From assembly GCA_041741775.1 (NCBI GenBank), contig JBGSJQ010000095.1, forward strand, positions 4,154 to 68,153: a stretch of 64,000 bases of DNA. The letters are read 5' to 3'. The notes below the pieces were generated by a model, which saw only the letters and a list, made by a program, of their open reading frames with translations, searched no databases and had not been told where the DNA came from. Below are positions 1 to 64,000 of the stretch, in pieces; within the stretch, counting starts at the first letter, position 1; the number at the start of each line of letters is the position of its first letter. The stretch comes from Terrimicrobiaceae bacterium (GTDB lineage Bacteria > Verrucomicrobiota > Verrucomicrobiia > Chthoniobacterales > Terrimicrobiaceae). Made by a program: the position numbers and the translations under genes.

Positions 1-717
1 CTCGAGCAGGGCTTCCGGAAAGACCGCCTGCGGGGGAGCATGCTCGGCATTGAAGCACGCCTCACCGGTCGAGAGGTAGCGCAGCGCGAGACCGTAGTGT
101 GTTGGCAGGGATTTGACCGACATGAGGACATCCGGACTCGTGTCAGACAGCTCGGCCTTGGCGCGGTTGAGCTTGTTGATAACGTCGTCCTCGAAGGGAT
201 AGAAGTCCAGAAGCCAGTTGAGCGCAGTAGCCGGGGTGGATTCCTTCGGGAGCGGCCCGGGGAGAGAAAGCTTGCCCGCCTGCTCGAGCGGTTGGAGATC
301 GAGCCTCGCCATGAAATCGCGCTGAAGAATGGCGTATTTTGACTGTGGGATGAGCACGGGGATGATGAGCTCAACGGGAAGATCCCAGAGGGCCGTGCTC
401 GCGGGGTTATAGTGCGCACAGAGCAGAAGCGGCCCCAGCGTGCCGAAGGGAATCCAAAACTCCTCCTCCTTGGAACCCATGTGCGGCGAGAGCCGACGGA
501 AGGCATTCTCAGCGCGCGTGGAGCTGGTCGTCCGAACCGGATTCAGCGGAAGGACGCCGAACTTCCTGGCCAGCCACTCGAGCGCTTCATCGGCCGGAAT
601 GCCATTCTCGTGCGCGAGATGATGGTGAAGGTCGAGGGATTCCTCCGGCTCCGCGTTACATTCGATGCCCCCCTCCTTGAGAATGGCGCAGAGATTCTGC
701 CAGGCTTCCGGGCTCAT
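1..717 (-). CDS. Partial CDS (N-terminal 239 aa, continues past the left edge); possible GspE/PilB N-terminal (T2SSE_N/MshEN-like) domain protein
   Basis: I translated the minus-strand frame by hand. It is open from ATG 715-717 to position 1 (MSPEAWQNLCAILKEGGIE...). Its ATG overlaps the upstream pseudopilin stop as ATGA (714-717). Segments such as EALEWLARKFGVLPLNP and GPLLLCAHYNPAS resemble T2SSE_N repeats. It is absent from the ORF track because the stop lies outside the window. Confidence 0.45.
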   Translation of the reverse strand, partial: MSPEAWQNLCAILKEGGIECNAEPEESLDLHHHLAHENGIPADEALEWLARKFGVLPLNPVRTTSSTRAENAFRRLSPHMGSKEEEFWIPFGTLGPLLLCAHYNPASTALWDLPVELIIPVLIPQSKYAILQRDFMARLDLQPLEQAGKLSLPGPLPKESTPATALNWLLDFYPFEDDVINKLNRAKAELSDTSPDVLMSVKSLPTHYGLALRYLSTGEACFNAEHAPPQAVFPEALLE

Positions 718-1220
718 CCGTTGGTGGAGCGTGGGATGGGGGTGTTCGTCGGAGCCGACTGGATTGCGCCCATGATTTTCATCAGGTCGAGACCTGTTCC
801 TGCGGTGCCCGCAGATTTGAACTCGTACAGGCGTCCGTTCCAGAGGGCACGGTAGGTGTTCGTGTCGCTGCTCGCGACAAATGTGGCATTCGGCGGAAGG
901 TAAGGCGACCCCGGGCTGGCCAGGCGGACATCCGGGTTCCGGTAGCGCAGCGAATCAAAAATGGCCCGTTCGTCATCGCTTCCGCTGCTCGTGGCCAGGA
1001 CCAGTTCCCAGTTCGCCTGATTGAACGACTGCACGGCCCCGTTGAGGAGGTTGAGGTTACGCTGCGCCGTCGCAGCGTTCGCGGTTTTGACATTATTTGC
1101 CATGATGGGTATCGCAACCGCAGCCAAAATGCCTATTACAGCAATGACAACGACCAATTCCATCAAGGAAAATCCGCAAGAATAGGCTGCGGATCCGGGT
1201 TTGTTAGCAATCATGCCCAC
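714..1220 (-). CDS. Prepilin-type N-terminal cleavage/methylation domain protein (pseudopilin)
   Basis: N-terminus ...SCGFSLMELVVVIAVIGILAAVAIP matches the class III signal peptide (G-F-x-L-x-E plus hydrophobic helix). It is the third of three tandem pilin-like genes. Confidence 0.8.
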   Translation of the reverse strand: MGMIANKPGSAAYSCGFSLMELVVVIAVIGILAAVAIPIMANNVKTANAATAQRNLNLLNGAVQSFNQANWELVLATSSGSDDERAIFDSLRYRNPDVRLASPGSPYLPPNATFVASSDTNTYRALWNGRLYEFKSAGTAGTGLDLMKIMGAIQSAPTNTPIPRSTNG

Positions 1221-1223
1221 CGG

Positions 1224-1679
1224 TCAATACGTAATGCTCGTGCTGCGAGCCGTGTTGCTAATGACGGTTTTTGTGGACATGGGCACGATGCTTGTGGGCA
1301 GAGTGAACGAATACCCAGAGGGGACAAAGGTTGCGAAGGAGGACTCGGCGAACGCGATGTAGCGTGCGAGGCAGTTGGTATAGCGATACGCGTCCGTTTT
1401 GCCCGACCAAGTGGTCTGTGCGATATTGGTTCCGTTTGCCTGAATGTAGGAAGCAATCGCGAGATTGAGCGTTTCTGCCCGGGCGCGGGCCAGGTTGTCT
1501 TCGCTGTCCTGTTTGACGCGGACGATATTCGGGATGGCCAGAAAGGTAATGACGCCGATGATGGCGATGGCGGCGAGCACTTCGACCAGGGAGAAGGCGG
1601 GAGAGGAGGAGGAAGTGCGATGTGACTGGGGTCGAGCATTCGGCCGGTCCCGTTTCGAATTTCGAATTTCGAATTTCAT
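1224..1679 (-). CDS. Prepilin-type N-terminal domain protein (pseudopilin, long leader)
   Basis: AFSLVEVLAAIAIIGVITFLAIP motif follows a 28-aa basic leader. Tightly packed, 3-4 nt from both neighbours. Confidence 0.7.
   Translation of the reverse strand: MKFEIRNSKRDRPNARPQSHRTSSSSPAFSLVEVLAAIAIIGVITFLAIPNIVRVKQDSEDNLARARAETLNLAIASYIQANGTNIAQTTWSGKTDAYRYTNCLARYIAFAESSFATFVPSGYSFTLPTSIVPMSTKTVISNTARSTSITY
1653..1677. repeat. Heptanucleotide tandem repeat (TTTCGAA x3 plus partial copy) at the 5' end of the pseudopilin CDS
   Basis: Read directly: gTTTCGAATTTCGAATTTCGAATTTCat, adjacent to the ATG at 1677-1679 (minus strand). Confidence 0.85.
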
Positions 1680-1683
1680 AATA

Positions 1684-2148
1684 TCAGTTCCACTCGACAG
1701 TGGGGTAGTTGGTAGCCGACCACGTTGTAAACTGGAGTGACATTCCAGCCTTGATCATGGCTTCGCTACGGATTTGATTCCCGGTGGAGTTGCTCTTGAG
1801 GTGCTGGTAGGTGGATTCGTGGAGGTAGTTGTTGCTGAGAAGATCGAGCCACTTTGCAGCCGTATTGGCAGCGGTGTATTTGGTGCGTGCGTCGGCCAGC
1901 GTGTTTGTCCCACTCGACTCTTGGGCGATCCAGGTATTGAGCGCGTCTTGGAGCGTGACCTGCTGCTGGAAGGCGACGGTTCGGCGGGCATCCATCGCGG
2001 CATTGGAGACGATGGTGAGAACCAGCGAGCTCATCACGCCGATGATGGCTATAACAATGAGAAGCTCGATGAGCGTGAACCCTGCCTTGGGCGAGTAGGG
2101 GCGCCCTCTGCCGAAGGAAGAGCAAAACAAGCGGAAGCTCGGCTTCAT
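1684..2148 (-). CDS. Prepilin-type N-terminal cleavage/methylation domain protein (pseudopilin)
   Basis: Internal ATG at 2146-2148 gives MKPSFRLF...KAGFTLIELLIVIAIIGVMSSLV (154 aa). The upstream part of the 475-aa ORF 1684-3111 overlaps fkp and looks non-coding. Confidence 0.8.
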   Translation of the reverse strand: MKPSFRLFCSSFGRGRPYSPKAGFTLIELLIVIAIIGVMSSLVLTIVSNAAMDARRTVAFQQQVTLQDALNTWIAQESSGTNTLADARTKYTAANTAAKWLDLLSNNYLHESTYQHLKSNSTGNQIRSEAMIKAGMSLQFTTWSATNYPTVEWN

Positions 2149-2194
2149 GAATTGAATATACCACGGCAGCGCGGATTGCCCAATGAAAAAACGG

Positions 2195-5056
2195 TCAACT
2201 GCGAGTAATAACGAGGCCGGTCTGGGAGATGGAAAACTCGACGAAGCGAGCCCTCGGGTTGGGCGGGTGCTGGAGGAGGGCATTGCGGATGCGGGCTCCG
2301 GCCATTTCGTCTTTTGCGAGGAGGAGCATGTAACCCCCGCCGCCGGCTCCGAGCAGCTTGGCAGCGGCTGTCCAGTCACTGACAGAAGCAAGGATGGCCC
2401 GAACCCCGGGGGGGTCGGTTCCGGGATCCAGCGCACGGTTGAGATCCCAGCTTGCGCGGATGACTTGGCAGAGCTGCGGCCAGGATTCACGCTGGATGGC
2501 CTGATAGGCGGCGACGGCGTGTTCCCGGATTGCGAACAGCCGGTCCATGTGGGAATGGGAGTTAAGAAGCATGCCGCGCACGATCTCCTGGAGGATGGTT
2601 TTCGCGACGCGGGTAATGCCGGTGTAGTAGAGCAGAGCGGTGCGGTTGGCGGATTGAGTCCCGAGGAGTTGCTCGGGAAGCCAGCGGATGGTGGGTTTCT
2701 GGTCGAGCCCTGGCCCTGTTTCGATGAGCTTGATCCCGTGGTAGATCCCGCCTGCCTGGTCCTGCCACCCGCCACCAGAGGTGAGCATCTGCTCCAGGGC
2801 CATGGTCCGGCGGAAGATTTCCTCATGATCCCATCCGAGCCCACCAGCCGAGCCGAGGGACGCCAGGAGTGTGGCCGCCAGGATGCTGCTGGTGCCAAGA
2901 CCGGAGCCCTTTGGGGTGGCTGCAAGGAGGGAGACTTCGAGGCCGCCTCCGAAGCGATCGAGCAAATCGGCGAGGCGGGTGGGAGCGTCTGAATGAAACC
3001 GGGGGTGAAAGCCCGCCAGGCAGAACGCGGCTTTGGCCAGCGAGAACTCCGCACGGACATCCGCGTATCCGTCCAGATCTGCAAACGAGCTGATCGTGGT
3101 CTGTGCACCAAGGTCGATGGATTTGATCACGATATGGCGTTCCGGGCAGACCCGCACAAAAACCTGAATGGGAGCCTGGCCGTTGAGATCGACGCCCATA
3201 TTGACGACCGCTCCGCCATGTTTGAGGCAGAAGGGTGGGGTATCGCTCCAGCCGCCGGCCAAGTCGAGGCGGATGGGAGAGCGCGCCCAGAGGATCTGGT
3301 CCTCGATCAGGGTCGAACGCGGAGTGACGGGCTGGCACAAGGCGATCATCTTTTCGGCCAATACAGAAAAGGCGGCCCCCTCGAGCGCGATCCCGCCCCG
3401 GCCTCTCGCGCGTTGCACGGCCCCGGCAAATGCCAGCTCATGCATGCAGTGAAGCGCATCGCCGCTGCTGGCAGGGACCTCCGGGTCGGGTGCCGGTCCG
3501 GTGGCGTAGATTGCTGCGGCATTGGCGAGGTCCATCCGATAAAACGGGTTGCTTTCACGGTGTTTCCAAAGGCTGGCGGCAGCCTGGGAGGCCTGAGAAC
3601 GGCGCTGGCGGAAGAGGCGTTCGAGGTTGACCTTCTCACCCAGCTCGCGTGCGCTGAGGCGCCGGGCGGAAGTCCACCGGCGGGCCATTGCGGAATCCGG
3701 GGACGGGGCACCGTCGAGCAACCAACCGATCCAGTCGGAATCAGGCTCTTCGACCAGGGCAAAAAGCGGAGACTCCTGGATGTCAGTCTCCAGAGAGACT
3801 CCGGCCTCCTCGAGCGAAATCCCGCGGGACTGGAACCAGTCGGTGGCCGGCCGTCCCATCCAGAGGGCTTCGCGGATCGGTCCGGAGAAGGGGTCATCGA
3901 ATCCATAATGCCGGATCGCAAATCCTTTTGGACCCACAGGAATGCAGTCCAGGCAGTCCCCGGGCTGGAGGGCAAAGGTCCAGTCCCCCTCCGGCAGGCC
4001 GGTCAGCACGTTGTCGTGCGCCGGCAGAAAATCATCGGGCAGCGAGCAGTTTTCTATCCAGAGCATGCGGTGAGTGGACGAGCGCTTCTGAAAGGCGAAG
4101 CGCGAGTTCAGGACATACATGTCGGGGTGGGGCTTCCGCCACAGACCGTTCTCGGGAATTTCGCCTGTCGAGCGGTTTTGAAGCGCCGAGAGGGACTCAA
4201 TCATCTGGCGGCTGGTGCCGAAGTGGTGGAACTCCGCATTCGCCAGGGGGACCATCCCCACGCTCAGGCGGCTGATTTCGGAATCCGGCACTTTGGGCGA
4301 GGAGCCGAGGGATGGCCCCAGCCCGGCATAGAGCTCGTAAGTGGAGGCGCTTCCGTCGGGGAACCCGGCACCCGTCCAACCGCACTTGGCCATCAGCACT
4401 GCGATGGCCTTGCGGCTGAACAGCCACAAGCCGGTGTCCACGAAAAACGCGTGTGTGGCGGTGAGCTCCCGGATTTTTTCCGGGGTCGGTTTTTGAAGAA
4501 AGAAGGCGACGTCCCCGGGGGATTCCCGGGGGGAAAAAAACACGCCGAAGTGGGAGGCGACTTCGGGGCTGACGGACATCCCGAAGCCGACGAGATCGGC
4601 GGAGGGTACGGGCGGGAGGCTGGAGGGGAACTTGAGGAAGACATCTCCGCTGGCCACAAGGAGGCGTGAGGTCTCGGTGGCGTGGCTGAGGACCCGCGCG
4701 TAGTCATCGGCTTGCAGATCGAGAAGCGTCTGGTCCATGCGTTGGCCGTGGGACCACCGCATGATGGGCACGGGCATGAGGACCTTGCCGCTGGGGGCGT
4801 AAGCCGGCAGGCGGCGGCTCTGGCCCCCGGCCAGGATGACCAACCGCTGCTTCGCGTCCAGCCAATTCTCGAAGGGGGCGTCCTGCTTCCTCCAGGCCTC
4901 GGCCAGCAGCTGGGCAATCCCCCCCCCCGATCCCAGCTTTCGGCCTGGGGGATCACAGGAAACAATCCATGGCCGCGGGGCGTCGGGGAAGATCCCCGCA
5001 AAAGCCTTCGACATGGCGGGAGGAAGCGACAAAAGAAACTCCTGGGGTCCTGGCAT
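2195..5056 (-). CDS. fkp: Bifunctional L-fucokinase / fucose-1-phosphate guanylyltransferase (Fkp-like)
   Basis: 953 aa. The N-terminal nucleotidyltransferase half has the LGSGGG loop and LAGGQSRRLP. The C-terminal half is a GHMP kinase (PKGSGLGTSSILAATLL). Size and architecture match Bacteroides-type Fkp. Confidence 0.9.
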   Translation of the reverse strand: MPGPQEFLLSLPPAMSKAFAGIFPDAPRPWIVSCDPPGRKLGSGGGIAQLLAEAWRKQDAPFENWLDAKQRLVILAGGQSRRLPAYAPSGKVLMPVPIMRWSHGQRMDQTLLDLQADDYARVLSHATETSRLLVASGDVFLKFPSSLPPVPSADLVGFGMSVSPEVASHFGVFFSPRESPGDVAFFLQKPTPEKIRELTATHAFFVDTGLWLFSRKAIAVLMAKCGWTGAGFPDGSASTYELYAGLGPSLGSSPKVPDSEISRLSVGMVPLANAEFHHFGTSRQMIESLSALQNRSTGEIPENGLWRKPHPDMYVLNSRFAFQKRSSTHRMLWIENCSLPDDFLPAHDNVLTGLPEGDWTFALQPGDCLDCIPVGPKGFAIRHYGFDDPFSGPIREALWMGRPATDWFQSRGISLEEAGVSLETDIQESPLFALVEEPDSDWIGWLLDGAPSPDSAMARRWTSARRLSARELGEKVNLERLFRQRRSQASQAAASLWKHRESNPFYRMDLANAAAIYATGPAPDPEVPASSGDALHCMHELAFAGAVQRARGRGGIALEGAAFSVLAEKMIALCQPVTPRSTLIEDQILWARSPIRLDLAGGWSDTPPFCLKHGGAVVNMGVDLNGQAPIQVFVRVCPERHIVIKSIDLGAQTTISSFADLDGYADVRAEFSLAKAAFCLAGFHPRFHSDAPTRLADLLDRFGGGLEVSLLAATPKGSGLGTSSILAATLLASLGSAGGLGWDHEEIFRRTMALEQMLTSGGGWQDQAGGIYHGIKLIETGPGLDQKPTIRWLPEQLLGTQSANRTALLYYTGITRVAKTILQEIVRGMLLNSHSHMDRLFAIREHAVAAYQAIQRESWPQLCQVIRASWDLNRALDPGTDPPGVRAILASVSDWTAAAKLLGAGGGGYMLLLAKDEMAGARIRNALLQHPPNPRARFVEFSISQTGLVITRS
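4919..4928. repeat. Homopolymeric C10 (G10 on the coding strand) tract inside the fkp 5' region
   Basis: Read directly: aatCCCCCCCCCCga. It encodes S43-G44-G45-G46 (tcg ggg ggg ggg) of Fkp. Confidence 0.9.
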
Positions 5057-5101
5057 CCAGGGAGTTTACCAATTCTTGATGCGTCGGCACGAAGATTTGC
5101 T

Positions 5102-5422
5102 ATGCTCGGCGAAATGAATCCGCACAATCTCCGTTCCGGACCTTTGCTGATCGTGGCGCTAGCCTCGCTCCTGCTCCCGGCCTGCCGGAATGCCGAGGGA
5201 CGCTTCCGTCCGCCGGATCCCATCGGCTACGCGATTTTTGAGGCCCTCGACCGGGGTCCCCGCGAGGCAGGAGCCCCCGTGCGCCCCGATTCCGACTACA
5301 TCGGGGACCCGGGCAATCTCGCAGTTCGAGGGCATCCGCCCACGCCTGAGTCGATATGGGTGGATGGCACATGGGGCACGTCAAACGGCCAGAGAATTTG
5401 GATTCCGGCCCACTGGCAGTAA
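5102..5422 (+). CDS. Small lipoprotein with C-terminal W-x-x-G-x-W type repeats
   Basis: Internal ATG of ORF 4682-5422 gives MLGEMNPHNLRSGPLLIVALASLLLPAC (signal peptide plus lipobox L-P-A-C). The C-terminus reads WVDGTWGTSNGQRIWIPAHW. The upstream part of the ORF overlaps fkp. Confidence 0.5.
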   Translation: MLGEMNPHNLRSGPLLIVALASLLLPACRNAEGRFRPPDPIGYAIFEALDRGPREAGAPVRPDSDYIGDPGNLAVRGHPPTPESIWVDGTWGTSNGQRIWIPAHWQ

Positions 5423-5469
5423 GGCAATCGGGCATTGGCGGGCCGGCCGTGCAGTGGTAGACTGAGACG

Positions 5470-7155
5470 ATGATGCAACCTCCGCCCGTGACGAAATACC
5501 GTCCGTTTCCGGTGGTCCACCTGCCCGAAAGGCAGTGGCCGAACCGGACGATTCAGCACGCCCCGATCTGGTGCAGCGTGGACCTTCGGGACGGCAACCA
5601 GGCCCTCGCTCAACCGATGAGCGTCGGCGAAAAGCTCGAATATTTTGAAATGCTGGTGGGCATCGGGTTCAAAGAAATCGAAATTGGCTTTCCCTCGGCC
5701 TCGCAGACGGAATTCGATTTTTGCCGCAGGCTGATCGAGGGCGGACTGATTCCGGATGACGTCTCGATTCAGATCCTCTGCCAGTGCCGGGAGGAGCTGA
5801 TCACGCGCTCGCTGGAGGCCCTGCACGGGGCAAAGAGCATCATTTTTCACCTCTACAATTCCACCTCGCCGAAGCAGCGCGAGTATGTATTCGGAGCGAC
5901 CCGTGAACAGGTGGTCCGCATCGCAACCGATGCGGTGGAATTCCTGAAAGAAAAGATGCAGCCGCTGGCATCGGAAGGCTCGCGGATCCGCCTGGAGTAT
6001 TCTCCCGAAAGCTTCACCAGCACCGAACTCGATTTCTCGCTGGAGATTTGCGAGGCCGTGACCTCGGTCTGGCAGCCCACGCCCGACAACAAGATCCTCA
6101 TCAACCTCCCTGCGACCGTGGAATACGCGACGCCGAACATCCATGCGGACCAGATCGAGTGGATGTCCACCCACCTCACCCGACGGGACGCGACCACGCT
6201 CTCGCTGCACACCCACAACGACCGTGGCACCGGGATTGCAGCCAGCGAGTTGGCGCTTCTCGCCGGGGCAGACCGGGTCGAGGGAACGCTGTTTGGGTTG
6301 GGCGAGCGCACGGGCAACCTGGATATCGCAACGGCTGCCCTGAACCTCTACCTCCAAGGCATCCACCCAGGCCTCGATTTCAGCGACATCAACGGCATTC
6401 GCGACGTTTATGAGCGGTGCACCCGGATGGAAATCCACCCCCGGCACCCCTATGCCGGCGATCTTGCTTTCACGGCGTTCAGCGGATCCCACCAGGATGC
6501 CATCAAAAAGTCCTGGGAGCGCCAGAGCCCCGGCGAGCCTTGGGACGTCCTTTACATCCCGATCGATCCGGCGGATATCGGTCGAAGTTACAAGGCGATC
6601 ATTCGCATCAATTCGCAATCCGGCAAAGGCGGCGTCGCCTATTTGCTGGAAAAGGACTTTGGCTACCAGCTTCCCAAGGCGATGCAAAAGGAGATCGGCC
6701 GAGTCATCAATGCCATCTCCGACGAAAAGGGCACCGAGCTGAGCCCGCAGGAAATTCACGACGTTTTTGTGAAGACCTACGTCAGCCGGGACAACCCGGT
6801 GACGCTGCTGGAGTTCTGCACCGTCGAACGAGCGAGCACCGTCACTTGCGAAGCGCGTTTGCTCAAGGAGGGCGCGCAATTGGCAATCACCGGGACGGGC
6901 AATGGGCCAATCGATGCCTTCGTCCAAGCGCTGCGGACAACAACCTTGCCGCGATTTGAGGTGCTCAGCTATTCCGAGCATTCGCTGGGAGCCGGGGCTG
7001 GAGCGCGAGCCGTGAGCTACCTCCAGATCAAGATGCCCGACAGCAGGGCATATTTTGGTGTCGGAAGCGACACCAACATCGAGTTGGCCTCGATCAAAGC
7101 GGTGGTAAGCGCCCTCAACCGCGGAATGGAAGCGGTTGTTTCCGCGCACCCGTGA
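5470..7155 (+). CDS. leuA: 2-isopropylmalate synthase (long form)
   Basis: 561 aa. Contains PIWCSVDLRDGNQAL, HTHNDRGTG, GERTGN and a C-terminal LeuA dimerisation/regulatory region, as in long-form LeuA. Confidence 0.95.
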   Translation: MMQPPPVTKYRPFPVVHLPERQWPNRTIQHAPIWCSVDLRDGNQALAQPMSVGEKLEYFEMLVGIGFKEIEIGFPSASQTEFDFCRRLIEGGLIPDDVSIQILCQCREELITRSLEALHGAKSIIFHLYNSTSPKQREYVFGATREQVVRIATDAVEFLKEKMQPLASEGSRIRLEYSPESFTSTELDFSLEICEAVTSVWQPTPDNKILINLPATVEYATPNIHADQIEWMSTHLTRRDATTLSLHTHNDRGTGIAASELALLAGADRVEGTLFGLGERTGNLDIATAALNLYLQGIHPGLDFSDINGIRDVYERCTRMEIHPRHPYAGDLAFTAFSGSHQDAIKKSWERQSPGEPWDVLYIPIDPADIGRSYKAIIRINSQSGKGGVAYLLEKDFGYQLPKAMQKEIGRVINAISDEKGTELSPQEIHDVFVKTYVSRDNPVTLLEFCTVERASTVTCEARLLKEGAQLAITGTGNGPIDAFVQALRTTTLPRFEVLSYSEHSLGAGAGARAVSYLQIKMPDSRAYFGVGSDTNIELASIKAVVSALNRGMEAVVSAHP

Positions 7156-7295
7156 CTTTCGGCGGAATTTTCCTGAGACGATCCAAGCATGGGCGATGAC
7201 AGGTCTCTCGCGGATGAGATGGATTTTGTGTGTAGGTTGCGAACAACCTGTGAAGCGGGGTGGGGATTTTCCAAGAACTACCAATCCGGGAACGT

Positions 7296-7459
7296 TTGTT
7301 CAGATCGGATCGGAGTCCTTCTTTTTTTGTTCACAGGGTCGTTTTCCTGTGGAACACCCATGGATAAAGCGGGGAACAAGCTTTGGGGTGGTTGTTCACA
7401 CTATTAATATGAAGAGATTGTCGGCCCAAAACTTCTCTTCTTATTCTAGATGTGAACAA
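7296..7459. repeat. Cluster of TTGTTCACA-type 9-mers in a 305-bp non-coding gap between convergent leuA and pyrF
   Basis: Exact TTGTTCACA at 7327-7335 and 7392-7400, and inverted (TGTGAACAA) at 7451-7459. Variants are TTGTTCAGA at 7296-7304 and TGTGGAACA at 7348-7356. An AT-rich stretch lies at 7400-7450. Function unknown. Confidence 0.5.
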
Positions 7460-7460
7460 T

Positions 7461-8165
7461 TCAGGTGGCCGCCTCGATTTCCTCCGCAATCCGGCGGAAG
7501 GCATCGAGAGGAGTGGCCGCTGCAGTAATCGGACGTCCGATCACCAGATAGTCGGCGCCGCAGCGAATCGCCTCGCCGGGGGTCATCACGCGGCGCTGGT
7601 CACCGATATCGCTTCCGGCCGGGCGGACCCCCGGCGTAACGATCACCAGACCATGCCCGAATTCCTCGCGAAGTAGTGAAATCTCATGGGGGCTGGCAAC
7701 GACACCACGCAGGCCGCAATGGGAGCCCATCTCGGCCAGGTGGAGAACCTGGTCGGCTGCAGGCCGGTGCACGCCCACAAGGTCGAGCGTATCGTCATCC
7801 ATGCTGGTCAGGACTGTGACCCCGAGCACAAGGGTTTTCGACCCCTCGGCGGCGGAAACGGCAGCGGAGACCATGGACGGCCCGCCAGAGAGGTGGATCG
7901 TCGTCATGTCAACGCCCAGCGATACCGCCGAATGAACCGCCTCCCTCGCGGTGTTCGGGATATCATGGAACTTCAGGTCCAAAAAGACGCGGGAACCCGA
8001 AGACTGAATTTCTTGCACCACCGTAGGCCCGGCGGCAGTGAAGAGCTGGAGGCCGACTTTGAAAACGCACCCTTCTCCAAGCAGCGGCTCGACGAGCCTT
8101 AGGGCGGAAGAACGTTCGGGCGTGTCGATGGCGACGATGATTTTTTCTTTGGCAGGAACAGACAT
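7461..8165 (-). CDS. pyrF: Orotidine 5'-phosphate decarboxylase
   Basis: Internal ATG at 8163-8165 gives MSVPAKEKIIVAIDTP...FLDLKFHDIPNT...VIGRPI (234 aa), with canonical PyrF motifs. The longer ORF to 8426 overlaps ispE on the other strand. Confidence 0.9.
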   Translation of the reverse strand: MSVPAKEKIIVAIDTPERSSALRLVEPLLGEGCVFKVGLQLFTAAGPTVVQEIQSSGSRVFLDLKFHDIPNTAREAVHSAVSLGVDMTTIHLSGGPSMVSAAVSAAEGSKTLVLGVTVLTSMDDDTLDLVGVHRPAADQVLHLAEMGSHCGLRGVVASPHEISLLREEFGHGLVIVTPGVRPAGSDIGDQRRVMTPGEAIRCGADYLVIGRPITAAATPLDAFRRIAEEIEAAT

Positions 8166-8171
8166 TGGCAG

Positions 8172-9008
8172 ATGATGCTTGTCCATATGACAGTTCAGGC
8201 CCATGCCAAAGTCAATCTTGCGCTCCATGTCCTCGGAAAGCGGGCCGATGGATTCCATGATATTGAAACACTGATGGTTCCGATCTCTCTGGCTGATGAG
8301 TTGGAGCTTACTGTTGAAGAGGGAGATGGCGTTGAACTCACCTGCAGCACACCAGGTGTCCCGACCGGGCCGGAGAACCTTGTTTGCCGGGCAGCGGAAA
8401 TTTTCGCACTCCGCACCGGGCTTCATTTTCGCCTCCGAGCCAAATTAACAAAAACGATTCCTCATGGAGCCGGCCTGGGCGGGGGCAGCAGCGATGCGGG
8501 AGCCACTTTGCGTGCTCTGGACATTCTACTCGGCACCCACTGCTCGTCTGCTTGCCTTGTGGCCATGGCAGCGGAAATCGGTTCGGATGTCCCGTTTTTC
8601 ATTGCAGCGAGCCCGGCCTGGTGCCGGGGCCGCGGCGAGCAACTCACTGCCGCCCCTGCTCTGGCCCGCCTGCCGCTGTTTCTTTTCAAGCCCCCCTTCC
8701 CCGTGCCGACCGGCGAGGCCTACAATAGGTGGACATCACATGTCCCACCCCTAACACAAAACCTCCGAGGCATGGAATGGAGGAACGACCTTGAGGAACC
8801 GGTCTTCCGGAAATATCTGCTGCTGCCCGCCATGAAGACATGGCTCACGCGGCAACCGGAAGTGGAAGCCGCCCAGATGTCCGGGTCGGGATCGACAATT
8901 TACGCTCTTCTCAAATCCCCCGCAGGGGACCTGCCTGAGCGGGCCCGCCGGGAATTTGGAGAGACGTGCTGGACTTGCCTCAGCGAAACCCTGGAGTCAG
9001 GGGGCTGA
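8172..9008 (+). CDS. ispE: 4-diphosphocytidyl-2-C-methyl-D-erythritol kinase
   Basis: AKVNLALHVLGKRADGFHDIETL and the GHMP motif PHGAGLGGGSSDAG. Alternative starts at 8175 and 8187. Confidence 0.9.
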   Translation: MMLVHMTVQAHAKVNLALHVLGKRADGFHDIETLMVPISLADELELTVEEGDGVELTCSTPGVPTGPENLVCRAAEIFALRTGLHFRLRAKLTKTIPHGAGLGGGSSDAGATLRALDILLGTHCSSACLVAMAAEIGSDVPFFIAASPAWCRGRGEQLTAAPALARLPLFLFKPPFPVPTGEAYNRWTSHVPPLTQNLRGMEWRNDLEEPVFRKYLLLPAMKTWLTRQPEVEAAQMSGSGSTIYALLKSPAGDLPERARREFGETCWTCLSETLESGG

Positions 9009-9776
9009 GGTCTTTTTCTCGATCAAAGCGTAGGCGTTGTGGTTGTGAATTGATTCAAAGTTTTCTGCCTCAACACGATACCACAAAATATTGTTGTCGG
9101 AATTGCATCGCACGGCGACATTCCGGACCAGATCTTCGACAAAAACCGGGTTGTCATACGCCCTCTCTGTGACGGCTTTTTCGTCCGGTCTCTTCAACAG
9201 GCTGTAGAGTTCGGAACTGGCGGAGTCCTCCACCAAGCGGATCATATCCTCGATCCACATGGGCTTGCGACAGCGCACGGCCAGAGTCACGTGGCCGCGC
9301 TGGTTGTGGGCACCAGCCTGGCTGATCGCTTTGGAACAGGGGCAGAGGGTGGTGACCGGGACAACCACCACAACCACGAAATCCATCTTCCCTTTTTCCA
9401 ATGTTGCACGGAAAGTGGCGGCATAGTCCAGCAACCCCGGGGCACCTGTGACTGGTGCTTTTTTCTCAAGGAAGAAAGGGAACTCAAACTCAAGATGGGC
9501 GCAATCGCTTTCCAAGCGCGCGGTCAACTGCTCCAGAATATCCCGGATATTATCGACATGGATAACTGGACCATGCGACCCCAGCACCTCGACAAACCGG
9601 CTCATGTGCGTCCCTTTAAAATGGTGAGGAAGGTCCACGGTGAGCTGAACCATCGCGATCGTGCTCTGCACAGCGTGGTCTTTGTCGCGGACCTGAACCG
9701 GATACCGAAGCGCCTTCACCCCTACACGGTCGATCGGCATCATCCGGTCGTCCGGCTCACTCTGTGTGTCTTTCAT
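8997..9776 (-). CDS. folE2: GTP cyclohydrolase I type 2 (FolE2/MptA family)
   Basis: 259 aa. IDRVGVKALRYPV...HFKGTHMSRFVE...LCPCSK are typical of the FolE2 (DUF198) family. Confidence 0.85.
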   Translation of the reverse strand: MKDTQSEPDDRMMPIDRVGVKALRYPVQVRDKDHAVQSTIAMVQLTVDLPHHFKGTHMSRFVEVLGSHGPVIHVDNIRDILEQLTARLESDCAHLEFEFPFFLEKKAPVTGAPGLLDYAATFRATLEKGKMDFVVVVVVPVTTLCPCSKAISQAGAHNQRGHVTLAVRCRKPMWIEDMIRLVEDSASSELYSLLKRPDEKAVTERAYDNPVFVEDLVRNVAVRCNSDNNILWYRVEAENFESIHNHNAYALIEKKTSAP

Positions 9777-9858
9777 TTTTTATAGATAATCAAAGTCGGC
9801 TTCCCCGGGAAATCAAAAAGCTGGGATCATCCGCAAGCCTATCGTATAAATCAGCGCC

Positions 9859-10665
9859 ATGAACCTGTTTGATCTGTCGGATGATGTTGCAGTTGTGATT
9901 GGAGCCACCGGGGTGCTTGGTGGAGGGTTGGCGGAAGCTCTGGCCTCGGCAGGAGCTAAGGTTGTCGTCGCGGGCCGGAATGCCACTCGTGGTAATGAGC
10001 GGATTCAAGCCATCACCGAAGCAGGCGGACAGGCGGTGTTCCTTGAAGCTGACGCCTCTTCCAAACCAAGCCTTCAGACTCTCCTGGAGAAAACCCAGGC
10101 CGCCTTTGGCACGCCAACAGTGCTTGTCAATGCCGCCGGCGGAAATGATCCCAAGGTGACTGTGACCCCGGAGAATGCGTTTGAAAACATCTCGACTGCC
10201 GACTGGACCGCGAACTTCGACCTCAACCTCGTCGGCGGAGCACTTCTCCCCTGCCAGGTTTTCGGGCCGGCGATGGTCGCCGCCCGACAGGGAAGCATCA
10301 TCAATATCGCCAGCGTCTCGGCTCACCTGCCGCTCTCCCGGGTCGTGGCCTACTCCGCCGCCAAGGCTGCCGTCCTTAACCTCACGCAATTCCTCGCCCG
10401 CGAGTGGGCGCCCAATGGGGTCCGGGTGAATTCGATCACGCCCGGATTTTTCCCTGCCGAGCAGAACCGCAAGCTCCTGTTCCAGGAAGACGGATCCCCC
10501 ACCCCTCGCGCGGCATCCATCCTTTCCCACACACCCATGGCCCGCTTTGGAGCCGCCTCAGAACTTTCGGGGGCCGCCGTCTTTCTCGCCAGCTCGCACG
10601 CCAGCTCGTTTGTCACCGGCATCGACCTCCGGGTGGACGGCGGATTTCTTTCCCAGACGATCTAA
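9859..10665 (+). CDS. SDR family NAD(P)-dependent oxidoreductase
   Basis: VVIGATGVLGGG Rossmann motif, NAAG, and the YSAAKAA catalytic Y-x3-K. 268 aa. Confidence 0.85.
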   Translation: MNLFDLSDDVAVVIGATGVLGGGLAEALASAGAKVVVAGRNATRGNERIQAITEAGGQAVFLEADASSKPSLQTLLEKTQAAFGTPTVLVNAAGGNDPKVTVTPENAFENISTADWTANFDLNLVGGALLPCQVFGPAMVAARQGSIINIASVSAHLPLSRVVAYSAAKAAVLNLTQFLAREWAPNGVRVNSITPGFFPAEQNRKLLFQEDGSPTPRAASILSHTPMARFGAASELSGAAVFLASSHASSFVTGIDLRVDGGFLSQTI

Positions 10666-10668
10666 GTT

Positions 10669-10684
10669 TGTTCCACGTGGAACA
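10669..10684. promoter_or_regulatory. parS-type ParB binding site, perfect 16-bp palindrome TGTTCCACGTGGAACA
   Basis: Read directly. The palindrome extends to 20 bp (TTTGTTCCACGTGGAACAAA, 10667-10686), 4 nt after the SDR stop. It matches the chromosomal parS consensus tGTTNCACGTGNAACa. Confidence 0.75.
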
Positions 10685-10750
10685 AAGCCTGGCAGCCGCA
10701 GCTCACAAGCCTGTCGAGGATGGCAGCCTGAGCGCATACAAAAGCAAAAT

Positions 10751-10766
10751 TGTTCCACATGGAACA
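10751..10766. promoter_or_regulatory. Second parS-like site TGTTCCACATGGAACA (one central mismatch)
   Basis: Read directly, 82 bp downstream of the first site in the same convergent intergenic region. Confidence 0.55.
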
Positions 10767-10808
10767 TTATTAGCTTTTTCCTCGCTGCGATTGGAGTGGG
10801 ACTACACC

Positions 10809-11891
10809 TTAGGGCAACCCGGCCAGAAAGGCGTCTGTCTCGCGGTGGTTATCATGGAGTTCCGCAACAAAGCGCTCGCACTCCCCTTGCTGTGCAGTTA
10901 GTGTATCAGGCGCGGCCAGCATCCCGTTCGCTGCAGTGACAAGGTGTTCGAATGACCCTGCAGCAAAAGATCCGAGGCCATAAGTTTCAAAAAGATGGTC
11001 GGGGTTCACATCGAGCGAGAGGAGTGCGGCCGCCCCGAGACCTGATTGGATGAAGCTGTTCGGCCAACCCTCCCATTCGGAGGTATTGACGAAAATGCGG
11101 GCGGCGTCATAAACTCCCTGGATCTCGTGATAGGGAACGCGTTCAACAAAGGTGAGGTTCGGGATTTCCCGGGCTCGATTCGCGACGGATTCCCAAAGGC
11201 TGACATCTTCTCGTGGGCAGACCATGTGGCACTTGGCCTGGGGAAGCCGTTCGGCGAGGTCAAGGAAGAGATGGGGGCGTTTGATGGGTTGGCAGCGGGA
11301 GACCCAAAGGAGGTCGATCGTCTTTCTGGCTGTGCGGGGCGTGGCGCGGGGAAGGATCAGATTGCGGTAGAACCCGCAAGTCATCCCGGAACGGCTGAAG
11401 TGTTCATATTGGTCGCTGGTCATGGCGAAGCGGACATCGCATCGGCGCATCGCATACTCGAAGAGCGCACCGCGGAGAGGGTTCTCCTTTCGGAATCCCC
11501 CATTAACCTCGGTGTCCAGCCCGCAGATGAACCCCAAGCGGTATCCGGCCAGTGGCTTCATGAGGTGCAAAAGGAATAGCCATGTCGTCCACCCAAGCAG
11601 AAAAACCCAGTCGGGCTTTTCCTCGCGAAGGATCCGGGCGGCTCGCGGAAGCGCCATCGCCGTATCCACAAGCCCGCCGGTTTGGAATTTCCCAGCATTC
11701 CTAATGCGGACCCCATCATGGATCGCCCCGTCGATCTGCCCGGTATCCCCAGCTGCAATGACGACATCATGACCGCGCGCAGCCAATTCCCTGGCGAGGA
11801 GGGCGATTTGGAGTTCGGCGCCCCCCGAGACGCGGGAGGTACTTTTTTCAAGAACCAGGTGCGCATGGCTGGAATGGAAGAGGATTTTCAA
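10809..11891 (-). CDS. Glycosyltransferase family 4
   Basis: MKILFHSS...GGAELQIALLARELAARGHDV N-terminus and a C-terminal E-x7-E-like SEWEGWPNSFIQS. Confidence 0.85.
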   Translation of the reverse strand: MKILFHSSHAHLVLEKSTSRVSGGAELQIALLARELAARGHDVVIAAGDTGQIDGAIHDGVRIRNAGKFQTGGLVDTAMALPRAARILREEKPDWVFLLGWTTWLFLLHLMKPLAGYRLGFICGLDTEVNGGFRKENPLRGALFEYAMRRCDVRFAMTSDQYEHFSRSGMTCGFYRNLILPRATPRTARKTIDLLWVSRCQPIKRPHLFLDLAERLPQAKCHMVCPREDVSLWESVANRAREIPNLTFVERVPYHEIQGVYDAARIFVNTSEWEGWPNSFIQSGLGAAALLSLDVNPDHLFETYGLGSFAAGSFEHLVTAANGMLAAPDTLTAQQGECERFVAELHDNHRETDAFLAGLP

Positions 11892-12044
11892 TTTTGTGAA
11901 ACTTTTCAGAGCAGCGAGCGAGAGATAGGATTCCGACCTGCGAAAAAGATTTTTTCATCATGCAGCAGCGGCGGGAAAGAAATATGTAAATAACTTATAG
12001 TTAACATATTACAACATATATTCAAAAAATCACCAAGAGCGTGA

Positions 12045-12533
12045 TTAGCCTCTTTTTAGGATTTTTGCTGGGTTGCCTGCGACCACACAATCATCGTCAA
12101 CACCTTCCAGCACGACGGATCCGGCTCCGACAGTCGCGCCATTCCCAACACGGATCGCACCAAGAATGATTGCGCCGGCACCTATTTCCACGCGGTTCCC
12201 AAGAATAGGGCAGCGCCCACCGGCGTGGCGCTCCCCAATTGTCACGGCCTGGCGGAGCACGCAGCCCCCTCCGATCACGACATCGCGATGGATGACGATT
12301 CCCACGCCGTGCCGGATACAAAGACCGGGGCCGACGGTTGTTTGATAATCCAATTCAATGCCCAGCAGCCAGTGCACGATAAAAACATAAGCGGCGAGCC
12401 ATGGAGCCCCCACCAGCCAGAGGCCATGTGGCAAGCGACGAACAAGCTGGCACGTCCGGAAAAAGAGCATGACAAAACGCCCCTTCGGACTTCCCAGGTT
12501 GGCTTTCCAGTCTTGGAAAATGTCGGCGATCAT
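12045..12533 (-). CDS. Hexapeptide-repeat O-acetyltransferase (serine acetyltransferase/WcaB-like)
   Basis: Left-handed beta-helix repeats (IGERHAGGRCPILGNRVEIGAGAIILGAIRVGNGATVGAGSVV). I chose the internal ATG at 12533 because it forms an ATGA overlap with the upstream stop. The ORF track start is 12602. Confidence 0.8.
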   Translation of the reverse strand: MIADIFQDWKANLGSPKGRFVMLFFRTCQLVRRLPHGLWLVGAPWLAAYVFIVHWLLGIELDYQTTVGPGLCIRHGVGIVIHRDVVIGGGCVLRQAVTIGERHAGGRCPILGNRVEIGAGAIILGAIRVGNGATVGAGSVVLEGVDDDCVVAGNPAKILKRG

Positions 12534-13564
12534 CGGGAAGAAAAGATAGGCCGCTGTCTTCGCATGCTCCAGACCCTGTCCCAAACGGCCTGAAAAGTCC
12601 ACAAGGGGTCAGTGGCCATGGCGCGAAACATTGCTCGGCAGGCTGCGGCACGGCTGAGGAACGCCATTGCTCCGGCCGCTTGCAGCCACTGCACAGCCTC
12701 GGCTTGGCGGATTTCCGTGCGCGATGGGTTCAACACCAGCCAGTCTTTCCGTGCGCTGGCGTGAAGGATTGAAAACTCCCGGAATTCCGCGGGCTGGAGG
12801 CCTTGACGAAAATTTTCCAGCATGGCTGAGGTTGCTTTTGAGGGAGGCGCACCGGCGAAATTTTTTCGCCAGGCGGAGCCCGCTGCGACTTGTCCCTCGC
12901 GCTGGGTCGACTCCGAAAATTGGTGGGAGAGTGAATCGCGGCGGTTGCGATAACAAACGAGCCGCTCTGGTAAATTCCCGGCCCGGCCTTGATCCACCAA
13001 GCGTGCCCAGAGCTCCCAGTCCTGACAAATCCGGAAATCCCCGCAATACCTTACCAGCGTCCCGTCAGGTATCTCCCTCCGGAAAAAGACGCCCGTATGG
13101 ATAAATGGATTCTGAAACGGCATCGACCAACGGATGCCGTCATCCGAAAGTGGCACATGAATCAACCCACCATAAGCGCCCCGCTCATCAATGATCCAGC
13201 CGTTAACCCCCAGCAGAACGAGGTCAGGGAATTTTTCCACATGGGCTGACTGAGCTGCGAGCCGACCCGGCAAGGAGAGATCATCCGCATCCTGTCTCGC
13301 AATCCATTGCCCGCGCGCCTCGCTCAACCCTTGGTTGAGGCAAGCGGTTTGGCCGGAATTGGTTTTGTTGCAAAACAGCCGGATCCTCTGGTCGCTCGCT
13401 GCAAATTGCCTCAGAACAGCATCGCTTCCATCAGTCGAAGCATCATCAACAATGACAAACTCAAAGTCTTCCAGTGACTGACGCAGGATGCTTTCAATGG
13501 CAGCCGCAAGAAACCCCCCGCCATTAAAAACCGTCATAAGGACACTGACTTGCGGGGCGCTCAT
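12530..13564 (-). CDS. Glycosyltransferase family 2
   Basis: VSVLMTVFNGGGFLAAAIESILRQSLEDFEFVIVDDASTDGS is the classic GT2 N-terminus. Confidence 0.9.
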   Translation of the reverse strand: MSAPQVSVLMTVFNGGGFLAAAIESILRQSLEDFEFVIVDDASTDGSDAVLRQFAASDQRIRLFCNKTNSGQTACLNQGLSEARGQWIARQDADDLSLPGRLAAQSAHVEKFPDLVLLGVNGWIIDERGAYGGLIHVPLSDDGIRWSMPFQNPFIHTGVFFRREIPDGTLVRYCGDFRICQDWELWARLVDQGRAGNLPERLVCYRNRRDSLSHQFSESTQREGQVAAGSAWRKNFAGAPPSKATSAMLENFRQGLQPAEFREFSILHASARKDWLVLNPSRTEIRQAEAVQWLQAAGAMAFLSRAAACRAMFRAMATDPLWTFQAVWDRVWSMRRQRPIFSSR

Positions 13565-13720
13565 TCCAAGGAGGGGATTTTAAAACTAAACCGGGCTGCG
13601 GTGTTGATTCCGTAAAAACCCGCGCCCGCCGGGAAGCCAGAGCGATGATAGGTGCTCTCTGAGGATGGTTGTCGTGTGCGTCCAAGCATGGCAATTCATG
13701 CACTTGATAGGGAATGTGGG

Positions 13721-14863
13721 TCAGGAGGCAAGCGTCCGTCGGAAAACCTCTTCGTGCCGGTCAAGCCAGCGATCCACTCCTAGCTCACGGACGGCATGTT
13801 CCCTTGCTGCGACGGCCATGGCAGAGTGGTGGCACATCGTGTGCTCGATGGCATCTGCAAGGTCGATTGGATCGCCCGCGAGATCGTGGGTCCAACTTTC
13901 CTGGACAGGGGCAAGGACACCGCATTCGCGGGGCACAAGTTCTTGCAGCCCACCGCTCCTCGTGGCAACAACCGGAACTCCGCAGGCCATCGCCTCAATC
14001 GGCACGGTGGGGCAGGGGTCGTTGAATTTGGTATGTAGAAGAACATGGGCGCTGCGGTAAATTCCAGGCGCCTCGCTTTGCCGAAAGGGTGGAAGGATGG
14101 TCACATGGGATTCAACCCCGCGCATTTCATGCGCGACCTGCGCTTGGGCTCCACGCCAGCGAAACTCCCCTGCAATGATCAGTTTGGCGCTGCGATTTCG
14201 TTTGAGAAGGACGCGCAGCGTGTCGATGGCGGATTTCGTGCGATAGAAGGCATGGCTTGTCCCGGCGGCGAGGATCTGCCAGGTCGCCTCATCCGGCCGC
14301 GTGGCGGCCGGAGAAAAAACGCCGATATCCACGGGATTCAGACAAATTTCCGAAGGGGCCGACGATGGTCCAAGATACCTCTCGGCACCGTCGCGAGAAA
14401 AAGCGCTCTGGTTAACAATATAATCCGCCTGGGAGCGAAGCCAGGCCATGCGCCTGTTGAGCCAAGGATAAGCGTCGCCGTAGCAACCCGGATACGCGAC
14501 CCCGTTTTGATTCCAGATCACCCTCGCTCCGCGCGATTTTGCCGCCGCAACAATTTCCTCCGCATGCGGAGGCAGTGCGCTGCTCACAAGATAAACAAGG
14601 TTGAAATCCAGAAACGCTTCGGGAAACCGCTCTTTCAGCGGAATGAGTTTAATCTCTCCGCCAATCGGCAATCCAGTTTGTCCGCGGCAGGGATCAAGGC
14701 GGCCATAATTGACCTTTGGCGCATCGCCCCCGCAGTTGACCAATCGGGCATTTCGGCGCACGGCCATGCGCGCGGTGGCATGTCGCAGGCAGGAGGTCGC
14801 CTCCCGCAGGGGGAAAATAACCTTCGCGGCAAGGCCGACCGGCTCGACAATACGCGTGATCAT
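13721..14863 (-). CDS. Glycosyltransferase family 4
   Basis: C-terminal DPCPTVPIEAMACGVPVVATRSGGLQELV (GT-B, GT4-type). Confidence 0.85.
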   Translation of the reverse strand: MITRIVEPVGLAAKVIFPLREATSCLRHATARMAVRRNARLVNCGGDAPKVNYGRLDPCRGQTGLPIGGEIKLIPLKERFPEAFLDFNLVYLVSSALPPHAEEIVAAAKSRGARVIWNQNGVAYPGCYGDAYPWLNRRMAWLRSQADYIVNQSAFSRDGAERYLGPSSAPSEICLNPVDIGVFSPAATRPDEATWQILAAGTSHAFYRTKSAIDTLRVLLKRNRSAKLIIAGEFRWRGAQAQVAHEMRGVESHVTILPPFRQSEAPGIYRSAHVLLHTKFNDPCPTVPIEAMACGVPVVATRSGGLQELVPRECGVLAPVQESWTHDLAGDPIDLADAIEHTMCHHSAMAVAAREHAVRELGVDRWLDRHEEVFRRTLAS

Positions 14864-16092
14864 TGGCGCTGGATCTCGTTTTCTGCGCGGGCAATCTCTA
14901 TGGCGCGCTGGAGGACATGGACATTTGTTGTCCCACCCTTTAATGCCACCTCCATAGCGGTCGCAACTCCGGAATGAATTTCAAACGGAAACCGAAACGA
15001 TTGGTGCGCCCGGGCCATGCCGGCAAAAACCATGGAAGAGAGGCATCGCAGCGGAGGTTCGGACTCCGTAGAAAAGCCGTCGTAAGCCGTCAGCAGGGCG
15101 GCAGCCAGGGCCTCGGAAGAGTGCGAACGCAGGGCTTGGGCACGAAGGGCTGAGAAATCCGGTTTTCCTTCCGCCACCCGAGCCAGCAATGCGGCCCCTT
15201 CGACGGGGGTTTCATAGAGCCAGCCCTCCAACAAATCCGCAGCCATGCCGACCCGGGTTGATATCACGGGCCGCCCGGCAAAGAGCCCTTCGAGAACGGA
15301 ATAGGGACCACCTTCCCACCGGGAGGAAATCAGCACGGCATCCAGCGCTCCGTACAAACGGTTCAAATCGCCGCGCGGGAGAATGTTTACCCCAAAGTCA
15401 TCTCCTTGGAGAACCCGGCCAGAAAAGACGAATGGGATGTTGCGATATGTGAGTGCGGCCCGGAGCCAATGGCGTCGTGGCCCGGCCAGAAGGACCTTGA
15501 GCCTCGGGATGAGCTTCCGGGCTTCCTCCACGACTTCCACAAAGCGATCCGGACCCTTTTGGGCCTTCGGGAGCGAGACATCGCGCTCGAGCGAGTCGCG
15601 GTGGAAATTTCCCACGACAAAATCTCCGTCAGAAATCCCCAACTGTCGGCGGACAGCCGCGCGCTCGGCAGGCGGAAGCGGATGGCAAACCTCCGGGTCA
15701 ACAGTGTAGGGGGCGATGGCTGCCGGCAGGCCCAGCTCCAGGAATTGGCCCGCGGCCTCGCGTGAGCGTGCAATCCACAAGTCCACCCGCGAAGCCGCCT
15801 GTTCAAATCCGGGTCTCGTGAGGTAAAAGGCTGGGGGGTTATCAGCAAAACACAGGATCGACTTGCCCTCCAGCGCCCGCGAGCCAGCCTGGAGCAATGG
15901 GGGCCACCAGGCCGAGTGGAGGACGCGTGATCGCGCGAACGAACCTGCGGTGATCCGATCCCCCAAAGCCGCGCGCGCACGGTCCAAGTCTTCATCCAAC
16001 GCCCAACCGATCCCCTGCGCCCCAAAAAAATGGATGAGTGGTTTCAAGGGGAGCAGACAAGTTGTTGAACGATCCGGCGATAGGCCGCACAC
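14860..16092 (-). CDS. Glycosyltransferase family 4
   Basis: SSRWEGGPYSVLEGLFAGRPVISTRVGMAADLL. An alternative TTG start at 16047 (LKPLIHFFG...) would give a TTGA overlap with the upstream stop at 16044-16046. Confidence 0.8.
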   Translation of the reverse strand: MCGLSPDRSTTCLLPLKPLIHFFGAQGIGWALDEDLDRARAALGDRITAGSFARSRVLHSAWWPPLLQAGSRALEGKSILCFADNPPAFYLTRPGFEQAASRVDLWIARSREAAGQFLELGLPAAIAPYTVDPEVCHPLPPAERAAVRRQLGISDGDFVVGNFHRDSLERDVSLPKAQKGPDRFVEVVEEARKLIPRLKVLLAGPRRHWLRAALTYRNIPFVFSGRVLQGDDFGVNILPRGDLNRLYGALDAVLISSRWEGGPYSVLEGLFAGRPVISTRVGMAADLLEGWLYETPVEGAALLARVAEGKPDFSALRAQALRSHSSEALAAALLTAYDGFSTESEPPLRCLSSMVFAGMARAHQSFRFPFEIHSGVATAMEVALKGGTTNVHVLQRAIEIARAENEIQRQ

Positions 16093-17024
16093 ATCAGGTC
16101 GCCAGATGGGGCTGAACGCAGAACCTCCGCCCGAAGTCCGGCATAACCTACCCGCATCGCGTCAAGGGCTCCGGAAAAATCCTCTTCCAGCAAAACCCCG
16201 AATCTCTTCCCGAGTTCGACGGTTCCCCCGGTGTCGGCGGTGTAAAGGAGCGGCAGTCCGCATTGCATGGCTTCCACCGGATGCATGGCTCCTGGCTCGT
16301 TCCGCGAGGCGGTTACCGCCACATGGCATTGCCGCAGCACCTCCGCGAGCCGCTTCCCCGCCCTCGCGGGAAATGTCCGGGCCGCCTGCCAGCGGATGGA
16401 CTCCGGCCAGCGGCCGACAATCCAAAGCTCGACCCCGGGCAGCCGCCCGTCTGCAATCGCCGCATCCAGGGCTTCATACACGGGGAACCCCTTGGCCGGG
16501 TTGTCCGACCAATGGTGGGTGACCAACCGGATCGGATCACCGGGCTTCCAAATGTTCCCACCGAACGGATGGAAAACCGCCGGATCGGCTCCGTTGTGAA
16601 TCACGCTGTGCGGCCGTGCAGTATCGAACCAACGCTCCGCGTGGTAGTCGCGAAGCCACTCCGATACAAACACCGTGTGGTCGGCCGCGCGGTTGCAGGC
16701 GGCCAGGTGGGCGTCCATCTTGTCTGTGCCCTTGCGGATGTCGTTGTCATTGATCCGCTGGATGCACCGCAAGCGCGGGTTCATTTGCTTGGCCCGAAGC
16801 ACATCGTCGTAAGAAAATGAAAGCCCGCCACTGAGCCCGGCATGCGTCCCCAGCACGCAGTCGACGCCGTCACCCAGGCGGGACATCGTCCGGAACCCGC
16901 ACCGCTCGAGATACGGCCCGACCTGCCCCAACCACTGGTTTCCCCCGCCATAGGGCCCACGTTTCCAGCGCATGTTGAAGGCGACACGGACAAGCGCTTT
17001 CGTTGGGAAAAGTTCAAATTTCAT
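16044..17024 (-). CDS. Glycosyltransferase family 4-like
   Basis: Internal ATG at 17024 (MKFELFPTKA...) forms an ATGA overlap with the upstream stop. The C-terminus reads SRNEPGAMHPVEAMQCGLPLLYTADTGG. Confidence 0.8.
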   Translation of the reverse strand: MKFELFPTKALVRVAFNMRWKRGPYGGGNQWLGQVGPYLERCGFRTMSRLGDGVDCVLGTHAGLSGGLSFSYDDVLRAKQMNPRLRCIQRINDNDIRKGTDKMDAHLAACNRAADHTVFVSEWLRDYHAERWFDTARPHSVIHNGADPAVFHPFGGNIWKPGDPIRLVTHHWSDNPAKGFPVYEALDAAIADGRLPGVELWIVGRWPESIRWQAARTFPARAGKRLAEVLRQCHVAVTASRNEPGAMHPVEAMQCGLPLLYTADTGGTVELGKRFGVLLEEDFSGALDAMRVGYAGLRAEVLRSAPSGDLMCAAYRRIVQQLVCSP

Positions 17025-17998
17025 GATGGTGAGATCTCTGCAATCACGCTTGAGTTCAGGCTTGATTTGAGGAGGTTGCCTTCGCTGTCGCAAGGAAGCG
17101 TGAAGCCAATGGGGCGCACCGTTTCCTCGAAACACAGGGGATATCCCTGCTCAATGGCAGAAAGCGAGGCCTCGGACAAGATGTCATAGTAGAAGGGGCC
17201 TGCTTTTGGGGGAGTATAGATACCGTGTCGTTTTCCACCGCGGATCTTGGCCTTACAACCGAGTTCGTCGTTGATGATGTCGGCCGCCACGGGCCGCATG
17301 AGCAAGGCCTGCTGCCAGTTGAAGCCGCTGTTTTGAAACCGCTCGATCATGTCGTCCTCGGCACCCAGCGAGGAGTCGATCAGGTTCGATTGGGCCGCAC
17401 CCCGGGTTTTCCATGGCCCAAGCTTCTTCCAGCATTCCAGTCGCGTCAGTGAGGGAATTCCCGAAGGGACAACGCCAGGAATCCGCCAGCCACAGGAAAC
17501 GAGCGCCTCCGGCCCGGAGATCCGGCGCGGCAGCCGAAAGGCCCGCCGCCGCCGGACGGCTTCCGCGATGATGCCAACAGACTCTTGAGCACGCGGTGCC
17601 CCAAGAAGCCTCCGATAGGTCTTTCTTCGCAGAAAATTAAGCCCCGTCGAGCCAATCCAGGGATTGTTCTCGAGGGTTTGCACCAGGCGAGCCATCCAGT
17701 CTCCCTCCACGACGAACTGCACATCATCCGGCCAGAGAACAAGGTATTTTCCAGAAGCCCGCTGAACAATTTCATTCATTGCCGCAGCGTGGGTTTGCTC
17801 TCTCGACCACTTATTGGGGATCCAATCGAGCTGGTCGATGTAGGTGCGGAGCCCGGGTTCACGGGACTCGTTGTCGCTGATGATCCATTCAATGTCCGGA
17901 TATTGGATGCAGCGGCGTGCGGATTCCACCGTTGCCCGAAGATAATGGAGGCGGTTCCAACTCAGAAATGCGACGGTGATTCTTGGAAGAGGGGTCAT
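17021..17998 (-). CDS. Glycosyltransferase family 2-like
   Basis: Internal ATG at 17998 (MTPLPRITVAFLSWNRLHYLRATVES...ISDNES) forms an ATGA overlap with the upstream stop. GT-A-like N-terminus. Confidence 0.7.
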   Translation of the reverse strand: MTPLPRITVAFLSWNRLHYLRATVESARRCIQYPDIEWIISDNESREPGLRTYIDQLDWIPNKWSREQTHAAAMNEIVQRASGKYLVLWPDDVQFVVEGDWMARLVQTLENNPWIGSTGLNFLRRKTYRRLLGAPRAQESVGIIAEAVRRRRAFRLPRRISGPEALVSCGWRIPGVVPSGIPSLTRLECWKKLGPWKTRGAAQSNLIDSSLGAEDDMIERFQNSGFNWQQALLMRPVAADIINDELGCKAKIRGGKRHGIYTPPKAGPFYYDILSEASLSAIEQGYPLCFEETVRPIGFTLPCDSEGNLLKSSLNSSVIAEISPS

Positions 17999-18807
17999 GA
18001 TAAAAATGGGCGGGCATCGACGGTTTCCAAAGGGCCACGCCGGTAGAAATCCTGCTTCCACCCCGCGGACGGCTTGCGAGAAAGTAAGCGGTCCGCGTGC
18101 CGCCGCACCTTCCCCCAAAATCCGCACCGATAGATCTCCATGATATTTTCCCGAACCGGAGCCTCGGCGGCGTCGCGGCTGCTTCGCCGCAGGAAGCATG
18201 TGTGAAGGCACCGCAGAGGAGTTTCGTCCCAGCCCAGTGATTCCTGAAAATTGAGTTTCATGTTGTCATCGAAGCCGGGCTGGAAACAAATTTCCCCTCC
18301 ATGGAGGCGCTCGGGCGTTTCCCCGTTCCACGAGCTGATGGCTCCGAAATTGTAAAGCTTCGTGATGCTGCGGCTCGGCGGTGACTGGTAGCCAATAGCC
18401 TCAGATTGGTTCAGTGAGGTGCAATGCAGCACATTGCCCTTCATGCGCCAGATGCCATCAAATTCCCCGGCGAGAAGGCGGGGGCGGAAGCCTGCGAGAC
18501 AATTCGGATCGTAGATTTCATCACCATCAACGCCGAAGACCCATGTGCGGCTTCCGGCGAATGGCTTCAGCAGGTCATGCGACTCCGAAGGGTGGTTCAG
18601 ACGCTGCAGGCTTGCGTGCGGCAGGGTGCGCTCCAAGCTTTCTAAAATCCCCACCGTGCCATCCGTGGAACCGTGGTCGCAAAGGATCAATGTGTCGCAA
18701 AACGCAGCAATGTTCTTCACAGCCTGCGCGACAAAAAGATCCTCATTACGGACGAGGACGATGCCGACGATTTTCGCGGATTCCATGGCTGCTCGGGCGA
18801 CTTTCAC
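17995..18807 (-). CDS. Glycosyltransferase family 2
   Basis: IVGIVLVRNEDLFVAQAVKNI...CDHGSTDGT. ATGA overlaps at both ends. Confidence 0.8.
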   Translation of the reverse strand: MKVARAAMESAKIVGIVLVRNEDLFVAQAVKNIAAFCDTLILCDHGSTDGTVGILESLERTLPHASLQRLNHPSESHDLLKPFAGSRTWVFGVDGDEIYDPNCLAGFRPRLLAGEFDGIWRMKGNVLHCTSLNQSEAIGYQSPPSRSITKLYNFGAISSWNGETPERLHGGEICFQPGFDDNMKLNFQESLGWDETPLRCLHTCFLRRSSRDAAEAPVRENIMEIYRCGFWGKVRRHADRLLSRKPSAGWKQDFYRRGPLETVDARPFLS

Positions 18808-19721
18808 TCTGGAGACGCGATTTCGGCGCGGGCATTCCCCTGCTTAACCGACCTCGACTGCCACCAGAATACCCGTGCCCCCTCGACGAACAGGGCGTCA
18901 TTTTTAAATGGGCCCACATAGTGGCGGCAAACTGCTCCGGGACGGCGGAAATTCGTCCAGCTGATTTCGTATTCCCCGGGCAACTTTCCGCCCTTCCCCC
19001 AAGCCGATCCGGCAACCGCAAAAAATGTCTGCTCAAGGAAATGGAATTCGCGCGCCATCGGAGCGCATCGCTCCAGAAATTTTTCGGCCAGGTCCAAATG
19101 CACCGCCGGCCTCACCATGAGGTCCAGGCCGCTGTTCACCCGCTCCCACACCGGGAATCCCATTGCCGCCTCAATGCCCGCCCGGTCAGAAGAGTATTTT
19201 TCCTTCGTATCTTCCATAAACCAGAAGGTCTCCGGGCGCTTTTCCATCCAGTCCAAAACGAAGTCCGGCTTGCGGAAAAAGACAATGTCGCTGTCAATGA
19301 CGATGTATCGGTCATGCGGCGCAAAATGCCGGGTATCGAAAACTTTTAAAAACCAGGGATGCCGGACCCGGTTTTCGCGGCAGTGGGGGTAGTCGGCAAG
19401 CCCTGCGTCGAGCTCAGAGTCCGCTTCCGCACGGCGGATAATCCTCGCGTCGGGAAAGTTCCTTTGCAATTCGGCCACGTCTTCTTGAGTCAGTGACCCG
19501 TCATCATGGAGGATCGGCGCCCAGGCGAGGCCCGAATGAAATTCCAGACTCCGCAGCGCGAGTTGCCCCATGAGCACCCCGTCGTGCGACAAGACCATGT
19601 GCAGTGAAACCGGCTGGCCGTGGTGAGGGCGAGGGAAGTGCCGCCTCACAGCAGGCAGCGCAAAGTTCATCCGGCAAAAATCAATTGCGGCTCGCCGGAG
19701 CCAGGATGGCAGGATTTTCAC
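18804..19721 (-). CDS. Putative nucleotide-diphospho-sugar (GT-A-like) transferase
   Basis: 305 aa with a D-x-D candidate (YIVIDSDIVFF). Operon context only. Confidence 0.5.
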   Translation of the reverse strand: MKILPSWLRRAAIDFCRMNFALPAVRRHFPRPHHGQPVSLHMVLSHDGVLMGQLALRSLEFHSGLAWAPILHDDGSLTQEDVAELQRNFPDARIIRRAEADSELDAGLADYPHCRENRVRHPWFLKVFDTRHFAPHDRYIVIDSDIVFFRKPDFVLDWMEKRPETFWFMEDTKEKYSSDRAGIEAAMGFPVWERVNSGLDLMVRPAVHLDLAEKFLERCAPMAREFHFLEQTFFAVAGSAWGKGGKLPGEYEISWTNFRRPGAVCRHYVGPFKNDALFVEGARVFWWQSRSVKQGNARAEIASPE

Positions 19722-19883
19722 AGTCAGAGTAGGGAGTTCAACATTTGATTCACGGGATAAATGGATGGGCGGGGGCCGGCCAACTCACTCGCCTGCGCCG
19801 GCTTCAGGTCCGGTCGATTCCGGAACAGGAGAGCAGGAAGCCTTTTGTTGCGGGCCATGCTGTCGATCGCAAAAGAAGGGCAT

Positions 19884-20789
19884 TCATGACCGAGGCATCG
19901 CCTTCAGAATTTGAGCCATAAGGGCGGGGTCCTTCTGCAGAAGGAAATTCCCAAAAAATGGATTCAGACGGCCTTTCGCCATGATTCCCGAGTAAAACAT
20001 AGGGTAGGGGCCGTCGCAAAACACATCGTCAAAAGGAAAATGACGAAGGAGAGCCGCTCTGAGCCGGGGGGAGGGGATCAGGGGATAGAGAGCCATGAGC
20101 TTGTGGAAAAAATACCGCTCCACAATCGAAGAAGCAGCTTGCAGAAAAGAAGGTTCGTGAAGCGCAAGCCGCGACGCCCGGATCTGGTAGCAGGACGCTT
20201 TCGCGGAATCCGGCAGCGAATTTCCCGGACGGGCACAGGCTTTTTCAAAATGCCAGGCGGAGCCATTTTTGTCCGTATCTTCCAGGGCCAGCCGACAGCA
20301 GGCTTCGAGGACGTCCGTCCGCCAAAGGGCGGGGTGCAGGTGGAAACGCGGGTCATCAGCACCCACGAGGTGTTTGAGTTGATGCGATCCAGCGCCGAGC
20401 ACGGGGCTCCGCGAAGGGAAGCGCCGGTTGTCCCATCCCATCAGGCTGATATAGGATGCTGGCAGCGATGCCATGAGGGCTGGCAGCGTGGTATTGAGAT
20501 GCTTCTCATGGCAAACTGACAAAGGGAGATGCTCCTCCAGGATCAGATAAATCAGCTCAAATCCGAGGCCCCGCATCTGCTCAACGCCATCCAGAAGAAC
20601 CTGCGTCCAGTTGGATCGGTCGGTGTTCTTTGCAAGGGGAAGTGCAGGAAGGAATCCGGCCTCGGCTTCCAAGAGACCGCAAAACCAGATTTCAGGGGGA
20701 TTTGTCCAACGCTTCACGAGCGCTTCCATCGTGAACGGGGCGACCCATGTGTAACTCCGCCAGACCGGGACGAGAATGCCGGTTTTCAC
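19884..20789 (-). CDS. Hypothetical protein (glycan-cluster associated)
   Basis: 301-aa ORF with an ATGA overlap to the upstream GT2. No motif recognised. Confidence 0.55.
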   Translation of the reverse strand: MKTGILVPVWRSYTWVAPFTMEALVKRWTNPPEIWFCGLLEAEAGFLPALPLAKNTDRSNWTQVLLDGVEQMRGLGFELIYLILEEHLPLSVCHEKHLNTTLPALMASLPASYISLMGWDNRRFPSRSPVLGAGSHQLKHLVGADDPRFHLHPALWRTDVLEACCRLALEDTDKNGSAWHFEKACARPGNSLPDSAKASCYQIRASRLALHEPSFLQAASSIVERYFFHKLMALYPLIPSPRLRAALLRHFPFDDVFCDGPYPMFYSGIMAKGRLNPFFGNFLLQKDPALMAQILKAMPRS

Positions 20790-21742
20790 TGAGCGTCCGA
20801 CTTTTCGTTAAGCCAAGCCTTGTAAACCTGGCGGCAGGTTGGCGGCGCAACCGGCAGGCGCCTGGAGAGTTTCAGCCGGAGGCGTATCAGGGAGGCCCTC
20901 CAATACCATGGCGTGCGCACACGCAGTTCGTCCGCCTGTTGTAATATGGGGCCGAGAAGGGACCAGGCTTTCTGACGGTGAGTGCGGGTGAGGGCATGGT
21001 CGATCATGTCCCGGTTTCTCACCCCGAGGAATGAGGTGTCGATTCCCCGATGCTTGCACCAGAGGAGGAACTTGAGCTGGAGCTGGAGTCGATACCAAAT
21101 GCTGCCCGCTTCCTGCTGTCCGAGCGAGGTCGGGGTGAAAGTCTTGTCCAAAACCATCCGGTCGCAATGGGCAAAGGCAGCGATCACGCCGCAGCGCAGC
21201 CAGTATTCCGCATCCTCAACCTGCCGGAAATTCTCATCAAATCCTCCCACCTGTTCGTTGAGACGGCGCCGGATCAACGCCGCCCCAGCTGTCGGAATCG
21301 GTGTCCACCAGAAGTGAGCCTTGGCGGGAGCCGGAGGGGAGCCCACGGCATACGGAAGCCCGTGGAGGCGCGTCTCCGTAGCCTCGCCCCGCCGCTGAAG
21401 GACAAACCCATAGACAACCCCCGCGTGCGAGCTTTCGGCTGTGCGAGCGAGGGAGGCAAGGGCATCCGGAGTCAGCACATCATCCGCATCGAGAAAGAGC
21501 AGCCACTCGCCAGAGGTAGCGGCCGCTCCAGTATTCCGGGCGGCCGCAAGTCCCCCATTCGTGCGGCTCACACAGCGCACCTCCCCACCGAATGAGCGCC
21601 CGAGCTCGCCCGTGCCGTCGGTGCTGCCGTCATCCACAATGACGATCTCCGCTGGCGGCCGCGTCTGGGCTCTCACGCTCGCAACGGCTGCTGACAGCCA
21701 TCGCGCGGCATTGAATGCAGGAATGATCACGCTGATTTTCAT
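20786..21742 (-). CDS. Glycosyltransferase family 2
   Basis: MKISVIIPAFNAARWLSAAVASVRAQT...IVIVDDGSTDGT, then LDADD. Confidence 0.9.
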   Translation of the reverse strand: MKISVIIPAFNAARWLSAAVASVRAQTRPPAEIVIVDDGSTDGTGELGRSFGGEVRCVSRTNGGLAAARNTGAAATSGEWLLFLDADDVLTPDALASLARTAESSHAGVVYGFVLQRRGEATETRLHGLPYAVGSPPAPAKAHFWWTPIPTAGAALIRRRLNEQVGGFDENFRQVEDAEYWLRCGVIAAFAHCDRMVLDKTFTPTSLGQQEAGSIWYRLQLQLKFLLWCKHRGIDTSFLGVRNRDMIDHALTRTHRQKAWSLLGPILQQADELRVRTPWYWRASLIRLRLKLSRRLPVAPPTCRQVYKAWLNEKSDAQ

Positions 21743-22737
21743 GCGGTTGCAGCCTTTCGAATAAAATCATCGTAAGAAGGAGGGCGGACCAGAAACCCCA
21801 GATTCTCCAACTGCGCGGTGTCTTTGAGGTGGATCGAGTTTCCGTTCGCAATCCGGAATCCCTCGCCCTCCCTGGACAGGGTTTGCGCATAGGCTTTGTA
21901 TTCCAAGCCTGCGCCGATGTGTTGCCCCCTGCGCACTTCCTCGCGCGCGCGGGCATCAAAGTCCTGAAGGTATTTGAAATGGTAGAGGACCGCGCGCAAC
22001 TCCGCGAATTTCCCGCTTTCCAGGTAATGCTGTCCGTCGGTGAGATACATGTCGCTCTGAAATCGAAACAGCGGAAACTTTGAGCAGCATGCGGAGATTC
22101 CGAACAAACGGTTCCGAACCCCCCCGTGGAATCGGAAGTCCATGCCCGTCCCACGGTGGAAATGTCGGGGAACTTTGGAAAGTGACGACAGCGGATCAAA
22201 AAACCAGTCCTTCGCCAGGTAGTCCTCTCCGGCCCGGTAATCCATGTCTTTCAAAGGGCTGGCGGGATACAAATCCAAAAGGATGGCATGCACGGCATTT
22301 GCCCCGGCCCGATCAAGATAGCGGCATAGCTCCGGGAGTGGGACTTTCTCCGACGACGGATAGACCAGCAGTTCATCTGCATCGGCCACCAGGCACCAGC
22401 GGTTCCGGCCGTGTCTGCGAAGCAGGCAGTCCAGCCAGGGGGCCTTCCCGATGAAATGATGCCGCGAGGAGTAGAGGGTGACATCGCTTTGGGATGCCAG
22501 GTAATCCCTCGTGGAGTCGGTCGAGTTGTTCTCGACGATGACAAAGCGAACCACTCCCAGACGGCGGTAGTAATCGAGGTAGCGCGGCAGTCGCAGCGCT
22601 TCGTTGCGGAGCACTCCGAAAGCAACCGGCCCATCCGTCCCGGGTCCCGCATCGGTGGCTTTTTTCAGCTCCGTCGCCGCCCTCCATCTCGCCAGAATCC
22701 TCCGAGCGGGCGTTGTGAGTTTTTCAAGCGCAGCCAT
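21739..22737 (-). CDS. Glycosyltransferase family 2 (Glyco_tranf_2_4-like)
   Basis: FGVLRNEALRLPRYLDYYRRLGVVRFVIVENNSTDSTRDYL, then ADADELL. Confidence 0.7.
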   Translation of the reverse strand: MAALEKLTTPARRILARWRAATELKKATDAGPGTDGPVAFGVLRNEALRLPRYLDYYRRLGVVRFVIVENNSTDSTRDYLASQSDVTLYSSRHHFIGKAPWLDCLLRRHGRNRWCLVADADELLVYPSSEKVPLPELCRYLDRAGANAVHAILLDLYPASPLKDMDYRAGEDYLAKDWFFDPLSSLSKVPRHFHRGTGMDFRFHGGVRNRLFGISACCSKFPLFRFQSDMYLTDGQHYLESGKFAELRAVLYHFKYLQDFDARAREEVRRGQHIGAGLEYKAYAQTLSREGEGFRIANGNSIHLKDTAQLENLGFLVRPPSYDDFIRKAATA

Positions 22738-23932
22738 GAATCACCAAGGAATAAATTTTTCTCAATTCCGCCATAAACCCATCGCGGTGAAACTCTGCGC
22801 CCGCGGTGCCCGCCAACGCGCGCGATTCTTCCGCCATGCAGAGGATCCCCTGGGGAACATCCAAAAGAGCCCGGACGAGGTCCTGCACATTTCTTTCCTC
22901 CACAAGCCACCCGCCGCCTTCGCGGGCCACCCTGTCGCCCGCCCAGCTTCCCCGGGATGCGATGACAGGTTTCCCGGCCATGCGGGCTTCACAAAAAATT
23001 CCAGAAGTTCTCATGGCGTAAAGATGGAGGTGATAGGGCAGGAGAACCACATCCGATTCGAGAAGTCTTTCCACATAATCCGCATCGCCGAGGGGGGTGG
23101 CGATCCACTCGATGCCAGCCCCTTGCGGAAGATCCCGCCGGAGAACTTCGGCGCAAGCGGGGTCTGGATGATGGCACTGGATGACAAAGCAAAAATCCCC
23201 GCTTCGTCCGGAGGCGTGGATCTGCTGGACGGCGGCAACCACTTCTGCGAACCCCTTCTCACGCCTGGCGTTGCCCGGGGCGTAAATCCTGAACGGACGC
23301 GTCGGCTGTCGGAGGCTCTGCTTCGGAAGGGGGTAGGACAGGATATGAGGCAGGTAGAAAATCTTTGAAGACAGATTCTTCTCAAAAGCGCAGACCAGCT
23401 TCTCGCTGTCCGTCACCAAGACAACCCTTTTTCGGCGTCTCGCCGGCAGGTTCTGGAGTGAATTTCGGATCTCCTCCGAGTCGAATCGCTCGGGGCGGTA
23501 TCCCAAATGGAGAAAAAGCACCGGCGGGGACGGCAAATCTGCCAGCCATCGCAGCCAGTGAAGAAAGTGCCGGGGCGCCAGCATCTGGGCAAAAACGGCA
23601 TCCCCTTCCCTGACAGGGGGAAAGCGCCTCAGATCGCTGCCGAATTGCCGTCCACACCATGCTTCGAGGGCACTGAGGAGGTGGTGATTTCGGGCGATCC
23701 ACACCGGCGGCTCGGCACGGAAATCCGTGCGGAAAATCCCGCAGGAGGGAACTCCGTTCGCGAGGTGTCTGTCGAATGCCCGGTGGGTGACAAGGTGCGC
23801 TTCGATTCCGGCCCTGTTCGCTCCATCGGCCAGCGCCAGGTTGTATCCCAGGTGATGGCCGACGACGTCCCGGAGCAGATGGTCCGCGAGGAAGAGGCGG
23901 ACCGGTGCGCTGGAGTGCTCCGTCACTGGCAT
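22724..23932 (-). CDS. Glycosyltransferase (GT-B, GT4-like)
   Basis: C-terminal SGIFCEARMAGKPVIASRGSWAGD. 402 aa, operon context. Confidence 0.65.
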   Translation of the reverse strand: MPVTEHSSAPVRLFLADHLLRDVVGHHLGYNLALADGANRAGIEAHLVTHRAFDRHLANGVPSCGIFRTDFRAEPPVWIARNHHLLSALEAWCGRQFGSDLRRFPPVREGDAVFAQMLAPRHFLHWLRWLADLPSPPVLFLHLGYRPERFDSEEIRNSLQNLPARRRKRVVLVTDSEKLVCAFEKNLSSKIFYLPHILSYPLPKQSLRQPTRPFRIYAPGNARREKGFAEVVAAVQQIHASGRSGDFCFVIQCHHPDPACAEVLRRDLPQGAGIEWIATPLGDADYVERLLESDVVLLPYHLHLYAMRTSGIFCEARMAGKPVIASRGSWAGDRVAREGGGWLVEERNVQDLVRALLDVPQGILCMAEESRALAGTAGAEFHRDGFMAELRKIYSLVIHGCA

Positions 23933-25065
23933 TCGAGGGGAAGATCGAGGAAACGCGCGACATCCGGCCAGCGGGCCTGCATGCTGTGGCTGGTCTTACT
24001 CATTTCCAGAGACCGGCGGCTCATCGTTTCCCACAGGTCCGGCTTCGAGTAGATCCCAATCAACTCACGAGCCATCGCATCAGGGGTGAATTCGGACACG
24101 ACCACGCCATTGTAATGTTGTTGGATCAATTCCCACGGGCCATTGATGTCGAAGCAGACGGGCACGGTTCCGCAGGCCATGGCCTCCTGGGGGGACATCG
24201 GCCCGCCCTCTCCCCAAAGCGGACTTTTCCCAACATTCAACGCAAGGAATGTCCCGCACTGCTGCATCTGGGATATGATCTCCTTCTCGACACCAGCGAG
24301 TTGGACAAATTCCAGCGAGAGGCCCGCCGCAGCCGTCAGCTCGCGGATCCGTCGGATGAACTCCGCTCCGTGCTCGCCCTCATCGAAAAATCCCACGCGA
24401 GCGGGAATCTGACGTGATGGATCCGGCTTCCAGTGCTCCTCGTCGATGAGTTGGCGCAATACCGCCGCTGGCGTTTCAAAAACGGCCCTGTGAAAGGACT
24501 GGACGGCCCGGTTCACGCCGGCTGTGCGGATAATCCGATCCCGCGCGATCATTCGGGCGAGATCTGGAAAGTGGCTGCGGGACGAGGCGGAGAGTTCCTG
24601 GTCCCAGAAGTAAAAGCGGGGGCAAAGGGTCAGGTAGGGGGAGGCTTTCAGCCAGGATGTCACGCACCGGACATCGGCAGCAGCCCGGATTTTGTCCTCA
24701 AACTGCCCGATGGAAAGAAACGGCGCGTGCTCAGCCAGCCAGTTCGAGTGCTCCCCATCAAGGCTGACCATCCATGCGTCGTAGCCCCGCCTCCGAAGAA
24801 GCAGGATGAGGTTGTTCAGGAGTTTTTCTCCCCCGCAAAACCGGTGGCTGCCCTTCATCTCCTCATCGGTCGCATAGGAGGCAAAGACCATCGGACGGAC
24901 GTGCTTTTCCGCCGGTTTCGCCGCCGGGGGATTTCCCGGCCCCGGGGATACTGGAACGAACGGCCTCAAAATGTCATTGACCGTGTCCTCCCTGAGACTC
25001 CGCAGAAACCTTCGCGCGGCCACGCCCAGGCGGCTCCAGTCAGTCCTCGTTTTCTTGAATTTCAT
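23923..25065 (-). CDS. Glycosyltransferase (GT-B, GT4-like)
   Basis: GEGGPMSPQEAMACGTVPVCFDINGPWELI. 380 aa. Confidence 0.65.
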   Translation of the reverse strand: MKFKKTRTDWSRLGVAARRFLRSLREDTVNDILRPFVPVSPGPGNPPAAKPAEKHVRPMVFASYATDEEMKGSHRFCGGEKLLNNLILLLRRRGYDAWMVSLDGEHSNWLAEHAPFLSIGQFEDKIRAAADVRCVTSWLKASPYLTLCPRFYFWDQELSASSRSHFPDLARMIARDRIIRTAGVNRAVQSFHRAVFETPAAVLRQLIDEEHWKPDPSRQIPARVGFFDEGEHGAEFIRRIRELTAAAGLSLEFVQLAGVEKEIISQMQQCGTFLALNVGKSPLWGEGGPMSPQEAMACGTVPVCFDINGPWELIQQHYNGVVVSEFTPDAMARELIGIYSKPDLWETMSRRSLEMSKTSHSMQARWPDVARFLDLPLECQ

Positions 25066-26288
25066 TTTTTCTGGAATGGCAGGAACTGGAGAAGGCTGCG
25101 TCGCTTTGAAACTTCAGATTTTCGGATCTCCCGCTTTCTTCCGGCCGCATAATCCGCCGGAGCCCTCGAAACAGCCAGCAGAACATCGGCCGGACAGTCC
25201 TGCTCGAAAATTTTTATCGCCTGCCCGGTGGAGCCAAAATGCTGCCATGCCTGCTGCATGGTGGAAAGACTGATATCCCGAATACAATGCGGCCGTTCGT
25301 GAGGACATTCGAAATCACACTGGCGGCATGGCATCGACTGGGTTACCACGATGGCGGGCCCTGAAGAAGGTAAAAACCTGCCCCAGTGTCCGCCGCCAAA
25401 TGTTGCGAGCACCGGCCGCCCCGCTGCGCACGCCAGATGCATCACCCCCGAATCCCTGCCAACATACCCGCAGGACATCGCAGCCAGAGCGAGGGAGATG
25501 GGGATCGGCGGTGGATTGTCTGCCAGATTGACGGAGACAAACCCGCCCGAGCGGATCCGTTCAATGGATTCCCATTCCTTTTCGTTTCCCAGAAAAACCA
25601 CCGGGCGACCGTCGCGGGGAAGCTCGGATGAAAAGAAATTCTTCCAGTTCTCCTCCCCCCAGTCCTTCATCCGGAGTCCGCTTCGGCTGCCAACGCACGC
25701 GATCCAGTAGCCGTTTTCCGAAATCCCGTGCTGACGCAGAATTTTCGAGGCCGAATCGAGGGCTGACCCTTCCGGCACCAGTCGGGGGGCACAAGATGAC
25801 AGGTTTATTCCAGTGATCGCAGACCCCAGGAGGCGGTTTTTCTCAAGTTCCGGCATTTCAACCGGCACCTCGACGCGCGGTTGGAAATTCTTCGACAGAG
25901 CCAGGGAATCAGTGATGGTTCCTGAGGGCCAGAACGGGTCGGCGGTCGAAAATCCCGCGACCGGAATCCTCCATCGGTCGGCTTCAGACCACACCTCGTC
26001 AAAAAAGTTGAGTGCAAAGAGGGCGGCGACATAAAGATCCGGGCGAAATCTGCGGATCGCCTCGTGCTCGGCGCGGAAGGGGTTTCTTTTTCGACGAACT
26101 TCTGGATGGTAGGGATCAGCGCCAATCCCGAGGCACTCCACGTCCGGGAAAACCCCTGATGCCAGATCGAGGGCGGGCCGGCGCAGGAGCAATTGCAGCT
26201 CATGGCCCGCTTCCAGCAGAGCCCGGATCATCGGCATGCGCAGGATAAAATCCCCCAACCCATCCGGACTGCTGATCGTTATTCTCAT
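25062..26288 (-). CDS. Glycosyltransferase family 9 (heptosyltransferase-like)
   Basis: MRITISSPDGLGDFILRMPMIRAL... and GRDSGVMHLACAAGRPVLATFGG. The C-terminal part contains a Cys cluster (CRQCDFECPHERPHC). Confidence 0.8.
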   Translation of the reverse strand: MRITISSPDGLGDFILRMPMIRALLEAGHELQLLLRRPALDLASGVFPDVECLGIGADPYHPEVRRKRNPFRAEHEAIRRFRPDLYVAALFALNFFDEVWSEADRWRIPVAGFSTADPFWPSGTITDSLALSKNFQPRVEVPVEMPELEKNRLLGSAITGINLSSCAPRLVPEGSALDSASKILRQHGISENGYWIACVGSRSGLRMKDWGEENWKNFFSSELPRDGRPVVFLGNEKEWESIERIRSGGFVSVNLADNPPPIPISLALAAMSCGYVGRDSGVMHLACAAGRPVLATFGGGHWGRFLPSSGPAIVVTQSMPCRQCDFECPHERPHCIRDISLSTMQQAWQHFGSTGQAIKIFEQDCPADVLLAVSRAPADYAAGRKREIRKSEVSKRRSLLQFLPFQKK

Positions 26289-26318
26289 GCCTGTGCCTTG
26301 ATGCGAAAGAGGAGAGTG

Positions 26319-26798
26319 CTATTGACCGATGGGGCTTGTCCAAGGCACTGGGAAAAAGCCGCACACGCGGGCCACCCCCGCCGGAACACCTGATTTCAAA
26401 AGTGAGTTGTAAGCCAAAACACTTTCCCGGCAGGAGGCAATGCGCTGCTCGAGATCCGACGTCACCATATGCGCTTGTTCGGATTGCCCGACCAAGTGTC
26501 TCAGGTGGAGAGCTGCCTCCATTACGAGTGGCGCACCATGGGCAGAAACCGGATTCACGGCGCCGCGCAGAGCAAGCGACTCCATATCATGGACTTCTGT
26601 CCATGAAATGGAGGTAGAACGGTTTTCCGCCAGAAAAAGGTGGAGATTTCTTCGCACGAGAAAATCCAGCATCAGGGTTTCCGTGACAAGTCTGCCTCTG
26701 GCTTTCACCAGCGCGTTGTATTTTCCAATTAAGAAGAGCGAAAGGCCGGCCATTCCTGCGGCAGTCGAGGCTAACAATAGTAAAAAAAGGTTTTTCAC
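26319..26798 (-). CDS. LemA-like membrane-anchored protein
   Basis: N-terminal TM segment followed by GKYNALVKARGRL, and a C-terminal SVLAYNSLLKSGVPAGVARVCGF resembling the LemA YN..V..YN pattern. Confidence 0.5.
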   Translation of the reverse strand: MKNLFLLLLASTAAGMAGLSLFLIGKYNALVKARGRLVTETLMLDFLVRRNLHLFLAENRSTSISWTEVHDMESLALRGAVNPVSAHGAPLVMEAALHLRHLVGQSEQAHMVTSDLEQRIASCRESVLAYNSLLKSGVPAGVARVCGFFPVPWTSPIGQ

Positions 26799-26802
26799 AA
26801 AA

Positions 26803-27471
26803 CTAATGTCGTCCCCCCCGAAGAATAAGTCTTATCAGGTCGGTGATCGGTGATGAGGATGTGCCGATGCCGGGAAGCGAAAGGCCGGCCTCGACCACGC
26901 CCGCACCGTTCCGGTGCGCCCAGGCGTTATATTCCCGGATATTGTGACGGAAGTGCGGATCGGTTCGCCTTTTGGAAGCCGGCGACTCCGCATGCGAGAC
27001 GTGATCAATAAACCCGAAGTGGGCCGTATAACGTCCGGACAGCACCGAAGCCCGCGTCAGCCACCAATCGACATGCGTGGCACCGCACCATAAATCGGGA
27101 ATGTTTTTGGACAATTCCTCATCCCAGAAGGAATTTGGAATCAGATACATGTCCACTCCGCCGCAGATGTCCCCGGAGGGAACCTCCCGGCGGTGGAACC
27201 CTCGGACCGTCCGCCCGTCATCCAATGAAAAAGGATCGCCGGTCAGCGTCACGTCGGAGTTGCACCAGACGAAACTGGGTCCATGCGTATTTTTTCGCGC
27301 AAACCAAAGGATATCTGCAAATTTTTCCATGTGAGGTCCGGCCGGAAACAGGGAAGGTTCCAACCCCTGCCTGGTGACGCTCTCACGCAGGCGCTCCTGG
27401 GCCCCGCGCAGCCTTTCGCTCGGGCAGGGATCAATCCACTGGAATGTGATTTGCGGTTTCACGTGATTCAT
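26803..27471 (-). CDS. Hypothetical protein (glycan-cluster associated)
   Basis: 222-aa ORF, 4 nt from the next gene. No motif recognised. Confidence 0.55.
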   Translation of the reverse strand: MNHVKPQITFQWIDPCPSERLRGAQERLRESVTRQGLEPSLFPAGPHMEKFADILWFARKNTHGPSFVWCNSDVTLTGDPFSLDDGRTVRGFHRREVPSGDICGGVDMYLIPNSFWDEELSKNIPDLWCGATHVDWWLTRASVLSGRYTAHFGFIDHVSHAESPASKRRTDPHFRHNIREYNAWAHRNGAGVVEAGLSLPGIGTSSSPITDLIRLILRGGRH

Positions 27472-27489
27472 TGTCGGAGCGCGTGTCGC

Positions 27490-28308
27490 CTAGTGGGCGC
27501 TGGAGGATTCCATTGCCCTCTCCCAGAACTCTCTGTCGTGCTTACCCCAACCGTGGCACCCGAATGGCAGCTTTCCCCGCGTTCGCTCAAGGCATTGCCG
27601 GGGCTCAACCTCGAAGCCGAATTGGAAGGCTTCTTCGGCATCGGGCTTTCTAAAGTCGGGCTGGATCCGGATCACGTCCAGCGCCCAAAATCGGTCCTCG
27701 TTCTCTCCGTAATTCTCCAGTTCATCCTCAACAGTCCAAAAACTCAGATGCTGCCTGATCCGCTTTCGGATATTCGTAAGCAGACCGCGCACGAAACCAG
27801 GTCGGGGAAGATGCGATGGAGGAACCGGAAAAAAGCGGCCCCTCGGGATCCTCTTCGTGAGCACAGCCTTCGCCGTCGAAACCTTGCGCAACGAAAACCC
27901 CCCGTTGCCGACCTTCCAGGTGGCCTCGCCTCCCTCAGGATCACCGTAGTGATCGAGCCACGGTGAGCCCACGAAATCAAAGTCTTTCTCACACCAGGAG
28001 TCCAAGTCGTCTCGGAAGACAAGACAGTCCAATTGATACACCAGAATGTGGGAATACGCGCGGAAGGAGTCGTAAAAACAGGCGCTCATCAAAAGCCGGT
28101 TGTATCCGTACGGATACGTGAAAAACTTCGGGGAAAACCGGACGATTTCCTCCCCTTTCAAGAATCCCGCGGGCAGGGCCAGGCCAACAGGGACCACAAA
28201 ACACCTTTTTTGTCCTCCCAGAATCGCCCGCACCTGCGACAGCGAAGTTTCCTCGTCCGCAGTGAGCGGAAGGCGGTAAACCGGTATGACAACACAGGCG
28301 GAGTGCAT
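27490..28308 (-). CDS. DUF5672-like protein
   Basis: VVIPVYRLPLT... and DFDFVGSPW resemble the DUF5672 signature as I remember it. Not checked against an HMM. Confidence 0.5.
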   Translation of the reverse strand: MHSACVVIPVYRLPLTADEETSLSQVRAILGGQKRCFVVPVGLALPAGFLKGEEIVRFSPKFFTYPYGYNRLLMSACFYDSFRAYSHILVYQLDCLVFRDDLDSWCEKDFDFVGSPWLDHYGDPEGGEATWKVGNGGFSLRKVSTAKAVLTKRIPRGRFFPVPPSHLPRPGFVRGLLTNIRKRIRQHLSFWTVEDELENYGENEDRFWALDVIRIQPDFRKPDAEEAFQFGFEVEPRQCLERTRGKLPFGCHGWGKHDREFWERAMESSSAH

Positions 28309-28374
28309 TTTGAAAAGCAGAATGAGCGTCCAGGCGATCTCAACGCAAACCCGCCCGCTCCGCGAGGCGGAACT

Positions 28375-28587
28375 TCAGCGCCACTCCAGCTTGTCGATGA
28401 TGATGTCAAATTCCGCCAGCTTCGCGTGGGCGGCCTTGACGGCGCAAGCCACGGACTCCGGCGTTTTTTCTTCTGCCGAAAAGACACCCATGGAAAACCC
28501 ATGGCGCTCTTTCATGCCGGGCTTCCGCCAATGAAAGAACGCCCGGACACGGAACGGGCCCAGCGCAATATTGTCAGATCCGCTCAC
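28375..28587 (-). CDS. Small hypothetical protein (70 aa) directly downstream of the radical-SAM pair
   Basis: ORF starts 6 nt after the stop of the HemN-like gene and its codon usage looks coding. No family recognised. Confidence 0.5.
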   Translation of the reverse strand: MSGSDNIALGPFRVRAFFHWRKPGMKERHGFSMGVFSAEEKTPESVACAVKAAHAKLAEFDIIIDKLEWR

Positions 28588-28593
28588 GAGCGA

Positions 28594-30147
28594 TCACTCG
28601 AAAACTCCGTTGTTCAAATACGGATTCAGTGGACCTTCCTCATACTGGTCGCGGGGGTAGGGAATGAAGTCGGTATGGTGAAATTGTTGGGCAACTTCAT
28701 CGGCAAAAAAGGCGCCAAGGGGTGTCAACTCAATGGCGCGGTCGGTCTTCTTCAGGAGCCCGTGGGCCTCCAATTCAGCAAACTTCTTCTGAAAGACCTC
28801 ATTGAGATCGAGACCCGTGAGACGGCGGTAATTCGACGGCCGCACATTCCGGTTTTTGATCGGGAGGACGATGGCCCAGCGGGCCTGGTCCTCCGGCGTG
28901 CGGATGTAGCCACGGTTGATCGGCAGGTGACCGCTTTCCACCAGGGCGTAATACTCGTCAAAGTTCTGTGTCGGCAGCGAAAACCGATCCCGCAGGCTGC
29001 TGAACGCGGTCAGGCCGATCCCGATCTGGTCAAATTGCACACAGCACTGGTTGTGGGCATAGACGGAATAATCCCCCCGGCGTCGGGAGAACACGCGTCG
29101 CAAATTCTCCGTGTAGCCGTAATGGCCGAGCATCTCAATCGCCGACTGCTTCATGATGAATTGATCCTCGTTTGGAGGATACTCCTCGGGCTTGACTTCG
29201 ATGTAGTTTTTCACCGCACCCTGGTGGTCGCCATAGGCCTCGACTTTCAGGCGGTAAAGCTGGATCTCATGCACGCCGAGCTGACAAGCCTCCTCGACCA
29301 CATCCAGCCAGTTTTCGAGGGTCTGGCCGAGATAACCGAAGATGAACTCGATGTTGATCTGGAATCCGGCAGCAAGGGTTTCCTTGATCGCCTGGAACGC
29401 CTCGTCCCGACCATGATGCCGCCCCATTTTTTTCAGCACGGTGGGGTTGAGCGACTGGACGCCGATCGTCAGCCTGTCCACCCCGTATTCCCTCATGATC
29501 TCAAGCCTTTTCTCGCCTTCGGGTCCAATCAGGGTGTTCGGATCAACATCAAAATTGAACTGGCGACAGATGGAAAGGTCGATCCGCTCGCAGAATCCGT
29601 CCATGAACCGTCGGAATTGATCCACCGTCAAGAATGTGGGGGTGCCCCCGCCAACCAGGACAGATCGCGCTTTGATCTTGTCAACGCCCAGCTTCTCCCG
29701 CCAGATATCCATCTCCCGCATAAATGCCTTCAGATACCTGTCCTTTTCCTCAAGCCGGGGCCCCAGAAGGACCGGGTAATGACAAAAAACACAGTGGGAA
29801 TTGCAGAACGGGATGTGTGCATAGACATCCAAAACGCCATCCGGTGGAAGGGTGTATCCGTCCAAAAGCTCATCATCCGTCATCGGCGGATACATCGTGA
29901 TCGGCGGATAATGGACCGAGGGATAAAAATCGCCGTCTTTTTGCAGCAATCCGAGGGACCGCAAATGCTTGAAATCGCTGATCCGACTCCGGGCCCGCTC
30001 GATTAACTGCCGGCGATCCAGAGGCCCCCTGTCCGGCATCGGTGGCGGCGGTTCGTGCGGGAGGAGAAGACGCGGGTTGATTGGCGGACGATCGATCGAT
30101 GCCAGCCGGGCCCAGCCGGAAACGGGTTCTAGGATTGAGCTGCTCAT
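28594..30147 (-). CDS. Radical SAM protein, HemN/HemW (coproporphyrinogen III oxidase-like) family with an N-terminal extension of roughly 100 aa
   Basis: VYAHIPFCNSHCVFCHYP (CxxxCxxC), GGGTPTFL, and a HemN_C-like tail. 517 aa, versus roughly 380-460 aa for typical family members. Confidence 0.85.
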   Translation of the reverse strand: MSSSILEPVSGWARLASIDRPPINPRLLLPHEPPPPMPDRGPLDRRQLIERARSRISDFKHLRSLGLLQKDGDFYPSVHYPPITMYPPMTDDELLDGYTLPPDGVLDVYAHIPFCNSHCVFCHYPVLLGPRLEEKDRYLKAFMREMDIWREKLGVDKIKARSVLVGGGTPTFLTVDQFRRFMDGFCERIDLSICRQFNFDVDPNTLIGPEGEKRLEIMREYGVDRLTIGVQSLNPTVLKKMGRHHGRDEAFQAIKETLAAGFQINIEFIFGYLGQTLENWLDVVEEACQLGVHEIQLYRLKVEAYGDHQGAVKNYIEVKPEEYPPNEDQFIMKQSAIEMLGHYGYTENLRRVFSRRRGDYSVYAHNQCCVQFDQIGIGLTAFSSLRDRFSLPTQNFDEYYALVESGHLPINRGYIRTPEDQARWAIVLPIKNRNVRPSNYRRLTGLDLNEVFQKKFAELEAHGLLKKTDRAIELTPLGAFFADEVAQQFHHTDFIPYPRDQYEEGPLNPYLNNGVFE

Positions 30148-30162
30148 AGGTTTTTTTGGTGG

Positions 30163-31227
30163 TTAGATTAAGGGAGCCGGGCCGAGCTTCAAACCCGCGC
30201 GACGGGCAAGATCACCCATGCGTTTCTCTCCGGGAGTGCAGCGCTCGGTGGAGTAAATCGGGAACAGTTCCCGGAAATTCTCCGGTGTCCCGTCATGGAT
30301 TGTGACCGTGTTTGCACCGGCCATGAGGCCGATCAACTGGCCATCATCACGCGCCTTTTGCAGGCAGCTCGTTGTGGGAATGAGCCGACCGGGCTGCATG
30401 ATCCTCATCACCGCCATCATGTTGAAGACAAGGTCCACGTCTCCCATCGCCTGATCATTGTAAAGGCATCCTTCATTCGGAATGAACACCGTGGAACTCG
30501 TCATCGCAACATCAACATCCCGAAGTAAAAGGAGGTCGTCCACAATGGCGTCGAGCGACTGTCCGGGAAGCCCGATCATGTTCCCCGTTCCCACTTTGAA
30601 CCCCAGATCGATGAGGTCGTTGAGACAAGCCAGTCGCTGGTCGAGCGTGTCGGAGGGCTTCCACGCATGGTAAAGCTCGGGGCTGGAGGACTCGAACTTC
30701 AAGATGTAGCGGTCCGCTCCCGACTCCTTGAGAAACAGATACTGCTCCCGGCTCAGGTTGCCGAGGCAAAGGATGATCTCGCTGTCCGGATGCTTTGACT
30801 TGATCCCCGAAATGCATCGGGCCACATACGCGACGAAGGCCTTCGAATGGTTTTCTCCCGACTGAAAAAGAAAAACCCTCCGCCCTTTCCCATACAATAA
30901 GTCTGCCATTTCGAGAACATCAGCCTCCTTGATCACATAGCGCTTCAGATCGGCCTCTTTATACATGCTGCAATATTTGCAGCTTTGCTGGCAGACATTG
31001 GAAAGCTCGATCACGCTGCGAACTTCCACTTCCTCCGAAGGAAAGGCCGAACTCCGCGCTGCTCTTGCCATCGCAAAAAGAATCTCCTGCTCCTCTCCCC
31101 GGAGCAGGAGAGCTTCGGTAAGAGAGCCTCTGGAAAAATTTCCCATGGAAAGCTCCTCCAAGCACCCGGCATTTTTATGACCTAGATCAATCATTTTGTG
31201 ATGGAATAATATTTTTCGTAAGGGCAT
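30163..31227 (-). CDS. Radical SAM protein, BioB/HydE/PylB-like
   Basis: ELSNVCQQSCKYCSMY (CxxxCxxC), FLFQSGE, GADRYILKFESS and GTGNMIGLPGQS match the HydE/BioB-type TIM-barrel radical SAM pattern. Confidence 0.85.
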   Translation of the reverse strand: MPLRKILFHHKMIDLGHKNAGCLEELSMGNFSRGSLTEALLLRGEEQEILFAMARAARSSAFPSEEVEVRSVIELSNVCQQSCKYCSMYKEADLKRYVIKEADVLEMADLLYGKGRRVFLFQSGENHSKAFVAYVARCISGIKSKHPDSEIILCLGNLSREQYLFLKESGADRYILKFESSSPELYHAWKPSDTLDQRLACLNDLIDLGFKVGTGNMIGLPGQSLDAIVDDLLLLRDVDVAMTSSTVFIPNEGCLYNDQAMGDVDLVFNMMAVMRIMQPGRLIPTTSCLQKARDDGQLIGLMAGANTVTIHDGTPENFRELFPIYSTERCTPGEKRMGDLARRAGLKLGPAPLI

Positions 31228-31271
31228 TTTGTATCGGGGTCAACAGTTATTCGAGAAAAAGGGGATATTTT

Positions 31272-32165
31272 TCAGGCGGGTGCGTAGGCGAAGCAGAGAA
31301 GCACGACACCGAGAGTGGCGACCACAGCCCCGGCTATATCGCGCGCGAAGATCTTCTCCTTGAGGATGGTTGCGGCCAGAGGCAGGACGAGGATGGGTTC
31401 GAGAGAAAGGAGGCTGTTGGCCGGGGCCACATCGAGGTTTTTTACGGCGACCAGAGAAAGCCAGAATCCAGCGAAGGTGATGACGCAGACCGAAAGGATA
31501 AATGGCACCGCGAGTCCCTGCTTGGAGAACGAGGCGGCGGCGGACCCGAGCTGGCGCCTGGCTCCGAGCCAAAGCGACAGGCCGATGAAACCGGCGGACA
31601 TTCTCAGAAAAGTTCCCTCCAGAGCCGAGACCTCAGAAAGAGCCCCCTTTGCCATCACCATCGAAGCCGACATGCAACCGGACGCAAGGAGGCCGTAGAG
31701 GATGCCTTTCCGCGTGGCCGCCTGGGATAATCCACGTTCCTTTGGCCAGAGGACCAGAGACACGCCGCACAGGATGAAAGCCATGCCGATCCAAGCCATG
31801 AGGGCAGGGGTTTCTCCAAGAAACAACATAGCGAGGACCGCAGTGATCACTTGGCCAACCGTGAGAAAAATGACGAGGATTTGGGGGGAGAGCTCCCTCA
31901 AGGCCGCAAAGAAAAGGACATCCGCCACGGCAATCCCCACGATTCCGCTGGCGGCAAGCAACGCAGCATCCGGAAGAGACGGGATTCTCCCGCCAGCGAG
32001 AAGAAGCCCCGCCCCTAAAAACACAACGCTCAGAGCGCACTTTCCAAAGGCCATCACAACCGGAGACAAGCTTTCTCCAAGGCGCTTGAAAAGAATTGCT
32101 CCGACCGCCCATCCGAGTGCCGAACCCAGCCCGGCCGCGATTCCCATCATTTCCCGAGTCATCAT
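31272..32165 (-). CDS. DMT superfamily (EamA-like) transporter
   Basis: 297 aa, about 10 predicted TM helices, duplicated EamA pattern (GSALGWAVGAILFKRLG...). Confidence 0.85.
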   Translation of the reverse strand: MMTREMMGIAAGLGSALGWAVGAILFKRLGESLSPVVMAFGKCALSVVFLGAGLLLAGGRIPSLPDAALLAASGIVGIAVADVLFFAALRELSPQILVIFLTVGQVITAVLAMLFLGETPALMAWIGMAFILCGVSLVLWPKERGLSQAATRKGILYGLLASGCMSASMVMAKGALSEVSALEGTFLRMSAGFIGLSLWLGARRQLGSAAASFSKQGLAVPFILSVCVITFAGFWLSLVAVKNLDVAPANSLLSLEPILVLPLAATILKEKIFARDIAGAVVATLGVVLLCFAYAPA

Positions 32166-32177
32166 AGAAATTACCGA

Positions 32178-32765
32178 CTATCCCTGCGGCGGACCGCCTC
32201 CGGGAGGTCCTCCGCCGGGACCGCCCTGGGAACCGCCGCCGGATCCCTGGGAAGGCTGCGAAGGGGCCTGCTGGCCGTTGTCATCCTTTTTTTTATGCTT
32301 CTTCCCCTTCTTCGGCTGGTTCTGTTCTCTCTGTTGAGCAGGTTGAGCACCGCCACGGAACAAGTTGGGTGATTGCGAGTTGACCGCACCGGAAATTGCC
32401 GCCGCCAAAAAAGGTGCCGCCGCTCTCCCGAAATCCGGATTGGACGGGCCGGGATTTCCCGCATGCCGGGGCGGGGGAGGAGCGTAGCGCGGTTGTTGAA
32501 CGATATACCCGGTCGGAGGTCCGGGGTAGCGCAGCTGTGGGTTCCCGTTGTAAGGGTTCGGCCCCCTACCCGGAGGTGGTGGCACATAGCGGCCGGGACG
32601 TACGTAAAGAGCTCCTCCGGTGCCGCGCACAGACTTCACGGGCACAGACACTCCTGCGGGGATCTCGGAGAAATAACTCGGAGGCAGCTCGCACGATGCC
32701 AACAAGAGTCCCGCGCAGGAAAGACCTACCCAGTATAACGGGTCCACGGCGCGTCCTTCATTCAT
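32178..32765 (-). CDS. Pro/Gly-rich lipoprotein with a basic Lys cluster and a GGPGGGPPGGGPP tail
   Basis: Signal peptide plus lipobox (GLLLASC). The mature part is low-complexity, P/G/Q-rich. Confidence 0.55.
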   Translation of the reverse strand: MNEGRAVDPLYWVGLSCAGLLLASCELPPSYFSEIPAGVSVPVKSVRGTGGALYVRPGRYVPPPPGRGPNPYNGNPQLRYPGPPTGYIVQQPRYAPPPPRHAGNPGPSNPDFGRAAAPFLAAAISGAVNSQSPNLFRGGAQPAQQREQNQPKKGKKHKKKDDNGQQAPSQPSQGSGGGSQGGPGGGPPGGGPPQG

Positions 32766-32786
32766 ACAACTCCCGTCAGCGAAAGA

Positions 32787-33065
32787 TCAATACGGCCCGG
32801 GTCCGCCAAATCCCGGTCCACCACCAGGACCTCCTGGGCCCGGTCCGCCAAATCCCGGCCCACCACCTGGACCTCCTGGGCCCGGTCCGCCAAATCCCGG
32901 CCCACCACCTGGACCTCCTGGGCCCGGTCCGGGACCTGGGCCAGGTCCCACAAGTGCTGCGGGGCCAGGTCCCACGGGGCCGGGAGGAATTACCCAAGGT
33001 TCACAGGACGTAAGAAGAACAGGAACCAAAACGGCTCCAATGAGGATAGGGACGTCAATTTTCAT
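32787..33065 (-). CDS. Small lipoprotein consisting almost entirely of Gly/Pro, with 3 x GGPGPGGPGGGPGF repeats
   Basis: Internal ATG at 33065 gives MKIDVPILIGAVLVPVLLTSC (lipobox L-T-S-C), then G/P repeats to the stop (92 aa). Confidence 0.55.
   Translation of the reverse strand: MKIDVPILIGAVLVPVLLTSCEPWVIPPGPVGPGPAALVGPGPGPGPGPGGPGGGPGFGGPGPGGPGGGPGFGGPGPGGPGGGPGFGGPGPY
32794..32919. repeat. Three 42-bp tandem repeats (copies 2 and 3 identical) plus a partial fourth copy
   Basis: Read directly: unit gggcccggtccgccaaatcccggcccaccacctggacctcct at 32836-32877 and 32878-32919. The first copy (32794-32835) has a few substitutions. Confidence 0.9.
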
Positions 33066-34188
33066 GAGTGGGATTTTTTCGAAATGGTGGTGCGCCCTGA
33101 TCAGCATTCGCGACCTCGGTCTGGTCGGCCTGAAAGACCAACATGTATCGCTGGGGGATAAATTGTTGCGTGTCGACAAGACGGAAACCATATTTGGCGA
33201 GCTGGCCAATGATCAGTTCCTTGGCGATGTAGGGTCCGTGGTAGGGAAGGTTCGAGTCGGCAACGAGTGCATTATCCACCACGACGAAGCGACCCCCGGG
33301 TTTTAGCGCCTTTTTGATGCTGCCAAGGAATCCCGTCAACTCATCCTCTGAGGCCAGCACATACATGATGTGGTAGAGCGAGCACGTCCAAACGAGATCG
33401 ACCTGCGTCTTGAGCCCAATGTTGTCAAGGGCAGATGATGAGACCTCCACGTTCTTGAGTCCGGATCGCCGGGCCAGATCCCGCAAATACTTGACGTGGA
33501 CCTCGTTGATGTCGAGGGCATACACGTGGCCCTCGGCCCCGACTTGCTTCGCAAAAGCAAAGGTATAGAAGCCCGGACCGCAGCCGACGTCCGCGACGGA
33601 ATCTCCTGGTTTGAGTTTGAGCGCGGCGAGAAATTTCGAAGATTGCTCCCAAGCCTCCCGTCTCGGGTTGTTGAAAAGCACATAATCCTGAAGGAAGGCT
33701 TCCCGGCGGACCGCCTCAAATGTATTTTCGTCGCCCAGCTTGCCAAGGTGGTATTTACGGAGCAGGAATTCCTGCAGAAGCTCGTAGTTGTTGCCTCCGA
33801 GGAAGGAATAGTATTCGGAGGTCAGGGGATCTGTGAGCATCGCTTGCCGTTCGGCCTCAGGAACACTGATAATATTGCTGAACCACTGGAGCGCGGTGTA
33901 TTCTCCACCAAAATTCTCGTTCGGGATGAGACTCTCGTAAATGGCGGACGCCTTTTCAGCGGCCTCCTTGTCCCCGGTCCTGACAGCGTCGAGGAGGAGG
34001 CGGGCAGCCGTGATCCCGCCCTCGGTCGTGTCGAAGGAATCGATGCTGCCGAGGTGGACGAGCGATGCGCGGGAGTCCACCCAGATACCCGGCTCGCCCC
34101 TTGCAGAGAACATGAAATACGACGTCCCGAGAAGAGCCAGAATGGCGGCTCCCTTGGGGAAGTCTTTGGGTGCAAAGCGTCCCTTCAT
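33055..34188 (-). CDS. Class I SAM-dependent methyltransferase with an N-terminal signal anchor and a conserved ~200-aa N-domain
   Basis: ADVGCGPGFYTF (motif I), ALKPGGRFVVVD. N-terminal hydrophobic segment AAILALLGTSYFMF. Paralog of 34327-35574. Confidence 0.8.
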   Translation of the reverse strand: MKGRFAPKDFPKGAAILALLGTSYFMFSARGEPGIWVDSRASLVHLGSIDSFDTTEGGITAARLLLDAVRTGDKEAAEKASAIYESLIPNENFGGEYTALQWFSNIISVPEAERQAMLTDPLTSEYYSFLGGNNYELLQEFLLRKYHLGKLGDENTFEAVRREAFLQDYVLFNNPRREAWEQSSKFLAALKLKPGDSVADVGCGPGFYTFAFAKQVGAEGHVYALDINEVHVKYLRDLARRSGLKNVEVSSSALDNIGLKTQVDLVWTCSLYHIMYVLASEDELTGFLGSIKKALKPGGRFVVVDNALVADSNLPYHGPYIAKELIIGQLAKYGFRLVDTQQFIPQRYMLVFQADQTEVANADQGAPPFRKNPTHEN

Positions 34189-34326
34189 AAAAACCGGGAT
34201 TTTTCAACGCATTTCCATTCAGGGCTCATTGGACGCCTTCCGTTTATTCCTTGGGACGTGCTAAATCAAACACATTTTCGGCAGATTTGCCTCGTCTTTT
34301 TCAAATATATTCCTCTAACAAGGCGG

Positions 34327-35574
34327 ATGATGAAACTCCCGGCTTTCACCGCACTGGCTCTCTTCTGCGCTACAGTGCTCCCGAGCGCACACGTCCTCTC
34401 GCAATCCACGGCGCCGACTCCGGCCCCGAGCGGCAGCGTTTTTGTGCCGATCACCTCCAGGGCCTCGCTTATCGCGTTTCCCAATCACCAAAAGCCCATC
34501 GTTTCAAAAGCAGGCTCGAAGGCGGCGGCGGTTTTTTACGAAGCCCTCGACACGGGGGACAAGGCGAAAGCGGCGGAAGCCCACGCCCTGTTCCGCGGGC
34601 TTGTGGAGAAGGAGTCGTTTGGCAATGAATACCTCGCTTTCATTTGGTTCTGCGACTACCTGATGGCCGGGCCGGACGCGCGCAAGGCCATGCTCACCGA
34701 CCCTATCACCAAGGCCTATTTCGAATTCCTGGGCGGCGACAACTTCAAGATCCTCAAAATCTATCTTCGGACGTCGTTCGGCGTCGCGGGAAAAGGGGCT
34801 GTGGCCGAGGCTGAACCTTCGCCGGGATCCGACCAGCCCGAGCCTGTTAAGAAACTGCGCGTGCTTTTTGGCTTGGAGCCTGCACGGGTTACCCCGGCCG
34901 ACGAACACAAGGAGGAGAATGCCACGCCCGACCTGCCCCCGCCCCGCGAAGTGGTTGGCGGGGTCAGCGAAGAGGACGTCGCCTTCTGGCGTGATTTCAT
35001 TCTTTTCAACAACCCTCTGCGCCCAGTGTGGGAAAAAACCGACGGCATCCTGAACCTCGTTCATATCCAGCCCGGCGAAACCGTGCTTGATATCGGATGC
35101 GGCCCCGGGTTCTTTTCCATGCGCTTCTCGAAAATGGTCGGCCCGGACGGAAAAATCTTTGCCATCGACACGAATGAAAAGCACCTCGAGTTTTTAGCCA
35201 CCCTGATCTCCAGCACGGGCGCGAAAAATATCGAGACGGTCCGGTCGAAATTCGACGACGTTTGCGTGCCGGAGCATAGTGTGGACCGCGCGTTTATGTG
35301 CTCGCTCTACAGCGTCATCTACATCGTTTCCATGGAGCAGGTGAAAGATCGTTTCATTGCCAGCATCCGAAAGGCGCTCAAGCCGGGCGGAAAGCTGATC
35401 ATTGTGGACAATAATGCGGTCGTTCCGGAAGGAGTCGTCCCCTACCATGGCTCCCGGATCGAGCCCTCCCTCGTCATCGCTCAATTGTCTCACTACGGGT
35501 TTAAGCTTGTCAACCAGCAGCAAATCATCCCCCAGCGCTATCTCCTCGAATTCGAGCGAGATGCGGCAGATTGA
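34327..35574 (+). CDS. Class I SAM-dependent methyltransferase with a cleavable-type signal peptide (paralog of 33055-34188)
   Basis: Internal ATG at 34327 gives MMKLPAFTALALFCATVLPSAHVLSQ. LDIGCGPGFFSM and ALKPGGKLIIVD. Shared blocks include AMLTDP(L/I)T..Y..FLGG(N/D)N and IPQRY(M/L)L. Confidence 0.8.
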   Translation: MMKLPAFTALALFCATVLPSAHVLSQSTAPTPAPSGSVFVPITSRASLIAFPNHQKPIVSKAGSKAAAVFYEALDTGDKAKAAEAHALFRGLVEKESFGNEYLAFIWFCDYLMAGPDARKAMLTDPITKAYFEFLGGDNFKILKIYLRTSFGVAGKGAVAEAEPSPGSDQPEPVKKLRVLFGLEPARVTPADEHKEENATPDLPPPREVVGGVSEEDVAFWRDFILFNNPLRPVWEKTDGILNLVHIQPGETVLDIGCGPGFFSMRFSKMVGPDGKIFAIDTNEKHLEFLATLISSTGAKNIETVRSKFDDVCVPEHSVDRAFMCSLYSVIYIVSMEQVKDRFIASIRKALKPGGKLIIVDNNAVVPEGVVPYHGSRIEPSLVIAQLSHYGFKLVNQQQIIPQRYLLEFERDAAD

Positions 35575-35576
35575 TC

Positions 35577-36185
35577 CTACCCGCCGCTCACTGCGACGTG
35601 TCCATCGGCATAAACGGCATTCCTTCGACCGGGTCCCTCCGCAGAATCAGAGCTGGCCTGGGTGCTGTAGTGGACACCGTTCCAGTCAATCACGAGCCGG
35701 GCCTGCGAATTCGGGGTGTCCACCAAGGAGCCCCCCTCGATGAGTAGCTTGAGATTCCCGAGCTTGTCGCCGTCGAAGTAGTGCAGCCATTGGTAGCTCG
35801 ATCCGAGTCTGGAATACTGGTTGTAGATGCTGTTCACATCGGCTGGGCATTTCAATGTTTCCTTGGTGAGCCCGTAGGGAGACAGCTTTTCGAGAAAAAG
35901 TGCTCCGTAGCCAGGATCGGCCGTGTTCGGCATGCCCGTCGGGATCTCATTCCCGTTGTCCTGCGTGCACAGCAGGGCCGCCATGCCGATCTGTCGAAGA
36001 TTGCCAAGGCACTTCGCGTTCCATGACGCTTCGTAAATCCTTTGAAGATTCGGAAAAACCATGGCGATGAGCACCCCGATGATCGCCAGAGTGATGAGCA
36101 TCTCCACCAGCGTGAAACCTCGCCGGAAACAGGCGGCAAAATCGGAAGCCCTATTCACTTGAGCCTTTTTTTTCAAGATAAGCAT
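35577..36185 (-). CDS. Prepilin-type N-terminal domain protein with a C-terminal H-X9-DG motif (DUF1559-like pseudopilin)
   Basis: RRGFTLVEMLITLAIIGVLIAMVFP, and the C-terminus HYSTQ...NAVYADGHVAV. An alternative GTG start at 36158 would remove the 35-nt overlap with the upstream gene. Confidence 0.8.
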   Translation of the reverse strand: MLILKKKAQVNRASDFAACFRRGFTLVEMLITLAIIGVLIAMVFPNLQRIYEASWNAKCLGNLRQIGMAALLCTQDNGNEIPTGMPNTADPGYGALFLEKLSPYGLTKETLKCPADVNSIYNQYSRLGSSYQWLHYFDGDKLGNLKLLIEGGSLVDTPNSQARLVIDWNGVHYSTQASSDSAEGPGRRNAVYADGHVAVSGG

Positions 36186-37233
36186 CGAAAAATTCCGATC
36201 GCTGTGTCGGGTCCATCGTTGATTCCAGGTTTTCAATATACCTCTCGGCGCTGTTCTCGCCCGAGCTTCCCGGCGGTGATCCCTCCCCACCCGATCCGCC
36301 GGGAGGCGGACCGCCGCCCGGACCACCCGGAAGCTGGATTTTCTGCGAAAAGATGGCGGCCTGCTCGGGCGGGGGTAATTCCTTAAGCGTTTCGAGAAGA
36401 GCCTCCATTTCGGCGATTTTCTCGTTCGCCTCTGCCCTGCGGTTGGCAGGCAGTTCGCCAATCCGGCTTTTCAGAAACGCGACGATCTCGTGCGGGTTGG
36501 GCGGCCCTCCGCCGTTCTGGTCGCGGGTTCCTCCAGGCGGCGGAGGCGGAGGCGGTCCTCCTCCCGGGCCGCGGGGATGGTCCGGTCCGCCGGGCCCCCC
36601 CTCACCCCGGGCGATCAGCATGGCGCACTCCTTACACTTCATGCCGGAACTCTTCGCAAGGCTGCGAAGCACGCGGTCCACAGTGCCAGAAGCTGGCGGC
36701 TTGGCGACCGGAATGGCGCCGTCACCTGAGAGCATAATGCAGAGCCCGGTATGCACGCTCGCCTGCTCCAAATAGGCGGCAATGGTGCCGTCGGTCTCCG
36801 GCTCGACAACCCACTCGTCAACTTTCGGATGGACCTTCGGTGGTCCGACCATCGGGCCCTGAAGTTGAAACCACGTGCCTTGGAACGCTCCCTTTTCCCA
36901 GGATTCCAAAGAATCGTTCAATGCCTTGGAATTCGGGGCGAACGCGTAAGCGATACGAAACTCGGCTCTGACGGCCCCTCCCAAGGCCCGGAGGGCATTC
37001 AGGACCGGAGCCCTGACCAGCTGCAATGTAACGGGGGTGGCCGGGTCGAGGTTCGACCGGATGTGTATCTTTCCCTGGTGCTCGAACGAGCGGATCACCT
37101 CCGCCAGCGGCATCCCGCTCGCGTTGATCGTGATCGTCCGGGGAGCGAGAACCCCAGAGGCGAGTATCCCCACAAGCACAAGGAGAACAAAAAAAAGAAC
37201 CCAGGTGCGCCGCTGATTTGCTTTGGCTATCAT
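36151..37233 (-). CDS. Membrane-anchored protein with an STN/secretin-N-like domain and two Gly/Pro-rich linkers
   Basis: Internal ATG at 37233 (MIAKANQRRTWVLFFVLLVLVGILASG). ITINASGMPLAEVIRSFEHQGKIHI...VTLQLVRAPVLNALRAL resembles STN-type domains. Linkers are GGPGGPDHPRGPGGGPPPPPPPGG and PGGPGGGPPPGGSGG. Confidence 0.6.
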   Translation of the reverse strand: MIAKANQRRTWVLFFVLLVLVGILASGVLAPRTITINASGMPLAEVIRSFEHQGKIHIRSNLDPATPVTLQLVRAPVLNALRALGGAVRAEFRIAYAFAPNSKALNDSLESWEKGAFQGTWFQLQGPMVGPPKVHPKVDEWVVEPETDGTIAAYLEQASVHTGLCIMLSGDGAIPVAKPPASGTVDRVLRSLAKSSGMKCKECAMLIARGEGGPGGPDHPRGPGGGPPPPPPPGGTRDQNGGGPPNPHEIVAFLKSRIGELPANRRAEANEKIAEMEALLETLKELPPPEQAAIFSQKIQLPGGPGGGPPPGGSGGEGSPPGSSGENSAERYIENLESTMDPTQRSEFFDAYLEKKGSSE

Positions 37234-37385
37234 AGAATTTTTCTCGTGCCTGTTATGGACTGTTGAGCTGGAGTGGGCCTGGATATGTGGAAGATGAGCG
37301 CGACCCGATGGAAGCCAGCAAGAGTGGCGGGCAACCATTCGCCGTCTCTGGCATCGTTCGGATAGGCTCTCATTTGATTTGATGA

Positions 37386-40300
37386 TTAGCGAGCCGTGAA
37401 TTTTGATGCGTTTGCATCACCGGAATGGACCGTCGGCCGCAGCCACGGGTGCTGGCTGGCAATTTGCGCGATAAGCTCTTCTTGGTTGTTTCCCACCATC
37501 GTCTCCACTCTCAGCATCGAAGAATTATGCACGCGGTAAGAGGCGAGGGGGTCTCCGCCGATCGCCACGCCACCCAGCCCGAGCTCGGCCAGCCGGCACC
37601 AAAAGAGGTAATCCTCCCAGCCTTGGATCTCCGGCTGGATGTAACCACCGACAAGCGACCAGGCCTCCTTGGAAACGCACGCCATGGCGTCGATGAAATT
37701 CCCGCCGATAAACCGGAGCGGAAGGTAGGTCTGGCTTCCCATCCACTTCTCATCATCTCCAAAATGCTGGATGACCGGGTAGACAAACGCTGCACCGCTT
37801 TTCCTGGCTGCCTCAAGGCAGACCTCGGCACAATTATTGCGCAGGGCGTTGTCCGCATCAAGCGGGAGCACCCACAGGCTCTCGGCGAATTCAAATCCGG
37901 CATTTCGCGTCGCGGCCAGCCGGCTGTTCTTCTTGTTTTTCAGCACGTGCAGGCGATTGAACCTTTCGCGGTGATCATGAGCCCACTGGAGAACGCGAGC
38001 CAGCGAGCTGTCCGTGGATGAGTCGTCCACAATCACCAGGTCCAGGACTTGGAGAGTCTGGTTTTTCACGGACTCCAGCGCCAGCTGCACGTAGTTTTCA
38101 TAATTATAGACGGGCATCACAACGGTCAACGCGGCCACGTCGAGGGCATCATGGGCGAAAACAACCTCGCATTCCGGCAGAAGAGGTTGCGGCGATGGCG
38201 GAGCAGCAAGGCGGCTGGTGAACGCCGCGAAGTCTTTTGTGCCTTTGTGCAAACCGGTCAGTTGTTCCAGAAGAATACCCATTTCGTCGGAACGCCGAAG
38301 CGGGCCATATTTCCAGAGCACGGCGCGATGAGCCTCCGCCGCGACCTGTGCGCGGAGGGAGGGATCGGAGATCAACTCCCGCAATGCCTGGTGCCAGTCG
38401 GAGGCGCCTCTTGCCAAAAAGCCGGTTCGCCCGTGCACAATCGCCTCCGCGAACACCTCCGTCGGCGAGGCCACCGTCGGAACATCCACCAGGGACGCCT
38501 CAAAAAACTTCAGCTCGCTCTTTGCCTCGCAAAAGGGGTTGGCGACCTCGAGGGGAGCGAGGTTGATGTCGAATCTTGCGATCTCAGCCGGCAGGTCGGC
38601 GAGGGCAACGCTCTCTCGCCACTCGACGCGATCTTCCAGACCGGAAAAAGCAGAAAACTCAGACAAATCGACGAGCGGATGGCCCGTGGCGGCATTCCGA
38701 AACAGAACGAGTCTCGTGTCCCCGTTTTCGCGCAAGACGGACGCGAGGGGGGCGGCCATCAGGGCAAAATCCTTCTGGTGGGTCGGAGAGCCTCCTGCAT
38801 AGCCCAGCCGTATCAGCCGATCGCTTTCAGCAAGGCGCTTTTTCCGCACGGCCAGACGGGACATCAGATAGGTCCGTTCGTCGAACCCGTTCGGCAAGAC
38901 GACAGCCGGTTTTCCGGCCGAGCGGCTCTTGCGTGCCAGGAACTCGGTGGTGCAGAGACAGGCCTCGGACCGCCAGAACGCAGAATGAATCAGTTTGTAG
39001 TAGCCCGCAACGTCCTCCTCTGTGAGATTCTGCGTCCTGATTCCATCAATGATTTCGGTCTTGGCGATCCCCGGTTCGAACATGAGGTCGTCGATGTCGT
39101 AAATGATCCGCGCCCCAGCCTCCCGGCCCGCAATCAAGACAGCATCGAGCTCCCTGGTGAATGGGCATCTCCAGATAACGAGAACCGAACACCTTCGCAC
39201 CGAGGCAAGATTTTCGGAGGCCTCCTTCGCAGAGCACTGCCAGCCCCGATACCCAGCAGCGATCGCTGCAGAAAGAGCGCGCTCCACGCGGTAAATATGC
39301 CCCGGAGTGGAGGGTTCCCCGCTGATAAACCCGACAACCCTGCCGCTCGATGCCTCCGTTTCATGGGGAAAATTCCGCAAATGCGTGGGCACCGGCAAGG
39401 GCAGGCCGGCAAAACCTTCGGTGGAGGGTGCGGCCGGAACTTCGCCTTCCGGAGACAGGGTGGGGGGCAAGACTTTTTTGCGGAAGAGTTCTGGAATTCG
39501 AGCCAATTGGTGGTGGACGCCCCTCAGAGGTGCTGTGACCTTCCAAGAGAGGCTTTTTTTCATGGTCTCAATGGCGAATTCCAGCCGCCGAACCTCTCCT
39601 TCGTGGTGCTTGCGGACCGACTCCCGCATGGCTGCCTCATGCGAGTTGGCCAGGGATTCGAAGTAAATCTTCCTCGCATGGTTGTCAGAATTCACGAGAA
39701 GTCTGTCCGTCTGAACCGTTTTTCCCATGCGTCGGTAGAACCGCCTGGCAGCGGACCTTGTGCGGTTCGACGAAGCACAGAGCTGCCTCAAGGTGCCCCC
39801 GGTGCTTTCTCCAAGACAGATGACTCCGAGACCGTTTCCGTGCAGAAACTCGAAATGACGGTATTCCTTGGCGATCTCCGCCCAAAACTTCCAGACCCCG
39901 AAATCGTCGGTCCTCACGTTTGTATCGTGCAACAGGACGACCCCGTCGTCGGTCATCTTCGGCAACCACGTTTCGAAATCCCTCCGGACCGCTTCGTAGG
40001 TATGAAAGCCATCGATGTGAAGGAGGTCGATTTCTCCAGGAGCAAAGCGCCCGCAGGCCTCGTCAAACGTTCCCGGAAAAAGCGTCGCAAACGCTTTGTA
40101 GTTTTCGTTATTGTGTCGGTTGACTTCTAGGAAAACATTGTTCTGGTAGGGTCCTGTATGGGAATCCCCCTCCCATGTATCCACTGCCCAGCATCTGCTG
40201 TTCAGATGCAGGGCCTGGATCGCCTGGCAGAAGCAAAAAAACGAAAATCCGCGGTGGGTGCCGAGTTCGACGAGCGTCCTCGGCCGCATCTGCTCGATGA

Positions 40301-40409
40301 GCCAGAAGGCGAACGGGGCGTGCTCGAGCCATGCGGAATCCACAAGCCATTTCGGCTGCCAAAAACTGGCTTGAGAGACATACGATCCTGGAATCTGGCC
40401 GACGGTCAT
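37386..40409 (-). CDS. Trifunctional glycan-assembly protein: class I methyltransferase (Methyltransf_24-like) + GT4-like + GT2 domains
   Basis: 1007 aa. N-terminus has LVELGTHRGFSFF...LLHIDGFHTYEAV...VLLHDT. The middle has a coiled coil with SWKVTAPLR and a GT-B region. The C-terminus has LTVVMPVYNYENYVQLALESVKNQT...VIVDDSSTDSS...PLDADN. Confidence 0.85.
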   Translation of the reverse strand: MTVGQIPGSYVSQASFWQPKWLVDSAWLEHAPFAFWLIEQMRPRTLVELGTHRGFSFFCFCQAIQALHLNSRCWAVDTWEGDSHTGPYQNNVFLEVNRHNNENYKAFATLFPGTFDEACGRFAPGEIDLLHIDGFHTYEAVRRDFETWLPKMTDDGVVLLHDTNVRTDDFGVWKFWAEIAKEYRHFEFLHGNGLGVICLGESTGGTLRQLCASSNRTRSAARRFYRRMGKTVQTDRLLVNSDNHARKIYFESLANSHEAAMRESVRKHHEGEVRRLEFAIETMKKSLSWKVTAPLRGVHHQLARIPELFRKKVLPPTLSPEGEVPAAPSTEGFAGLPLPVPTHLRNFPHETEASSGRVVGFISGEPSTPGHIYRVERALSAAIAAGYRGWQCSAKEASENLASVRRCSVLVIWRCPFTRELDAVLIAGREAGARIIYDIDDLMFEPGIAKTEIIDGIRTQNLTEEDVAGYYKLIHSAFWRSEACLCTTEFLARKSRSAGKPAVVLPNGFDERTYLMSRLAVRKKRLAESDRLIRLGYAGGSPTHQKDFALMAAPLASVLRENGDTRLVLFRNAATGHPLVDLSEFSAFSGLEDRVEWRESVALADLPAEIARFDINLAPLEVANPFCEAKSELKFFEASLVDVPTVASPTEVFAEAIVHGRTGFLARGASDWHQALRELISDPSLRAQVAAEAHRAVLWKYGPLRRSDEMGILLEQLTGLHKGTKDFAAFTSRLAAPPSPQPLLPECEVVFAHDALDVAALTVVMPVYNYENYVQLALESVKNQTLQVLDLVIVDDSSTDSSLARVLQWAHDHRERFNRLHVLKNKKNSRLAATRNAGFEFAESLWVLPLDADNALRNNCAEVCLEAARKSGAAFVYPVIQHFGDDEKWMGSQTYLPLRFIGGNFIDAMACVSKEAWSLVGGYIQPEIQGWEDYLFWCRLAELGLGGVAIGGDPLASYRVHNSSMLRVETMVGNNQEELIAQIASQHPWLRPTVHSGDANASKFTAR

Positions 40410-42214
40410 TTTCCGAAGACCTCCTCCATGGACGAACAGTGGTGCAACGTGAACTCGTGCGAGGATCCGCTCTTGACACTTTCGATGAGCGCCCGCGTTT
40501 CCGCCCCCCCCCGCTCCCCGGCAACCAGCACGGCTTCGGAAAGCTTCAGAAGGTCCTGAGGGTAGCCTGTAAATCGCGCCTGGCTGCGCCGGAGCAGGCT
40601 CCGCTTTTCCTCCAGGGAAAGGGCGTTAACAAAGTCCATCTCCGCCTCAGCAGGGGTCATCGATCTCTCGCAACGGAACGAGACGGTCGAATTTTTTGCA
40701 AATGATTCGAACGAAAAACACCCCTTCGCGACAAGCCACTCCATCGAGACCGGAAGCCAGGGATACCACGAGTAAATATAATCCTGGTGGATAAGTTTCG
40801 AACCCGGGCGAAGGCTCGTGTAAAATTCGCGAATCACCCGCTGGTTGATCTCCCAGCTCCACAGAATGTCCACATAGAGCAGCTTGATGGGCCCGCCGCT
40901 CCAGTGCTCCTGCTGGATGTCGCCGGCGTGGGTTTCCACCAGGCGACTGTTCCGGCCCAGATTTTTTTTGAAAACATCGAGAAAAGAGTCGCCGGCCTTG
41001 ATGCCGTGCTCCTTCAGGCTGTGGCAGACCATGTAGTCGTTGGCGACAAACAGGTCGTAGGAGTGGAGAAGTGTGCTGCCCGAGGGGGGTTCTGCACCGC
41101 CGGTGACGGCCCCTTCCAGGAGGGCGGCTGTGGAGCCGCCGAGATAGCATCCAAGCTCCACCATGACCCCATCTGCTCTGGCCAGCGAGTGCGCCAGGAA
41201 GACCGGAAGCTGGCGCTCTTCGTCACCAAGCATCGCCGGAAAGGAGCGAACGTGGCCGGAGACCCCCTGGTTGACAAAATCCCGGTTGTTCCGCGGAAAG
41301 ATCATCTCGTTCTCTGGCAACGTCGGCGTCTCTCTCGCGGCGGGCGCGGGCGCAACCGGGCAGGGGAGCGGTGTCTTGACCGCCGTCGCCTGCCAGCCGG
41401 CCGCACACGCTTCCTTCGTTGCCTCAGGAAGCGTCTGGAACGCGCGCCAGAGCCTCGATTTTTCCCTTGTCTCCGGTTTCGCCCAAAGATCGGCGAGTTC
41501 CGAGATCCGGGCGTTTGAGAAGTCCTTCAGTGCCCGCTTGTCCGCCAGCGATGAAAGACCGAGCCGGAGGTCGGACGCGATCCAAGCCAGCGCGAATCCA
41601 GGATGAAAATTGTCGCTGACTTTCAGATCGACGTCGCCGAATTCCTTCAGCCACTCGGCCAGCCCGTAGCGGGTGACGTTGTAGTAGTGGTGGGGCGGCT
41701 CGTGCAGCGGCTGCAACGCAGCCGTGTGCATGAAAAAGCTCCCCCCGTCCTTGAGCACGCGCCGGACCTCGGCGGCCGCCAGTCGCGGATCACGGTAATG
41801 CTCGAACGCGTTCAGGCAAACGACCGCATCGAACGATTCATCGGCGAACGGGAGCATGTGGACGTCGCCGGCCACATCGGTATTCCGAAAAATCGAATAC
41901 TCGAATTCGACAACATTCGCGGCCTTTCCGGCCGTGCCCCCGGCGCTCAAATTGAGGACCGGGCCGTCGGTGGATGCGATGATCGCGAGAGCCTCGGGAG
42001 GGAGCGCGTTGCTCGTATGCGAGGTGGGATGGACTTTTATCGCCGCCCCTTCGGGAGTGAAGACGGGAACGCCGTTCACCATCGGATACCTCCGATCCCC
42101 TTCGAGACAGCGGAGCAGGCATTCGCTCTCGATTTCAAGCCGCAAGCCGGTTTCCGGACAGCGAAGGAGTGGGATCAGTTTGAATATGTCCATAGAATCC
42201 AGTCGATTATTCAC
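40406..42214 (-). CDS. Trm112-like zinc-ribbon + two class I methyltransferase-like domains
   Basis: LLRCPETGLRL...YPMVNGVPVF (Trm112-like), FDAVVCLNAFEHYRDP...LKDGGSFF (Methyltransf_11-like), and a second VMVELGCYLGGST...LLYVDI domain. Confidence 0.8.
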   Translation of the reverse strand: MNNRLDSMDIFKLIPLLRCPETGLRLEIESECLLRCLEGDRRYPMVNGVPVFTPEGAAIKVHPTSHTSNALPPEALAIIASTDGPVLNLSAGGTAGKAANVVEFEYSIFRNTDVAGDVHMLPFADESFDAVVCLNAFEHYRDPRLAAAEVRRVLKDGGSFFMHTAALQPLHEPPHHYYNVTRYGLAEWLKEFGDVDLKVSDNFHPGFALAWIASDLRLGLSSLADKRALKDFSNARISELADLWAKPETREKSRLWRAFQTLPEATKEACAAGWQATAVKTPLPCPVAPAPAARETPTLPENEMIFPRNNRDFVNQGVSGHVRSFPAMLGDEERQLPVFLAHSLARADGVMVELGCYLGGSTAALLEGAVTGGAEPPSGSTLLHSYDLFVANDYMVCHSLKEHGIKAGDSFLDVFKKNLGRNSRLVETHAGDIQQEHWSGGPIKLLYVDILWSWEINQRVIREFYTSLRPGSKLIHQDYIYSWYPWLPVSMEWLVAKGCFSFESFAKNSTVSFRCERSMTPAEAEMDFVNALSLEEKRSLLRRSQARFTGYPQDLLKLSEAVLVAGERGGAETRALIESVKSGSSHEFTLHHCSSMEEVFGK

Positions 42215-43206
42215 TTCGCCAGCATATCGCGCCAGCGGAAAACTTCCTCGCAGAGCCGCCGCAGGAACTTTGACGGACTCCGGAGGTCCGGCAGCAGCAC
42301 CGCGTCCTGCCAGGTTTTGAAAAACGGATAAAGATACGGGAACAGGCGAGAGCGGGCGGCCCCCTCGGCTTTCATCAGGCGAAGCGAGTCTTTCAGAATC
42401 CGATGCGGGTCGAGCGTGCCGTCAAGCTGATAGGTCGACCGGCAAAGCGCGAGCAGCCGGGCCCATCGCGAGCCGTCGATGGAAATCGTCGAACACGTCG
42501 TGCGGAAGGATCTTCTGCCGTAATTCCGCTGCAATTTTTCTTCGAGGTTCCGGCGTCCCTCGACAAATGTTTCATCGAGCGTGCCCAGCGAGCGGTGGCT
42601 CCAGAGATAATCAACGACGTAGGCGGTGTAGCCGAGCCGCTCAGCCACGAGACACAGATCCGGTCCGTAAAAATGAAACCCGTCGAGGTCGGAACTCACC
42701 GTGATCCCGGTGCCATTTTTCACGATGAGAACATTCTCGTCCACGCAGACCACCCGCTCGAACGGCTTTCCCAGTGGAAATGTCCCGACGAAGGTCTCCA
42801 GCGATGCAGCCCAGCCCTGCCAACTCTCCGCCAGCGTTCCGCAGTTCCCGATGATCCCCCACATCGGGTCGTGCTCCTCCAGCTCGCGGATCCGTGTGGT
42901 CAGCTTCCCGCAAGGCTCCCGAGGAAAGGCGTCCTGGTGGACGATCAGCACATACCGTCCGTCCGCACGCCCAAGAAATTCCCGCACCGCCTCGTAGGCG
43001 GAAAATTCGTTTCCCCGGGAATTGTCGCAGACCAGAAATTCGCAGTCGGCCTCCGAGAACCCGCATTCGGCAAACGCCTTCCGCACCGCCGCATACTCGT
43101 CCCAGCGGGTGACCAGGCAGCAGATCGAAAACGTTTTTCCATAGGCACGGTCCTTGGTCAGCAATGTCGTTCCCCGTGGAATGTGTTTGGGATCGGAAGT
43201 GTCCAT
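42211..43206 (-). CDS. Hypothetical protein, possible GT-A-like transferase
   Basis: 331 aa (FSICCLVTRWDEY...VLIVHQD). ATGA overlap with the upstream gene. No firm motif. Confidence 0.5.
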   Translation of the reverse strand: MDTSDPKHIPRGTTLLTKDRAYGKTFSICCLVTRWDEYAAVRKAFAECGFSEADCEFLVCDNSRGNEFSAYEAVREFLGRADGRYVLIVHQDAFPREPCGKLTTRIRELEEHDPMWGIIGNCGTLAESWQGWAASLETFVGTFPLGKPFERVVCVDENVLIVKNGTGITVSSDLDGFHFYGPDLCLVAERLGYTAYVVDYLWSHRSLGTLDETFVEGRRNLEEKLQRNYGRRSFRTTCSTISIDGSRWARLLALCRSTYQLDGTLDPHRILKDSLRLMKAEGAARSRLFPYLYPFFKTWQDAVLLPDLRSPSKFLRRLCEEVFRWRDMLAK

Positions 43207-43216
43207 GTGATCAGAG

Positions 43217-45613
43217 CTAAAAATAGCGGTTTAGGATCGAGATCCAAGCCACGCACTGAACCCCGAGGGCTCCAATACAAAATACCGCCCGCCCCGGCAA
43301 TCGCAGGCGGGCGGGTACCCGGGACAAGGTGCGTCGCCATCCTTCAAAGGCGGGGACCAGTGCGAATAAATACAGCGCGACAAGATACCTGCCATGCACC
43401 CCAAATCCAGACACATGGTAACCTGCGGCGACTGCAACCGCGCAGAGAGCCAATGCGATGAAGGTCCCGGCAAACAGCCCCATCCTCCCCGACGTTTCAC
43501 GTTCCCGCCACAAGTTCAGAAAAAGCAGAACCAGCCCGATTCCCATCCCCAGGCGCAGAGATTGCACAAGCCCCTCGGGAAGCGGTGTGTCGAGCCAACC
43601 GAATTCTCCCCAGAATGAACGCACAACAAGCCAGTCCGAAGACCCGGGACCGAACCCCTCGAAGAAAGAATATAGGACTTTCAACATGTAGTTGACGATT
43701 CCTCCCGAGTCGTGAACCTCCGGGATTTGCACGGTGGGCGCAATGAGAAGAAAACCAAAGCACAGAACGAGCAGAGCCATCAAAACCGCGCGGAGGGGTC
43801 GCAGAAGCGGAGAGGATCGCAAGCCGAAACCAGCCAGGCAACCGGCCACCGAAGCCAGTGTGAAAGGCACCACAAATCCGATGGCAACAAAGACCTGCGG
43901 GTCCACCCATCGCAGCCCGGACCCCTCAAGCAGCCGGTTCACATGCCAGGTCAGAAACTCCGGGATAACCCGGGAACTCCCAGTCATTGTCCATATAACC
44001 AGCCATCCGGCGCTCATGGCTGCCAGAAAGGCCGCCACGAACCGGGCCTCCTCGCGGAATAGCTTGCTAAGTGCTTCCGCCCGCAACCCTCTCAAAAAAC
44101 AACAAATGGGAAAGAGCACCATCCAAAACGCCGCGCTGAAAAGCCCGTTGTCAGACGCTCCAATGGCCATGACGACGCCCGAGCCAGCAAGGAAGCCAGC
44201 CCCCATCTGGAGCCGGCGCGAGGCCTTGCCAATATCCGCACCCCACAGCAACCCGAGCGCAACCGACTGCAAGACATAACCCCCGATGAGAAACGGATAA
44301 TTCGAAACCGCAGTCCCAAAAAAAATCACCGATGGAACGAAGACGACCGGAGCTGCAAGCCACACGGACGGCAAACCGGGCTGAACCACCCAGGCAGCGA
44401 GCGTCAGAGCCAATGCAAGGCAGGCCGTGAGGTAACAAATATTGGAGATCCGAAGTTCGAGAAGGGCCCTGCCGGCCGATGTTGGCCCAAGCCATGAGCC
44501 AACAAGGGTCCAGACGATGCGCGCGACAGGCGAGCGATTGATATCATTCCGCAGCACGTGCGAGGCCCAGGCCTCGGACATCGGATGCCCGACATCCGTG
44601 GCCGCAAACTTCTCCTCCTCTCGAAATTTCATCCGCTCAAAGTGCCCCCGGTTTGCAAGCTTGAGCGCGTCGAGGGCCAGGGGGCTCAGGTCCCCTCCAG
44701 ACATGGCATACGCGTAAGTCAGGAAGTGATCCGCCTCGTCCGGCGCTTGAAAGGGAGGAATAAGGATGACATAGACGAGCCCGAGTGCGAAGAGAACGCA
44801 GGAGACGCCCAGGATCAGCGCCGCACGGGCCGATTCAAACTTTAACAGAAGAAAGGTGCCGCCGATCATTGCCAGGAGAGAGGCGCTGATCGCCAGATAA
44901 ACCGCAGAGGAACTTGAAGTTCCCCACATTTCTGCGAGAAGCCTGGCTCGGGAACACGAGGGTTGGCCGGTTGACGGCCCCTCCCGCCATCCATAGATGC
45001 TGGCAAATCCCAACTCCTGACCTGCGGGCTCCACAGGGCTCCAGAGGTCTCTGGAAACCGGCGCATCCCGTGACTGTTCGCTCCAGAAGGCCATGTAGGA
45101 GCTGCCACGGCTGAGAATATTCACTTCCACATCGGCACTCTCAATACTCCCCATGTTGGCCGAAAACCGCTTCCTTCGAAACTCAACCTGTTGGTTGCCG
45201 CTGAGGACCGTGCCCGGAACGACGCGAAAGTCGGCAAGTTCTGCGCCGGTCGCTGCGTCCTTGACAACCAGCTTCGCTGAAACAATTTGAATTTTGGTGC
45301 CGCAGGCCACCAGCTGAAGAAAGATTTTTGAGGCTTGGGAGGAGAGGGCCGCTGGAGATGAGCATTTGAACGTGGCGGTGTGGCGGTGGGCTCCTTCGGG
45401 GCCCTCTTCACGCCGGAGCACGAAGGGAAGTTTTTTGTGCGTCGTGGGGCCGGCCTCGAAAGGTAAGTAAAAAAATGCCTCCCCGCGCGTCCTGGCGCCG
45501 TCGCCTGAAAGCCAGAAGAGCAATAGAAAATAGCCGAAAAGCACCGCAAGGACTGCGGGCACCCAGGGCTTGGAGAGGCAATTTTCCAGGCAACCCAACC
45601 TTGGCCTCATCAT
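43217..45613 (-). CDS. Polytopic membrane protein, DUF2142/GT-C-like, with an N-terminal extracytoplasmic domain of about 250 aa
   Basis: PPFQAPDEADHF motif and at least 10 TM helices. I chose the start at 45613 (MMRPRLG...) for its ATGA overlap with the upstream stop. The ORF track start is 45652. Confidence 0.65.
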   Translation of the reverse strand: MMRPRLGCLENCLSKPWVPAVLAVLFGYFLLLFWLSGDGARTRGEAFFYLPFEAGPTTHKKLPFVLRREEGPEGAHRHTATFKCSSPAALSSQASKIFLQLVACGTKIQIVSAKLVVKDAATGAELADFRVVPGTVLSGNQQVEFRRKRFSANMGSIESADVEVNILSRGSSYMAFWSEQSRDAPVSRDLWSPVEPAGQELGFASIYGWREGPSTGQPSCSRARLLAEMWGTSSSSAVYLAISASLLAMIGGTFLLLKFESARAALILGVSCVLFALGLVYVILIPPFQAPDEADHFLTYAYAMSGGDLSPLALDALKLANRGHFERMKFREEEKFAATDVGHPMSEAWASHVLRNDINRSPVARIVWTLVGSWLGPTSAGRALLELRISNICYLTACLALALTLAAWVVQPGLPSVWLAAPVVFVPSVIFFGTAVSNYPFLIGGYVLQSVALGLLWGADIGKASRRLQMGAGFLAGSGVVMAIGASDNGLFSAAFWMVLFPICCFLRGLRAEALSKLFREEARFVAAFLAAMSAGWLVIWTMTGSSRVIPEFLTWHVNRLLEGSGLRWVDPQVFVAIGFVVPFTLASVAGCLAGFGLRSSPLLRPLRAVLMALLVLCFGFLLIAPTVQIPEVHDSGGIVNYMLKVLYSFFEGFGPGSSDWLVVRSFWGEFGWLDTPLPEGLVQSLRLGMGIGLVLLFLNLWRERETSGRMGLFAGTFIALALCAVAVAAGYHVSGFGVHGRYLVALYLFALVPAFEGWRRTLSRVPARLRLPGRAVFCIGALGVQCVAWISILNRYF

Positions 45614-47505
45614 TCCTTGAAACTGTAGTTGGGAATGAGCCCCCGTATCCATGCCTTCAGCTCCGCCGGGGGCGTGGAAGTCAGCGAAGCCCGGATCTCC
45701 TCGAATGAAGCATCGACATCCGGAAGCTCGTCCGCCGGAAGGATGAGTTTCCGGATCTTCGGATGGTGCGTTGGAGAGAGCACCTCGTTCCCATAAGTCA
45801 CTTCCTCAAACATTTTTTCACCGGGACGCAAGCCGGTGAACCGGATTTCTATGTCCTTGTCAGGACGCAGGCCGGAAAGCTCGATGAGTTGACGGGCGAC
45901 ATCGACAATCCGCATCGGCTCACCCATATCCAGAACAAGGACATCCCCGCCTTCCCCTTCGGCAGCGCATTGAAGAACAAGACCCACCGCTTCGGGGATT
46001 GTCATAAAGAAGCGCGTGACGTCCGGATGGGTCACCGTCACCGGTCCGCCCGCTGCGATCTGCTTTTGAAAGATCGGAATCACGCTGCCCGAGGAACCCA
46101 GAACGTTTCCGAAGCGGACCGTGAGGAACTTGGTCCGGCACCCGGGGCTGCGCTGGAGGCGCTGGAGGGTAATCTCTGCAAGCCGCTTCGTGGCACCCAT
46201 GACATTTGTCGGGTGCACGGCCTTGTCGCTGGAGATGAGCACAAATTTCTCGACCCCGTGGTGCATGGCCAGTTGGGCGACTGTCCTCGTCCCGAGAAGG
46301 TTGTTGTGGATTGCCTCGGCCGGGTGCGATTCCATCATCGGCACATGCTTGTGGGCGGCGGCATGAAAAATCACCGAGGGGTGATGAGCACGGATCACAT
46401 CGCCGACCCTCTCGCTGTCGTTGATGTCGGCAGGAAAAGCCGTGATCACATCGGGGGAATGCAGCTTGAGCAGCTCCTGCTCGATTTGAAAGAGGGCCGC
46501 TTCCGAGCGTTCGAGAAGAATGACCTGCGCGGGTTCGAAGGATGCCACCTGGCGGCACAGCTCGCTGCCGATGCTGCCCCCGGCTCCCGTGACCAAAACA
46601 ACCCGGCCTTTTACCATCTGCCGGATATTTTCCGCATTGAGATTCACCGCATCCCTTCCCAGCAGATCCTCGATCTGGACATGCCGGAGACTCAGAACGG
46701 AGGCGCCGGACTTCAGCGAAAGGGCAAAGGGCGGCAGGATGTCATGCTCAAGATCGTTCGCATTCAGGAGGGCGACGATCTCGCGGATTTTTTCGGCCGG
46801 GGCATTCGGCATGGCGATGATCGCCTTGCCGATCTGCACATCACGCTTCACACGCGCTATGTCATCCGGCCTCCCCACAACGGGCACCCCATGCAGAAGC
46901 GTTCCACGTTTGCGCGGGTCGTCGTCCAGATAGCACAGGACCTTCATGTTCAGGCCGGGCCGCGCGCGAATCTCGCTGTGCAGCCTTGCCCCGCTGTTCC
47001 CCGCCCCGATGATCGCGACCCGCTTCATGTGGGCATTGTGATTCCCCTCTTCCGAGAGCTTCTCGCGAATGACCCGAAAACCCGTGCGCAGAGCGGCGAT
47101 GACAGTGAAACACAGGATGGCGTCGAGGATTATGATGCTCCGGGGAGGAATGAAGTCCACATACGGCGTGTAACGAAGGGCTAGCAAAAGGCACGCTGGA
47201 ACGGCCACCGCAAAGAAGAGACGCTTCAGATCGGGGAGACTGAAATATGTCAAAAGACTGCGAAATTGCCCGAAAAAAAACAGGACCGCCAACTGGAGCG
47301 GAAGAACAATGGCGAGCAGCTTCGGCCATCTTGCGAACTGGTCCGCGGGGACATCGAAATCAAACCGGACCAGGTAGCTGAGTAGGAGGGAACCCGTGAT
47401 GATGGCCGCGTATATGAAAAAGAGCATCGCAGCCCGCGCAGTGGGAGTTAGGGATGTCAATCTGTCAGTCAATTTTGCCATGAATGTTTGATTGCGCAAT
47501 GTCAT
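45610..47505 (-). CDS. Polysaccharide biosynthesis protein CapD/WbpM/PglF-type (membrane-bound UDP-HexNAc 4,6-dehydratase)
   Basis: 4 N-terminal TM helices, RVAIIGAGNSG, VLVTGAGGSIGSEL, and SSDKAV...MGATKRLAE. The start is either 47505 (ATGA overlap) or 47481 (MAKLTDRL). Confidence 0.9.
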   Translation of the reverse strand: MTLRNQTFMAKLTDRLTSLTPTARAAMLFFIYAAIITGSLLLSYLVRFDFDVPADQFARWPKLLAIVLPLQLAVLFFFGQFRSLLTYFSLPDLKRLFFAVAVPACLLLALRYTPYVDFIPPRSIIILDAILCFTVIAALRTGFRVIREKLSEEGNHNAHMKRVAIIGAGNSGARLHSEIRARPGLNMKVLCYLDDDPRKRGTLLHGVPVVGRPDDIARVKRDVQIGKAIIAMPNAPAEKIREIVALLNANDLEHDILPPFALSLKSGASVLSLRHVQIEDLLGRDAVNLNAENIRQMVKGRVVLVTGAGGSIGSELCRQVASFEPAQVILLERSEAALFQIEQELLKLHSPDVITAFPADINDSERVGDVIRAHHPSVIFHAAAHKHVPMMESHPAEAIHNNLLGTRTVAQLAMHHGVEKFVLISSDKAVHPTNVMGATKRLAEITLQRLQRSPGCRTKFLTVRFGNVLGSSGSVIPIFQKQIAAGGPVTVTHPDVTRFFMTIPEAVGLVLQCAAEGEGGDVLVLDMGEPMRIVDVARQLIELSGLRPDKDIEIRFTGLRPGEKMFEEVTYGNEVLSPTHHPKIRKLILPADELPDVDASFEEIRASLTSTPPAELKAWIRGLIPNYSFKE

Positions 47506-48464
47506 CTTGCCACCGTGCGCCGGAGCCCTTCGTCCACGCCGATGAGCGGCTTCCAGCCAACCCGCTCGAATGTCCTCGAGGAATCCACAAACAGGTTGCC
47601 GCACAATTTTCGGAAAACATCCATCCCAAACAGGAAGTCCATCGAGAGCAGAAGCGACTTGGGGAAAGGAATCAACCGGCAGGGCGACTGCGTGACTTTG
47701 GCAATCCTCCGGATGAGCTCCGGCGTGGATAAATCCTCTCCGTCGCTGATCAGCAGGGGCAAGCCGACCGCTCCCGGTGCATGGATGCAATTCAAAATCA
47801 GAGAAACCAGATTGTCTATGCTGACAAGGCTTCGCTTGTTGCGGATCGACCTCAAAGGAATCGGAATGCCGGACTCGACCCAGCGGATCAGGCGAAACAT
47901 GTTCGCGACATTGCGGGGGCCATACACGAGGGGCGGGCGGATGATGACCAGCTCGATGTCCGACTGGTCGAGTTCCTCGCGCAAGACTAGCTCGGCCATG
48001 AGCTTGCTGCGCCCGTAGTCGGTATCTGGAAACGGGACGGTGGATTCGCTGATGGCAGCCGGGCTGTGGCTGGCGACAGCCCCGATGCTGCTGACGAAGA
48101 TCATTCTCCGAACTCCAATCCGGCGCGCTTCGGTAGCCAGCAGACGGGCATTCGTGATATTGGCGGTCTCAAGCGCCAGGGCGATATCAGACTTTTTGAT
48201 CATCCCAATCATCCCAATCCCCTCGGCCTTCCAATGGAAGTGAGCCAGCCCCGCAAGATGAACAATCGTGTCGATGCCGTCCGCCGTCCCGCGCCAGTCG
48301 CAAAGCATTCCGCTGCTGGGCAGCGTGACCCATTCCACCCCGGAGAGTTCGCCCGGCCGGCGGCTGGCTGCCCGCACGGCATATTCGGACGCCCGCAATG
48401 CTGGGATCAAGGCCGAGGCGATGAAGCCGGTGGCACCGGTGACGAGAATTTTTGTGGATGGCAC
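47502..48464 (-). CDS. NAD-dependent epimerase/dehydratase family protein (WbpK-like)
   Basis: KILVTGATGFIASAL and the YGRSK catalytic motif. 320 aa. Confidence 0.85.
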   Translation of the reverse strand: MPSTKILVTGATGFIASALIPALRASEYAVRAASRRPGELSGVEWVTLPSSGMLCDWRGTADGIDTIVHLAGLAHFHWKAEGIGMIGMIKKSDIALALETANITNARLLATEARRIGVRRMIFVSSIGAVASHSPAAISESTVPFPDTDYGRSKLMAELVLREELDQSDIELVIIRPPLVYGPRNVANMFRLIRWVESGIPIPLRSIRNKRSLVSIDNLVSLILNCIHAPGAVGLPLLISDGEDLSTPELIRRIAKVTQSPCRLIPFPKSLLLSMDFLFGMDVFRKLCGNLFVDSSRTFERVGWKPLIGVDEGLRRTVAR

Positions 48465-48501
48465 GATGAGAGGATCAGCGTTGGATAGGATCCACCTTTG
48501 C

Positions 48502-49335
48502 TCAGAGCGGGAGCCCTTTTTTCAGCCGGAGCCTTTCGGCAATTTTCACGACGATCATAAATTCATAAAAAGCGTAAAGGAGGCAAAACACGAGCGATTC
48601 TTTTCCCTCCAGCCAGCCTCCGCGCAGGAAATACATGTGGACGAAACGGGCTGGCGGCCTCAGAGGCCAGAAACGCGCCGCAGCGAGCCGCAGGCGGAGT
48701 TTTCGGGAGGTGGCCAGTGACGCCGCATTGCCAGATTCGAGAAACTCCACAACTCTCTGCGCATCCCAGTCGGAATACCGTTCGTGGCGGGCCAGCCAGT
48801 CGGAGAATCCCTTGGAATTGGCATGGTGCTCGTACGGAACAGGGATTTTTCCAATTTTTCCGCCGCCGCTGAAATGTTCCCAGACCCCTCCCTCAAACCG
48901 GATGCTGCCGACGCGCACCAGGCGGGGATGCCAGTTCGGGAAGCCCTGTGTCCGCTTGAGCCAACGCCCCCAAAAGAGATAGCGGGGAGTCATTTCGTAA
49001 GCTTCAAAGCCCGCTTCAGGAGCAACCGCCCTGAGGATTTCGGGAACGAGGTCGGCGGGGACCGTCTCATCGGCATCGAGAAAAAGCACCCAGTCGCCGC
49101 GCGAAAAACCACAGTTTTCAAGGCACCAGTTCCGTTGCCTGCTAATGAGAAACTCCCCCTCCTGCCGACGAGTAAAGACCTCAGCCCCCAAAGCGGCGGC
49201 CGCTTCCGGCGTCCCGTCGGTACTTCCAGAATCTACCACGCAAATGCTTTTGCACCAGCGAAGCGAATCGACGCATCTCGCCATGTTGGGACGCTCATTG
49301 AGCGTCAGGATCACCGCATGGATAGTGCCCCTCAT
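48502..49335 (-). CDS. Glycosyltransferase family 2
   Basis: HAVILTLNERPNMARCVDSL...VVDSGSTDGT and LDADE. Confidence 0.85.
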   Translation of the reverse strand: MRGTIHAVILTLNERPNMARCVDSLRWCKSICVVDSGSTDGTPEAAAALGAEVFTRRQEGEFLISRQRNWCLENCGFSRGDWVLFLDADETVPADLVPEILRAVAPEAGFEAYEMTPRYLFWGRWLKRTQGFPNWHPRLVRVGSIRFEGGVWEHFSGGGKIGKIPVPYEHHANSKGFSDWLARHERYSDWDAQRVVEFLESGNAASLATSRKLRLRLAAARFWPLRPPARFVHMYFLRGGWLEGKESLVFCLLYAFYEFMIVVKIAERLRLKKGLPL

Positions 49336-49346
49336 GGCGTCATTTT

Positions 49347-50492
49347 TCAGCAGCCAGCCAATTTTTGTGTCATTGTCGCCTCAAACAACTCGGCGACTTT
49401 GTCAGACCCCAGTAGATTTCGCGTCCTTTCCGAGCGACGCAGCCGTAGGCCTTCGGCGTCCCGACCGTCTTGGACGAGGCGGCGGATTTCGCGGCTCCAA
49501 ATACCAGCCTTCCGGGGCAGACCTGGCTCGTCCAGCCACGGGGCAGCTCCCACCGCATCGGAAACCAAAGCCCGGCATCCGCAGGCGGCGGCTTCCACAG
49601 CGACATTCCCAAAGTTTTCGTGGAGGCTTGGCATGAGCAGGCAGTCGCTGCCTGCATAGGCGGCCCGGACATCCAGCGGGGGCACCGCATCCAGCCAGAC
49701 GGCCCGCTCCTCGAGTCCGAGCGTCCGGAGGCGCGCCTGCAATCCAGAGCGAACGCCATCGCGGTCGTCGCCAATGACGACCCACTTCCAGTTCCCTTCC
49801 ACTTTTGAAATGGCCTCCGGCAGCAGTTCCAGTCCTTTCTTATGGTGCAGGCGCCCGCAGCTCAGTAGAACAAATTCCGTTTCCCCAAGCCCCAACCGGC
49901 TCCGCCAAGCATGCCCTTCGTCGGGGATCTGCAACCAAAGATCCGTGTCCAAAGGATTGGGAATCACCCGGACATTTTTTACCCATCCCAGGTGTTTCAA
50001 CTCTTCTTCCTCCATCGGGGCGGTTGCATGAATCCATGCCGCATGGGAAAGATGCCCCTTCTCCCGGAGGGCATAATATCCCATCTTCAGTAGGCGATTT
50101 CTGGTCCAAGCATAGGCTCCAAGCGCTCCGTGCGGGGAAAGTCCGTAAGGAACTTTCACCTCTCTGGCTACGCGCGTCGCCACGTTGCCGGTGGGCTGCC
50201 AAACCCCGGCGATATGGACGATATCCGCACGGGCAAAATGCTCCCGGCAGGCAGCTTCATATCCCCGGCTCCCGATTCGGCCGCTCTTCCCGAGAATCTC
50301 TCCCGCCACCCGGATAACCCGAACCCCCTGAAGTTCTTCCTCAGGCAGGCGGTCACCGCCCGGGCGCGTTGTCACGACAGTCACCCGGTGCCCTCGCCGT
50401 GCGAGCGCGGAGAAAAGCTGCACGGCCCATGTCACGACCCCACCCCATTCCCAGTCGGGTGCATACAGCGGTGTGGCGAGAACGACTCTCAT
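49347..50492 (-). CDS. Glycosyltransferase family 4
   Basis: Internal ATG at 50492 (MRVVLATPLYAPDWEWGGVVTW...) forms an ATGA overlap with the upstream stop. The C-terminus reads MPSLHENFGNVAVEAAACG. Confidence 0.85.
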   Translation of the reverse strand: MRVVLATPLYAPDWEWGGVVTWAVQLFSALARRGHRVTVVTTRPGGDRLPEEELQGVRVIRVAGEILGKSGRIGSRGYEAACREHFARADIVHIAGVWQPTGNVATRVAREVKVPYGLSPHGALGAYAWTRNRLLKMGYYALREKGHLSHAAWIHATAPMEEEELKHLGWVKNVRVIPNPLDTDLWLQIPDEGHAWRSRLGLGETEFVLLSCGRLHHKKGLELLPEAISKVEGNWKWVVIGDDRDGVRSGLQARLRTLGLEERAVWLDAVPPLDVRAAYAGSDCLLMPSLHENFGNVAVEAAACGCRALVSDAVGAAPWLDEPGLPRKAGIWSREIRRLVQDGRDAEGLRLRRSERTRNLLGSDKVAELFEATMTQKLAGC

Positions 50493-51604
50493 TCGGCCAC
50501 CGGCGCAAAGCACTTTTCCATCACGTCGGTCAGGCGATGGATGACCGCCTCCTGGGTGAAGATCTTCCGGTATCTTTCCCATCCTGCCGCTCCCAGGCGT
50601 CGACGCAAGCAGTCGTCTTCCAGCAACCGGGCAATGGCATTTCCTATCTCTTGAGGAGAATCTGCATCGACCGCATATCCTGTCACACCATCCTCAACGA
50701 CCTCCCTGGAGGCATCCTGATTCCCGCAGACGCAGGCCAATCCGCGAGCCATGGCTTCGACAAAAACCAACCCGAAACCCTCCTGCTTCGAGGGCATGGC
50801 AAAAACATCCGTTTGGGCATAAACACGGGCCAGTTCGTCATCCGGGATTCTTCCCAAAAAGCAAACCTTCGCTTCAGGTGCTCGTGTTGCTGCGAATTGC
50901 TCCAGATCGGCACGGTCATCTCCGTCTCCGACGATCTCCAGTGTCGCGCCGGGGACTCGTTTTGCGACATGTCGCATCGCCAAAATCAGCTCGCGAACAT
51001 TCTTTGTCACGCAATGTTTGGTTAACCGCGTCACCAGCAAAACGCGACCGGTCGAATTCCGCGGAGCATCGAATTCCGGCGGAGGAACCCCGCCGCCCAT
51101 CAGCCCGAGCGGCAACACCTCCGATGGCACGTCGCGAAGATCCGGATTGTTTTTCAAACACTCGGTTAATGTAAAATCGGAGATGGAGATGAGGCGGTTC
51201 ATGCCGCGAATTCCCCAGCGGGTTCGCGCTCTGAGGCGGCCCCAGACATCGACTCCGTAGAAGTAAACGACCGTTGGGCATCCCGCGCGACGGGACAGCA
51301 GACGGGCCACCGGAGTCAGGCCGGCATGCATGCAAACCACGGCCCCGACGTCCCCGGCCGGAACCATCAGCGCCTGAAGCATCATGTGCGGGTAATTTCG
51401 GCCGAAACAGCGTCCTCTGGGCTGTTTGCCGGTCTCGTTGGCCGACCAGACTTCCAAGAGGAATCCAAGGCCCTCGGCGATTTTGCCGACCATCTCCGAA
51501 ACGCGCCCAATCCCATTGAGCCGCCCGTCGAAGTATTCCGGGCAAAGCAGAATACACCGGCGGCCTGGTTTGCGCGTCGTAACCGAAGGAATGTTTTGCA
51601 TCAT
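50489..51604 (-). CDS. Glycosyltransferase family 4
   Basis: MPSKQEGFGLVFVEAMARGLACVCGNQDASREVVEDGVTGY (E-x7-E). Confidence 0.85.
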   Translation of the reverse strand: MMQNIPSVTTRKPGRRCILLCPEYFDGRLNGIGRVSEMVGKIAEGLGFLLEVWSANETGKQPRGRCFGRNYPHMMLQALMVPAGDVGAVVCMHAGLTPVARLLSRRAGCPTVVYFYGVDVWGRLRARTRWGIRGMNRLISISDFTLTECLKNNPDLRDVPSEVLPLGLMGGGVPPPEFDAPRNSTGRVLLVTRLTKHCVTKNVRELILAMRHVAKRVPGATLEIVGDGDDRADLEQFAATRAPEAKVCFLGRIPDDELARVYAQTDVFAMPSKQEGFGLVFVEAMARGLACVCGNQDASREVVEDGVTGYAVDADSPQEIGNAIARLLEDDCLRRRLGAAGWERYRKIFTQEAVIHRLTDVMEKCFAPVAE

Positions 51605-52410
51605 TTTGAGTCAGGCTGCTGCCGCACGCACTGGAGATAGCCAAGATTCCCATGCGGTTGTTGCGAGACTTGAAACCCATGGCCCCGAAGGATCTCACCC
51701 AGCCCGGAACCCTGCGCCCAAGAGCCGTGATACTCCAGACTGATGCGTTTTACCCGGCGCAGCCAGGTTGCCTCCGGAGTTATCAGAGTGTATTCTCCGC
51801 CCTCAATGTCGCACTTCAAAAAGTCACACGCTCCAACCTCCGCCATGTAGGATTCCGGCGAAAACCGCACGACATTTCGATCTCCGGCGGCCAACTCCCG
51901 GATGAAGTCGGTCTCCTCTCCCGCATAGGCGTTGTGAAGTGAGGCTCGCGCCGAGAATCCGGCGCTCTCGATATTTGACCTCGCTGCCGCAATAAGCTTT
52001 GACTGGACCTCCACTGCGACCACGCGTGAATTCGGCGCGTTGGCCAGACAAAAAACAGTGAAGACCCCGCAGTTGGATCCCAGGTCCAGAATCGTCCGGC
52101 AGTCCCGGAGATCCATCGCGCGCACGTAACACTCACCACCGACAATTTCACGAACGAGGCCGAGCGGACATTGCCCGAGGGAAAACACTCGTCCCCCCGT
52201 CCGTAACCGGACGCCATCCCCCCACGCTTCATCGACAATTCCGAGGCTTCCGGACCGCACGACTTTCGGTGAAAGCACCATCAAAAGCCAAAGCCATTTG
52301 AAAAAGGAGCGCGGCTCGAGGACAAAGGACAGATTGCGGGCCTCTGTCGCCAGCTTGAGAAGTTTCGTCATTTTACTTGGGGCCTCCCGGCGATACATCC
52401 GGGTAGGCAA
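51601..52410 (-). CDS. FkbM family methyltransferase
   Basis: ILDLGSNCGVFT and DFLKCDIEGGEY. An alternative start at 52371 (MTKLLKL) would remove the overlap with the upstream gene. Confidence 0.8.
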   Translation of the reverse strand: MPTRMYRREAPSKMTKLLKLATEARNLSFVLEPRSFFKWLWLLMVLSPKVVRSGSLGIVDEAWGDGVRLRTGGRVFSLGQCPLGLVREIVGGECYVRAMDLRDCRTILDLGSNCGVFTVFCLANAPNSRVVAVEVQSKLIAAARSNIESAGFSARASLHNAYAGEETDFIRELAAGDRNVVRFSPESYMAEVGACDFLKCDIEGGEYTLITPEATWLRRVKRISLEYHGSWAQGSGLGEILRGHGFQVSQQPHGNLGYLQCVRQQPDSK

Positions 52411-53458
52411 CGCCTGCGGAGAAATACTCAGGGTGGCTTTTCTGGATTACGTCTGCCACGATCTCATGTCCGGCGGCCGTAAAATGGATGTCTTTATTAA
52501 AAAACAGTTTTCCGGGGCCGATTATTTTTCGTGTTTTCAGGAACGGCTCATCCAGGTCCAGGTAGTCCACTCCGTTCTCGCGGCACCACGCGGCAACTCG
52601 TGAGATGAACGGGCGCGGCCCATCGCTCGGATCACCCAAAATATCAGCCCGGCGGGAGGGGACAGCCAGGATCGTGAACTGCGCCCCAGTCTCCTCGACG
52701 TCCTTTTTAAGGCCGAGGATCATCCGGGAAGTTAAAGGGGAAATGTCCGGGCTCACTTCTTGATATTGCCCTGCGTTGGCAACTCTTGGATCGTTTTTCG
52801 CGTTGATGCCGGCCCGGATTTTGATGAACGCGAACCGGAGTGTGCGAAAAAGAGAACTCCTCCTGAGCAGAGCCGATAAGGGTGGCTCGGGAGACCCTGT
52901 TATTTTCTGTGGAAACCCATCAGGGCCGAACTCGGCTTTCGTGGCATAGACGGCGTCGTCGTTCACATCGTTCTCATAGAGCAAAAGGAAGACATGAACA
53001 GGATGGGTTGCCTGAATCTGATTCCTCCAGAGCGGCACATAAATCATCGGGCTGTAACTGGAGACTCCCCAGTTTGAAAAATGCACGTCTGGAGCTGCTT
53101 GGGCGTTGAGGCGACCAGCAAAGCTTGCCGCATAGGCCACCTGGCAGGACTCAACAAATGAATCCCCAACGAGAGCCACCTCGCGCGGGAAGCGGGACGG
53201 ATCGTTCGTCAACGGCTTTTCGGGATCAGCGACAAGACCCCGCGAATCCCAATAGATGGTGAATGGTTGGAACTGGTCGTCCGGGCTGTACGCCTTGAAC
53301 GTAAAATCACGCAGATGGACATGGTCGAGGACAGGGTCAGGGACCACGGGAGCCGATGCGGGTGGAGGTCCGAGAAAACGCAGCCCGATCTCCAGCGTGG
53401 CAAGCGTTAAAACCACACTCGTGGACACCAGAAGCAATTTTGTAAGAGACTCCTTCAC
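52373..53458 (-). CDS. SGNH/GDSL hydrolase-like protein with an N-terminal membrane anchor
   Basis: LLLVSTSVVLTLATL anchor, VALVGDSFVE block I, and a C-terminal DIHFTAAGHE block. Possibly a glycan O-acyl handling enzyme. Confidence 0.6.
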   Translation of the reverse strand: MKESLTKLLLVSTSVVLTLATLEIGLRFLGPPPASAPVVPDPVLDHVHLRDFTFKAYSPDDQFQPFTIYWDSRGLVADPEKPLTNDPSRFPREVALVGDSFVESCQVAYAASFAGRLNAQAAPDVHFSNWGVSSYSPMIYVPLWRNQIQATHPVHVFLLLYENDVNDDAVYATKAEFGPDGFPQKITGSPEPPLSALLRRSSLFRTLRFAFIKIRAGINAKNDPRVANAGQYQEVSPDISPLTSRMILGLKKDVEETGAQFTILAVPSRRADILGDPSDGPRPFISRVAAWCRENGVDYLDLDEPFLKTRKIIGPGKLFFNKDIHFTAAGHEIVADVIQKSHPEYFSAGVAYPDVSPGGPK

Positions 53459-53576
53459 CTGTCGCGGGGGTTATTCAACCCGAAAAGGGATCCTCCTGTA
53501 ATGGAAAACGGAAGGCGTTTCTTTAGAGAGGCTTTCGGATTCCAGATTGTACCTCCGCTGTTCCGTCTGCGCCCAT

Positions 53577-54542
53577 TCATGAGGCGGCCGGATTTCCCTG
53601 CTCGGCGCTGATCAATCGCTCGATAATCCCGCTAAAATCGACGGCGGCTTTCCAGCCGAGGAGGCAGCGTGACTTTTCGGGATCGCCGACGCTGTAGGCG
53701 ATGTCTGTGGGCCGCAGAAGGGAGGGGTCGGAATCCACATGTTCAGCTGCTCTCAGGCCAAGGCGACCGAAGACTTCCTCGACGAACTCCCTGAGCGAAT
53801 GCATCCGTCCGGTGGCGATGACGAAGTCCTCGGGTGTCGGGTGCTGGAGGATACGCCACATGGCATCCACGTATTCCGGCGCCCACCCCCAATCGCGGTG
53901 GATGTCGAGGTTGCCGAGCTTAAGCCGCTCTCCGGACCCCGTGGCGATACGCACGGCTGCGGAAACGATTTTGCGTGTCACAAACCGCCGGGGGCGCAGC
54001 GGGGACTCGTGGTTGAAGAGGATGCCCGTCGAGGCGAAGAGACCATAGGCCTCACGATAGTTGGCAACGGCATAGTGTGCAGCGGCCTTCGCTGTGGCAT
54101 AGGGACTGCGCGGGTGGAAGTGGCTCTTCTCGCTTGCGGGTTGCAAGGAGTTCCCAAAAACCTCACTCGAACCCGCGTTGTAGAATTTGACCGGATACTT
54201 CAAGAGCCGGATGCACTCGAGGATGTTGATCGTGCCAACGGAGATGCTCTCAAAGGTCTCGACCGGATAGGAAAACGAAAGCCCGACGGACGTCTGCCCC
54301 CCCAAGTTGTAAATCTCGTCAGGTTGGATTGCCTGCAATACGGCGAGAACACTTCGAAAATCCCCCGAGGAGAGCGAGTGGAAAGACACCTGTTCGCGGA
54401 TGCCCAGCGCCAGGAGATTACGAAACGACGAACTCTCGTGATCGCGGGATGTTCCGTGGACCTCGTAGCCCTTTCTCAGCAGGAACCCGGCAATGTAGGC
54501 TCCGTCCTGACCGGAGACACCGATGATGAGCGCCTTCTTCAT
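53577..54542 (-). CDS. gmd: GDP-mannose 4,6-dehydratase (short form)
   Basis: MKKALIIGVSGQDGAYIAGFLL, SSEVFG, SPYATAKAAAH, FNHESPLR and LGNLDIHRDWGWAPEYV. Confidence 0.9.
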   Translation of the reverse strand: MKKALIIGVSGQDGAYIAGFLLRKGYEVHGTSRDHESSSFRNLLALGIREQVSFHSLSSGDFRSVLAVLQAIQPDEIYNLGGQTSVGLSFSYPVETFESISVGTINILECIRLLKYPVKFYNAGSSEVFGNSLQPASEKSHFHPRSPYATAKAAAHYAVANYREAYGLFASTGILFNHESPLRPRRFVTRKIVSAAVRIATGSGERLKLGNLDIHRDWGWAPEYVDAMWRILQHPTPEDFVIATGRMHSLREFVEEVFGRLGLRAAEHVDSDPSLLRPTDIAYSVGDPEKSRCLLGWKAAVDFSGIIERLISAEQGNPAAS

Positions 54543-54572
54543 TCCTCCCTGGGTTTCAATTGGTGCGCCGTC

Positions 54573-54998
54573 TTAATACTGCCGCTCGTAATCTTCCGGA
54601 TTTTTCTCCCTATCGAGCGGAACCCAATAGGAATCAAGCGCTCGTCGTTTGATGCGAAGCGGATCGTGGCCGAACACGCGCATAACCGTTCCGATGGGGA
54701 AAAAGACGAGGAAGTAGAAGGCCCCGAACATGAGCGGAAACATGATTTTGTGCATCACCACGGCGAGCCCCATCCACGCCCAGTAGAGAGGAACGACGAC
54801 TCGCCAGCCAAGGATCGCCGGAACCCCGATCAAGACGGCCCCGCCCATCAGCCACATCCCAGCATCGAAATTTCTGTGCAGCAGCCACGCAAACGGCCAG
54901 AACGCCTTGAGGAGCCCGATCAGGCCGAATCCAATGAGGATCACCCAGCCGAACCCGCGCAGATCTTTTGCAGATGGATTCCAACGGATATCAATCAT
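54573..54998 (-). CDS. SxtJ family membrane protein
   Basis: 141 aa, 4 TM helices. DLRGFGWVILIGFGLIG... Sits in the position typical of SxtJ homologs, beside a carbamoyltransferase and a DUF5989 gene. Confidence 0.65.
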   Translation of the reverse strand: MIDIRWNPSAKDLRGFGWVILIGFGLIGLLKAFWPFAWLLHRNFDAGMWLMGGAVLIGVPAILGWRVVVPLYWAWMGLAVVMHKIMFPLMFGAFYFLVFFPIGTVMRVFGHDPLRIKRRALDSYWVPLDREKNPEDYERQY

Positions 54999-55162
54999 CA
55001 GAAAAGCGTGTAGATGAACGGTGCCGCGGCGGGGCTGATGGTGGCCAGGGCAATCAGGGCGGCGAAAATGATGGCGATTACCAGAATGGGAATGAGCCAG
55101 TAGGCCTTGTGCTTGGTCAGGAACCCGACGAGCTCGGAGATGATGTTGTTTCTTTTGGCCAT
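54998..55162 (-). CDS. DUF5989-like small membrane protein (54 aa; below the ORF-track length cutoff)
   Basis: My hand translation gives MAKRNNIISELVGFLTKHKAYWLIPILVIAIIFAALIALATISPAAAPFIYTLF. The TGATG junction overlaps the SxtJ start by 1 nt. Confidence 0.7.
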   Translation of the reverse strand: MAKRNNIISELVGFLTKHKAYWLIPILVIAIIFAALIALATISPAAAPFIYTLF

Positions 55163-55191
55163 GGAGTTTGTATGGGTGTTAAATTGTATGG

Positions 55192-57018
55192 TCAGTCAAG
55201 GTGAAAGCAGGCCTTGTACTCATCGGCACCCGGCATATGCGGTTGATCTTCCTTGAGGAAAATCCTGTTCTCGATGACCAGCGCGTCCATGTCGGTGAAC
55301 ATGAAACACCTGTAGGCATCGGCCGGCGTTCCGACGATTGGCTCCCCGCGGATGTTGAAACTGGTGTTGACCAGGACACCATACCCGGTCAGCGCCTGGA
55401 AGGACTTGATCAGATGGTAAAACCGCGGGTTGCGGTCCTCGTCCACCGTCTGAACACGGGCCGAGTAGTCGATGTGCGTCACGGAGGGGATGTCGGAGCG
55501 GATGTCGTTCAACTGCTCGATCCCGAACTTTGCGCCTTCCCCTTCCGGGCGCTGATTCCTGCGTTCTTTTTTCACCGGCGCGACCAGCAGCATGTAGGGG
55601 CTGTCGGCATCAAGTTCGAAATACTCGGACACGCATTCGCGGAGCACCGCCGGCGCAAATGGACGGAAAGACTCGCGAAACTTGATCTTGAGGTTGAGGA
55701 TCGCCTGCATCTTCGTATTCCGGGGGTCTCCGAGAATGCTCCGGCCCCCGAGCGCCCTCGGCCCGAATTCGGCGCGTCCCTGAAACATCCCGACAACCTT
55801 GCCGTCGGCCAGCAAACCGGCCACGAGAGCGCAGAGTTCGGACTCGCTCTCGCACAGCCGCGATTTTGAGGGGTGCTTCTCCAGGTCGGCAACGATCTCT
55901 TCATCAGAGAACCTTGGCCCGAGAAAGGAGCCCTTCATGGTGTCGCTGCCACTTGACTTCCTCTCGTTGCCGGCGATTTGATGCCATCCGAACAGCGCAG
56001 CTCCGAGCGCCCCGCCGGCGTCACCCGCGGCGGGCTGAATCCAGATCGACTCGAATGGCCCTTCGCGGAGAAGGCGGCCATTTGCCACACAGTTCAGCGC
56101 CACCCCGCCAGCGAGACAAAGGTTTTTCATTCCGGTCTGGGCATGCACATGGCGGCCGCAGCGCAGCATCACCTCTTCGGCTACCGCCTGAATGCTTGCG
56201 GCGAGATCCATCTCACGCTGGGTCAGCCGGCTCTCCTGCGTGCGGGGCAGTCCGCCGAACAACCTGTGGAACTTCCCGTTTGTCATTGTCAGGCCCTGGC
56301 AATAGTTGAAGTAGCTCTGGTCGAGCCAGAAGGAGCCGTCCTCCTTCAAATCGAGGAGATGGTCGTAGATCAGTTTCGTATACTTCGGCGTTCCATACGG
56401 AGCGAGTCCCATGACCTTGTATTCGCCTGAGTTGACTTTGAACCCGGTGTAATAAGTGAATGCGCTGTAGAGCAGACCGATGGAGTGGGGGAAACGGATC
56501 TCGTTTTTTAGCGAAATGAGGTTTCCTTTTCCCTCGCCCCACGTCGCAGTGCTCCATTCGCCCACCCCATCGAGAGTCAGAATCGCTGCTTCCGGATAAG
56601 GGGACGGGAAAAATGCGCTCGCTGCGTGGCTCTCATGGTGCGAGACGAAGTAAATCGGGCCGTGGAAATTGTTGTGAAAGCCATTGTCGATTTCCCTGGG
56701 CAGGAAAAGTTTCTGCTTCAGCCAAAGCGGCATGGCGAGAAAGAACGACCTCAGTCCCTGCGGGGCAAAAGCCAGATACGTCTCTAGAAGGCGGGCAAAC
56801 TTCAGGACCGGCTTGTCGTAGAACACAACCGCGTCCAGTGTAGACGCAGTCAGTCCCGCCTCCCGAAGGCAGAATTCAATGGCATTGGAGGGGAATCGGA
56901 AGTCATGCTTGACGCGCGTGAATCTCTCCTCTTGCGCTGCCGCAACAATCTTTCCATCAACCACTAACGCGGCAGCACTGTCGTGATAAAATGCGGAAAG
57001 ACCGAGTATAGACTTCAT
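55192..57018 (-). CDS. Carbamoyltransferase (NodU/CmcH family)
   Basis: MKSILGLSAFYHDSAAALVVDGKIVAAAQEERFTRVKHD and VNTSFN. The ORF track start at 57051 is also possible. Confidence 0.9.
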   Translation of the reverse strand: MKSILGLSAFYHDSAAALVVDGKIVAAAQEERFTRVKHDFRFPSNAIEFCLREAGLTASTLDAVVFYDKPVLKFARLLETYLAFAPQGLRSFFLAMPLWLKQKLFLPREIDNGFHNNFHGPIYFVSHHESHAASAFFPSPYPEAAILTLDGVGEWSTATWGEGKGNLISLKNEIRFPHSIGLLYSAFTYYTGFKVNSGEYKVMGLAPYGTPKYTKLIYDHLLDLKEDGSFWLDQSYFNYCQGLTMTNGKFHRLFGGLPRTQESRLTQREMDLAASIQAVAEEVMLRCGRHVHAQTGMKNLCLAGGVALNCVANGRLLREGPFESIWIQPAAGDAGGALGAALFGWHQIAGNERKSSGSDTMKGSFLGPRFSDEEIVADLEKHPSKSRLCESESELCALVAGLLADGKVVGMFQGRAEFGPRALGGRSILGDPRNTKMQAILNLKIKFRESFRPFAPAVLRECVSEYFELDADSPYMLLVAPVKKERRNQRPEGEGAKFGIEQLNDIRSDIPSVTHIDYSARVQTVDEDRNPRFYHLIKSFQALTGYGVLVNTSFNIRGEPIVGTPADAYRCFMFTDMDALVIENRIFLKEDQPHMPGADEYKACFHLD

Positions 57019-57162
57019 GGAAAAGAGTGCAGACTTATCTGCCAGCCCCAAGGGTTAATCAAGGGTAAAGTTTTTTTGCTCCTGCCGGCAACATTTCAGG
57101 TCAAAATTCTCCATGGAACGCAGCAACTCTGCAGGGCATGACCAAAAGGTCCATGGCTACCG

Positions 57163-58395
57163 TCAGACCCGCAGCGCGGCCACGCGTTCAAAACCATCCA
57201 GAGCAAATTGAAGTGTGTATGAACGCACGTATGCAGAACGCGCATTTTCACCCATCCTTACGGCCGAGTCCGGGTCCCGGGACAGAGATCGGATGGCGTT
57301 GGCCAGTGCTTCGGCGTCACCAGGGGAAACCCGAAGGCCACAGCTCTCCTCGCGAATGACCCGCGCTGCTTCGGAATTCTCTGGAACAGCTCCTACGACG
57401 CAACGGCCTGAGGCGAGAATCCCGTAGAGTTTGCAGGGAACCGCGATCCCTTCAAGGCCTTCGCGCTGCGAAATCAACGCCACATGGCAGGCCGACAGCG
57501 AATCGGCAAGGCTCGTCTTCGGAAGAAAAGGAAGCCAGATCATGTTTTTCAGCCCTTCCTTCTCTGCCAGCGACTCAGCAGCGGCACGGCGCATTCCCGA
57601 TCCGATCATGAGAAAGCGGATCTGGCTCTCATTCTTTAGCAGCGCGGCCGCCCGAACGATTTGCTCGATATCGTGCCAGAGCCCCATGTTTCCCGAGTAT
57701 TGGACCACAAAGCATTTCTCAAGCCGTTGTCGGCGAACCAGCGCGGAGGCCTTAAATGCGACTGGCTCAGCAACCTCAACTGGACTCCAATGCGGCACGA
57801 CAACCACATTACCAGAGGGCAGCGCGTAGGAAGAAAGCAGCCGTTCCCGCATGTCCCGCCCGAGAACCAATGTAAATTCCGAACCGGCAAAAGCAAACCG
57901 GTTGAGCCGCCTCCACACCCGGGCGACGATGCCATCGGTCAAGTTGCCCACCTCAACCAGGCCCTCCGGGTAGAGATCCTGCACCTCGATTGCATAGCGG
58001 CCGTTCCGGAGTTTCCGGACCAGCGAAGCAACGATGGGAAGAAACGGCGGATTGGTGACGATGAGTGCGAGGCGCTGCGGTTCCCGTAACAACTCCCGTG
58101 TGGCCCCGGCGAGATAGGCCGCATAGTGGGCTGCACGGCGGGCCAGGGAACGCTTGAAATCCAACCGCAAACCCACACGGCGAATCTCAACCCCCCTCCA
58201 GGTTTCGCGCGACGGGGCAGGGACACTTTCCTGCCTCGGAGGAAAACCGCAGACGACCCGGATCTGCCACCCTCTTGCAGCAAGGGCGGCCGTCCAATCG
58301 GCAAAAAGTTGGGAGGTTGATTGTTCGTCAGGATAAAAAACCTGACAGAACAAGGTCAACTGCTTGGTGTTCCCACCGGCCCGAACAATGCTCAA
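57163..58395 (-). CDS. Glycosyltransferase family 4 (WbuB/WcaI-like)
   Basis: LTLFCQVFYPDEQSTSQLFADW...RGWQIRVVCGFP is a typical WbuB/WcaI-type N-terminus. Confidence 0.85.
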   Translation of the reverse strand: MSIVRAGGNTKQLTLFCQVFYPDEQSTSQLFADWTAALAARGWQIRVVCGFPPRQESVPAPSRETWRGVEIRRVGLRLDFKRSLARRAAHYAAYLAGATRELLREPQRLALIVTNPPFLPIVASLVRKLRNGRYAIEVQDLYPEGLVEVGNLTDGIVARVWRRLNRFAFAGSEFTLVLGRDMRERLLSSYALPSGNVVVVPHWSPVEVAEPVAFKASALVRRQRLEKCFVVQYSGNMGLWHDIEQIVRAAALLKNESQIRFLMIGSGMRRAAAESLAEKEGLKNMIWLPFLPKTSLADSLSACHVALISQREGLEGIAVPCKLYGILASGRCVVGAVPENSEAARVIREESCGLRVSPGDAEALANAIRSLSRDPDSAVRMGENARSAYVRSYTLQFALDGFERVAALRV

Positions 58396-58952
58396 TGCGA
58401 AACCCCCTCGCTGCGGAGAGCTTTTAGAAATGTCATGGCAAGAATCTTGAAATCAAAAGCCATCGACATGCGCTTCATATATTCTGCGTCAAAGCCAACC
58501 TTGACCGGGATCGGCAGCTCATCGCGCCCGTTGATCTGGGCCCAGCCCGTCAAGCCAGGCAGCAGGGCGTCTACTCCTGCACTGGTGCGAAGCGCTATTA
58601 AATCCTGCTGATTGAAAAGCGCTGGGCGTGGACCCACGAAGCTCATGTCTCCTTTCAGGATGCTCCAGAGCTGCGGCAACTCATCCAGACTCGTCTTGCG
58701 CAAAAATTTTCCGACCGGGGTGATGAAGGCCTCCGCCGAAGTCAGCAGGTGGGTTGCCACCTGCGGAGTATCAGTCCGCATCGTTCGAAATTTTGGCATC
58801 AAAAAAAGAATGTTCCGGCGTCCGACGCGCTTCGACCAGTGAAGCGCGGGACCCGGCGAGGTCAGGCGGACGCTCAAGACCAGAAGAATCAGCACCGGCA
58901 TCAGGGCCAGGAGGAGCACACTCGAAAGGGCTGCGTCAAAAAGGCGTTTCAT
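58392..58952 (-). CDS. Small monotopic phosphoglycosyl transferase (PglC/WbaP C-terminal type sugar transferase)
   Basis: MKRLFDAALSSVLLLALMPVLILL..., KFRTM, and DELPQLWSILKGDMSFVGPRP. Confidence 0.9.
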   Translation of the reverse strand: MKRLFDAALSSVLLLALMPVLILLVLSVRLTSPGPALHWSKRVGRRNILFLMPKFRTMRTDTPQVATHLLTSAEAFITPVGKFLRKTSLDELPQLWSILKGDMSFVGPRPALFNQQDLIALRTSAGVDALLPGLTGWAQINGRDELPIPVKVGFDAEYMKRMSMAFDFKILAMTFLKALRSEGVSH

Positions 58953-58964
58953 GGCGAATATTCC

Positions 58965-60482
58965 TTACCGGGACAGAAGTCCCAAGACTCTTCTTTTCAC
59001 ATCGCCATCAAGGGTTTTCCATTGGAAAAATGCAGCTAGAAGAATGCTGAAAACGGCAGCCCCCACACCCCAGCGGGTATAGGAAGGAAATTGCGCACAC
59101 ACGAAAAGCCCGACCCCCATCGCCCCGATTTGGGAGAGGGAGAGAAGGACCGGAATCATTGGGATCCCTCCGCCCATTTCCCTGATGCAGCGGCGCGCCG
59201 AAAAATAGTAGATCGCCGCAGCCAACGCCTCCCCGGCCAGGAGACTCATTCCGGCCATCGCGATCCCGCCCTGCTTTAATAGAACCCAGGCAAGCGAGAG
59301 TGTGACAAGGGCGCGGAGAAGAACTGCGATCGTCTGGGGCGGAAGAAGGTTCACCCCGTGTAAATACGTTTGAAGAGGCGTGCCCCACTGACGAAAACAA
59401 ACCGCCAACACGACAAAGGAAAACAGGATCGGATCGAAGGGCAGGGCTTTGCGCGTCCAAAAGGTGTAGAGCGGTTCAAGGACCGGGGCTCCGGCGCTGA
59501 ACCCCAGGCAGACGAGGGTCCCCGCAGCCAACCAGACAAAACCGAATACGGCTGCCAGCTTCTCAGGCTCGCGACGGAAATGATAGCGGACCACATCCGG
59601 CATCACCGGATACAAAATCACCGACACCCCCTGGAGAGCCGTATTTGCAACGGTGCGGATGGTTGTAAAAACCGCCACTTCAACCGGGGCCAGCATTCCC
59701 ATGACCAGAAGAACAAGTCCACTCGATGTCATCTGCTCCAGCAGGCCGTTCACTGTGAGAACAAGCGAAGCCCGGAAGTTCTTCCAGGCCAACCTCACGT
59801 CCCCGCCTTTCCACCAGGGATAGAGCTCCGGCCACAGCCGTCGCACGTCCCAGAACATATACAGGTTGCAAAGCCCCCATGCCCCAATTTGAGCCAGCAT
59901 CGCACCGGCGATCGAAGCGCCCAAAGCGGCCGCCCCCACCAAGGCTAAAAAGCCTGCGAGGTAGTAGAAGATGGCGATCACCTGAGCGCGGGCGAAAAGC
60001 CCGGCAGGCTGGTAAAGCCTCGCCAAGACCCCTCCCACGGATCCTTGGGCCACCCAGAAAAAGAGGTAGCCAAAAAACGCGATCCGGAAAGCCTCCCTGT
60101 CAGCCCCCACCGGAGCCGGTCCGCTCAGCCATTCGATCCGCCCGAAAAAAAACAGAACGACGCCAGCCAGAAGCTCGACCAATGCGATGGCAAATGCGCA
60201 CAGAACGCCGGAGGCAAAGACGGATTTCAGGAGCTGCCTGTCTTCGACCCAATACCGGTTGAAGAGGTTGCCGACAAAACTCTGGTGGCCGATATCGAGC
60301 CTCGTCACCAGAGAAGTCGCCGCGACAACAGCCATCCACATTCCAAACTCGCCAGGGCTCCAGAAATGCAGCAGAACAGGAACCTGAACGAGCGTCTGAA
60401 TCATCGACAGGGCGAAGGAGACGCCCGCCAAAATGGATCCCGCCGCCACCCGCCGCTCGACTGGAACAGAAGTCCGGCTCAA
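58965..60482 (-). CDS. Oligosaccharide flippase (Wzx-like, MOP superfamily)
   Basis: 505 aa, about 12-14 TM helices. The N-terminus resembles a polysaccharide biosynthesis protein (Polysacc_synt). Cluster context. Confidence 0.75.
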   Translation of the reverse strand: MSRTSVPVERRVAAGSILAGVSFALSMIQTLVQVPVLLHFWSPGEFGMWMAVVAATSLVTRLDIGHQSFVGNLFNRYWVEDRQLLKSVFASGVLCAFAIALVELLAGVVLFFFGRIEWLSGPAPVGADREAFRIAFFGYLFFWVAQGSVGGVLARLYQPAGLFARAQVIAIFYYLAGFLALVGAAALGASIAGAMLAQIGAWGLCNLYMFWDVRRLWPELYPWWKGGDVRLAWKNFRASLVLTVNGLLEQMTSSGLVLLVMGMLAPVEVAVFTTIRTVANTALQGVSVILYPVMPDVVRYHFRREPEKLAAVFGFVWLAAGTLVCLGFSAGAPVLEPLYTFWTRKALPFDPILFSFVVLAVCFRQWGTPLQTYLHGVNLLPPQTIAVLLRALVTLSLAWVLLKQGGIAMAGMSLLAGEALAAAIYYFSARRCIREMGGGIPMIPVLLSLSQIGAMGVGLFVCAQFPSYTRWGVGAAVFSILLAAFFQWKTLDGDVKRRVLGLLSR

Positions 60483-61159
60483 CGCGGTTGGGAGTCGTTT
60501 GCTGGCCGTGCCGAATAAATCATCTGGTGACCAAAAAGCCCCGGGAACTTGGCGGATGCCCAGGCATCAACCGGTCGGGTTATCGCCTTGGAAAAAAGCT
60601 GCCGCCGGAATGGAATCGGGAACGACCCCTCCGCTTCCGCGCTCACAACCTCAAACCCGTTGCGAGCCAGGAGATGTTGTGCGCTCTGAAACGTATACCA
60701 ACGGAAATGTGTGTTGTCCATGAGGCCGGACTCCTCGTATTCGAGGCGGCCCGTTAGGATGCGCCACCGGTTCTTGTAAAAAAGCATGTTCGGGAGGCCC
60801 ACGACAAGAAGTCCTCCCGGGGCGAGACGGTCACGGATATCGTGTAAAAGCCTCTCCGGCCAGCAGATATGTTCGAGCACATGCGAACACAGAACGCAAT
60901 CATAGCGGCCGGAAAGCTCCGCAGGCAGGCCTTTCTCCAAATTGTGAATCACCACGCGGCGACAGAATGGCGCGGCTTCATCACGCTCGGTCGGGCTCAG
61001 GGTCACCCCATCCACAACGATCCCCGAATCCTTCAGAATTCTCGCATTGTCTCCTGCCCCGCAACCCACATCCAGAAGAGTGCGCACCGATGCCGGAACA
61101 AGCCGAAGGACGCTGGTGTTGCCGGCGTTCTTGTAGGATTTTTTGTCAACAGCTTCCAT
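60479..61159 (-). CDS. Class I SAM-dependent methyltransferase
   Basis: LLDVGCGAGDNARIL, YDCVLCSHVLEHI and LAPGGLLVV. Confidence 0.85.
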   Translation of the reverse strand: MEAVDKKSYKNAGNTSVLRLVPASVRTLLDVGCGAGDNARILKDSGIVVDGVTLSPTERDEAAPFCRRVVIHNLEKGLPAELSGRYDCVLCSHVLEHICWPERLLHDIRDRLAPGGLLVVGLPNMLFYKNRWRILTGRLEYEESGLMDNTHFRWYTFQSAQHLLARNGFEVVSAEAEGSFPIPFRRQLFSKAITRPVDAWASAKFPGLFGHQMIYSARPANDSQPR

Positions 61160-61171
61160 CGTGATTAAATC

Positions 61172-61942
61172 TCATGGCTTGAGCTGATAATACCATCGCC
61201 CGTATAATTCGCGTATCGCGATTTCTGATGCTGCCAGAGCAGCGGAATTTGGCACAAGATCCATGAAACCGACGCGCCATGAGGGAGATCTCTTGAAGTC
61301 CACAGGAAATGGGATGACTTCCATGCCGGCCTTTTCAAAGAGCCGCCTGGCACGCGGCATGTGGAAAGCCGAAGTCACGAGTAAAATCCGTGGCAGGCGG
61401 GCAGGTGGATGTCCGTCTTTTTGGAGACGTTCGCCAAGAACTTGTGCGACGCCCATTGCCTCTTCTGCGGTGTTGGAGACTTTCCGGGTCGTCAGCATCG
61501 CCTGCGTTGGAATACCAAGCACCCCTGCCTGCTCGATCAGGACCTCTCCTTCGGGTCGCGCCGCAGCATCCCAGGGGAGCCATCCCCCCGTAAAAATCAG
61601 TAAGGGGGCCTTTCCCGCATAAAACAACTGCACGCCACCCAAAAAGCGATCCGGATCCATCCATTCAACGACCTTGCCCTTGCCCTGCTCCCTGACGCCG
61701 GCACCGCTCAGAACAACAATGGCATCCGCCATCTGGGCCTCGGTCGCCGAGAGCCGCTCCATGTTTCTTTCCATGAAGTGAAACAGGGATTTTGAAACAA
61801 CCGGCGTGCTGAAAAATATGAGCACGCACAGTCCCGCCAAAATGATGCCCGTTCGCTTCATGAGCAAACCAGCCGCCAATAGAAGGATCGCCAGCGTGAG
61901 TGGCATGAAAAAAAATGGCAGGAATTTGTGGAGGAAAATCAT
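61172..61942 (-). CDS. YdcF/ElyC (DUF218) family protein
   Basis: N-terminal TM helices, AIVVLSGAG, and LLVTSAFHMPRARRLFEKAG. Confidence 0.8.
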   Translation of the reverse strand: MIFLHKFLPFFFMPLTLAILLLAAGLLMKRTGIILAGLCVLIFFSTPVVSKSLFHFMERNMERLSATEAQMADAIVVLSGAGVREQGKGKVVEWMDPDRFLGGVQLFYAGKAPLLIFTGGWLPWDAAARPEGEVLIEQAGVLGIPTQAMLTTRKVSNTAEEAMGVAQVLGERLQKDGHPPARLPRILLVTSAFHMPRARRLFEKAGMEVIPFPVDFKRSPSWRVGFMDLVPNSAALAASEIAIRELYGRWYYQLKP

Positions 61943-62853
61943 CGGGTGCCCCGCGACACGTCCCTGGGGGCAACCGTATTCAAAAGAACTCCGGGCAAAT
62001 GGGAAACGCCCCGCTGCATTCTTAGCCTGTCATGTTCCCTCAAGCCGCTTGCCATGTGGCGGGTCCACCTCTGGAGTAGATTGAAATACTGTCTGAGCAG
62101 ACAACCCCTCACATCCTTTTCGCTTCTTTTGCAATACAGCCGGATCGCACTCTCCATCATCCTGTGCTGGATGAACACCTTCCCCCAGTCGAAGCCGCGA
62201 AGTGGCGTCTCTCCCTCATCCGTTTTGATCAACGGAAGGTCCACATATGCCATGTCGTGGTGCAGCGAAATTCTCATCCACATGTCCACATCCGCCCAGT
62301 TGCGGAACTCCTCGCGAAAGGGCAGCAGATCCTCATATACCGACTTCCTCACCATCGCGGTGCCCCAGATGAGGGAGCTCCATTTGTGCAAAAAATGTTT
62401 TTCAAAAAAAGAGATGCCGTCACTTATCGGTGGGATGGCCGGATTGAGCCAAAGCTTCGGTTCAGGCGCCCCGGGAATGGGCGACTCCAATCCGCAGTAA
62501 ACCATCCCGGCAGATGGATTCTGGATCAGAGCCTCCGCCCAGAGCTCGATGAGCCGGGGATCAAACTCATCCGCGTCGTGAAGGTTGGCGATGAAGTCGC
62601 CGGAAGCTTGGGAAATGACAGCATTCAAGTTGGCCGGCATGTTCAGGTTCTTTTCGTTCCGGTGGTAGACGAAATGCGGAAACCGGTTCTGCCAGGCCCG
62701 GGTGACCTCCGTGGGATCGTTTGGAGAGCAATCGTCCCAGAGGAAAACTTCGTCGGGCATCTTTGTTTGGCGGGCGAGCGACTCGAGCGTGGCGCCAAGC
62801 TTTTCCGGACGGTTGTAGTGCGTGATGCAGACGCTGATGCGTGGCTGTGACAT
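61939..62853 (-). CDS. Glycosyltransferase family 2
   Basis: ISVCITHYNRPEKLGATLESLARQT...LWDDCS and HDADE. Confidence 0.85.
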   Translation of the reverse strand: MSQPRISVCITHYNRPEKLGATLESLARQTKMPDEVFLWDDCSPNDPTEVTRAWQNRFPHFVYHRNEKNLNMPANLNAVISQASGDFIANLHDADEFDPRLIELWAEALIQNPSAGMVYCGLESPIPGAPEPKLWLNPAIPPISDGISFFEKHFLHKWSSLIWGTAMVRKSVYEDLLPFREEFRNWADVDMWMRISLHHDMAYVDLPLIKTDEGETPLRGFDWGKVFIQHRMMESAIRLYCKRSEKDVRGCLLRQYFNLLQRWTRHMASGLREHDRLRMQRGVSHLPGVLLNTVAPRDVSRGTR

Positions 62854-62858
62854 GGCGC

Positions 62859-63887
62859 TTAGCGGCTTGCTGCCTCGTAATCCAGGATCGAGGCCATCAC
62901 CTCATCATTGGATAGCTTCAATTCGATCACCCGTTTTCTGGCGAGCGCAGCCATCTGAGCACATTCGGCCGGATTTTTTAGAAGGCTGCTGCACGCTTTT
63001 GCGCATTCTACCGGTGAATCCCAAAAAACAGCTTCGACACCTTCGCGATACATTTCCATGTGCTCGGAGGTTCTCTCGGCACAAAATGCGGCCGACCCAA
63101 TGAAGGGAACTTCGACTGAGCGCTGCGTGTGCAGGTCGCGGTTGCCCTTTGAGAGCAGGCCGATCGCAATGCGTGTGGATTCGATGGCTTCGACGTAGGC
63201 CCGCCCGTAAACCGAGCCCCCCAGCCAGTGTCTTTTCAATACCGGCCACTCGGGCGAACGTGGCCACCCGTCGCCAATAATTCCGAGCGATAACCCGCAA
63301 CGTAAAACTTCCGTTGCAAACGGCCCGCGTTCGCGCATCCAGCTTCCCACAAAAAGCACGTCATGTTTTTTCACCGGAGCAGCACCCGGCGTCGGAGCGT
63401 GCGCAACAGGATCGTAGGAAAAAGAGACGCGCAGGACATCCTTCGCTCCTGCGGTGCGGGCCTGGCTGACATTTTCCAAGCGGGGAACAACCGTCAGATC
63501 ATGAAAAGGCAGGCTTTGGCGGTAGAGATCCCATTTCCGGTAATCCCTATTTTGAAACGGGTTGTCGGTCATGTAGTTGACCACCGGCGATCCTTTTTGT
63601 CTCAGCCAACGGTAGAACGAAGGCGAAAGCTCGGCTCCGCAATCGACCCAAGCCAAATCCCAATGCTTATCCAGAAGCCGCGATTGCAAGCGCGACGCGA
63701 CGACGGGGGCAACCAACCGGTATCCTGTGCGAACATTGAACGAAGCAAAAAAAGGGATCTCCTCCTGCCCGGGAACAAGGCCGCCGGGATTCCATGCCGA
63801 AACCTCATGTCCCAACCTCCTTAGCGCATCGGCCCGATGAGCCGAGGTGCTCTGAGGGTTTGTGTCTCCGAGATAAAGAATCTTCAT
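62859..63887 (-). CDS. Glycosyltransferase (CgeB/Glyco_trans_1_2-like)
   Basis: MKILYLGDTNP...ALRRLGHEV and a C-terminal FCAERTSEHMEMYREGVEAVFWDS pattern. Confidence 0.65.
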   Translation of the reverse strand: MKILYLGDTNPQSTSAHRADALRRLGHEVSAWNPGGLVPGQEEIPFFASFNVRTGYRLVAPVVASRLQSRLLDKHWDLAWVDCGAELSPSFYRWLRQKGSPVVNYMTDNPFQNRDYRKWDLYRQSLPFHDLTVVPRLENVSQARTAGAKDVLRVSFSYDPVAHAPTPGAAPVKKHDVLFVGSWMRERGPFATEVLRCGLSLGIIGDGWPRSPEWPVLKRHWLGGSVYGRAYVEAIESTRIAIGLLSKGNRDLHTQRSVEVPFIGSAAFCAERTSEHMEMYREGVEAVFWDSPVECAKACSSLLKNPAECAQMAALARKRVIELKLSNDEVMASILDYEAASR

Positions 63888-64000
63888 TGGCAGGCGGAAA
63901 GGATGGCTTCTCTCAGGCCGGATGCCGCAGAGTCGAGCGAGTAGCGCACGGCGCAGGCCCGGCCGGCTTCCCAGTAGCGTGCTCTGCCTCCCGGCAACTC
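63884..64000 (-). CDS. Partial CDS (C-terminal 38 codons, start outside the window), unknown product
   Basis: The minus-strand frame is open from the right edge to TGA at 63884-63886, which overlaps the next ATG as ATGA (...ELPGGRARYWEAGRACAVRYSLDSAASGLREAILSACQ). Confidence 0.35.
   Translation of the reverse strand, partial: ELPGGRARYWEAGRACAVRYSLDSAASGLREAILSACQ

What the first reader, a model, noticed from the sequence alone, without database searches (positions are those of the whole stretch)
28375..32165. Orphan radical-SAM pair (HydE/BioB-like + extended HemN-like) with an EamA transporter and a 70-aa protein inside a glycan operon
Four co-directional genes are separated by only 6-44 bp. 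They are an EamA/DMT transporter, a 354-aa BioB/HydE-type radical SAM enzyme (CQQSCKYC), a 517-aa HemN-family radical SAM enzyme (CNSHCVFC) with an unusual N-terminal extension of roughly 100 aa, and a 70-aa protein of no recognisable family. None of the usual partners appear anywhere in the window: no HydA/HydF/HydG, no heme or biotin genes, no SPASM/RiPP maturase signature. The block is flanked by glycosyltransferases on one side and by two Gly/Pro-rich lipoprotein genes plus exported methyltransferases on the other. HemN-like enzymes include class C radical SAM methyltransferases, and HydE/PylB-like enzymes perform unusual C-S/C-C chemistry. The pair may therefore install a non-canonical modification on a sugar, a lipid carrier or the adjacent lipoproteins, with the EamA protein moving a small-molecule product or precursor. 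This is my best candidate for an undescribed system here.
Basis: partly seen in the sequence, partly recalled or inferred. Interest (0 to 1): 0.75.

Follow-up and report, generated by a model that had tools for sequence, protein, structure and literature searches.

The report
Conserved radical-SAM, exported methyltransferase, transporter module
The two "orphan" radical-SAM genes belong to an uncharacterised gene module, found from cyanobacteria to methanogens, that pairs them with secreted methyltransferases and a membrane carrier and most likely makes and exports a methylated small molecule.

Summary
The four genes are real and lie where stated. They are not an orphan pair, and the glycan genes around them are incidental.

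In 84 loci from at least 10 bacterial phyla and Methanomicrobia, the HemN-like enzyme (52-81% identical) sits beside:
- a HydE-like radical-SAM enzyme (73 loci);
- a distinctive class-I methyltransferase with a helical cap, often a tandem fusion (70 loci);
- an EamA carrier (69 loci).

All four occur together in 55 loci. In the window, the "flanking exported methyltransferases" are these partners, so the module spans about 28375-35574.

The methyltransferase has a signal peptide wherever EamA is present. It has none in the archaeal and Bacillota loci, which also lack EamA and have ABC-2 exporters instead. HemN-like and HydE-like are fused in two loci.

None of the core enzymes reaches the NCBIfam cut-off for HydE, BioB, PylB, HemN, HemW, HutW or ArsM. 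Sources give only generic names, and seven full-text searches found no description of the module.

The 70-aa gene is real (dN/dS 0.15-0.23 where calculable) but was found only in close verrucomicrobial relatives.

Best reading: a cytoplasmic radical-SAM pair builds a small molecule, EamA carries it (or SAM) across the membrane, and periplasmic methyltransferases finish it. The product is unknown.

The parts
34327..35574 (+). MT2: exported class-I SAM methyltransferase, paralogue type 2, 415 aa, with a signal peptide (MMKLPAFTALALFCATVLPSAHV). It is transcribed divergently from MT1.
   Evidence: 36% identical to MT1 over 86-91% of its length. It carries the same insertion as the C-terminal halves of the fused MT-MT proteins in other loci. 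Pfam finds methyltransferase domains.
33055..34188 (-). MT1: exported class-I SAM methyltransferase, paralogue type 1, 377 aa. Layout: signal peptide or anchor, then an all-helical cap (about residues 56-190), then a Rossmann fold.
   Evidence: 45-46% identical over its full length to the cluster methyltransferases of Calothrix and Thiohalocapsa. Homologues lie in 70 of 84 loci. The AF2 model has pLDDT 86. Family-specific invariant motifs are GGEYTALQW, LFNNPRRExWE, CSLYH, PYHGP and IPQRY.
32787..33065 (-). LP2: small lipoprotein with lipobox LLTSC, followed by a run that is almost purely Gly/Pro.
   Evidence: Sequence. Its start overlaps the end of MT1 by 11 nt. Similar small Gly/Pro-rich lipoproteins lie directly after the HemN-like gene in L046 and L060. 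The link to the module rests on position and composition only.
32178..32765 (-). LP1: lipoprotein with lipobox LLASC, Pro/Gly-rich, ending in GGPGGGPPGGGPPQG.
   Evidence: Sequence. It lies 12 bp upstream of EamA. It has no Pfam family and no homologue in the related loci. Membership in the module is tentative.
31272..32165 (-). EamA/DMT membrane carrier, 297 aa.
   Evidence: Pfam EamA at 126 bits with two repeats. It lies beside the HemN-like gene in 69 of 84 loci. It is present when the methyltransferase has a signal peptide and absent when it has none.
30163..31227 (-). HydE-like radical-SAM enzyme, 354 aa, with the CQQSCKYC cluster motif and a full BioB/HydE-type barrel.
   Evidence: Scores 203.5 bits against NCBIfam HydE, below the 254.6 cut-off. 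Scores 183 bits against Thermotoga HydE structures, aligned over residues 11-331. It lies beside the HemN-like gene in 73 of 84 loci and is fused to it in L056 and L077.
28594..30147 (-). HemN-like radical-SAM enzyme, 517 aa, with CNSHCVFC, GGGTP, a HemN_C domain and a family-specific N-terminal segment.
   Evidence: Pfam and NCBIfam results. Homologues 52-81% identical occur across bacteria and Methanomicrobia. In the alignment to E. coli HemN it retains, by my numbering, the positions of Y56, H58, GGGTP, E145 (as D), Q172, R184 and D209 (as E).
28375..28587 (-). 70-aa cytoplasmic protein with a predicted beta-beta-alpha-beta fold. It is the last gene of the string and an accessory found only in close verrucomicrobial relatives.
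   Evidence: Relatives in nine related loci (L004-L011, L013) all end in LEWR. Only 9 representative clusters exist among 1.84 billion proteins. dN/dS is 0.15-0.23 in the three comparisons where it could be computed. The AF2 model has pLDDT 86 and no structural match. A terminator-like hairpin follows at 28371-28350.

Best explanation
This is an uncharacterised small-molecule biosynthesis and export module.

Proposed steps:
1. In the cytoplasm, the HydE-like enzyme works on a small substrate buried in its closed barrel. HydE/BioB/PylB-type enzymes do C-S or C-C radical chemistry on amino-acid-sized substrates.
2. The HemN-like enzyme, a class-C-type protein with two SAM sites, works with it. 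It either adds a SAM-derived methyl or methylene group or carries out a HemN-type oxidative decarboxylation. The two enzymes probably form a complex.
3. In bacteria with two membranes, the EamA/DMT carrier moves the intermediate, the SAM cofactor, or both across the inner membrane.
4. One or two Sec-exported class-I methyltransferases with a helical substrate cap methylate the intermediate in the periplasm.
5. Linked ABC-2, FHA-ABC2 or MacB/HlyD transporters may release the product.
6. In archaea and single-membrane bacteria, the same three enzymes all work in the cytoplasm and an ABC-2 exporter replaces EamA.

Shown here: gene content, conserved linkage, gene fusions, the signal peptides and their correlation with EamA, and the exclusion of named subfamilies.

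Inferred: the small-molecule nature of the substrate, the direction of transport, the order of the steps and all of the chemistry. The product is unknown.
For: Linkage. HemN-like is found with HydE-like in 73 loci, with the methyltransferase in 70 and with EamA in 69, out of 84. All four occur together in 55 loci. The loci span Verrucomicrobiota, Cyanobacteria, Gamma-, Alpha- and Deltaproteobacteria, Planctomycetota, Acidobacteriota, Bacillota, Omnitrophota, Kiritimatiellia and Methanomicrobia.

Fusions. HemN-like and HydE-like form a single ORF of about 832 aa in L056 and L077. Fused MT-MT proteins are common.

Compartment logic. The raw count is 54 loci with both a signal peptide and EamA, 2 with a signal peptide only, 6 with neither and 4 apparent exceptions (Fisher p = 6e-5). 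Three of the four exceptions are missed signal peptides and one (L035) is unresolved. The six loci with neither are four Methanomicrobia, one Bacillota MAG and L077. One methyltransferase has a lipobox and many have AxA-type cleavage sites.

Export theme. A DrrA-like ATPase and an ABC-2 permease follow the core in the archaeal locus L076. FHA-ABC2 fusions were confirmed by Pfam in L001, L043 and L056, with similar-sized cluster members in about 11 more loci. MacB/HlyD transporters occur in about 12 loci.

Small-molecule indicators:
- HydE-like aligns over the whole barrel of Thermotoga HydE.
- The methyltransferase model has a helical cap plus a Rossmann fold. Its top structural neighbours are the Aquifex methyltransferase 3dh0, then natural-product small-molecule methyltransferases (DnrK, RdmB, PhzM, MmcR) and TehB.
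- EamA/DMT proteins are metabolite carriers (established knowledge).
- No precursor-peptide ORF is conserved across phyla.

Not a named family. All NCBIfam scores are below their cut-offs.
Against: No substrate or product can be named.

No metabolic neighbour or riboswitch gives a clue; Rfam found nothing in the window or in 11 related loci.

A periplasmic SAM-dependent methyltransferase needs SAM outside the cytoplasm. I know of no precedent for this in bacteria, so either the EamA role or the methyltransferase chemistry is unusual.

Lineage-specific secreted proteins sit inside the operons. These are an LTXXQ-repeat protein in 40 loci, Gly/Pro-rich lipoproteins, and clusters 19 and 38. They could be protein substrates rather than helpers.

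Structural similarity of the methyltransferase to natural-product enzymes is weak (TM about 0.42).

The EamA/signal-peptide correlation is not corrected for shared ancestry.

EamA could be an importer.
Confidence: 0.5

Rival explanations
1. This is a protein or peptide maturation system. The radical-SAM enzymes and methyltransferases would modify a co-encoded secreted protein: the LTXXQ-repeat protein, a Gly/Pro-rich lipoprotein, or in this lineage the 70-aa protein. It would be loosely analogous to radical-SAM-matured periplasmic repeat effectors such as the HXS system.
For: A secreted LTXXQ-repeat protein of about 250 aa lies directly beside the HydE-like gene in 40 loci. Gly/Pro-rich secreted proteins recur in 24 loci, and window LP1 and LP2 lie inside the operon. 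ABC and HlyD exporters are typical of RiPP clusters. A periplasmic repeat effector matured by a radical-SAM enzyme has been described (PMC13128918, listed).
Against: No candidate substrate protein is shared by all variants. The archaeal and Bacillota core clusters have none of them, and no small ORF is conserved across phyla. There is no SPASM, twitch or RRE domain. HydE/BioB-type closed barrels take small substrates (established knowledge). The 70-aa protein has no signal peptide and was found only in close verrucomicrobial relatives.
Confidence: 0.15
2. This is modification of a membrane lipid or quinone. A HemN-like class-C methylase (as in MenK/MqnK menaquinone C-methylation) and UbiE-like methyltransferases would decorate a lipid-soluble substrate that is reachable from either face of the membrane.
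For: JGI annotation calls the methyltransferase a UbiE-type C-methylase, and Pfam Ubie_methyltran matches at 40 bits. HemN-like enzymes include C-methyltransferases and cyclopropanases that act on lipophilic substrates (PMC10114718; PMC13459092). A membrane-tethered methyltransferase and ABC-2 (DrrAB-like) exporters suit hydrophobic products.
Against: The module occurs in Methanomicrobiales, which to my knowledge lack respiratory quinones. EamA proteins carry polar metabolites. Many of the methyltransferases have cleavable signal peptides, not anchors. No isoprenoid or fatty-acid genes are conserved nearby. The HydE-like barrel fits a small polar substrate.
Confidence: 0.12
3. This is metalloid or chalcogen (As, Se, Te) transformation. 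Periplasmic ArsM/TehB-like methyltransferases would methylate the element, and the HydE-like enzyme would add an adenosyl group to a heteroatom, as ArsS does to dimethylarsenite.
For: The best NCBIfam hit for MT1 is the arsenite methyltransferase subfamily, and TehB is among both the Pfam and the structural hits. The family has one invariant Cys, in CSLYH. LTXXQ (CpxP/Spy/ZraP-type) envelope-stress proteins lie adjacent. HydE attacks sulfur with the adenosyl radical, and ArsS adenosylates arsenic (PMC10114718; PMC13598754).
Against: The ArsM score is 56 bits against a cut-off of 263. Only one Cys is conserved, whereas ArsM uses several (my knowledge). No ArsS, ArsL or ArsM family appears at a meaningful score for either radical-SAM enzyme. 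No ars genes turned up among the recurrent neighbour clusters, although I did not search for them specifically. This reading gives the HemN-like enzyme no role.
Confidence: 0.08
4. These are ordinary housekeeping enzymes: a HydE hydrogenase maturase or biotin synthase and a HemN/HemW heme enzyme that happen to be neighbours.
For: They are the closest solved or curated relatives. The SAM-binding residues of HemN are retained.
Against: All scores are below the curated cut-offs: HydE 203.5 against 254.6, BioB 94.8 against 225, HemN 142.8 against 325, HemW 123.6 against 205.4. The pair is linked, and in two loci fused, across phyla and always travels with the special methyltransferase. No HydG-, HydF- or HydA-like family or heme family recurs in the neighbourhoods.
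Confidence: 0.03

Closest known systems
HydE, the [FeFe]-hydrogenase H-cluster maturase (Thermotoga maritima structures 3CIW, 4JY8 and others)
   Same: It has a CX3CX2C cluster motif. It aligns end to end over the closed barrel (183 bits; residues 11-331 against 5-322) and its best NCBIfam hit is HydE. It probably keeps the ability to act on a small buried substrate.
   Different: It scores below the HydE equivalog cut-off (203.5 against 254.6). Only the first of the three C-terminal auxiliary-cluster cysteines that I recall in Thermotoga HydE aligns. No hydA, hydF or hydG recurs among the neighbours. The module occurs in cyanobacteria and other lineages beside a HemN-like enzyme and a methyltransferase instead.
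HemN and class-C radical-SAM methylases (E. coli HemN 1OLT; NosN/NocN, ChuW/HutW, Jaw5, MenK-type)
   Same: It has the HemN fold with a HemN_C domain, the YxHxPFCxxxCxFC and GGGTP motifs, and the residues that bind the two SAM molecules in HemN.
   Different: It scores far below the HemN, HemW, HutW, HemZ and STM4012 cut-offs. It has its own conserved N-terminal segment (GDFFPSVHYPPITMYPP), an invariant NQCC motif and a conserved C-terminal tail. It has no heme, thiopeptide or polyketide context.
Natural-product small-molecule methyltransferases with a helical cap (DnrK, RdmB, PhzM, MmcR) and TehB/ArsM-type methyltransferases
   Same: It has an N-terminal helical domain in front of a class-I Rossmann fold, with intact SAM motifs I and II.
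   Different: It carries a Sec signal peptide or lipobox and so is extracytoplasmic in diderm bacteria. The cap has no Pfam family. Structural similarity is weak (TM about 0.42). Many copies are fused in tandem.
DMT/EamA metabolite carriers, including the rickettsial and chlamydial SAM transporters (recalled from memory, not compared here)
   Same: It has the two-repeat EamA architecture and sits in a context of three SAM-using enzymes.
   Different: It resembles no curated EamA equivalog; the best score is 56.7 bits against a cut-off of 230. The direction of transport and the substrate are unknown.

Membership tests
HydE ([FeFe]-hydrogenase maturase, NCBIfam TIGR03956) | Score at or above the curated equivalog cut-off of 254.6 bits | tested here: not met
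   The window protein scores 203.5 bits. The cluster homologues from Calothrix and Thiohalocapsa score 247.4 and 235.4 bits, also below the cut-off.
HydE ([FeFe]-hydrogenase maturase, NCBIfam TIGR03956) | Genomic association with hydA, hydF or hydG | tested here: not met
   No further radical-SAM (HydG-like), GTPase (HydF-like) or hydrogenase family appears among the recurrent neighbour clusters of 84 loci. Presence elsewhere in the genomes could not be tested.
HydE ([FeFe]-hydrogenase maturase, NCBIfam TIGR03956) | CX3CX2C motif and a full BioB/HydE-type barrel | tested here: met
   The motif is CQQSCKYC. The protein aligns at 183 bits with Thermotoga HydE over residues 11-331.
Biotin synthase BioB (TIGR00433) and methylornithine synthase PylB (TIGR03910) | Score at or above the curated cut-off (225 and 348.2 bits) | tested here: not met
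   The scores are 94.8 and 85.1 bits.
HemN, oxygen-independent coproporphyrinogen III oxidase (TIGR00538) | Score at or above the curated cut-off of 324.95 bits | tested here: not met
   The score is 142.8 bits.
HemN, oxygen-independent coproporphyrinogen III oxidase (TIGR00538) | Cluster motif and SAM-binding residues (Y56, H58, GGGTP, E145, Q172, R184, D209 in E. coli numbering, which I derived from the alignment) | tested here: met
   The aligned residues are identical or conservative, with E145 as D and D209 as E.
HemN, oxygen-independent coproporphyrinogen III oxidase (TIGR00538) | Coproporphyrinogen III decarboxylase activity | not testable with these tools
   This needs an enzyme assay or hemN complementation.
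HemW heme chaperone (TIGR00539), ChuW/HutW (TIGR04107) and the STM4012 family (NF006067) | Score at or above the curated cut-off (205.4, 400 and 380 bits) | tested here: not met
   The scores are 123.6, 134.7 and 163.2 bits.
Class-C radical-SAM methylase (functional class within HemN-like proteins) | HemN-like fold with a second SAM site, and methyl or methylene transfer to a substrate | tested here: inconclusive
   The fold and SAM-site residues are present. The NocN structure matches the N-terminal half (90.5 bits with the family profile; 64 bits with the single sequence). Transfer chemistry cannot be tested here.
Arsenite methyltransferase ArsM (NF008823) | Score at or above the cut-off of 263 bits | tested here: not met
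   MT1 scores 56.1 bits, confined to the Rossmann core. Only one Cys is invariant in the family.
EamA/DMT transporter (Pfam PF00892) | Two EamA repeats above the gathering score | tested here: met
   The score is 126.2 bits against a cut-off of 28.2, in two stretches.
RiPP radical-SAM maturase (SPASM/twitch type) | A SPASM or twitch auxiliary-cluster domain, or an RRE, plus a co-encoded precursor peptide | tested here: not met
   No such domain appears in Pfam or NCBIfam. No small ORF is conserved across phyla.
Known anti-phage defence systems (PADLOC) | Core proteins match the models of a defence system | tested here: not met
   The only hit is a generic methyltransferase-domain match of MT1 to mad2. 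There is nothing for either radical-SAM enzyme, EamA, the 70-aa protein or the LTXXQ protein.

The most novel reading that the evidence does not exclude
The module is an extracytoplasmic SAM-dependent methylation system. The EamA carrier would export SAM, or exchange SAM for SAH, to feed Sec-exported methyltransferases acting in the periplasm on a metabolite made by a HydE-like/HemN-like radical-SAM complex. As far as I know, this would be the first bacterial pathway to use SAM in the periplasm, and it would define new reactions for two radical-SAM subfamilies that are conserved from cyanobacteria to methanogens.
Probability: 0.22. Interest if true: 0.85.

Novelty: new variant of a known kind. 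Interest (0 to 1): 0.68.

Why it matters
HydE-like and HemN-like proteins are among the most often mis-annotated radical-SAM enzymes, typically labelled "biotin synthase" or "coproporphyrinogen oxidase".

Here a specific pair is shown to travel together, and sometimes as one fused protein, across more than ten phyla and into archaea. The HemN-like member keeps 52-62% identity outside its own lineage, which suggests a strongly constrained reaction that has not been described.

The link to secreted SAM-type methyltransferases and a DMT carrier raises a concrete, testable question: does SAM-dependent chemistry occur in the bacterial periplasm, and if so how is SAM supplied?

Several cultured carriers make the question experimentally approachable: Calothrix sp. 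336/3, Crocosphaera chwakensis, Allochromatium palmeri, Thiocystis violacea and Bradyrhizobium sp. ORS 111.

The result would also correct the annotation of the family members now carrying generic or wrong names.

Tried and rejected
- **Arsenosugar pathway (ArsS/ArsM).** I followed this through the literature. I rejected it because the methyltransferase is far below the ArsM cut-off and neither radical-SAM enzyme hits an ArsS or ArsL family at a meaningful score. That NCBIfam holds an ArsS model is from my memory.
- **Riboswitch clue.** Rfam at gathering thresholds found nothing relevant in the window or in 11 related loci.
- **Defence system.** PADLOC gave only a generic methyltransferase-domain hit.
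- **Conserved precursor peptide.** Clustering of small intergenic ORFs found only the 70-aa family, which is restricted to Verrucomicrobia.
- **Wider homologues of the 70-aa protein.** An HMM over all loci and a scan of 1.84 billion representative proteins found only nine clusters. Its confident AF2 model has no PDB neighbour with E below 1.
- **LTXXQ-protein homologue in the window.** An HMM search found none.
- **Functional link to the glycan genes.** There are no homologues of the window's glycosyltransferase neighbours in related loci.
- **Literature.** Seven full-text searches found no paper describing the module: for the arsenosugar lead, and for the module itself.
- **Promoter and terminator scan.** Counts were at chance level. 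Only the hairpin after the 70-aa gene is worth noting.
- **Source contig.** Exact-sequence look-ups of the window's HemN-like protein and of NCBI's 481-aa version returned nothing.

Full report

Yes. The minus strand carries four genes:
- EamA, 31272-32165, 297 aa.
- A HydE-like radical-SAM gene, 30163-31227, 354 aa, motif CQQSCKYC.
- A HemN-like radical-SAM gene, 28594-30147, 517 aa, motif CNSHCVFC.
- A 70-aa ORF, 28375-28587, with a GTG start.

The gaps between them are 44, 15 and 6 bp.

Pfam and NCBIfam confirm the superfamilies but no named subfamily:

| Enzyme | NCBIfam family | Score (bits) | Cut-off (bits) |
|---|---|---|---|
| HydE-like | HydE | 203.5 | 254.6 |
| HydE-like | BioB | 94.8 | 225 |
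| HydE-like | PylB | 85.1 | 348 |
| HemN-like | STM4012 | 163 | 380 |
| HemN-like | HemN | 143 | 325 |
| HemN-like | HutW | 135 | 400 |
| HemN-like | HemW | 124 | 205 |

The 70-aa protein matches no family. Glycosyltransferase genes (GT1, GT2, GT9, DUF5672) do flank the block on both sides. Base composition is unremarkable across the region.

**2. The pair is not orphan**

The HemN-like protein has very close relatives in distant lineages. They are 75-81% identical in Chthoniobacterales and Verrucomicrobiaceae MAGs. They are still about 52-62% identical in cyanobacteria, Chromatiaceae, Competibacter, Methylococcales, Alphaproteobacteria, Geobacter and Desulfobulbus, Planctomycetota, Acidobacteriota, a Bacillota MAG, Omnitrophota, Kiritimatiellia and Methanoculleus/Methanomicrobiales.

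Two neighbourhoods recovered by exact look-up already showed the same gene set. These were Calothrix sp. 336/3 and a purple sulfur bacterium carrying the same protein as Thiohalocapsa. The set was HydE-like radical SAM, a methyltransferase of 370-420 aa, EamA and HemN-like.

I then took 80 genome loci and analysed all 84 loci with my own ORF calling and BLAST clustering. HemN-like lies with HydE-like in 73 loci, with the methyltransferase in 70 and with EamA in 69. All four occur together in 55 loci, and many of the gaps coincide with contig ends.

In L056 (Bacillota) and L077, HemN-like and HydE-like are one ORF of about 832 aa. This is a classic sign that two proteins work together.

**3. 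The window's "exported methyltransferases" are the missing partners**

MT1 (33055-34188, minus strand) is 45-46% identical over its whole length to the cluster methyltransferases of Calothrix and the Thiohalocapsa-type locus. The match includes a non-Pfam N-terminal domain of about 150 residues.

MT2 (34327-35574, plus strand) is a paralogue, 36% identical to MT1. It corresponds to the C-terminal half of the fused MT-MT proteins found in many loci and shares their insertion.

In the window, seven genes are packed in one orientation: MT1, LP2, LP1, EamA, HydE-like, HemN-like and the 70-aa gene. The spacing ranges from an 11-nt overlap to 44 bp. A terminator-like hairpin follows the last gene. 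The unit is therefore about 28375-35574, not 28375-32165.

The glycan genes are not part of it. None of the window's GT1, GT9, DUF5672, 159-aa or 222-aa proteins has a homologue in any related locus.

**4. Two layouts**

Variant A is the window type. It occurs in Verrucomicrobiota, Kiritimatiellia and several Chromatiaceae. Its order is EamA, HydE-like, HemN-like, with two methyltransferase paralogues that are usually fused. Its HydE-like proteins are 47-65% identical to the window's.

Variant B occurs in cyanobacteria, Competibacter, Methylococcales, Geobacter, many other Verrucomicrobiota and others. It usually has a single methyltransferase. Its HydE-like proteins are only 33-41% identical to the window's.

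Variant B also carries a secreted protein of about 250 aa made of LTXXQ-type repeats, found in 40 loci. The Calothrix member matches Pfam LTXXQ at 33.8 bits. The window has no homologue of it.

**5. Compartment logic**

Almost every bacterial methyltransferase in the family begins with a Sec-type signal peptide. One has a lipobox, and the alphaproteobacterial ones have a signal peptide followed by a long Gly/Pro linker.

The methyltransferases of the four Methanomicrobia loci, the Bacillota locus and L077 have no hydrophobic N-terminus. Those same loci lack EamA.

The raw count is 54 loci with a signal peptide and EamA, 2 with a signal peptide only, 6 with neither, and 4 apparent exceptions (Fisher p = 6e-5). 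On inspection, three of the four exceptions are missed signal peptides and the fourth (L035) is unresolved. The test is not corrected for phylogeny.

In the loci without EamA the core is followed by a different exporter. In the archaeal locus L076 this is a DrrA-like ATPase plus an ABC-2 permease.

Exporters recur elsewhere too:
- FHA-ABC2 fusions were confirmed by Pfam in Calothrix (L001), a verrucomicrobial locus (L043) and the Bacillota locus (L056).
- Cluster members of similar size occur in about 11 more cyanobacterial and verrucomicrobial loci.
- MacB/HlyD sets occur in about 12 loci.

I infer that EamA is needed because the last enzyme sits on the other side of the membrane.

**6. What the proteins look like**

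HydE-like aligns with Thermotoga HydE across the whole barrel (183 bits). It has only the first of the three C-terminal auxiliary-cluster cysteines. The numbering of that triad is from my memory.

HemN-like is closest to E. coli HemN (143 bits with the family profile) and to the class-C methylase NocN. It keeps the cluster motif, GGGTP and the residues that contact SAM in HemN. It also has family-specific features: an N-terminal GDFFPSVHYPPITMYPP segment, an invariant NQCC and a conserved tail.

About 36 N-terminal residues are specific to Verrucomicrobia. NCBI's gene call omits them (481 aa), but they are conserved in relatives.

The MT1 model is confident (pLDDT 86). It shows a signal or anchor, an all-helical cap and a Rossmann fold with intact SAM motifs. 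Its nearest structures are an uncharacterised Aquifex methyltransferase, then cap-bearing natural-product methyltransferases (DnrK, RdmB, PhzM, MmcR) and TehB. All resemble it only weakly, with TM about 0.42.

All database names for the three enzyme families are generic.

**7. The 70-aa gene**

It is a real gene. Relatives in nine related loci (L004-L011, L013) share a 59-residue core and the C-terminal LEWR. pN is 0.20-0.36 against pS 0.66-0.94. Because synonymous sites are near saturation, dN/dS could be computed for only three of eight comparisons, and was 0.15-0.23.

It is a lineage-specific accessory. An HMM finds it in no other locus, and only 9 representative clusters exist among 1.84 billion proteins.

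Its model is a confident beta-beta-alpha-beta fold with no structural neighbour. It has no signal peptide and sits last in the operon in its lineage. I cannot assign it a role.

**8. Most likely mechanism**

All four protein types point to a small substrate:
- a closed-barrel HydE/BioB/PylB-type enzyme;
- a two-SAM HemN-like enzyme;
- cap-bearing methyltransferases;
- a metabolite carrier.

No precursor peptide is conserved, there is no SPASM or RRE domain, and the minimal archaeal and Bacillota clusters contain only the three enzymes plus an exporter.

I therefore favour a biosynthesis and export pathway (confidence about 0.5). The radical-SAM pair builds or rearranges and C-methylates a small molecule in the cytoplasm. 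EamA carries it, or SAM, or both, across the inner membrane. The exported methyltransferases finish it.

The chemistry and the product are inferred, not shown. A real difficulty is the source of SAM in the periplasm. The most novel reading is that EamA supplies it.

**9. Rival explanations**

- **Protein maturation**, with the LTXXQ or Gly/Pro-rich secreted proteins as substrates. This is suggested by their position in the operons. It is weakened by their absence from the minimal clusters.
- **Lipid or quinone modification.** There is precedent for class-C methylases and the methyltransferase resembles UbiE. It is weakened by the module's presence in Methanomicrobiales and by the cleavable signal peptides.
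- **Metalloid methylation.** The methyltransferase weakly resembles ArsM and TehB, and LTXXQ proteins are envelope-stress proteins. It is weakened by the scores and by giving HemN-like no role.
- **Housekeeping HydE and HemN.** This is contradicted by the cut-offs and by the conserved linkage.

An arsenosugar (ArsS/ArsM) link was followed in the literature and dropped. No riboswitch and no defence-system match was found.

**10. Novelty and verdict**

The building blocks are known superfamilies, and a radical-SAM cluster with a methyltransferase and an exporter is a familiar kind of system. The specific module is not familiar: a HydE-like/HemN-like pair, a new cap-bearing secreted methyltransferase family and a DMT carrier, spread across phyla and domains.

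I found no curated family, source annotation or paper describing it in seven full-text searches. The review of HemN-like proteins notes uncharacterised bacterial clades (PMC10114718).

I rate it a new variant of a known kind, with interest 0.68. It would rise to about 0.85 if periplasmic SAM-dependent chemistry were confirmed.

Noticed in passing
window 32787-33065(-), 32178-32765(-), 36151-37338(-); L046:5517-5708; L060:11524-11769; L079:7943-8449(-); L081:11949-12485(-); L082:12689-13126(-); L083:12404-12976(-); L031:12360-13742; L037:7567-9231; L020:11649-13265: Secreted proteins or lipoproteins with long Gly/Pro runs (GPGGPGG, GGGPP, GPGPGYGPG) lie inside or close to the module in 24 of 84 loci from five or more phyla. 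Sometimes the run is a linker inside the methyltransferase or the tail of a HlyD protein. Because G/P codons are self-complementary, both strands give such ORFs. I measured no genome background rate.
   Followed up: partly
L056:9971-12472; L077:792-3287: HemN-like and HydE-like are fused into one ORF of about 832 aa in a Bacillota MAG and in an unclassified MAG. The same loci have methyltransferases without signal peptides and no EamA.
   Followed up: partly
L001:3246-4058; L003:9422-10222; 40 loci in all: A secreted protein of about 250 aa made of LTXXQ-type repeats (CpxP/Spy/ZraP-like) lies directly beside the HydE-like gene in the cyanobacterial and proteobacterial layout. It is absent from the window and from the archaeal and Bacillota loci.
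   Followed up: partly
L078:7608-8534 and 12103-12660 (also L079, L081-L083, L046, L060, L045): The window-type operons of Chromatiaceae and Kiritimatiellia carry two more secreted proteins with no Pfam family. One, about 310 aa, lies between the MT-MT gene and EamA, in the slot occupied by LP1 and LP2 in the window. The other is a Cys-rich lipoprotein of about 185 aa after the HemN-like gene.
   Followed up: no
window 28594-30147(-): NCBI's own gene call for the HemN-like protein appears to be 481 aa, starting at Met37. The 36 upstream residues are conserved at the protein level in relatives, and the long form leaves only 15 bp to the upstream gene, so the 517-aa form is more likely.
   Followed up: partly
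window 35577-36461(-) and 36151-37338(-); L051:11425-13046: A prepilin-type (N_methyl motif) protein and a Gly/Pro-rich membrane-anchored protein of 395 aa lie next to the methyltransferase genes. A similar pair lies next to the module in another Verrucomicrobiota MAG, with weak homology: 27-31% identity and pairwise E values of 6e-7 and 1e-14.
   Followed up: partly
L008:9562-11436; L011:16930-18993; L012:90-2156; L004:2842-4269(-): Verrucomicrobiaceae loci carry an arylsulfotransferase (ASST)-like lipoprotein with a Gly/Pro-rich C-terminal region within a few kb of the module. Chthoniobacteraceae loci carry a sulfatase and a Gly/Pro-rich protein with a peptidoglycan-binding domain.
   Followed up: no
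L003:7286-7936 and 13852-16082: In the locus carrying the same protein as Thiohalocapsa, the module is flanked by a class-II aldolase-family gene, a HAD hydrolase and an amino-acid permease. An amino-acid permease recurs in about 10 loci. The aldolase could relate to 5'-deoxyadenosine or methylthioadenosine salvage, which is my speculation.
   Followed up: no
L077:3368-3928: A shikimate-kinase-like P-loop protein lies between the HemN-HydE fusion gene and the MT-MT gene in this one locus. I identified it by eye from the sequence.
   Followed up: no

Follow-up and report, generated by a model that had tools for sequence, protein, structure and literature searches.

GPGxx elastomeric repeats are known from spider flagelliform and MaSp2 silk and from elastin-like sequences. 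Among bacterial envelope proteins, TonB and TolA have Pro-rich segments that span the periplasm, OmpA has a Pro-rich hinge, and the Vlp and Vsa proteins of mycoplasmas are size-variable repeat lipoproteins. Small lipoproteins are also encoded within biosynthetic operons, as with the LanI-type immunity lipoproteins, whose genes lie next to those of the LanFEG exporters in lantibiotic operons. Disordered N-terminal linkers have been described for outer-membrane lipoproteins of Gram-negative bacteria (bioRxiv 10.1101/2021.01.05.425367). In streptococci, Ser/Thr-rich extracytoplasmic disordered regions have been described as being modified by locally encoded enzymes (PMC12041528).

The window analyzed here, a 64,000-nt stretch of a Terrimicrobiaceae genome, contains two adjacent reading frames, GP92 and LP195, that no characterised bacterial lipoprotein family matches. 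We consider it about an even chance that they are real, fast-evolving disordered lipoproteins supplying a Gly/Pro tract to the export side of the radical-SAM/methyltransferase module within which they are encoded. All positions given below are those of the window.

Reading frames and repeat array of GP92 and LP195

The features of the two reading frames are as follows.

32787-33065, minus strand: GP92, a 92-aa ORF with signal peptide, lipobox LTS-C21 and a 72-aa mature chain
33003-33065, minus strand: signal peptide and lipobox of GP92, residues 1-21 (MKIDVPILIGAVLVPVLLTS followed by C), by the PS51257 rule
32794-32931, minus strand: tandem array in GP92 with a 42-bp unit in 3.3 copies, encoding GPGPGGPGGGPGFG three times (Tandem Repeats Finder, 96% matches)
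32178-32765, minus strand: LP195, a 195-aa ORF with signal peptide and lipobox LAS-C25, publicly annotated as exactly this sequence
32691-32765, minus strand: signal peptide and lipobox of LP195, residues 1-25, by the PS51257 rule (Cys25)
32181-32315, minus strand: C-terminal basic cluster and Gly/Pro tail of LP195 (KKGKKHKKKDD...GGPGGGPPGGGPPQG), read from the sequence

The PROSITE rule PS51257 calls for Lys or Arg within the first 7 residues, an uncharged h-region and Cys at position 15-35 in a lipobox of the pattern [LIVMFWSTAG]2-[LIVMFYSTAGCQ]-[AGS]-C. Both proteins conform to it, GP92 (beginning MKIDVPILIGAVLVPVLLTSC...) with Cys21 and LP195 (beginning MNEGRAVDPLYWVGLSCAGLLLASC...) with Cys25. 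Genome-wide, 0.66% of ATG starts with at least 60 codons downstream pass the rule, real lipoproteins included, and the chance of two neighbouring lipobox matches is about 3e-4 or less.

From the predicted lipidation site on, the 72 residues of mature GP92 are 81% Gly+Pro (49% Gly and 32% Pro) with one Glu, lack Lys, Arg, Ser, Thr and Asn altogether, and end in ...GPGFGGPGPY. This composition goes beyond chance, as nowhere else in the 3.2-Mb genome does Gly+Pro density reach at least 24 of 30 residues. In LP195 the lipobox is followed by a Pro/Tyr/Arg-rich region, a short hydrophobic helix, the KKGKKHKKK cluster and the Gly/Pro tail (...KKGKKHKKKDDNGQQ...GGPGGGPPGGGPPQG, with ...GGGPPQG as the last residues). 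Structure models predict that both bodies are disordered beyond the signal helices. For LP195, AlphaFold2 gave a mean pLDDT of 51.6 and a pTM of 0.17, with at most one short predicted helix; for GP92 the mean pLDDT was 59.9, with confidence for the signal helix only. With regard to bundles of polyglycine-II or polyproline-II helices (as in snow-flea antifreeze protein and the phage adhesin tip), the Gly/Pro part of GP92 scored 46-56 with no regular structure, in models built without an alignment, and such single-sequence models are weak evidence.

Within the repeat array, 63 nt in a row match exactly at a lag of 42 and two of the 42-bp copies are therefore identical, while the third carries two substitutions (CCA>CCT and GGG>GGA), neither of which changes the GP92 protein. 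Three peptide units had been proposed at the outset; in the register GPGPGGPGGGPGFG the 14-residue unit is indeed present three times exactly, and in the register originally given there are two exact copies plus one that differs in its first residue. The repeat looks young, in line with the recent expansion or contraction suggested for it. The 42-bp unit has no further copy anywhere in the genome and Rfam gave no notable match, so that reading the repeat as a dispersed DNA element or as an RNA gene was rejected. Several frames are open across this GC-rich repeat, where open frames come cheaply, and a plus-strand frame is also Gly/Pro (PGPPNPGPPPG). Codon-position statistics cannot separate sense from antisense frames because these share wobble positions; the antisense reading was rejected on the grounds that no ATG, GTG or TTG lies ahead of the repeat and that its direction opposes the operon.

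Both proteins are orphans in the collections searched. GP92 found no homologue among 5.8 billion clusters, and a search of 1.84 billion representative proteins with LP195 matched only LP195 itself. Neither has a homologue in the 40 relatives searched or a match in 16 congeners, a plasmid search was empty, and no second assembly holding the genes was found, each cluster consisting of one member from one contig. No Pfam or NCBIfam family was hit at E <= 0.01 by either protein. Several known classes were considered and set aside on specific grounds. A collagen-like triple helix (PF01391) had no Pfam hit, and 14 residues cannot be divided into the uninterrupted triplets, with Gly at every third place, that such a helix calls for; GG and GGG runs also occur within the unit. 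Glycine-zipper lipoproteins (PF05433 Rick_17kDa_Anti, PF13488, PF13441) gave no profile match for either protein. C-terminal sorting tags (PGF-CTERM, PEP-CTERM, GlyGly-CTERM) were rejected for lack of a terminal hydrophobic helix and of an NCBIfam hit. A ribosomal precursor of a modified peptide, which would be cytoplasmic and have a leader for its modifying enzymes, was likewise dropped, with Sec/lipoprotein signals on both proteins and tracts elsewhere that are parts of permeases and adaptors.

Altogether, these results agree with the original prediction of two ORFs with signal peptide and lipobox, two identical 42-bp copies in the 92-aa frame, disordered Gly/Pro-rich bodies outside any characterised bacterial lipoprotein class, and a KKGKKHKKKDD C-terminal region in LP195, here followed by its Gly/Pro tail.

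The conserved module and its junction

GP92 and LP195 lie within a conserved module that is widespread and uncharacterised and that consists of HemN-like and HydE-like radical-SAM enzymes, two methyltransferases and an EamA-family carrier.

33055-34188, minus strand: class I SAM methyltransferase of 377 aa with an N-terminal signal anchor (Pfam Methyltransf_31/25/11), first gene of the minus-strand run
34387-35574, plus strand: paralogous methyltransferase with signal peptide, divergently transcribed (Pfam search)
31272-32165, minus strand: EamA-family carrier directly downstream of LP195 (Pfam EamA, E = 1.4e-36)
30163-31227, minus strand: HydE/BioB-like radical-SAM enzyme (TIGR03956, 203 bits, which is below the 254.6-bit cut-off)
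28594-30147, minus strand: HemN-like radical-SAM enzyme with a HemN_C domain (Pfam/NCBIfam)

The HemN-like enzyme is 78-81% identical to those of module loci in Chthoniobacterales and Verrucomicrobiaceae, and homologues of the methyltransferase at 33055-34188 were found at 80 loci across phyla. EamA adjoins the methyltransferase in the diderm versions of the module. In a relative of the same order these two genes are 8 nt apart with nothing inserted, which identifies the GP92/LP195 pair as an insertion into a conserved junction. The fit is tight: GP92 and the methyltransferase gene upstream of it share 11 nt, from the ATG of the one to the stop of the other, LP195 starts 21 nt past the GP92 stop, and LP195 ends 12 nt short of the first ATG of EamA. 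Promoter and terminator signals at the junctions did not exceed shuffled expectation. Across the phylum, the GPGGPGGGP-coding pattern was at chance level, matching 5 of 400 other genomes, all five without the module, as compared to 7 for a reversed control pattern.

A sceptical explanation is that one or both ORFs, chiefly GP92, are non-functional, namely an inserted spacer in which a GC-rich repeat has recently expanded and which is fortuitously open and has a hydrophobic start. GP92 is indeed absent from the public protein collection and annotation (four start variants were tried), it has no homologue, many frames are open across its repeat, and its wobble composition and codon usage are atypical, with a GC3 of 0.39 where the genome averages 0.73, and a negative synonymous-codon score. 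However, two adjacent lipobox matches would rarely arise by chance, the ORFs fit the gap exactly, with GP92 starting inside the end of the gene upstream, the differences between repeat copies are synonymous, and LP195 is annotated and has a tail of the same type as module-adjacent proteins elsewhere (see below). Weighing both sides, we regard a non-functional origin as unlikely.

Gly/Pro tracts beside the module in other lineages

The association of Gly/Pro tracts with the radical-SAM/methyltransferase/EamA module is new here. A tract was defined as at least 12 of 15 residues being Gly or Pro, a threshold that both GP92 and LP195 reach (sites C95:36333 and C95:37056). Encoded between module genes, both thus carry an accessory Gly/Pro tract in the sense proposed here, namely an extracytoplasmic tract on a protein whose gene lies in or next to the module; this is not an established family. 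Tracts occurred at 10 of 17 long-contig module loci as compared to none of 40 control 20-kb regions on the same contigs (Fisher p = 4.5e-7, for loci that are not phylogenetically independent and with the long-contig subset and thresholds set after a first look). Across all module loci the count was 17 of 80, and the result was stable for thresholds of 10 to 13.

The tract carriers are non-homologous and nearly always extracytoplasmic, comprising adaptor tails, FtsX permease loops and small anchored proteins. They come from at least seven lineages (cyanobacteria, Proteobacteria, Firmicutes, Bacteroidales, Chlorobi, Lentisphaerae and methanogens), some of them with 31-42% GC. The tail of LP195 closely resembles the C-terminal tail ...GGSNQGPPGGGPPGGGPPGSGPPGGGPPQ of a module-adjacent HlyD-type adaptor in Crocosphaera. 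Paralogues of the carriers were also compared. Among 30 FtsX paralogues, a tract (12-13 of 15) was present in only two, both module-adjacent, and the others had at most 8. Among about 30 HlyD paralogues, strong tails were confined to module-adjacent ones (14 and 11 of 15), with one other at 10. An anchored helical family has a Gly/Pro tail at three loci (L023, L029 and L041) and lacks it in Allochromatium and a gammaproteobacterial MAG, where a separate small secreted Gly/Pro protein lies beside the module. This cross-phylum enrichment and the gene packing at the junction back the functional tie to the adjacent radical-SAM and methyltransferase genes that had been anticipated.

The proteins could nevertheless be real and be generic envelope spacers or tethers, inserted by happenstance and with no functional tie to the operon. 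Comparable Gly/Pro sequences occur in genomes of the phylum without the module, one in a small GPGMHRGPGGPGGGP-repeat protein that is secreted and another as a tract of an FtsX-like permease, and some close module relatives (L031, L040 and L044) have no tract within 10 kb. Additionally, a third Gly/Pro protein of the locus (36151-37233) has a linker that comes from its own family and not from the module. This protein had been read as the sign of a locus-wide theme; it does carry PGGPGGGPPP and GPGGGPPPPPPPGG, but its family, which occurs in 27 of 41 relatives, almost all without the module, has a Gly-rich linker at the same place, and we therefore rejected it as a member of the theme, the resemblance being partly coincidence. 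Against generic spacers stand the enrichment over same-contig controls and same-family paralogues, which is strong, and the insertion site itself, where overlapping or nearly abutting junctions between genes that are otherwise 8 nt apart imply co-expression with the module. Spacers placed by happenstance are, on balance, improbable.

The original prediction also offered the Gly/Pro chains as substrates of neighbouring enzymes, and modification by the methyltransferases or radical-SAM enzymes, in the style of a peptide-modification cluster, was weighed here. GP92 and LP195 are encoded between the enzymes, the diderm methyltransferases carry signal peptides and would share the periplasm with the tracts, and the streptococcal case outlined above, as described in that source (PMC12041528), provides a precedent for locally encoded enzymes acting on disordered extracytoplasmic regions. 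The fit is nonetheless poor. The methyltransferases of Firmicutes and methanogens are without signal peptides, yet the tracts there lie on the outer face of the membrane, and many tracts are ABC permease loops. Translations of the radical-SAM enzymes have no export signal, and mature GP92 is nearly devoid of modifiable side chains. Its lack of Ser, Thr and Asn leaves the suggested link to glycosyltransferases without support. We consider the substrate explanation highly unlikely. A docking site for exported methyltransferases was dropped as a main idea as well, the enzymes of Firmicutes and methanogens being cytoplasmic.

Proposed role and comparison with described systems

The preferred reading is thus that of disordered lipoproteins on the export side of the module. 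GP92 and LP195 would be lineage-specific proteins that arose inside a conserved operon, are co-transcribed with it, exported by Sec and lipidated at Cys21 and Cys25, respectively. Their chains, uncharged in GP92 and basic in LP195, would hang from the membrane into the periplasm without fixed structure, and, stretched out as a polyproline-II chain, the 72 mature residues of GP92 could span some 20 nm. The pair may be the form that a recurring accessory feature takes in this species, the feature being an extracytoplasmic tract of GPG-x type, which in other phyla would be fused to a module-adjacent exporter (adaptor C-terminus or FtsX permease loops) or placed on small anchored proteins. Selection would act on the composition and location of the tract and not on its sequence, with growth by in-frame repeat slippage. 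Most likely the tract would act in export by the module, where it would retain the product at the membrane surface or help to handle it there, and it would be unlikely to serve as an enzyme substrate. What the analysis shows are the ORFs with their lipoboxes and repeats, their tight packing and orphan status, the predicted disorder and the enrichment of tracts; we infer that GP92 and LP195 are expressed, lipidated, co-transcribed with the operon and functionally tied to it, and their part in product handling is conjectural.

A bolder interpretation, to which we assign a low probability, is that the tract is a convergently acquired, composition-defined element of a cross-domain radical-SAM/methyltransferase export system. 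Its uncharged GPG-x 'brush' or cohesive phase might, rather doubtfully, capture, retain or gate the product outside the membrane, and the two free-standing lipoproteins seen here might, as a tentative further step, have been born de novo by repeat expansion. If this were true, the module would be the first biosynthetic one defined in part by a low-complexity sequence grammar and not by a protein family.

Should the preferred reading hold, homology searches would miss a real component of a module that ranges from cyanobacteria to methanogens and gut Firmicutes, since composition and location would be conserved and sequence would not. The tract would then mark the export side and so give access to a radical-SAM/methyltransferase system that is uncharacterised, the pair would show cleanly how new genes can arise when a repeat expands within an operon, and low-complexity tracts near biosynthetic clusters would be worth scoring as features instead of being masked.

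Compared with the systems introduced at the outset, GP92 and LP195 resemble each in part. With silk and elastin-like sequences GP92 has in common a motif grammar (GPGG-x, GPGQ, GPGF/Y), uncharged character and tandem repeats, but there is no homology, and GP92 has 3 units instead of hundreds and is putatively lipid-anchored and periplasmic. The segments of TonB, TolA and OmpA are likewise extended, rigid-flexible low-complexity stretches bridging envelope layers, although those are charged (Glu-Pro, Lys-Pro) and join functional domains, for which the Pfam search was empty here. As in Vlp and Vsa, the lipoprotein body is an in-frame tandem repeat that could expand or contract by slippage; composition differs, however, and the GP92 gene, known from one assembly, lies in a biosynthetic operon and not in a phase-variable locus. 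Similarly to LanI, GP92 and LP195 would be small, cluster-specific, non-conserved lipoproteins on the outer face of the membrane within a biosynthetic/export operon, whereas NisI and SpaI are folded and bind a known peptide and our two proteins are predicted to be disordered. The outer-membrane lipoprotein linkers, as presented in that work (bioRxiv 10.1101/2021.01.05.425367), lead to a folded domain, unlike GP92, which would be linker only, and LP195, with at most one short predicted helix, and they also differ from the almost pure Gly/Pro composition found here. What GP92 and LP195 would share with the linkers described there is an unstructured segment that starts straight after the lipidated Cys and extends into the periplasm.

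Two candidate lipoprotein genes within a radical-SAM/methyltransferase run

Two Gly/Pro-rich open reading frames, GP92 (92 aa) and LP195 (195 aa), lie among the genes of a module comprising HemN-like and HydE-like radical-SAM enzymes, two methyltransferases and an EamA carrier:

33055-34188, minus: class I methyltransferase, 377 aa (Pfam)
32787-33065, minus: GP92, directly downstream of the 377-aa methyltransferase
32178-32765, minus: LP195, 21 nt past GP92
31272-32165, minus: EamA carrier, 12 nt past LP195 (Pfam)
30163-31227, minus: HydE/BioB-like radical-SAM gene (Pfam, NCBIfam)
28594-30147, minus: HemN-like radical-SAM gene (Pfam, NCBIfam)
34387-35574, divergent from the minus-strand run: paralogous methyltransferase

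The ATG of GP92 falls within the final codons of the methyltransferase gene 33055-34188 (an 11-nt overlap), and a scan of the minus-strand run found promoter-like and terminator-like sites not above shuffled expectation. The 297-aa EamA reading, taken from the first ATG, differs from the deposited version.

The original prediction of a signal peptide and lipobox on both ORFs was borne out, as both satisfy the PROSITE lipoprotein rule, GP92 (MKIDVPILIGAVLVPVLLTS-C) at Cys21 and LP195 (MNEGRAVDPLYWVGLSCAGLLLAS-C) at Cys25. Genome-wide, of 36,789 ATG starts followed by 60 or more codons, only 244 pass this rule, real lipoproteins among them. Mature GP92 has 72 residues (Gly 49%, Pro 32%), with no basic residue and a single Glu, and GPGPGGPGGGPGFG is present three times. 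The 42-bp repeats claimed for its gene were confirmed by TRF (42-bp unit, 3.3 copies, 96% matches) and by an exact match at lag 42 over 63 nucleotides; the sole changes in the third copy, CCA>CCT and GGG>GGA, are silent in the GP92 frame. Mature LP195 (171 residues) is rich in Pro, Tyr and Arg in its first half, and further along has a short hydrophobic stretch, AAAPFLAAAISGAV, then the cluster KKGKKHKKK and, as its tail, GGPGGGPPGGGPPQG. In AlphaFold2 models made without alignment (mean pLDDT 59.9 for GP92; 51.6, pTM 0.17, for LP195), the signal helices were the only confidently modelled structure in both proteins.

The lipobox matches in two neighbouring ORFs, the overlap of the GP92 start with the upstream stop, the exact fit of both ORFs to the gap and the silent differences between repeat copies argue for genuine genes. 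Against this stand the GC3 of GP92 (0.39 vs 0.73 for the genome's long ORFs), its negative synonymous-codon score (that of LP195 is about neutral) and the several open frames of the repeat. On balance, LP195 is likely to be an expressed protein, and GP92 fairly likely. LP195 is present in the public protein collection with identical sequence. GP92 is missing from it under four possible starts, a further point against this ORF, and therefore probably has no annotation in the deposited genome. The plus-strand frame of the repeat, which likewise encodes Gly/Pro but has no ATG, GTG or TTG ahead of the repeat and opposes the operon, was rejected.

Orphan status and insertion into a widespread module

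A search of 1.84 billion representative proteins with LP195 returned only itself. For GP92, 5.8 billion clusters were ranked by shared words and the top 8,000 candidates contained no homologue, a result to be read as none detectable because bias filters may mask other low-complexity proteins. Neither protein has relatives in 40 same-order genomes, 16 of them congeneric, or sequence relatives at 80 module loci, and each of their known clusters holds one member from one contig. The 42-bp unit occurs at a single locus in the genome. Across 400 other genomes of the phylum, 5 contained a GPGGPGGGP-coding pattern, a frequency that did not exceed that of its reversed control. The candidate proteins GP92 and LP195 are orphans.

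Relatives of the 377-aa methyltransferase (41-55% identity) mark these 80 loci, which span Verrucomicrobiota, Crocosphaera, Allochromatium, Chlorobiaceae, Lentisphaerae/Kiritimatiellia, Bacteroidales, many Clostridia and several methanogens. The second methyltransferase and the HemN-like enzyme adjoin nearly always, diderm loci usually also have the HydE-like enzyme and EamA, and the module is absent from the 16 congeners. Unlike the split, divergently oriented pair in the window, the two methyltransferases of most lineages are fused in one open frame of ~700-1000 aa (loci L032, L085, L087, L029, L048, L054, L080 and others). In a same-order genome 8 nt separate the methyltransferase gene from EamA, so the 890 bp with GP92 and LP195 is an insertion at an otherwise closed junction. 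In gammaproteobacterial loci this same slot is occupied by a membrane-anchored helical family, tailless there, with a small Gly/Pro protein encoded separately.

The original prediction had also seen a locus-wide theme in a third protein (36151-37233, 360 aa). This holds only in part and is partly coincidental, because the Gly-rich linker of that protein is a family trait: the family occurs in 27 of 41 relatives, nearly all without the module, its linker at this position is rich in Gly, Arg and Asp, and it has a paralogue on another contig of the same genome (C80:2484-3356). The family linker is always Gly-rich and usually charged; that of the window copy consists almost entirely of Gly and Pro, and part of the charged C-terminal helices has given way to another Gly/Pro tract. 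Together with the H-X9-DG pseudopilin that follows (35577-36170), this anchored protein forms a pair conserved within the taxonomic order (loci L199-L209) that recurs in L207.

Gly/Pro tracts at module loci of other lineages

Scanning ORFs of the 80 loci for segments rich in Gly/Pro, scored as Gly+Pro residues per 15, revealed tracts in very different genomes, some of only 31-42% GC, on mutually non-homologous carriers:

HlyD-type adaptors, C-terminal tails: Crocosphaera (...GGSNQGPPGGGPPGGGPPGSGPPGGGPPQ), also Chlorobiaceae and Lentisphaeraceae
FtsX permeases, both outward-facing loops: Clostridia
FtsX permeases, directly past the first helix: Methanoculleus, Methanosarcinales
Membrane-anchored helical family, ~250-300 aa, tail ...PTGPGGPGPGGPGGPGPGGPPPRRN: Victivallales, Lentisphaeraceae, a deltaproteobacterial MAG
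80-aa single-helix protein (...RSHGGPGQGPGGPGMGPGQGPGG...), immediately past the HemN-like gene: six Lachnospiraceae loci
120-140-aa secreted protein (...RGPGGPGFYPGPGPGPGPGP...): two Allochromatium species, a gammaproteobacterial MAG
~250-aa signal-peptide family, GPGM/GPGQ-rich linker between two conserved parts: seven Bacteroidales loci
Signal peptide, Gly/Pro and peptidoglycan-binding protein (Pfam): two Chthoniobacteraceae

The Crocosphaera adaptor tail is strikingly similar to that of LP195. By topology the tracts lie outward of the membrane, with the single exception of locus L063. Several carriers are encoded on the strand of the module genes and directly next to them.

The anchored helical family is undescribed (250-310 aa, weak TPR_6 match only) and is a recurrent extra module gene in Proteobacteria and Lentisphaerae/Kiritimatiellia, with a Gly/Pro C-terminal tail in some; its members include L023:10972-11724, L025:11158-12087, L027:41-931, L029:4274-5158, L032:11074-12000, L036:11075-12004 and L041:4213-5085. 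The Bacteroidales-specific family (L082, L087, L088, L090, L092, L093, L096) lies 1-5 kb from the module and has no Pfam match.

Controls were forty 20-kb regions of the same contigs, at least 30 kb off the module, and a site was defined as 12 or more Gly+Pro residues per 15, within an ORF 40 aa or longer. Of the 17 loci whose contigs reach 100 kb or more, 10 had a site, and none of the 40 controls did (Fisher p = 4.5e-7); over all 80 loci the count was 17 (p = 5e-4), figures in which related loci are non-independent and the subset and thresholds were chosen after a first look. The picture was unchanged at thresholds 10 to 13. Among FtsX paralogues (n=30, eight genomes), two of the three adjacent to the module score 12-13 and all others at most 8; among HlyD paralogues (n~30, three genomes), those adjacent reach 14 and 11, with a score of 10 for one other. 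The window's own genome has seven sites at threshold, three of them within 32180-36576.

No tract was found within 10 kb of the module in three close module relatives. Additionally, tracts occur without the module: methyltransferase-less genomes of the phylum have one in an FtsX-like permease and one in a small GPGMHRGPGGPGGGP-repeat protein that is secreted. The repeat protein (locus L212, G250:C117:2-403, minus, ...LVASCAC...) is possibly a lipoprotein; its ORF is cut by the contig end.

Compartments and comparison with known systems

The methyltransferases have signal peptides in diderm versions of the module and none in Firmicutes or methanogens, and no export signal was seen on the radical-SAM enzymes. 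EamA is likewise restricted to diderm versions and, because of this co-occurrence, may provide SAM or substrate to the methyltransferases in the periplasm. Within NCBIfam, methyltransferase 33055-34188 most resembles models of arsenite methyltransferase (56 bits vs a 263-bit cut-off), and its closest solved structure is 3DH0, a SAM-dependent methyltransferase; neither covers its 170-aa N-terminal domain.

The tracts are in the same compartment as the export machinery, not the enzymes. This compartment difference, together with the near absence of modifiable side chains in mature GP92, places low the earlier proposal that the Gly/Pro chains are substrates of the adjacent methyltransferases or radical-SAM enzymes. 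A tract serving as a docking site for the methyltransferases also ranks below an export-side role, given the Firmicutes and methanogen versions without signal peptide. We infer that an export-side role is favoured, because the tracts lie where the export machinery does, mature GP92 is scarcely modifiable and the radical-SAM enzymes lack a visible export signal; the tract, flexible and uncharged, would sit at the membrane surface and meet the module product as it emerges.

Disordered linkers past the lipidated Cys are described for E. coli lipoproteins in a preprint (bioRxiv 10.1101/2021.01.05.425367). In literature searches on such lipoproteins, on the module and on low-complexity exporter tracts, no bacterial lipoprotein almost wholly of Gly/Pro was found described, in agreement with the original prediction, which knew of no such characterised class, and no low-complexity tract linked to the module. 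The tract-module association is a new observation, and its recurrence across phyla is the part worth following up. Among known systems, TonB, TolA and OmpA have Pro-rich envelope spacers, and elastomeric silks are built on a GPGxx grammar, which is also that of GP92.
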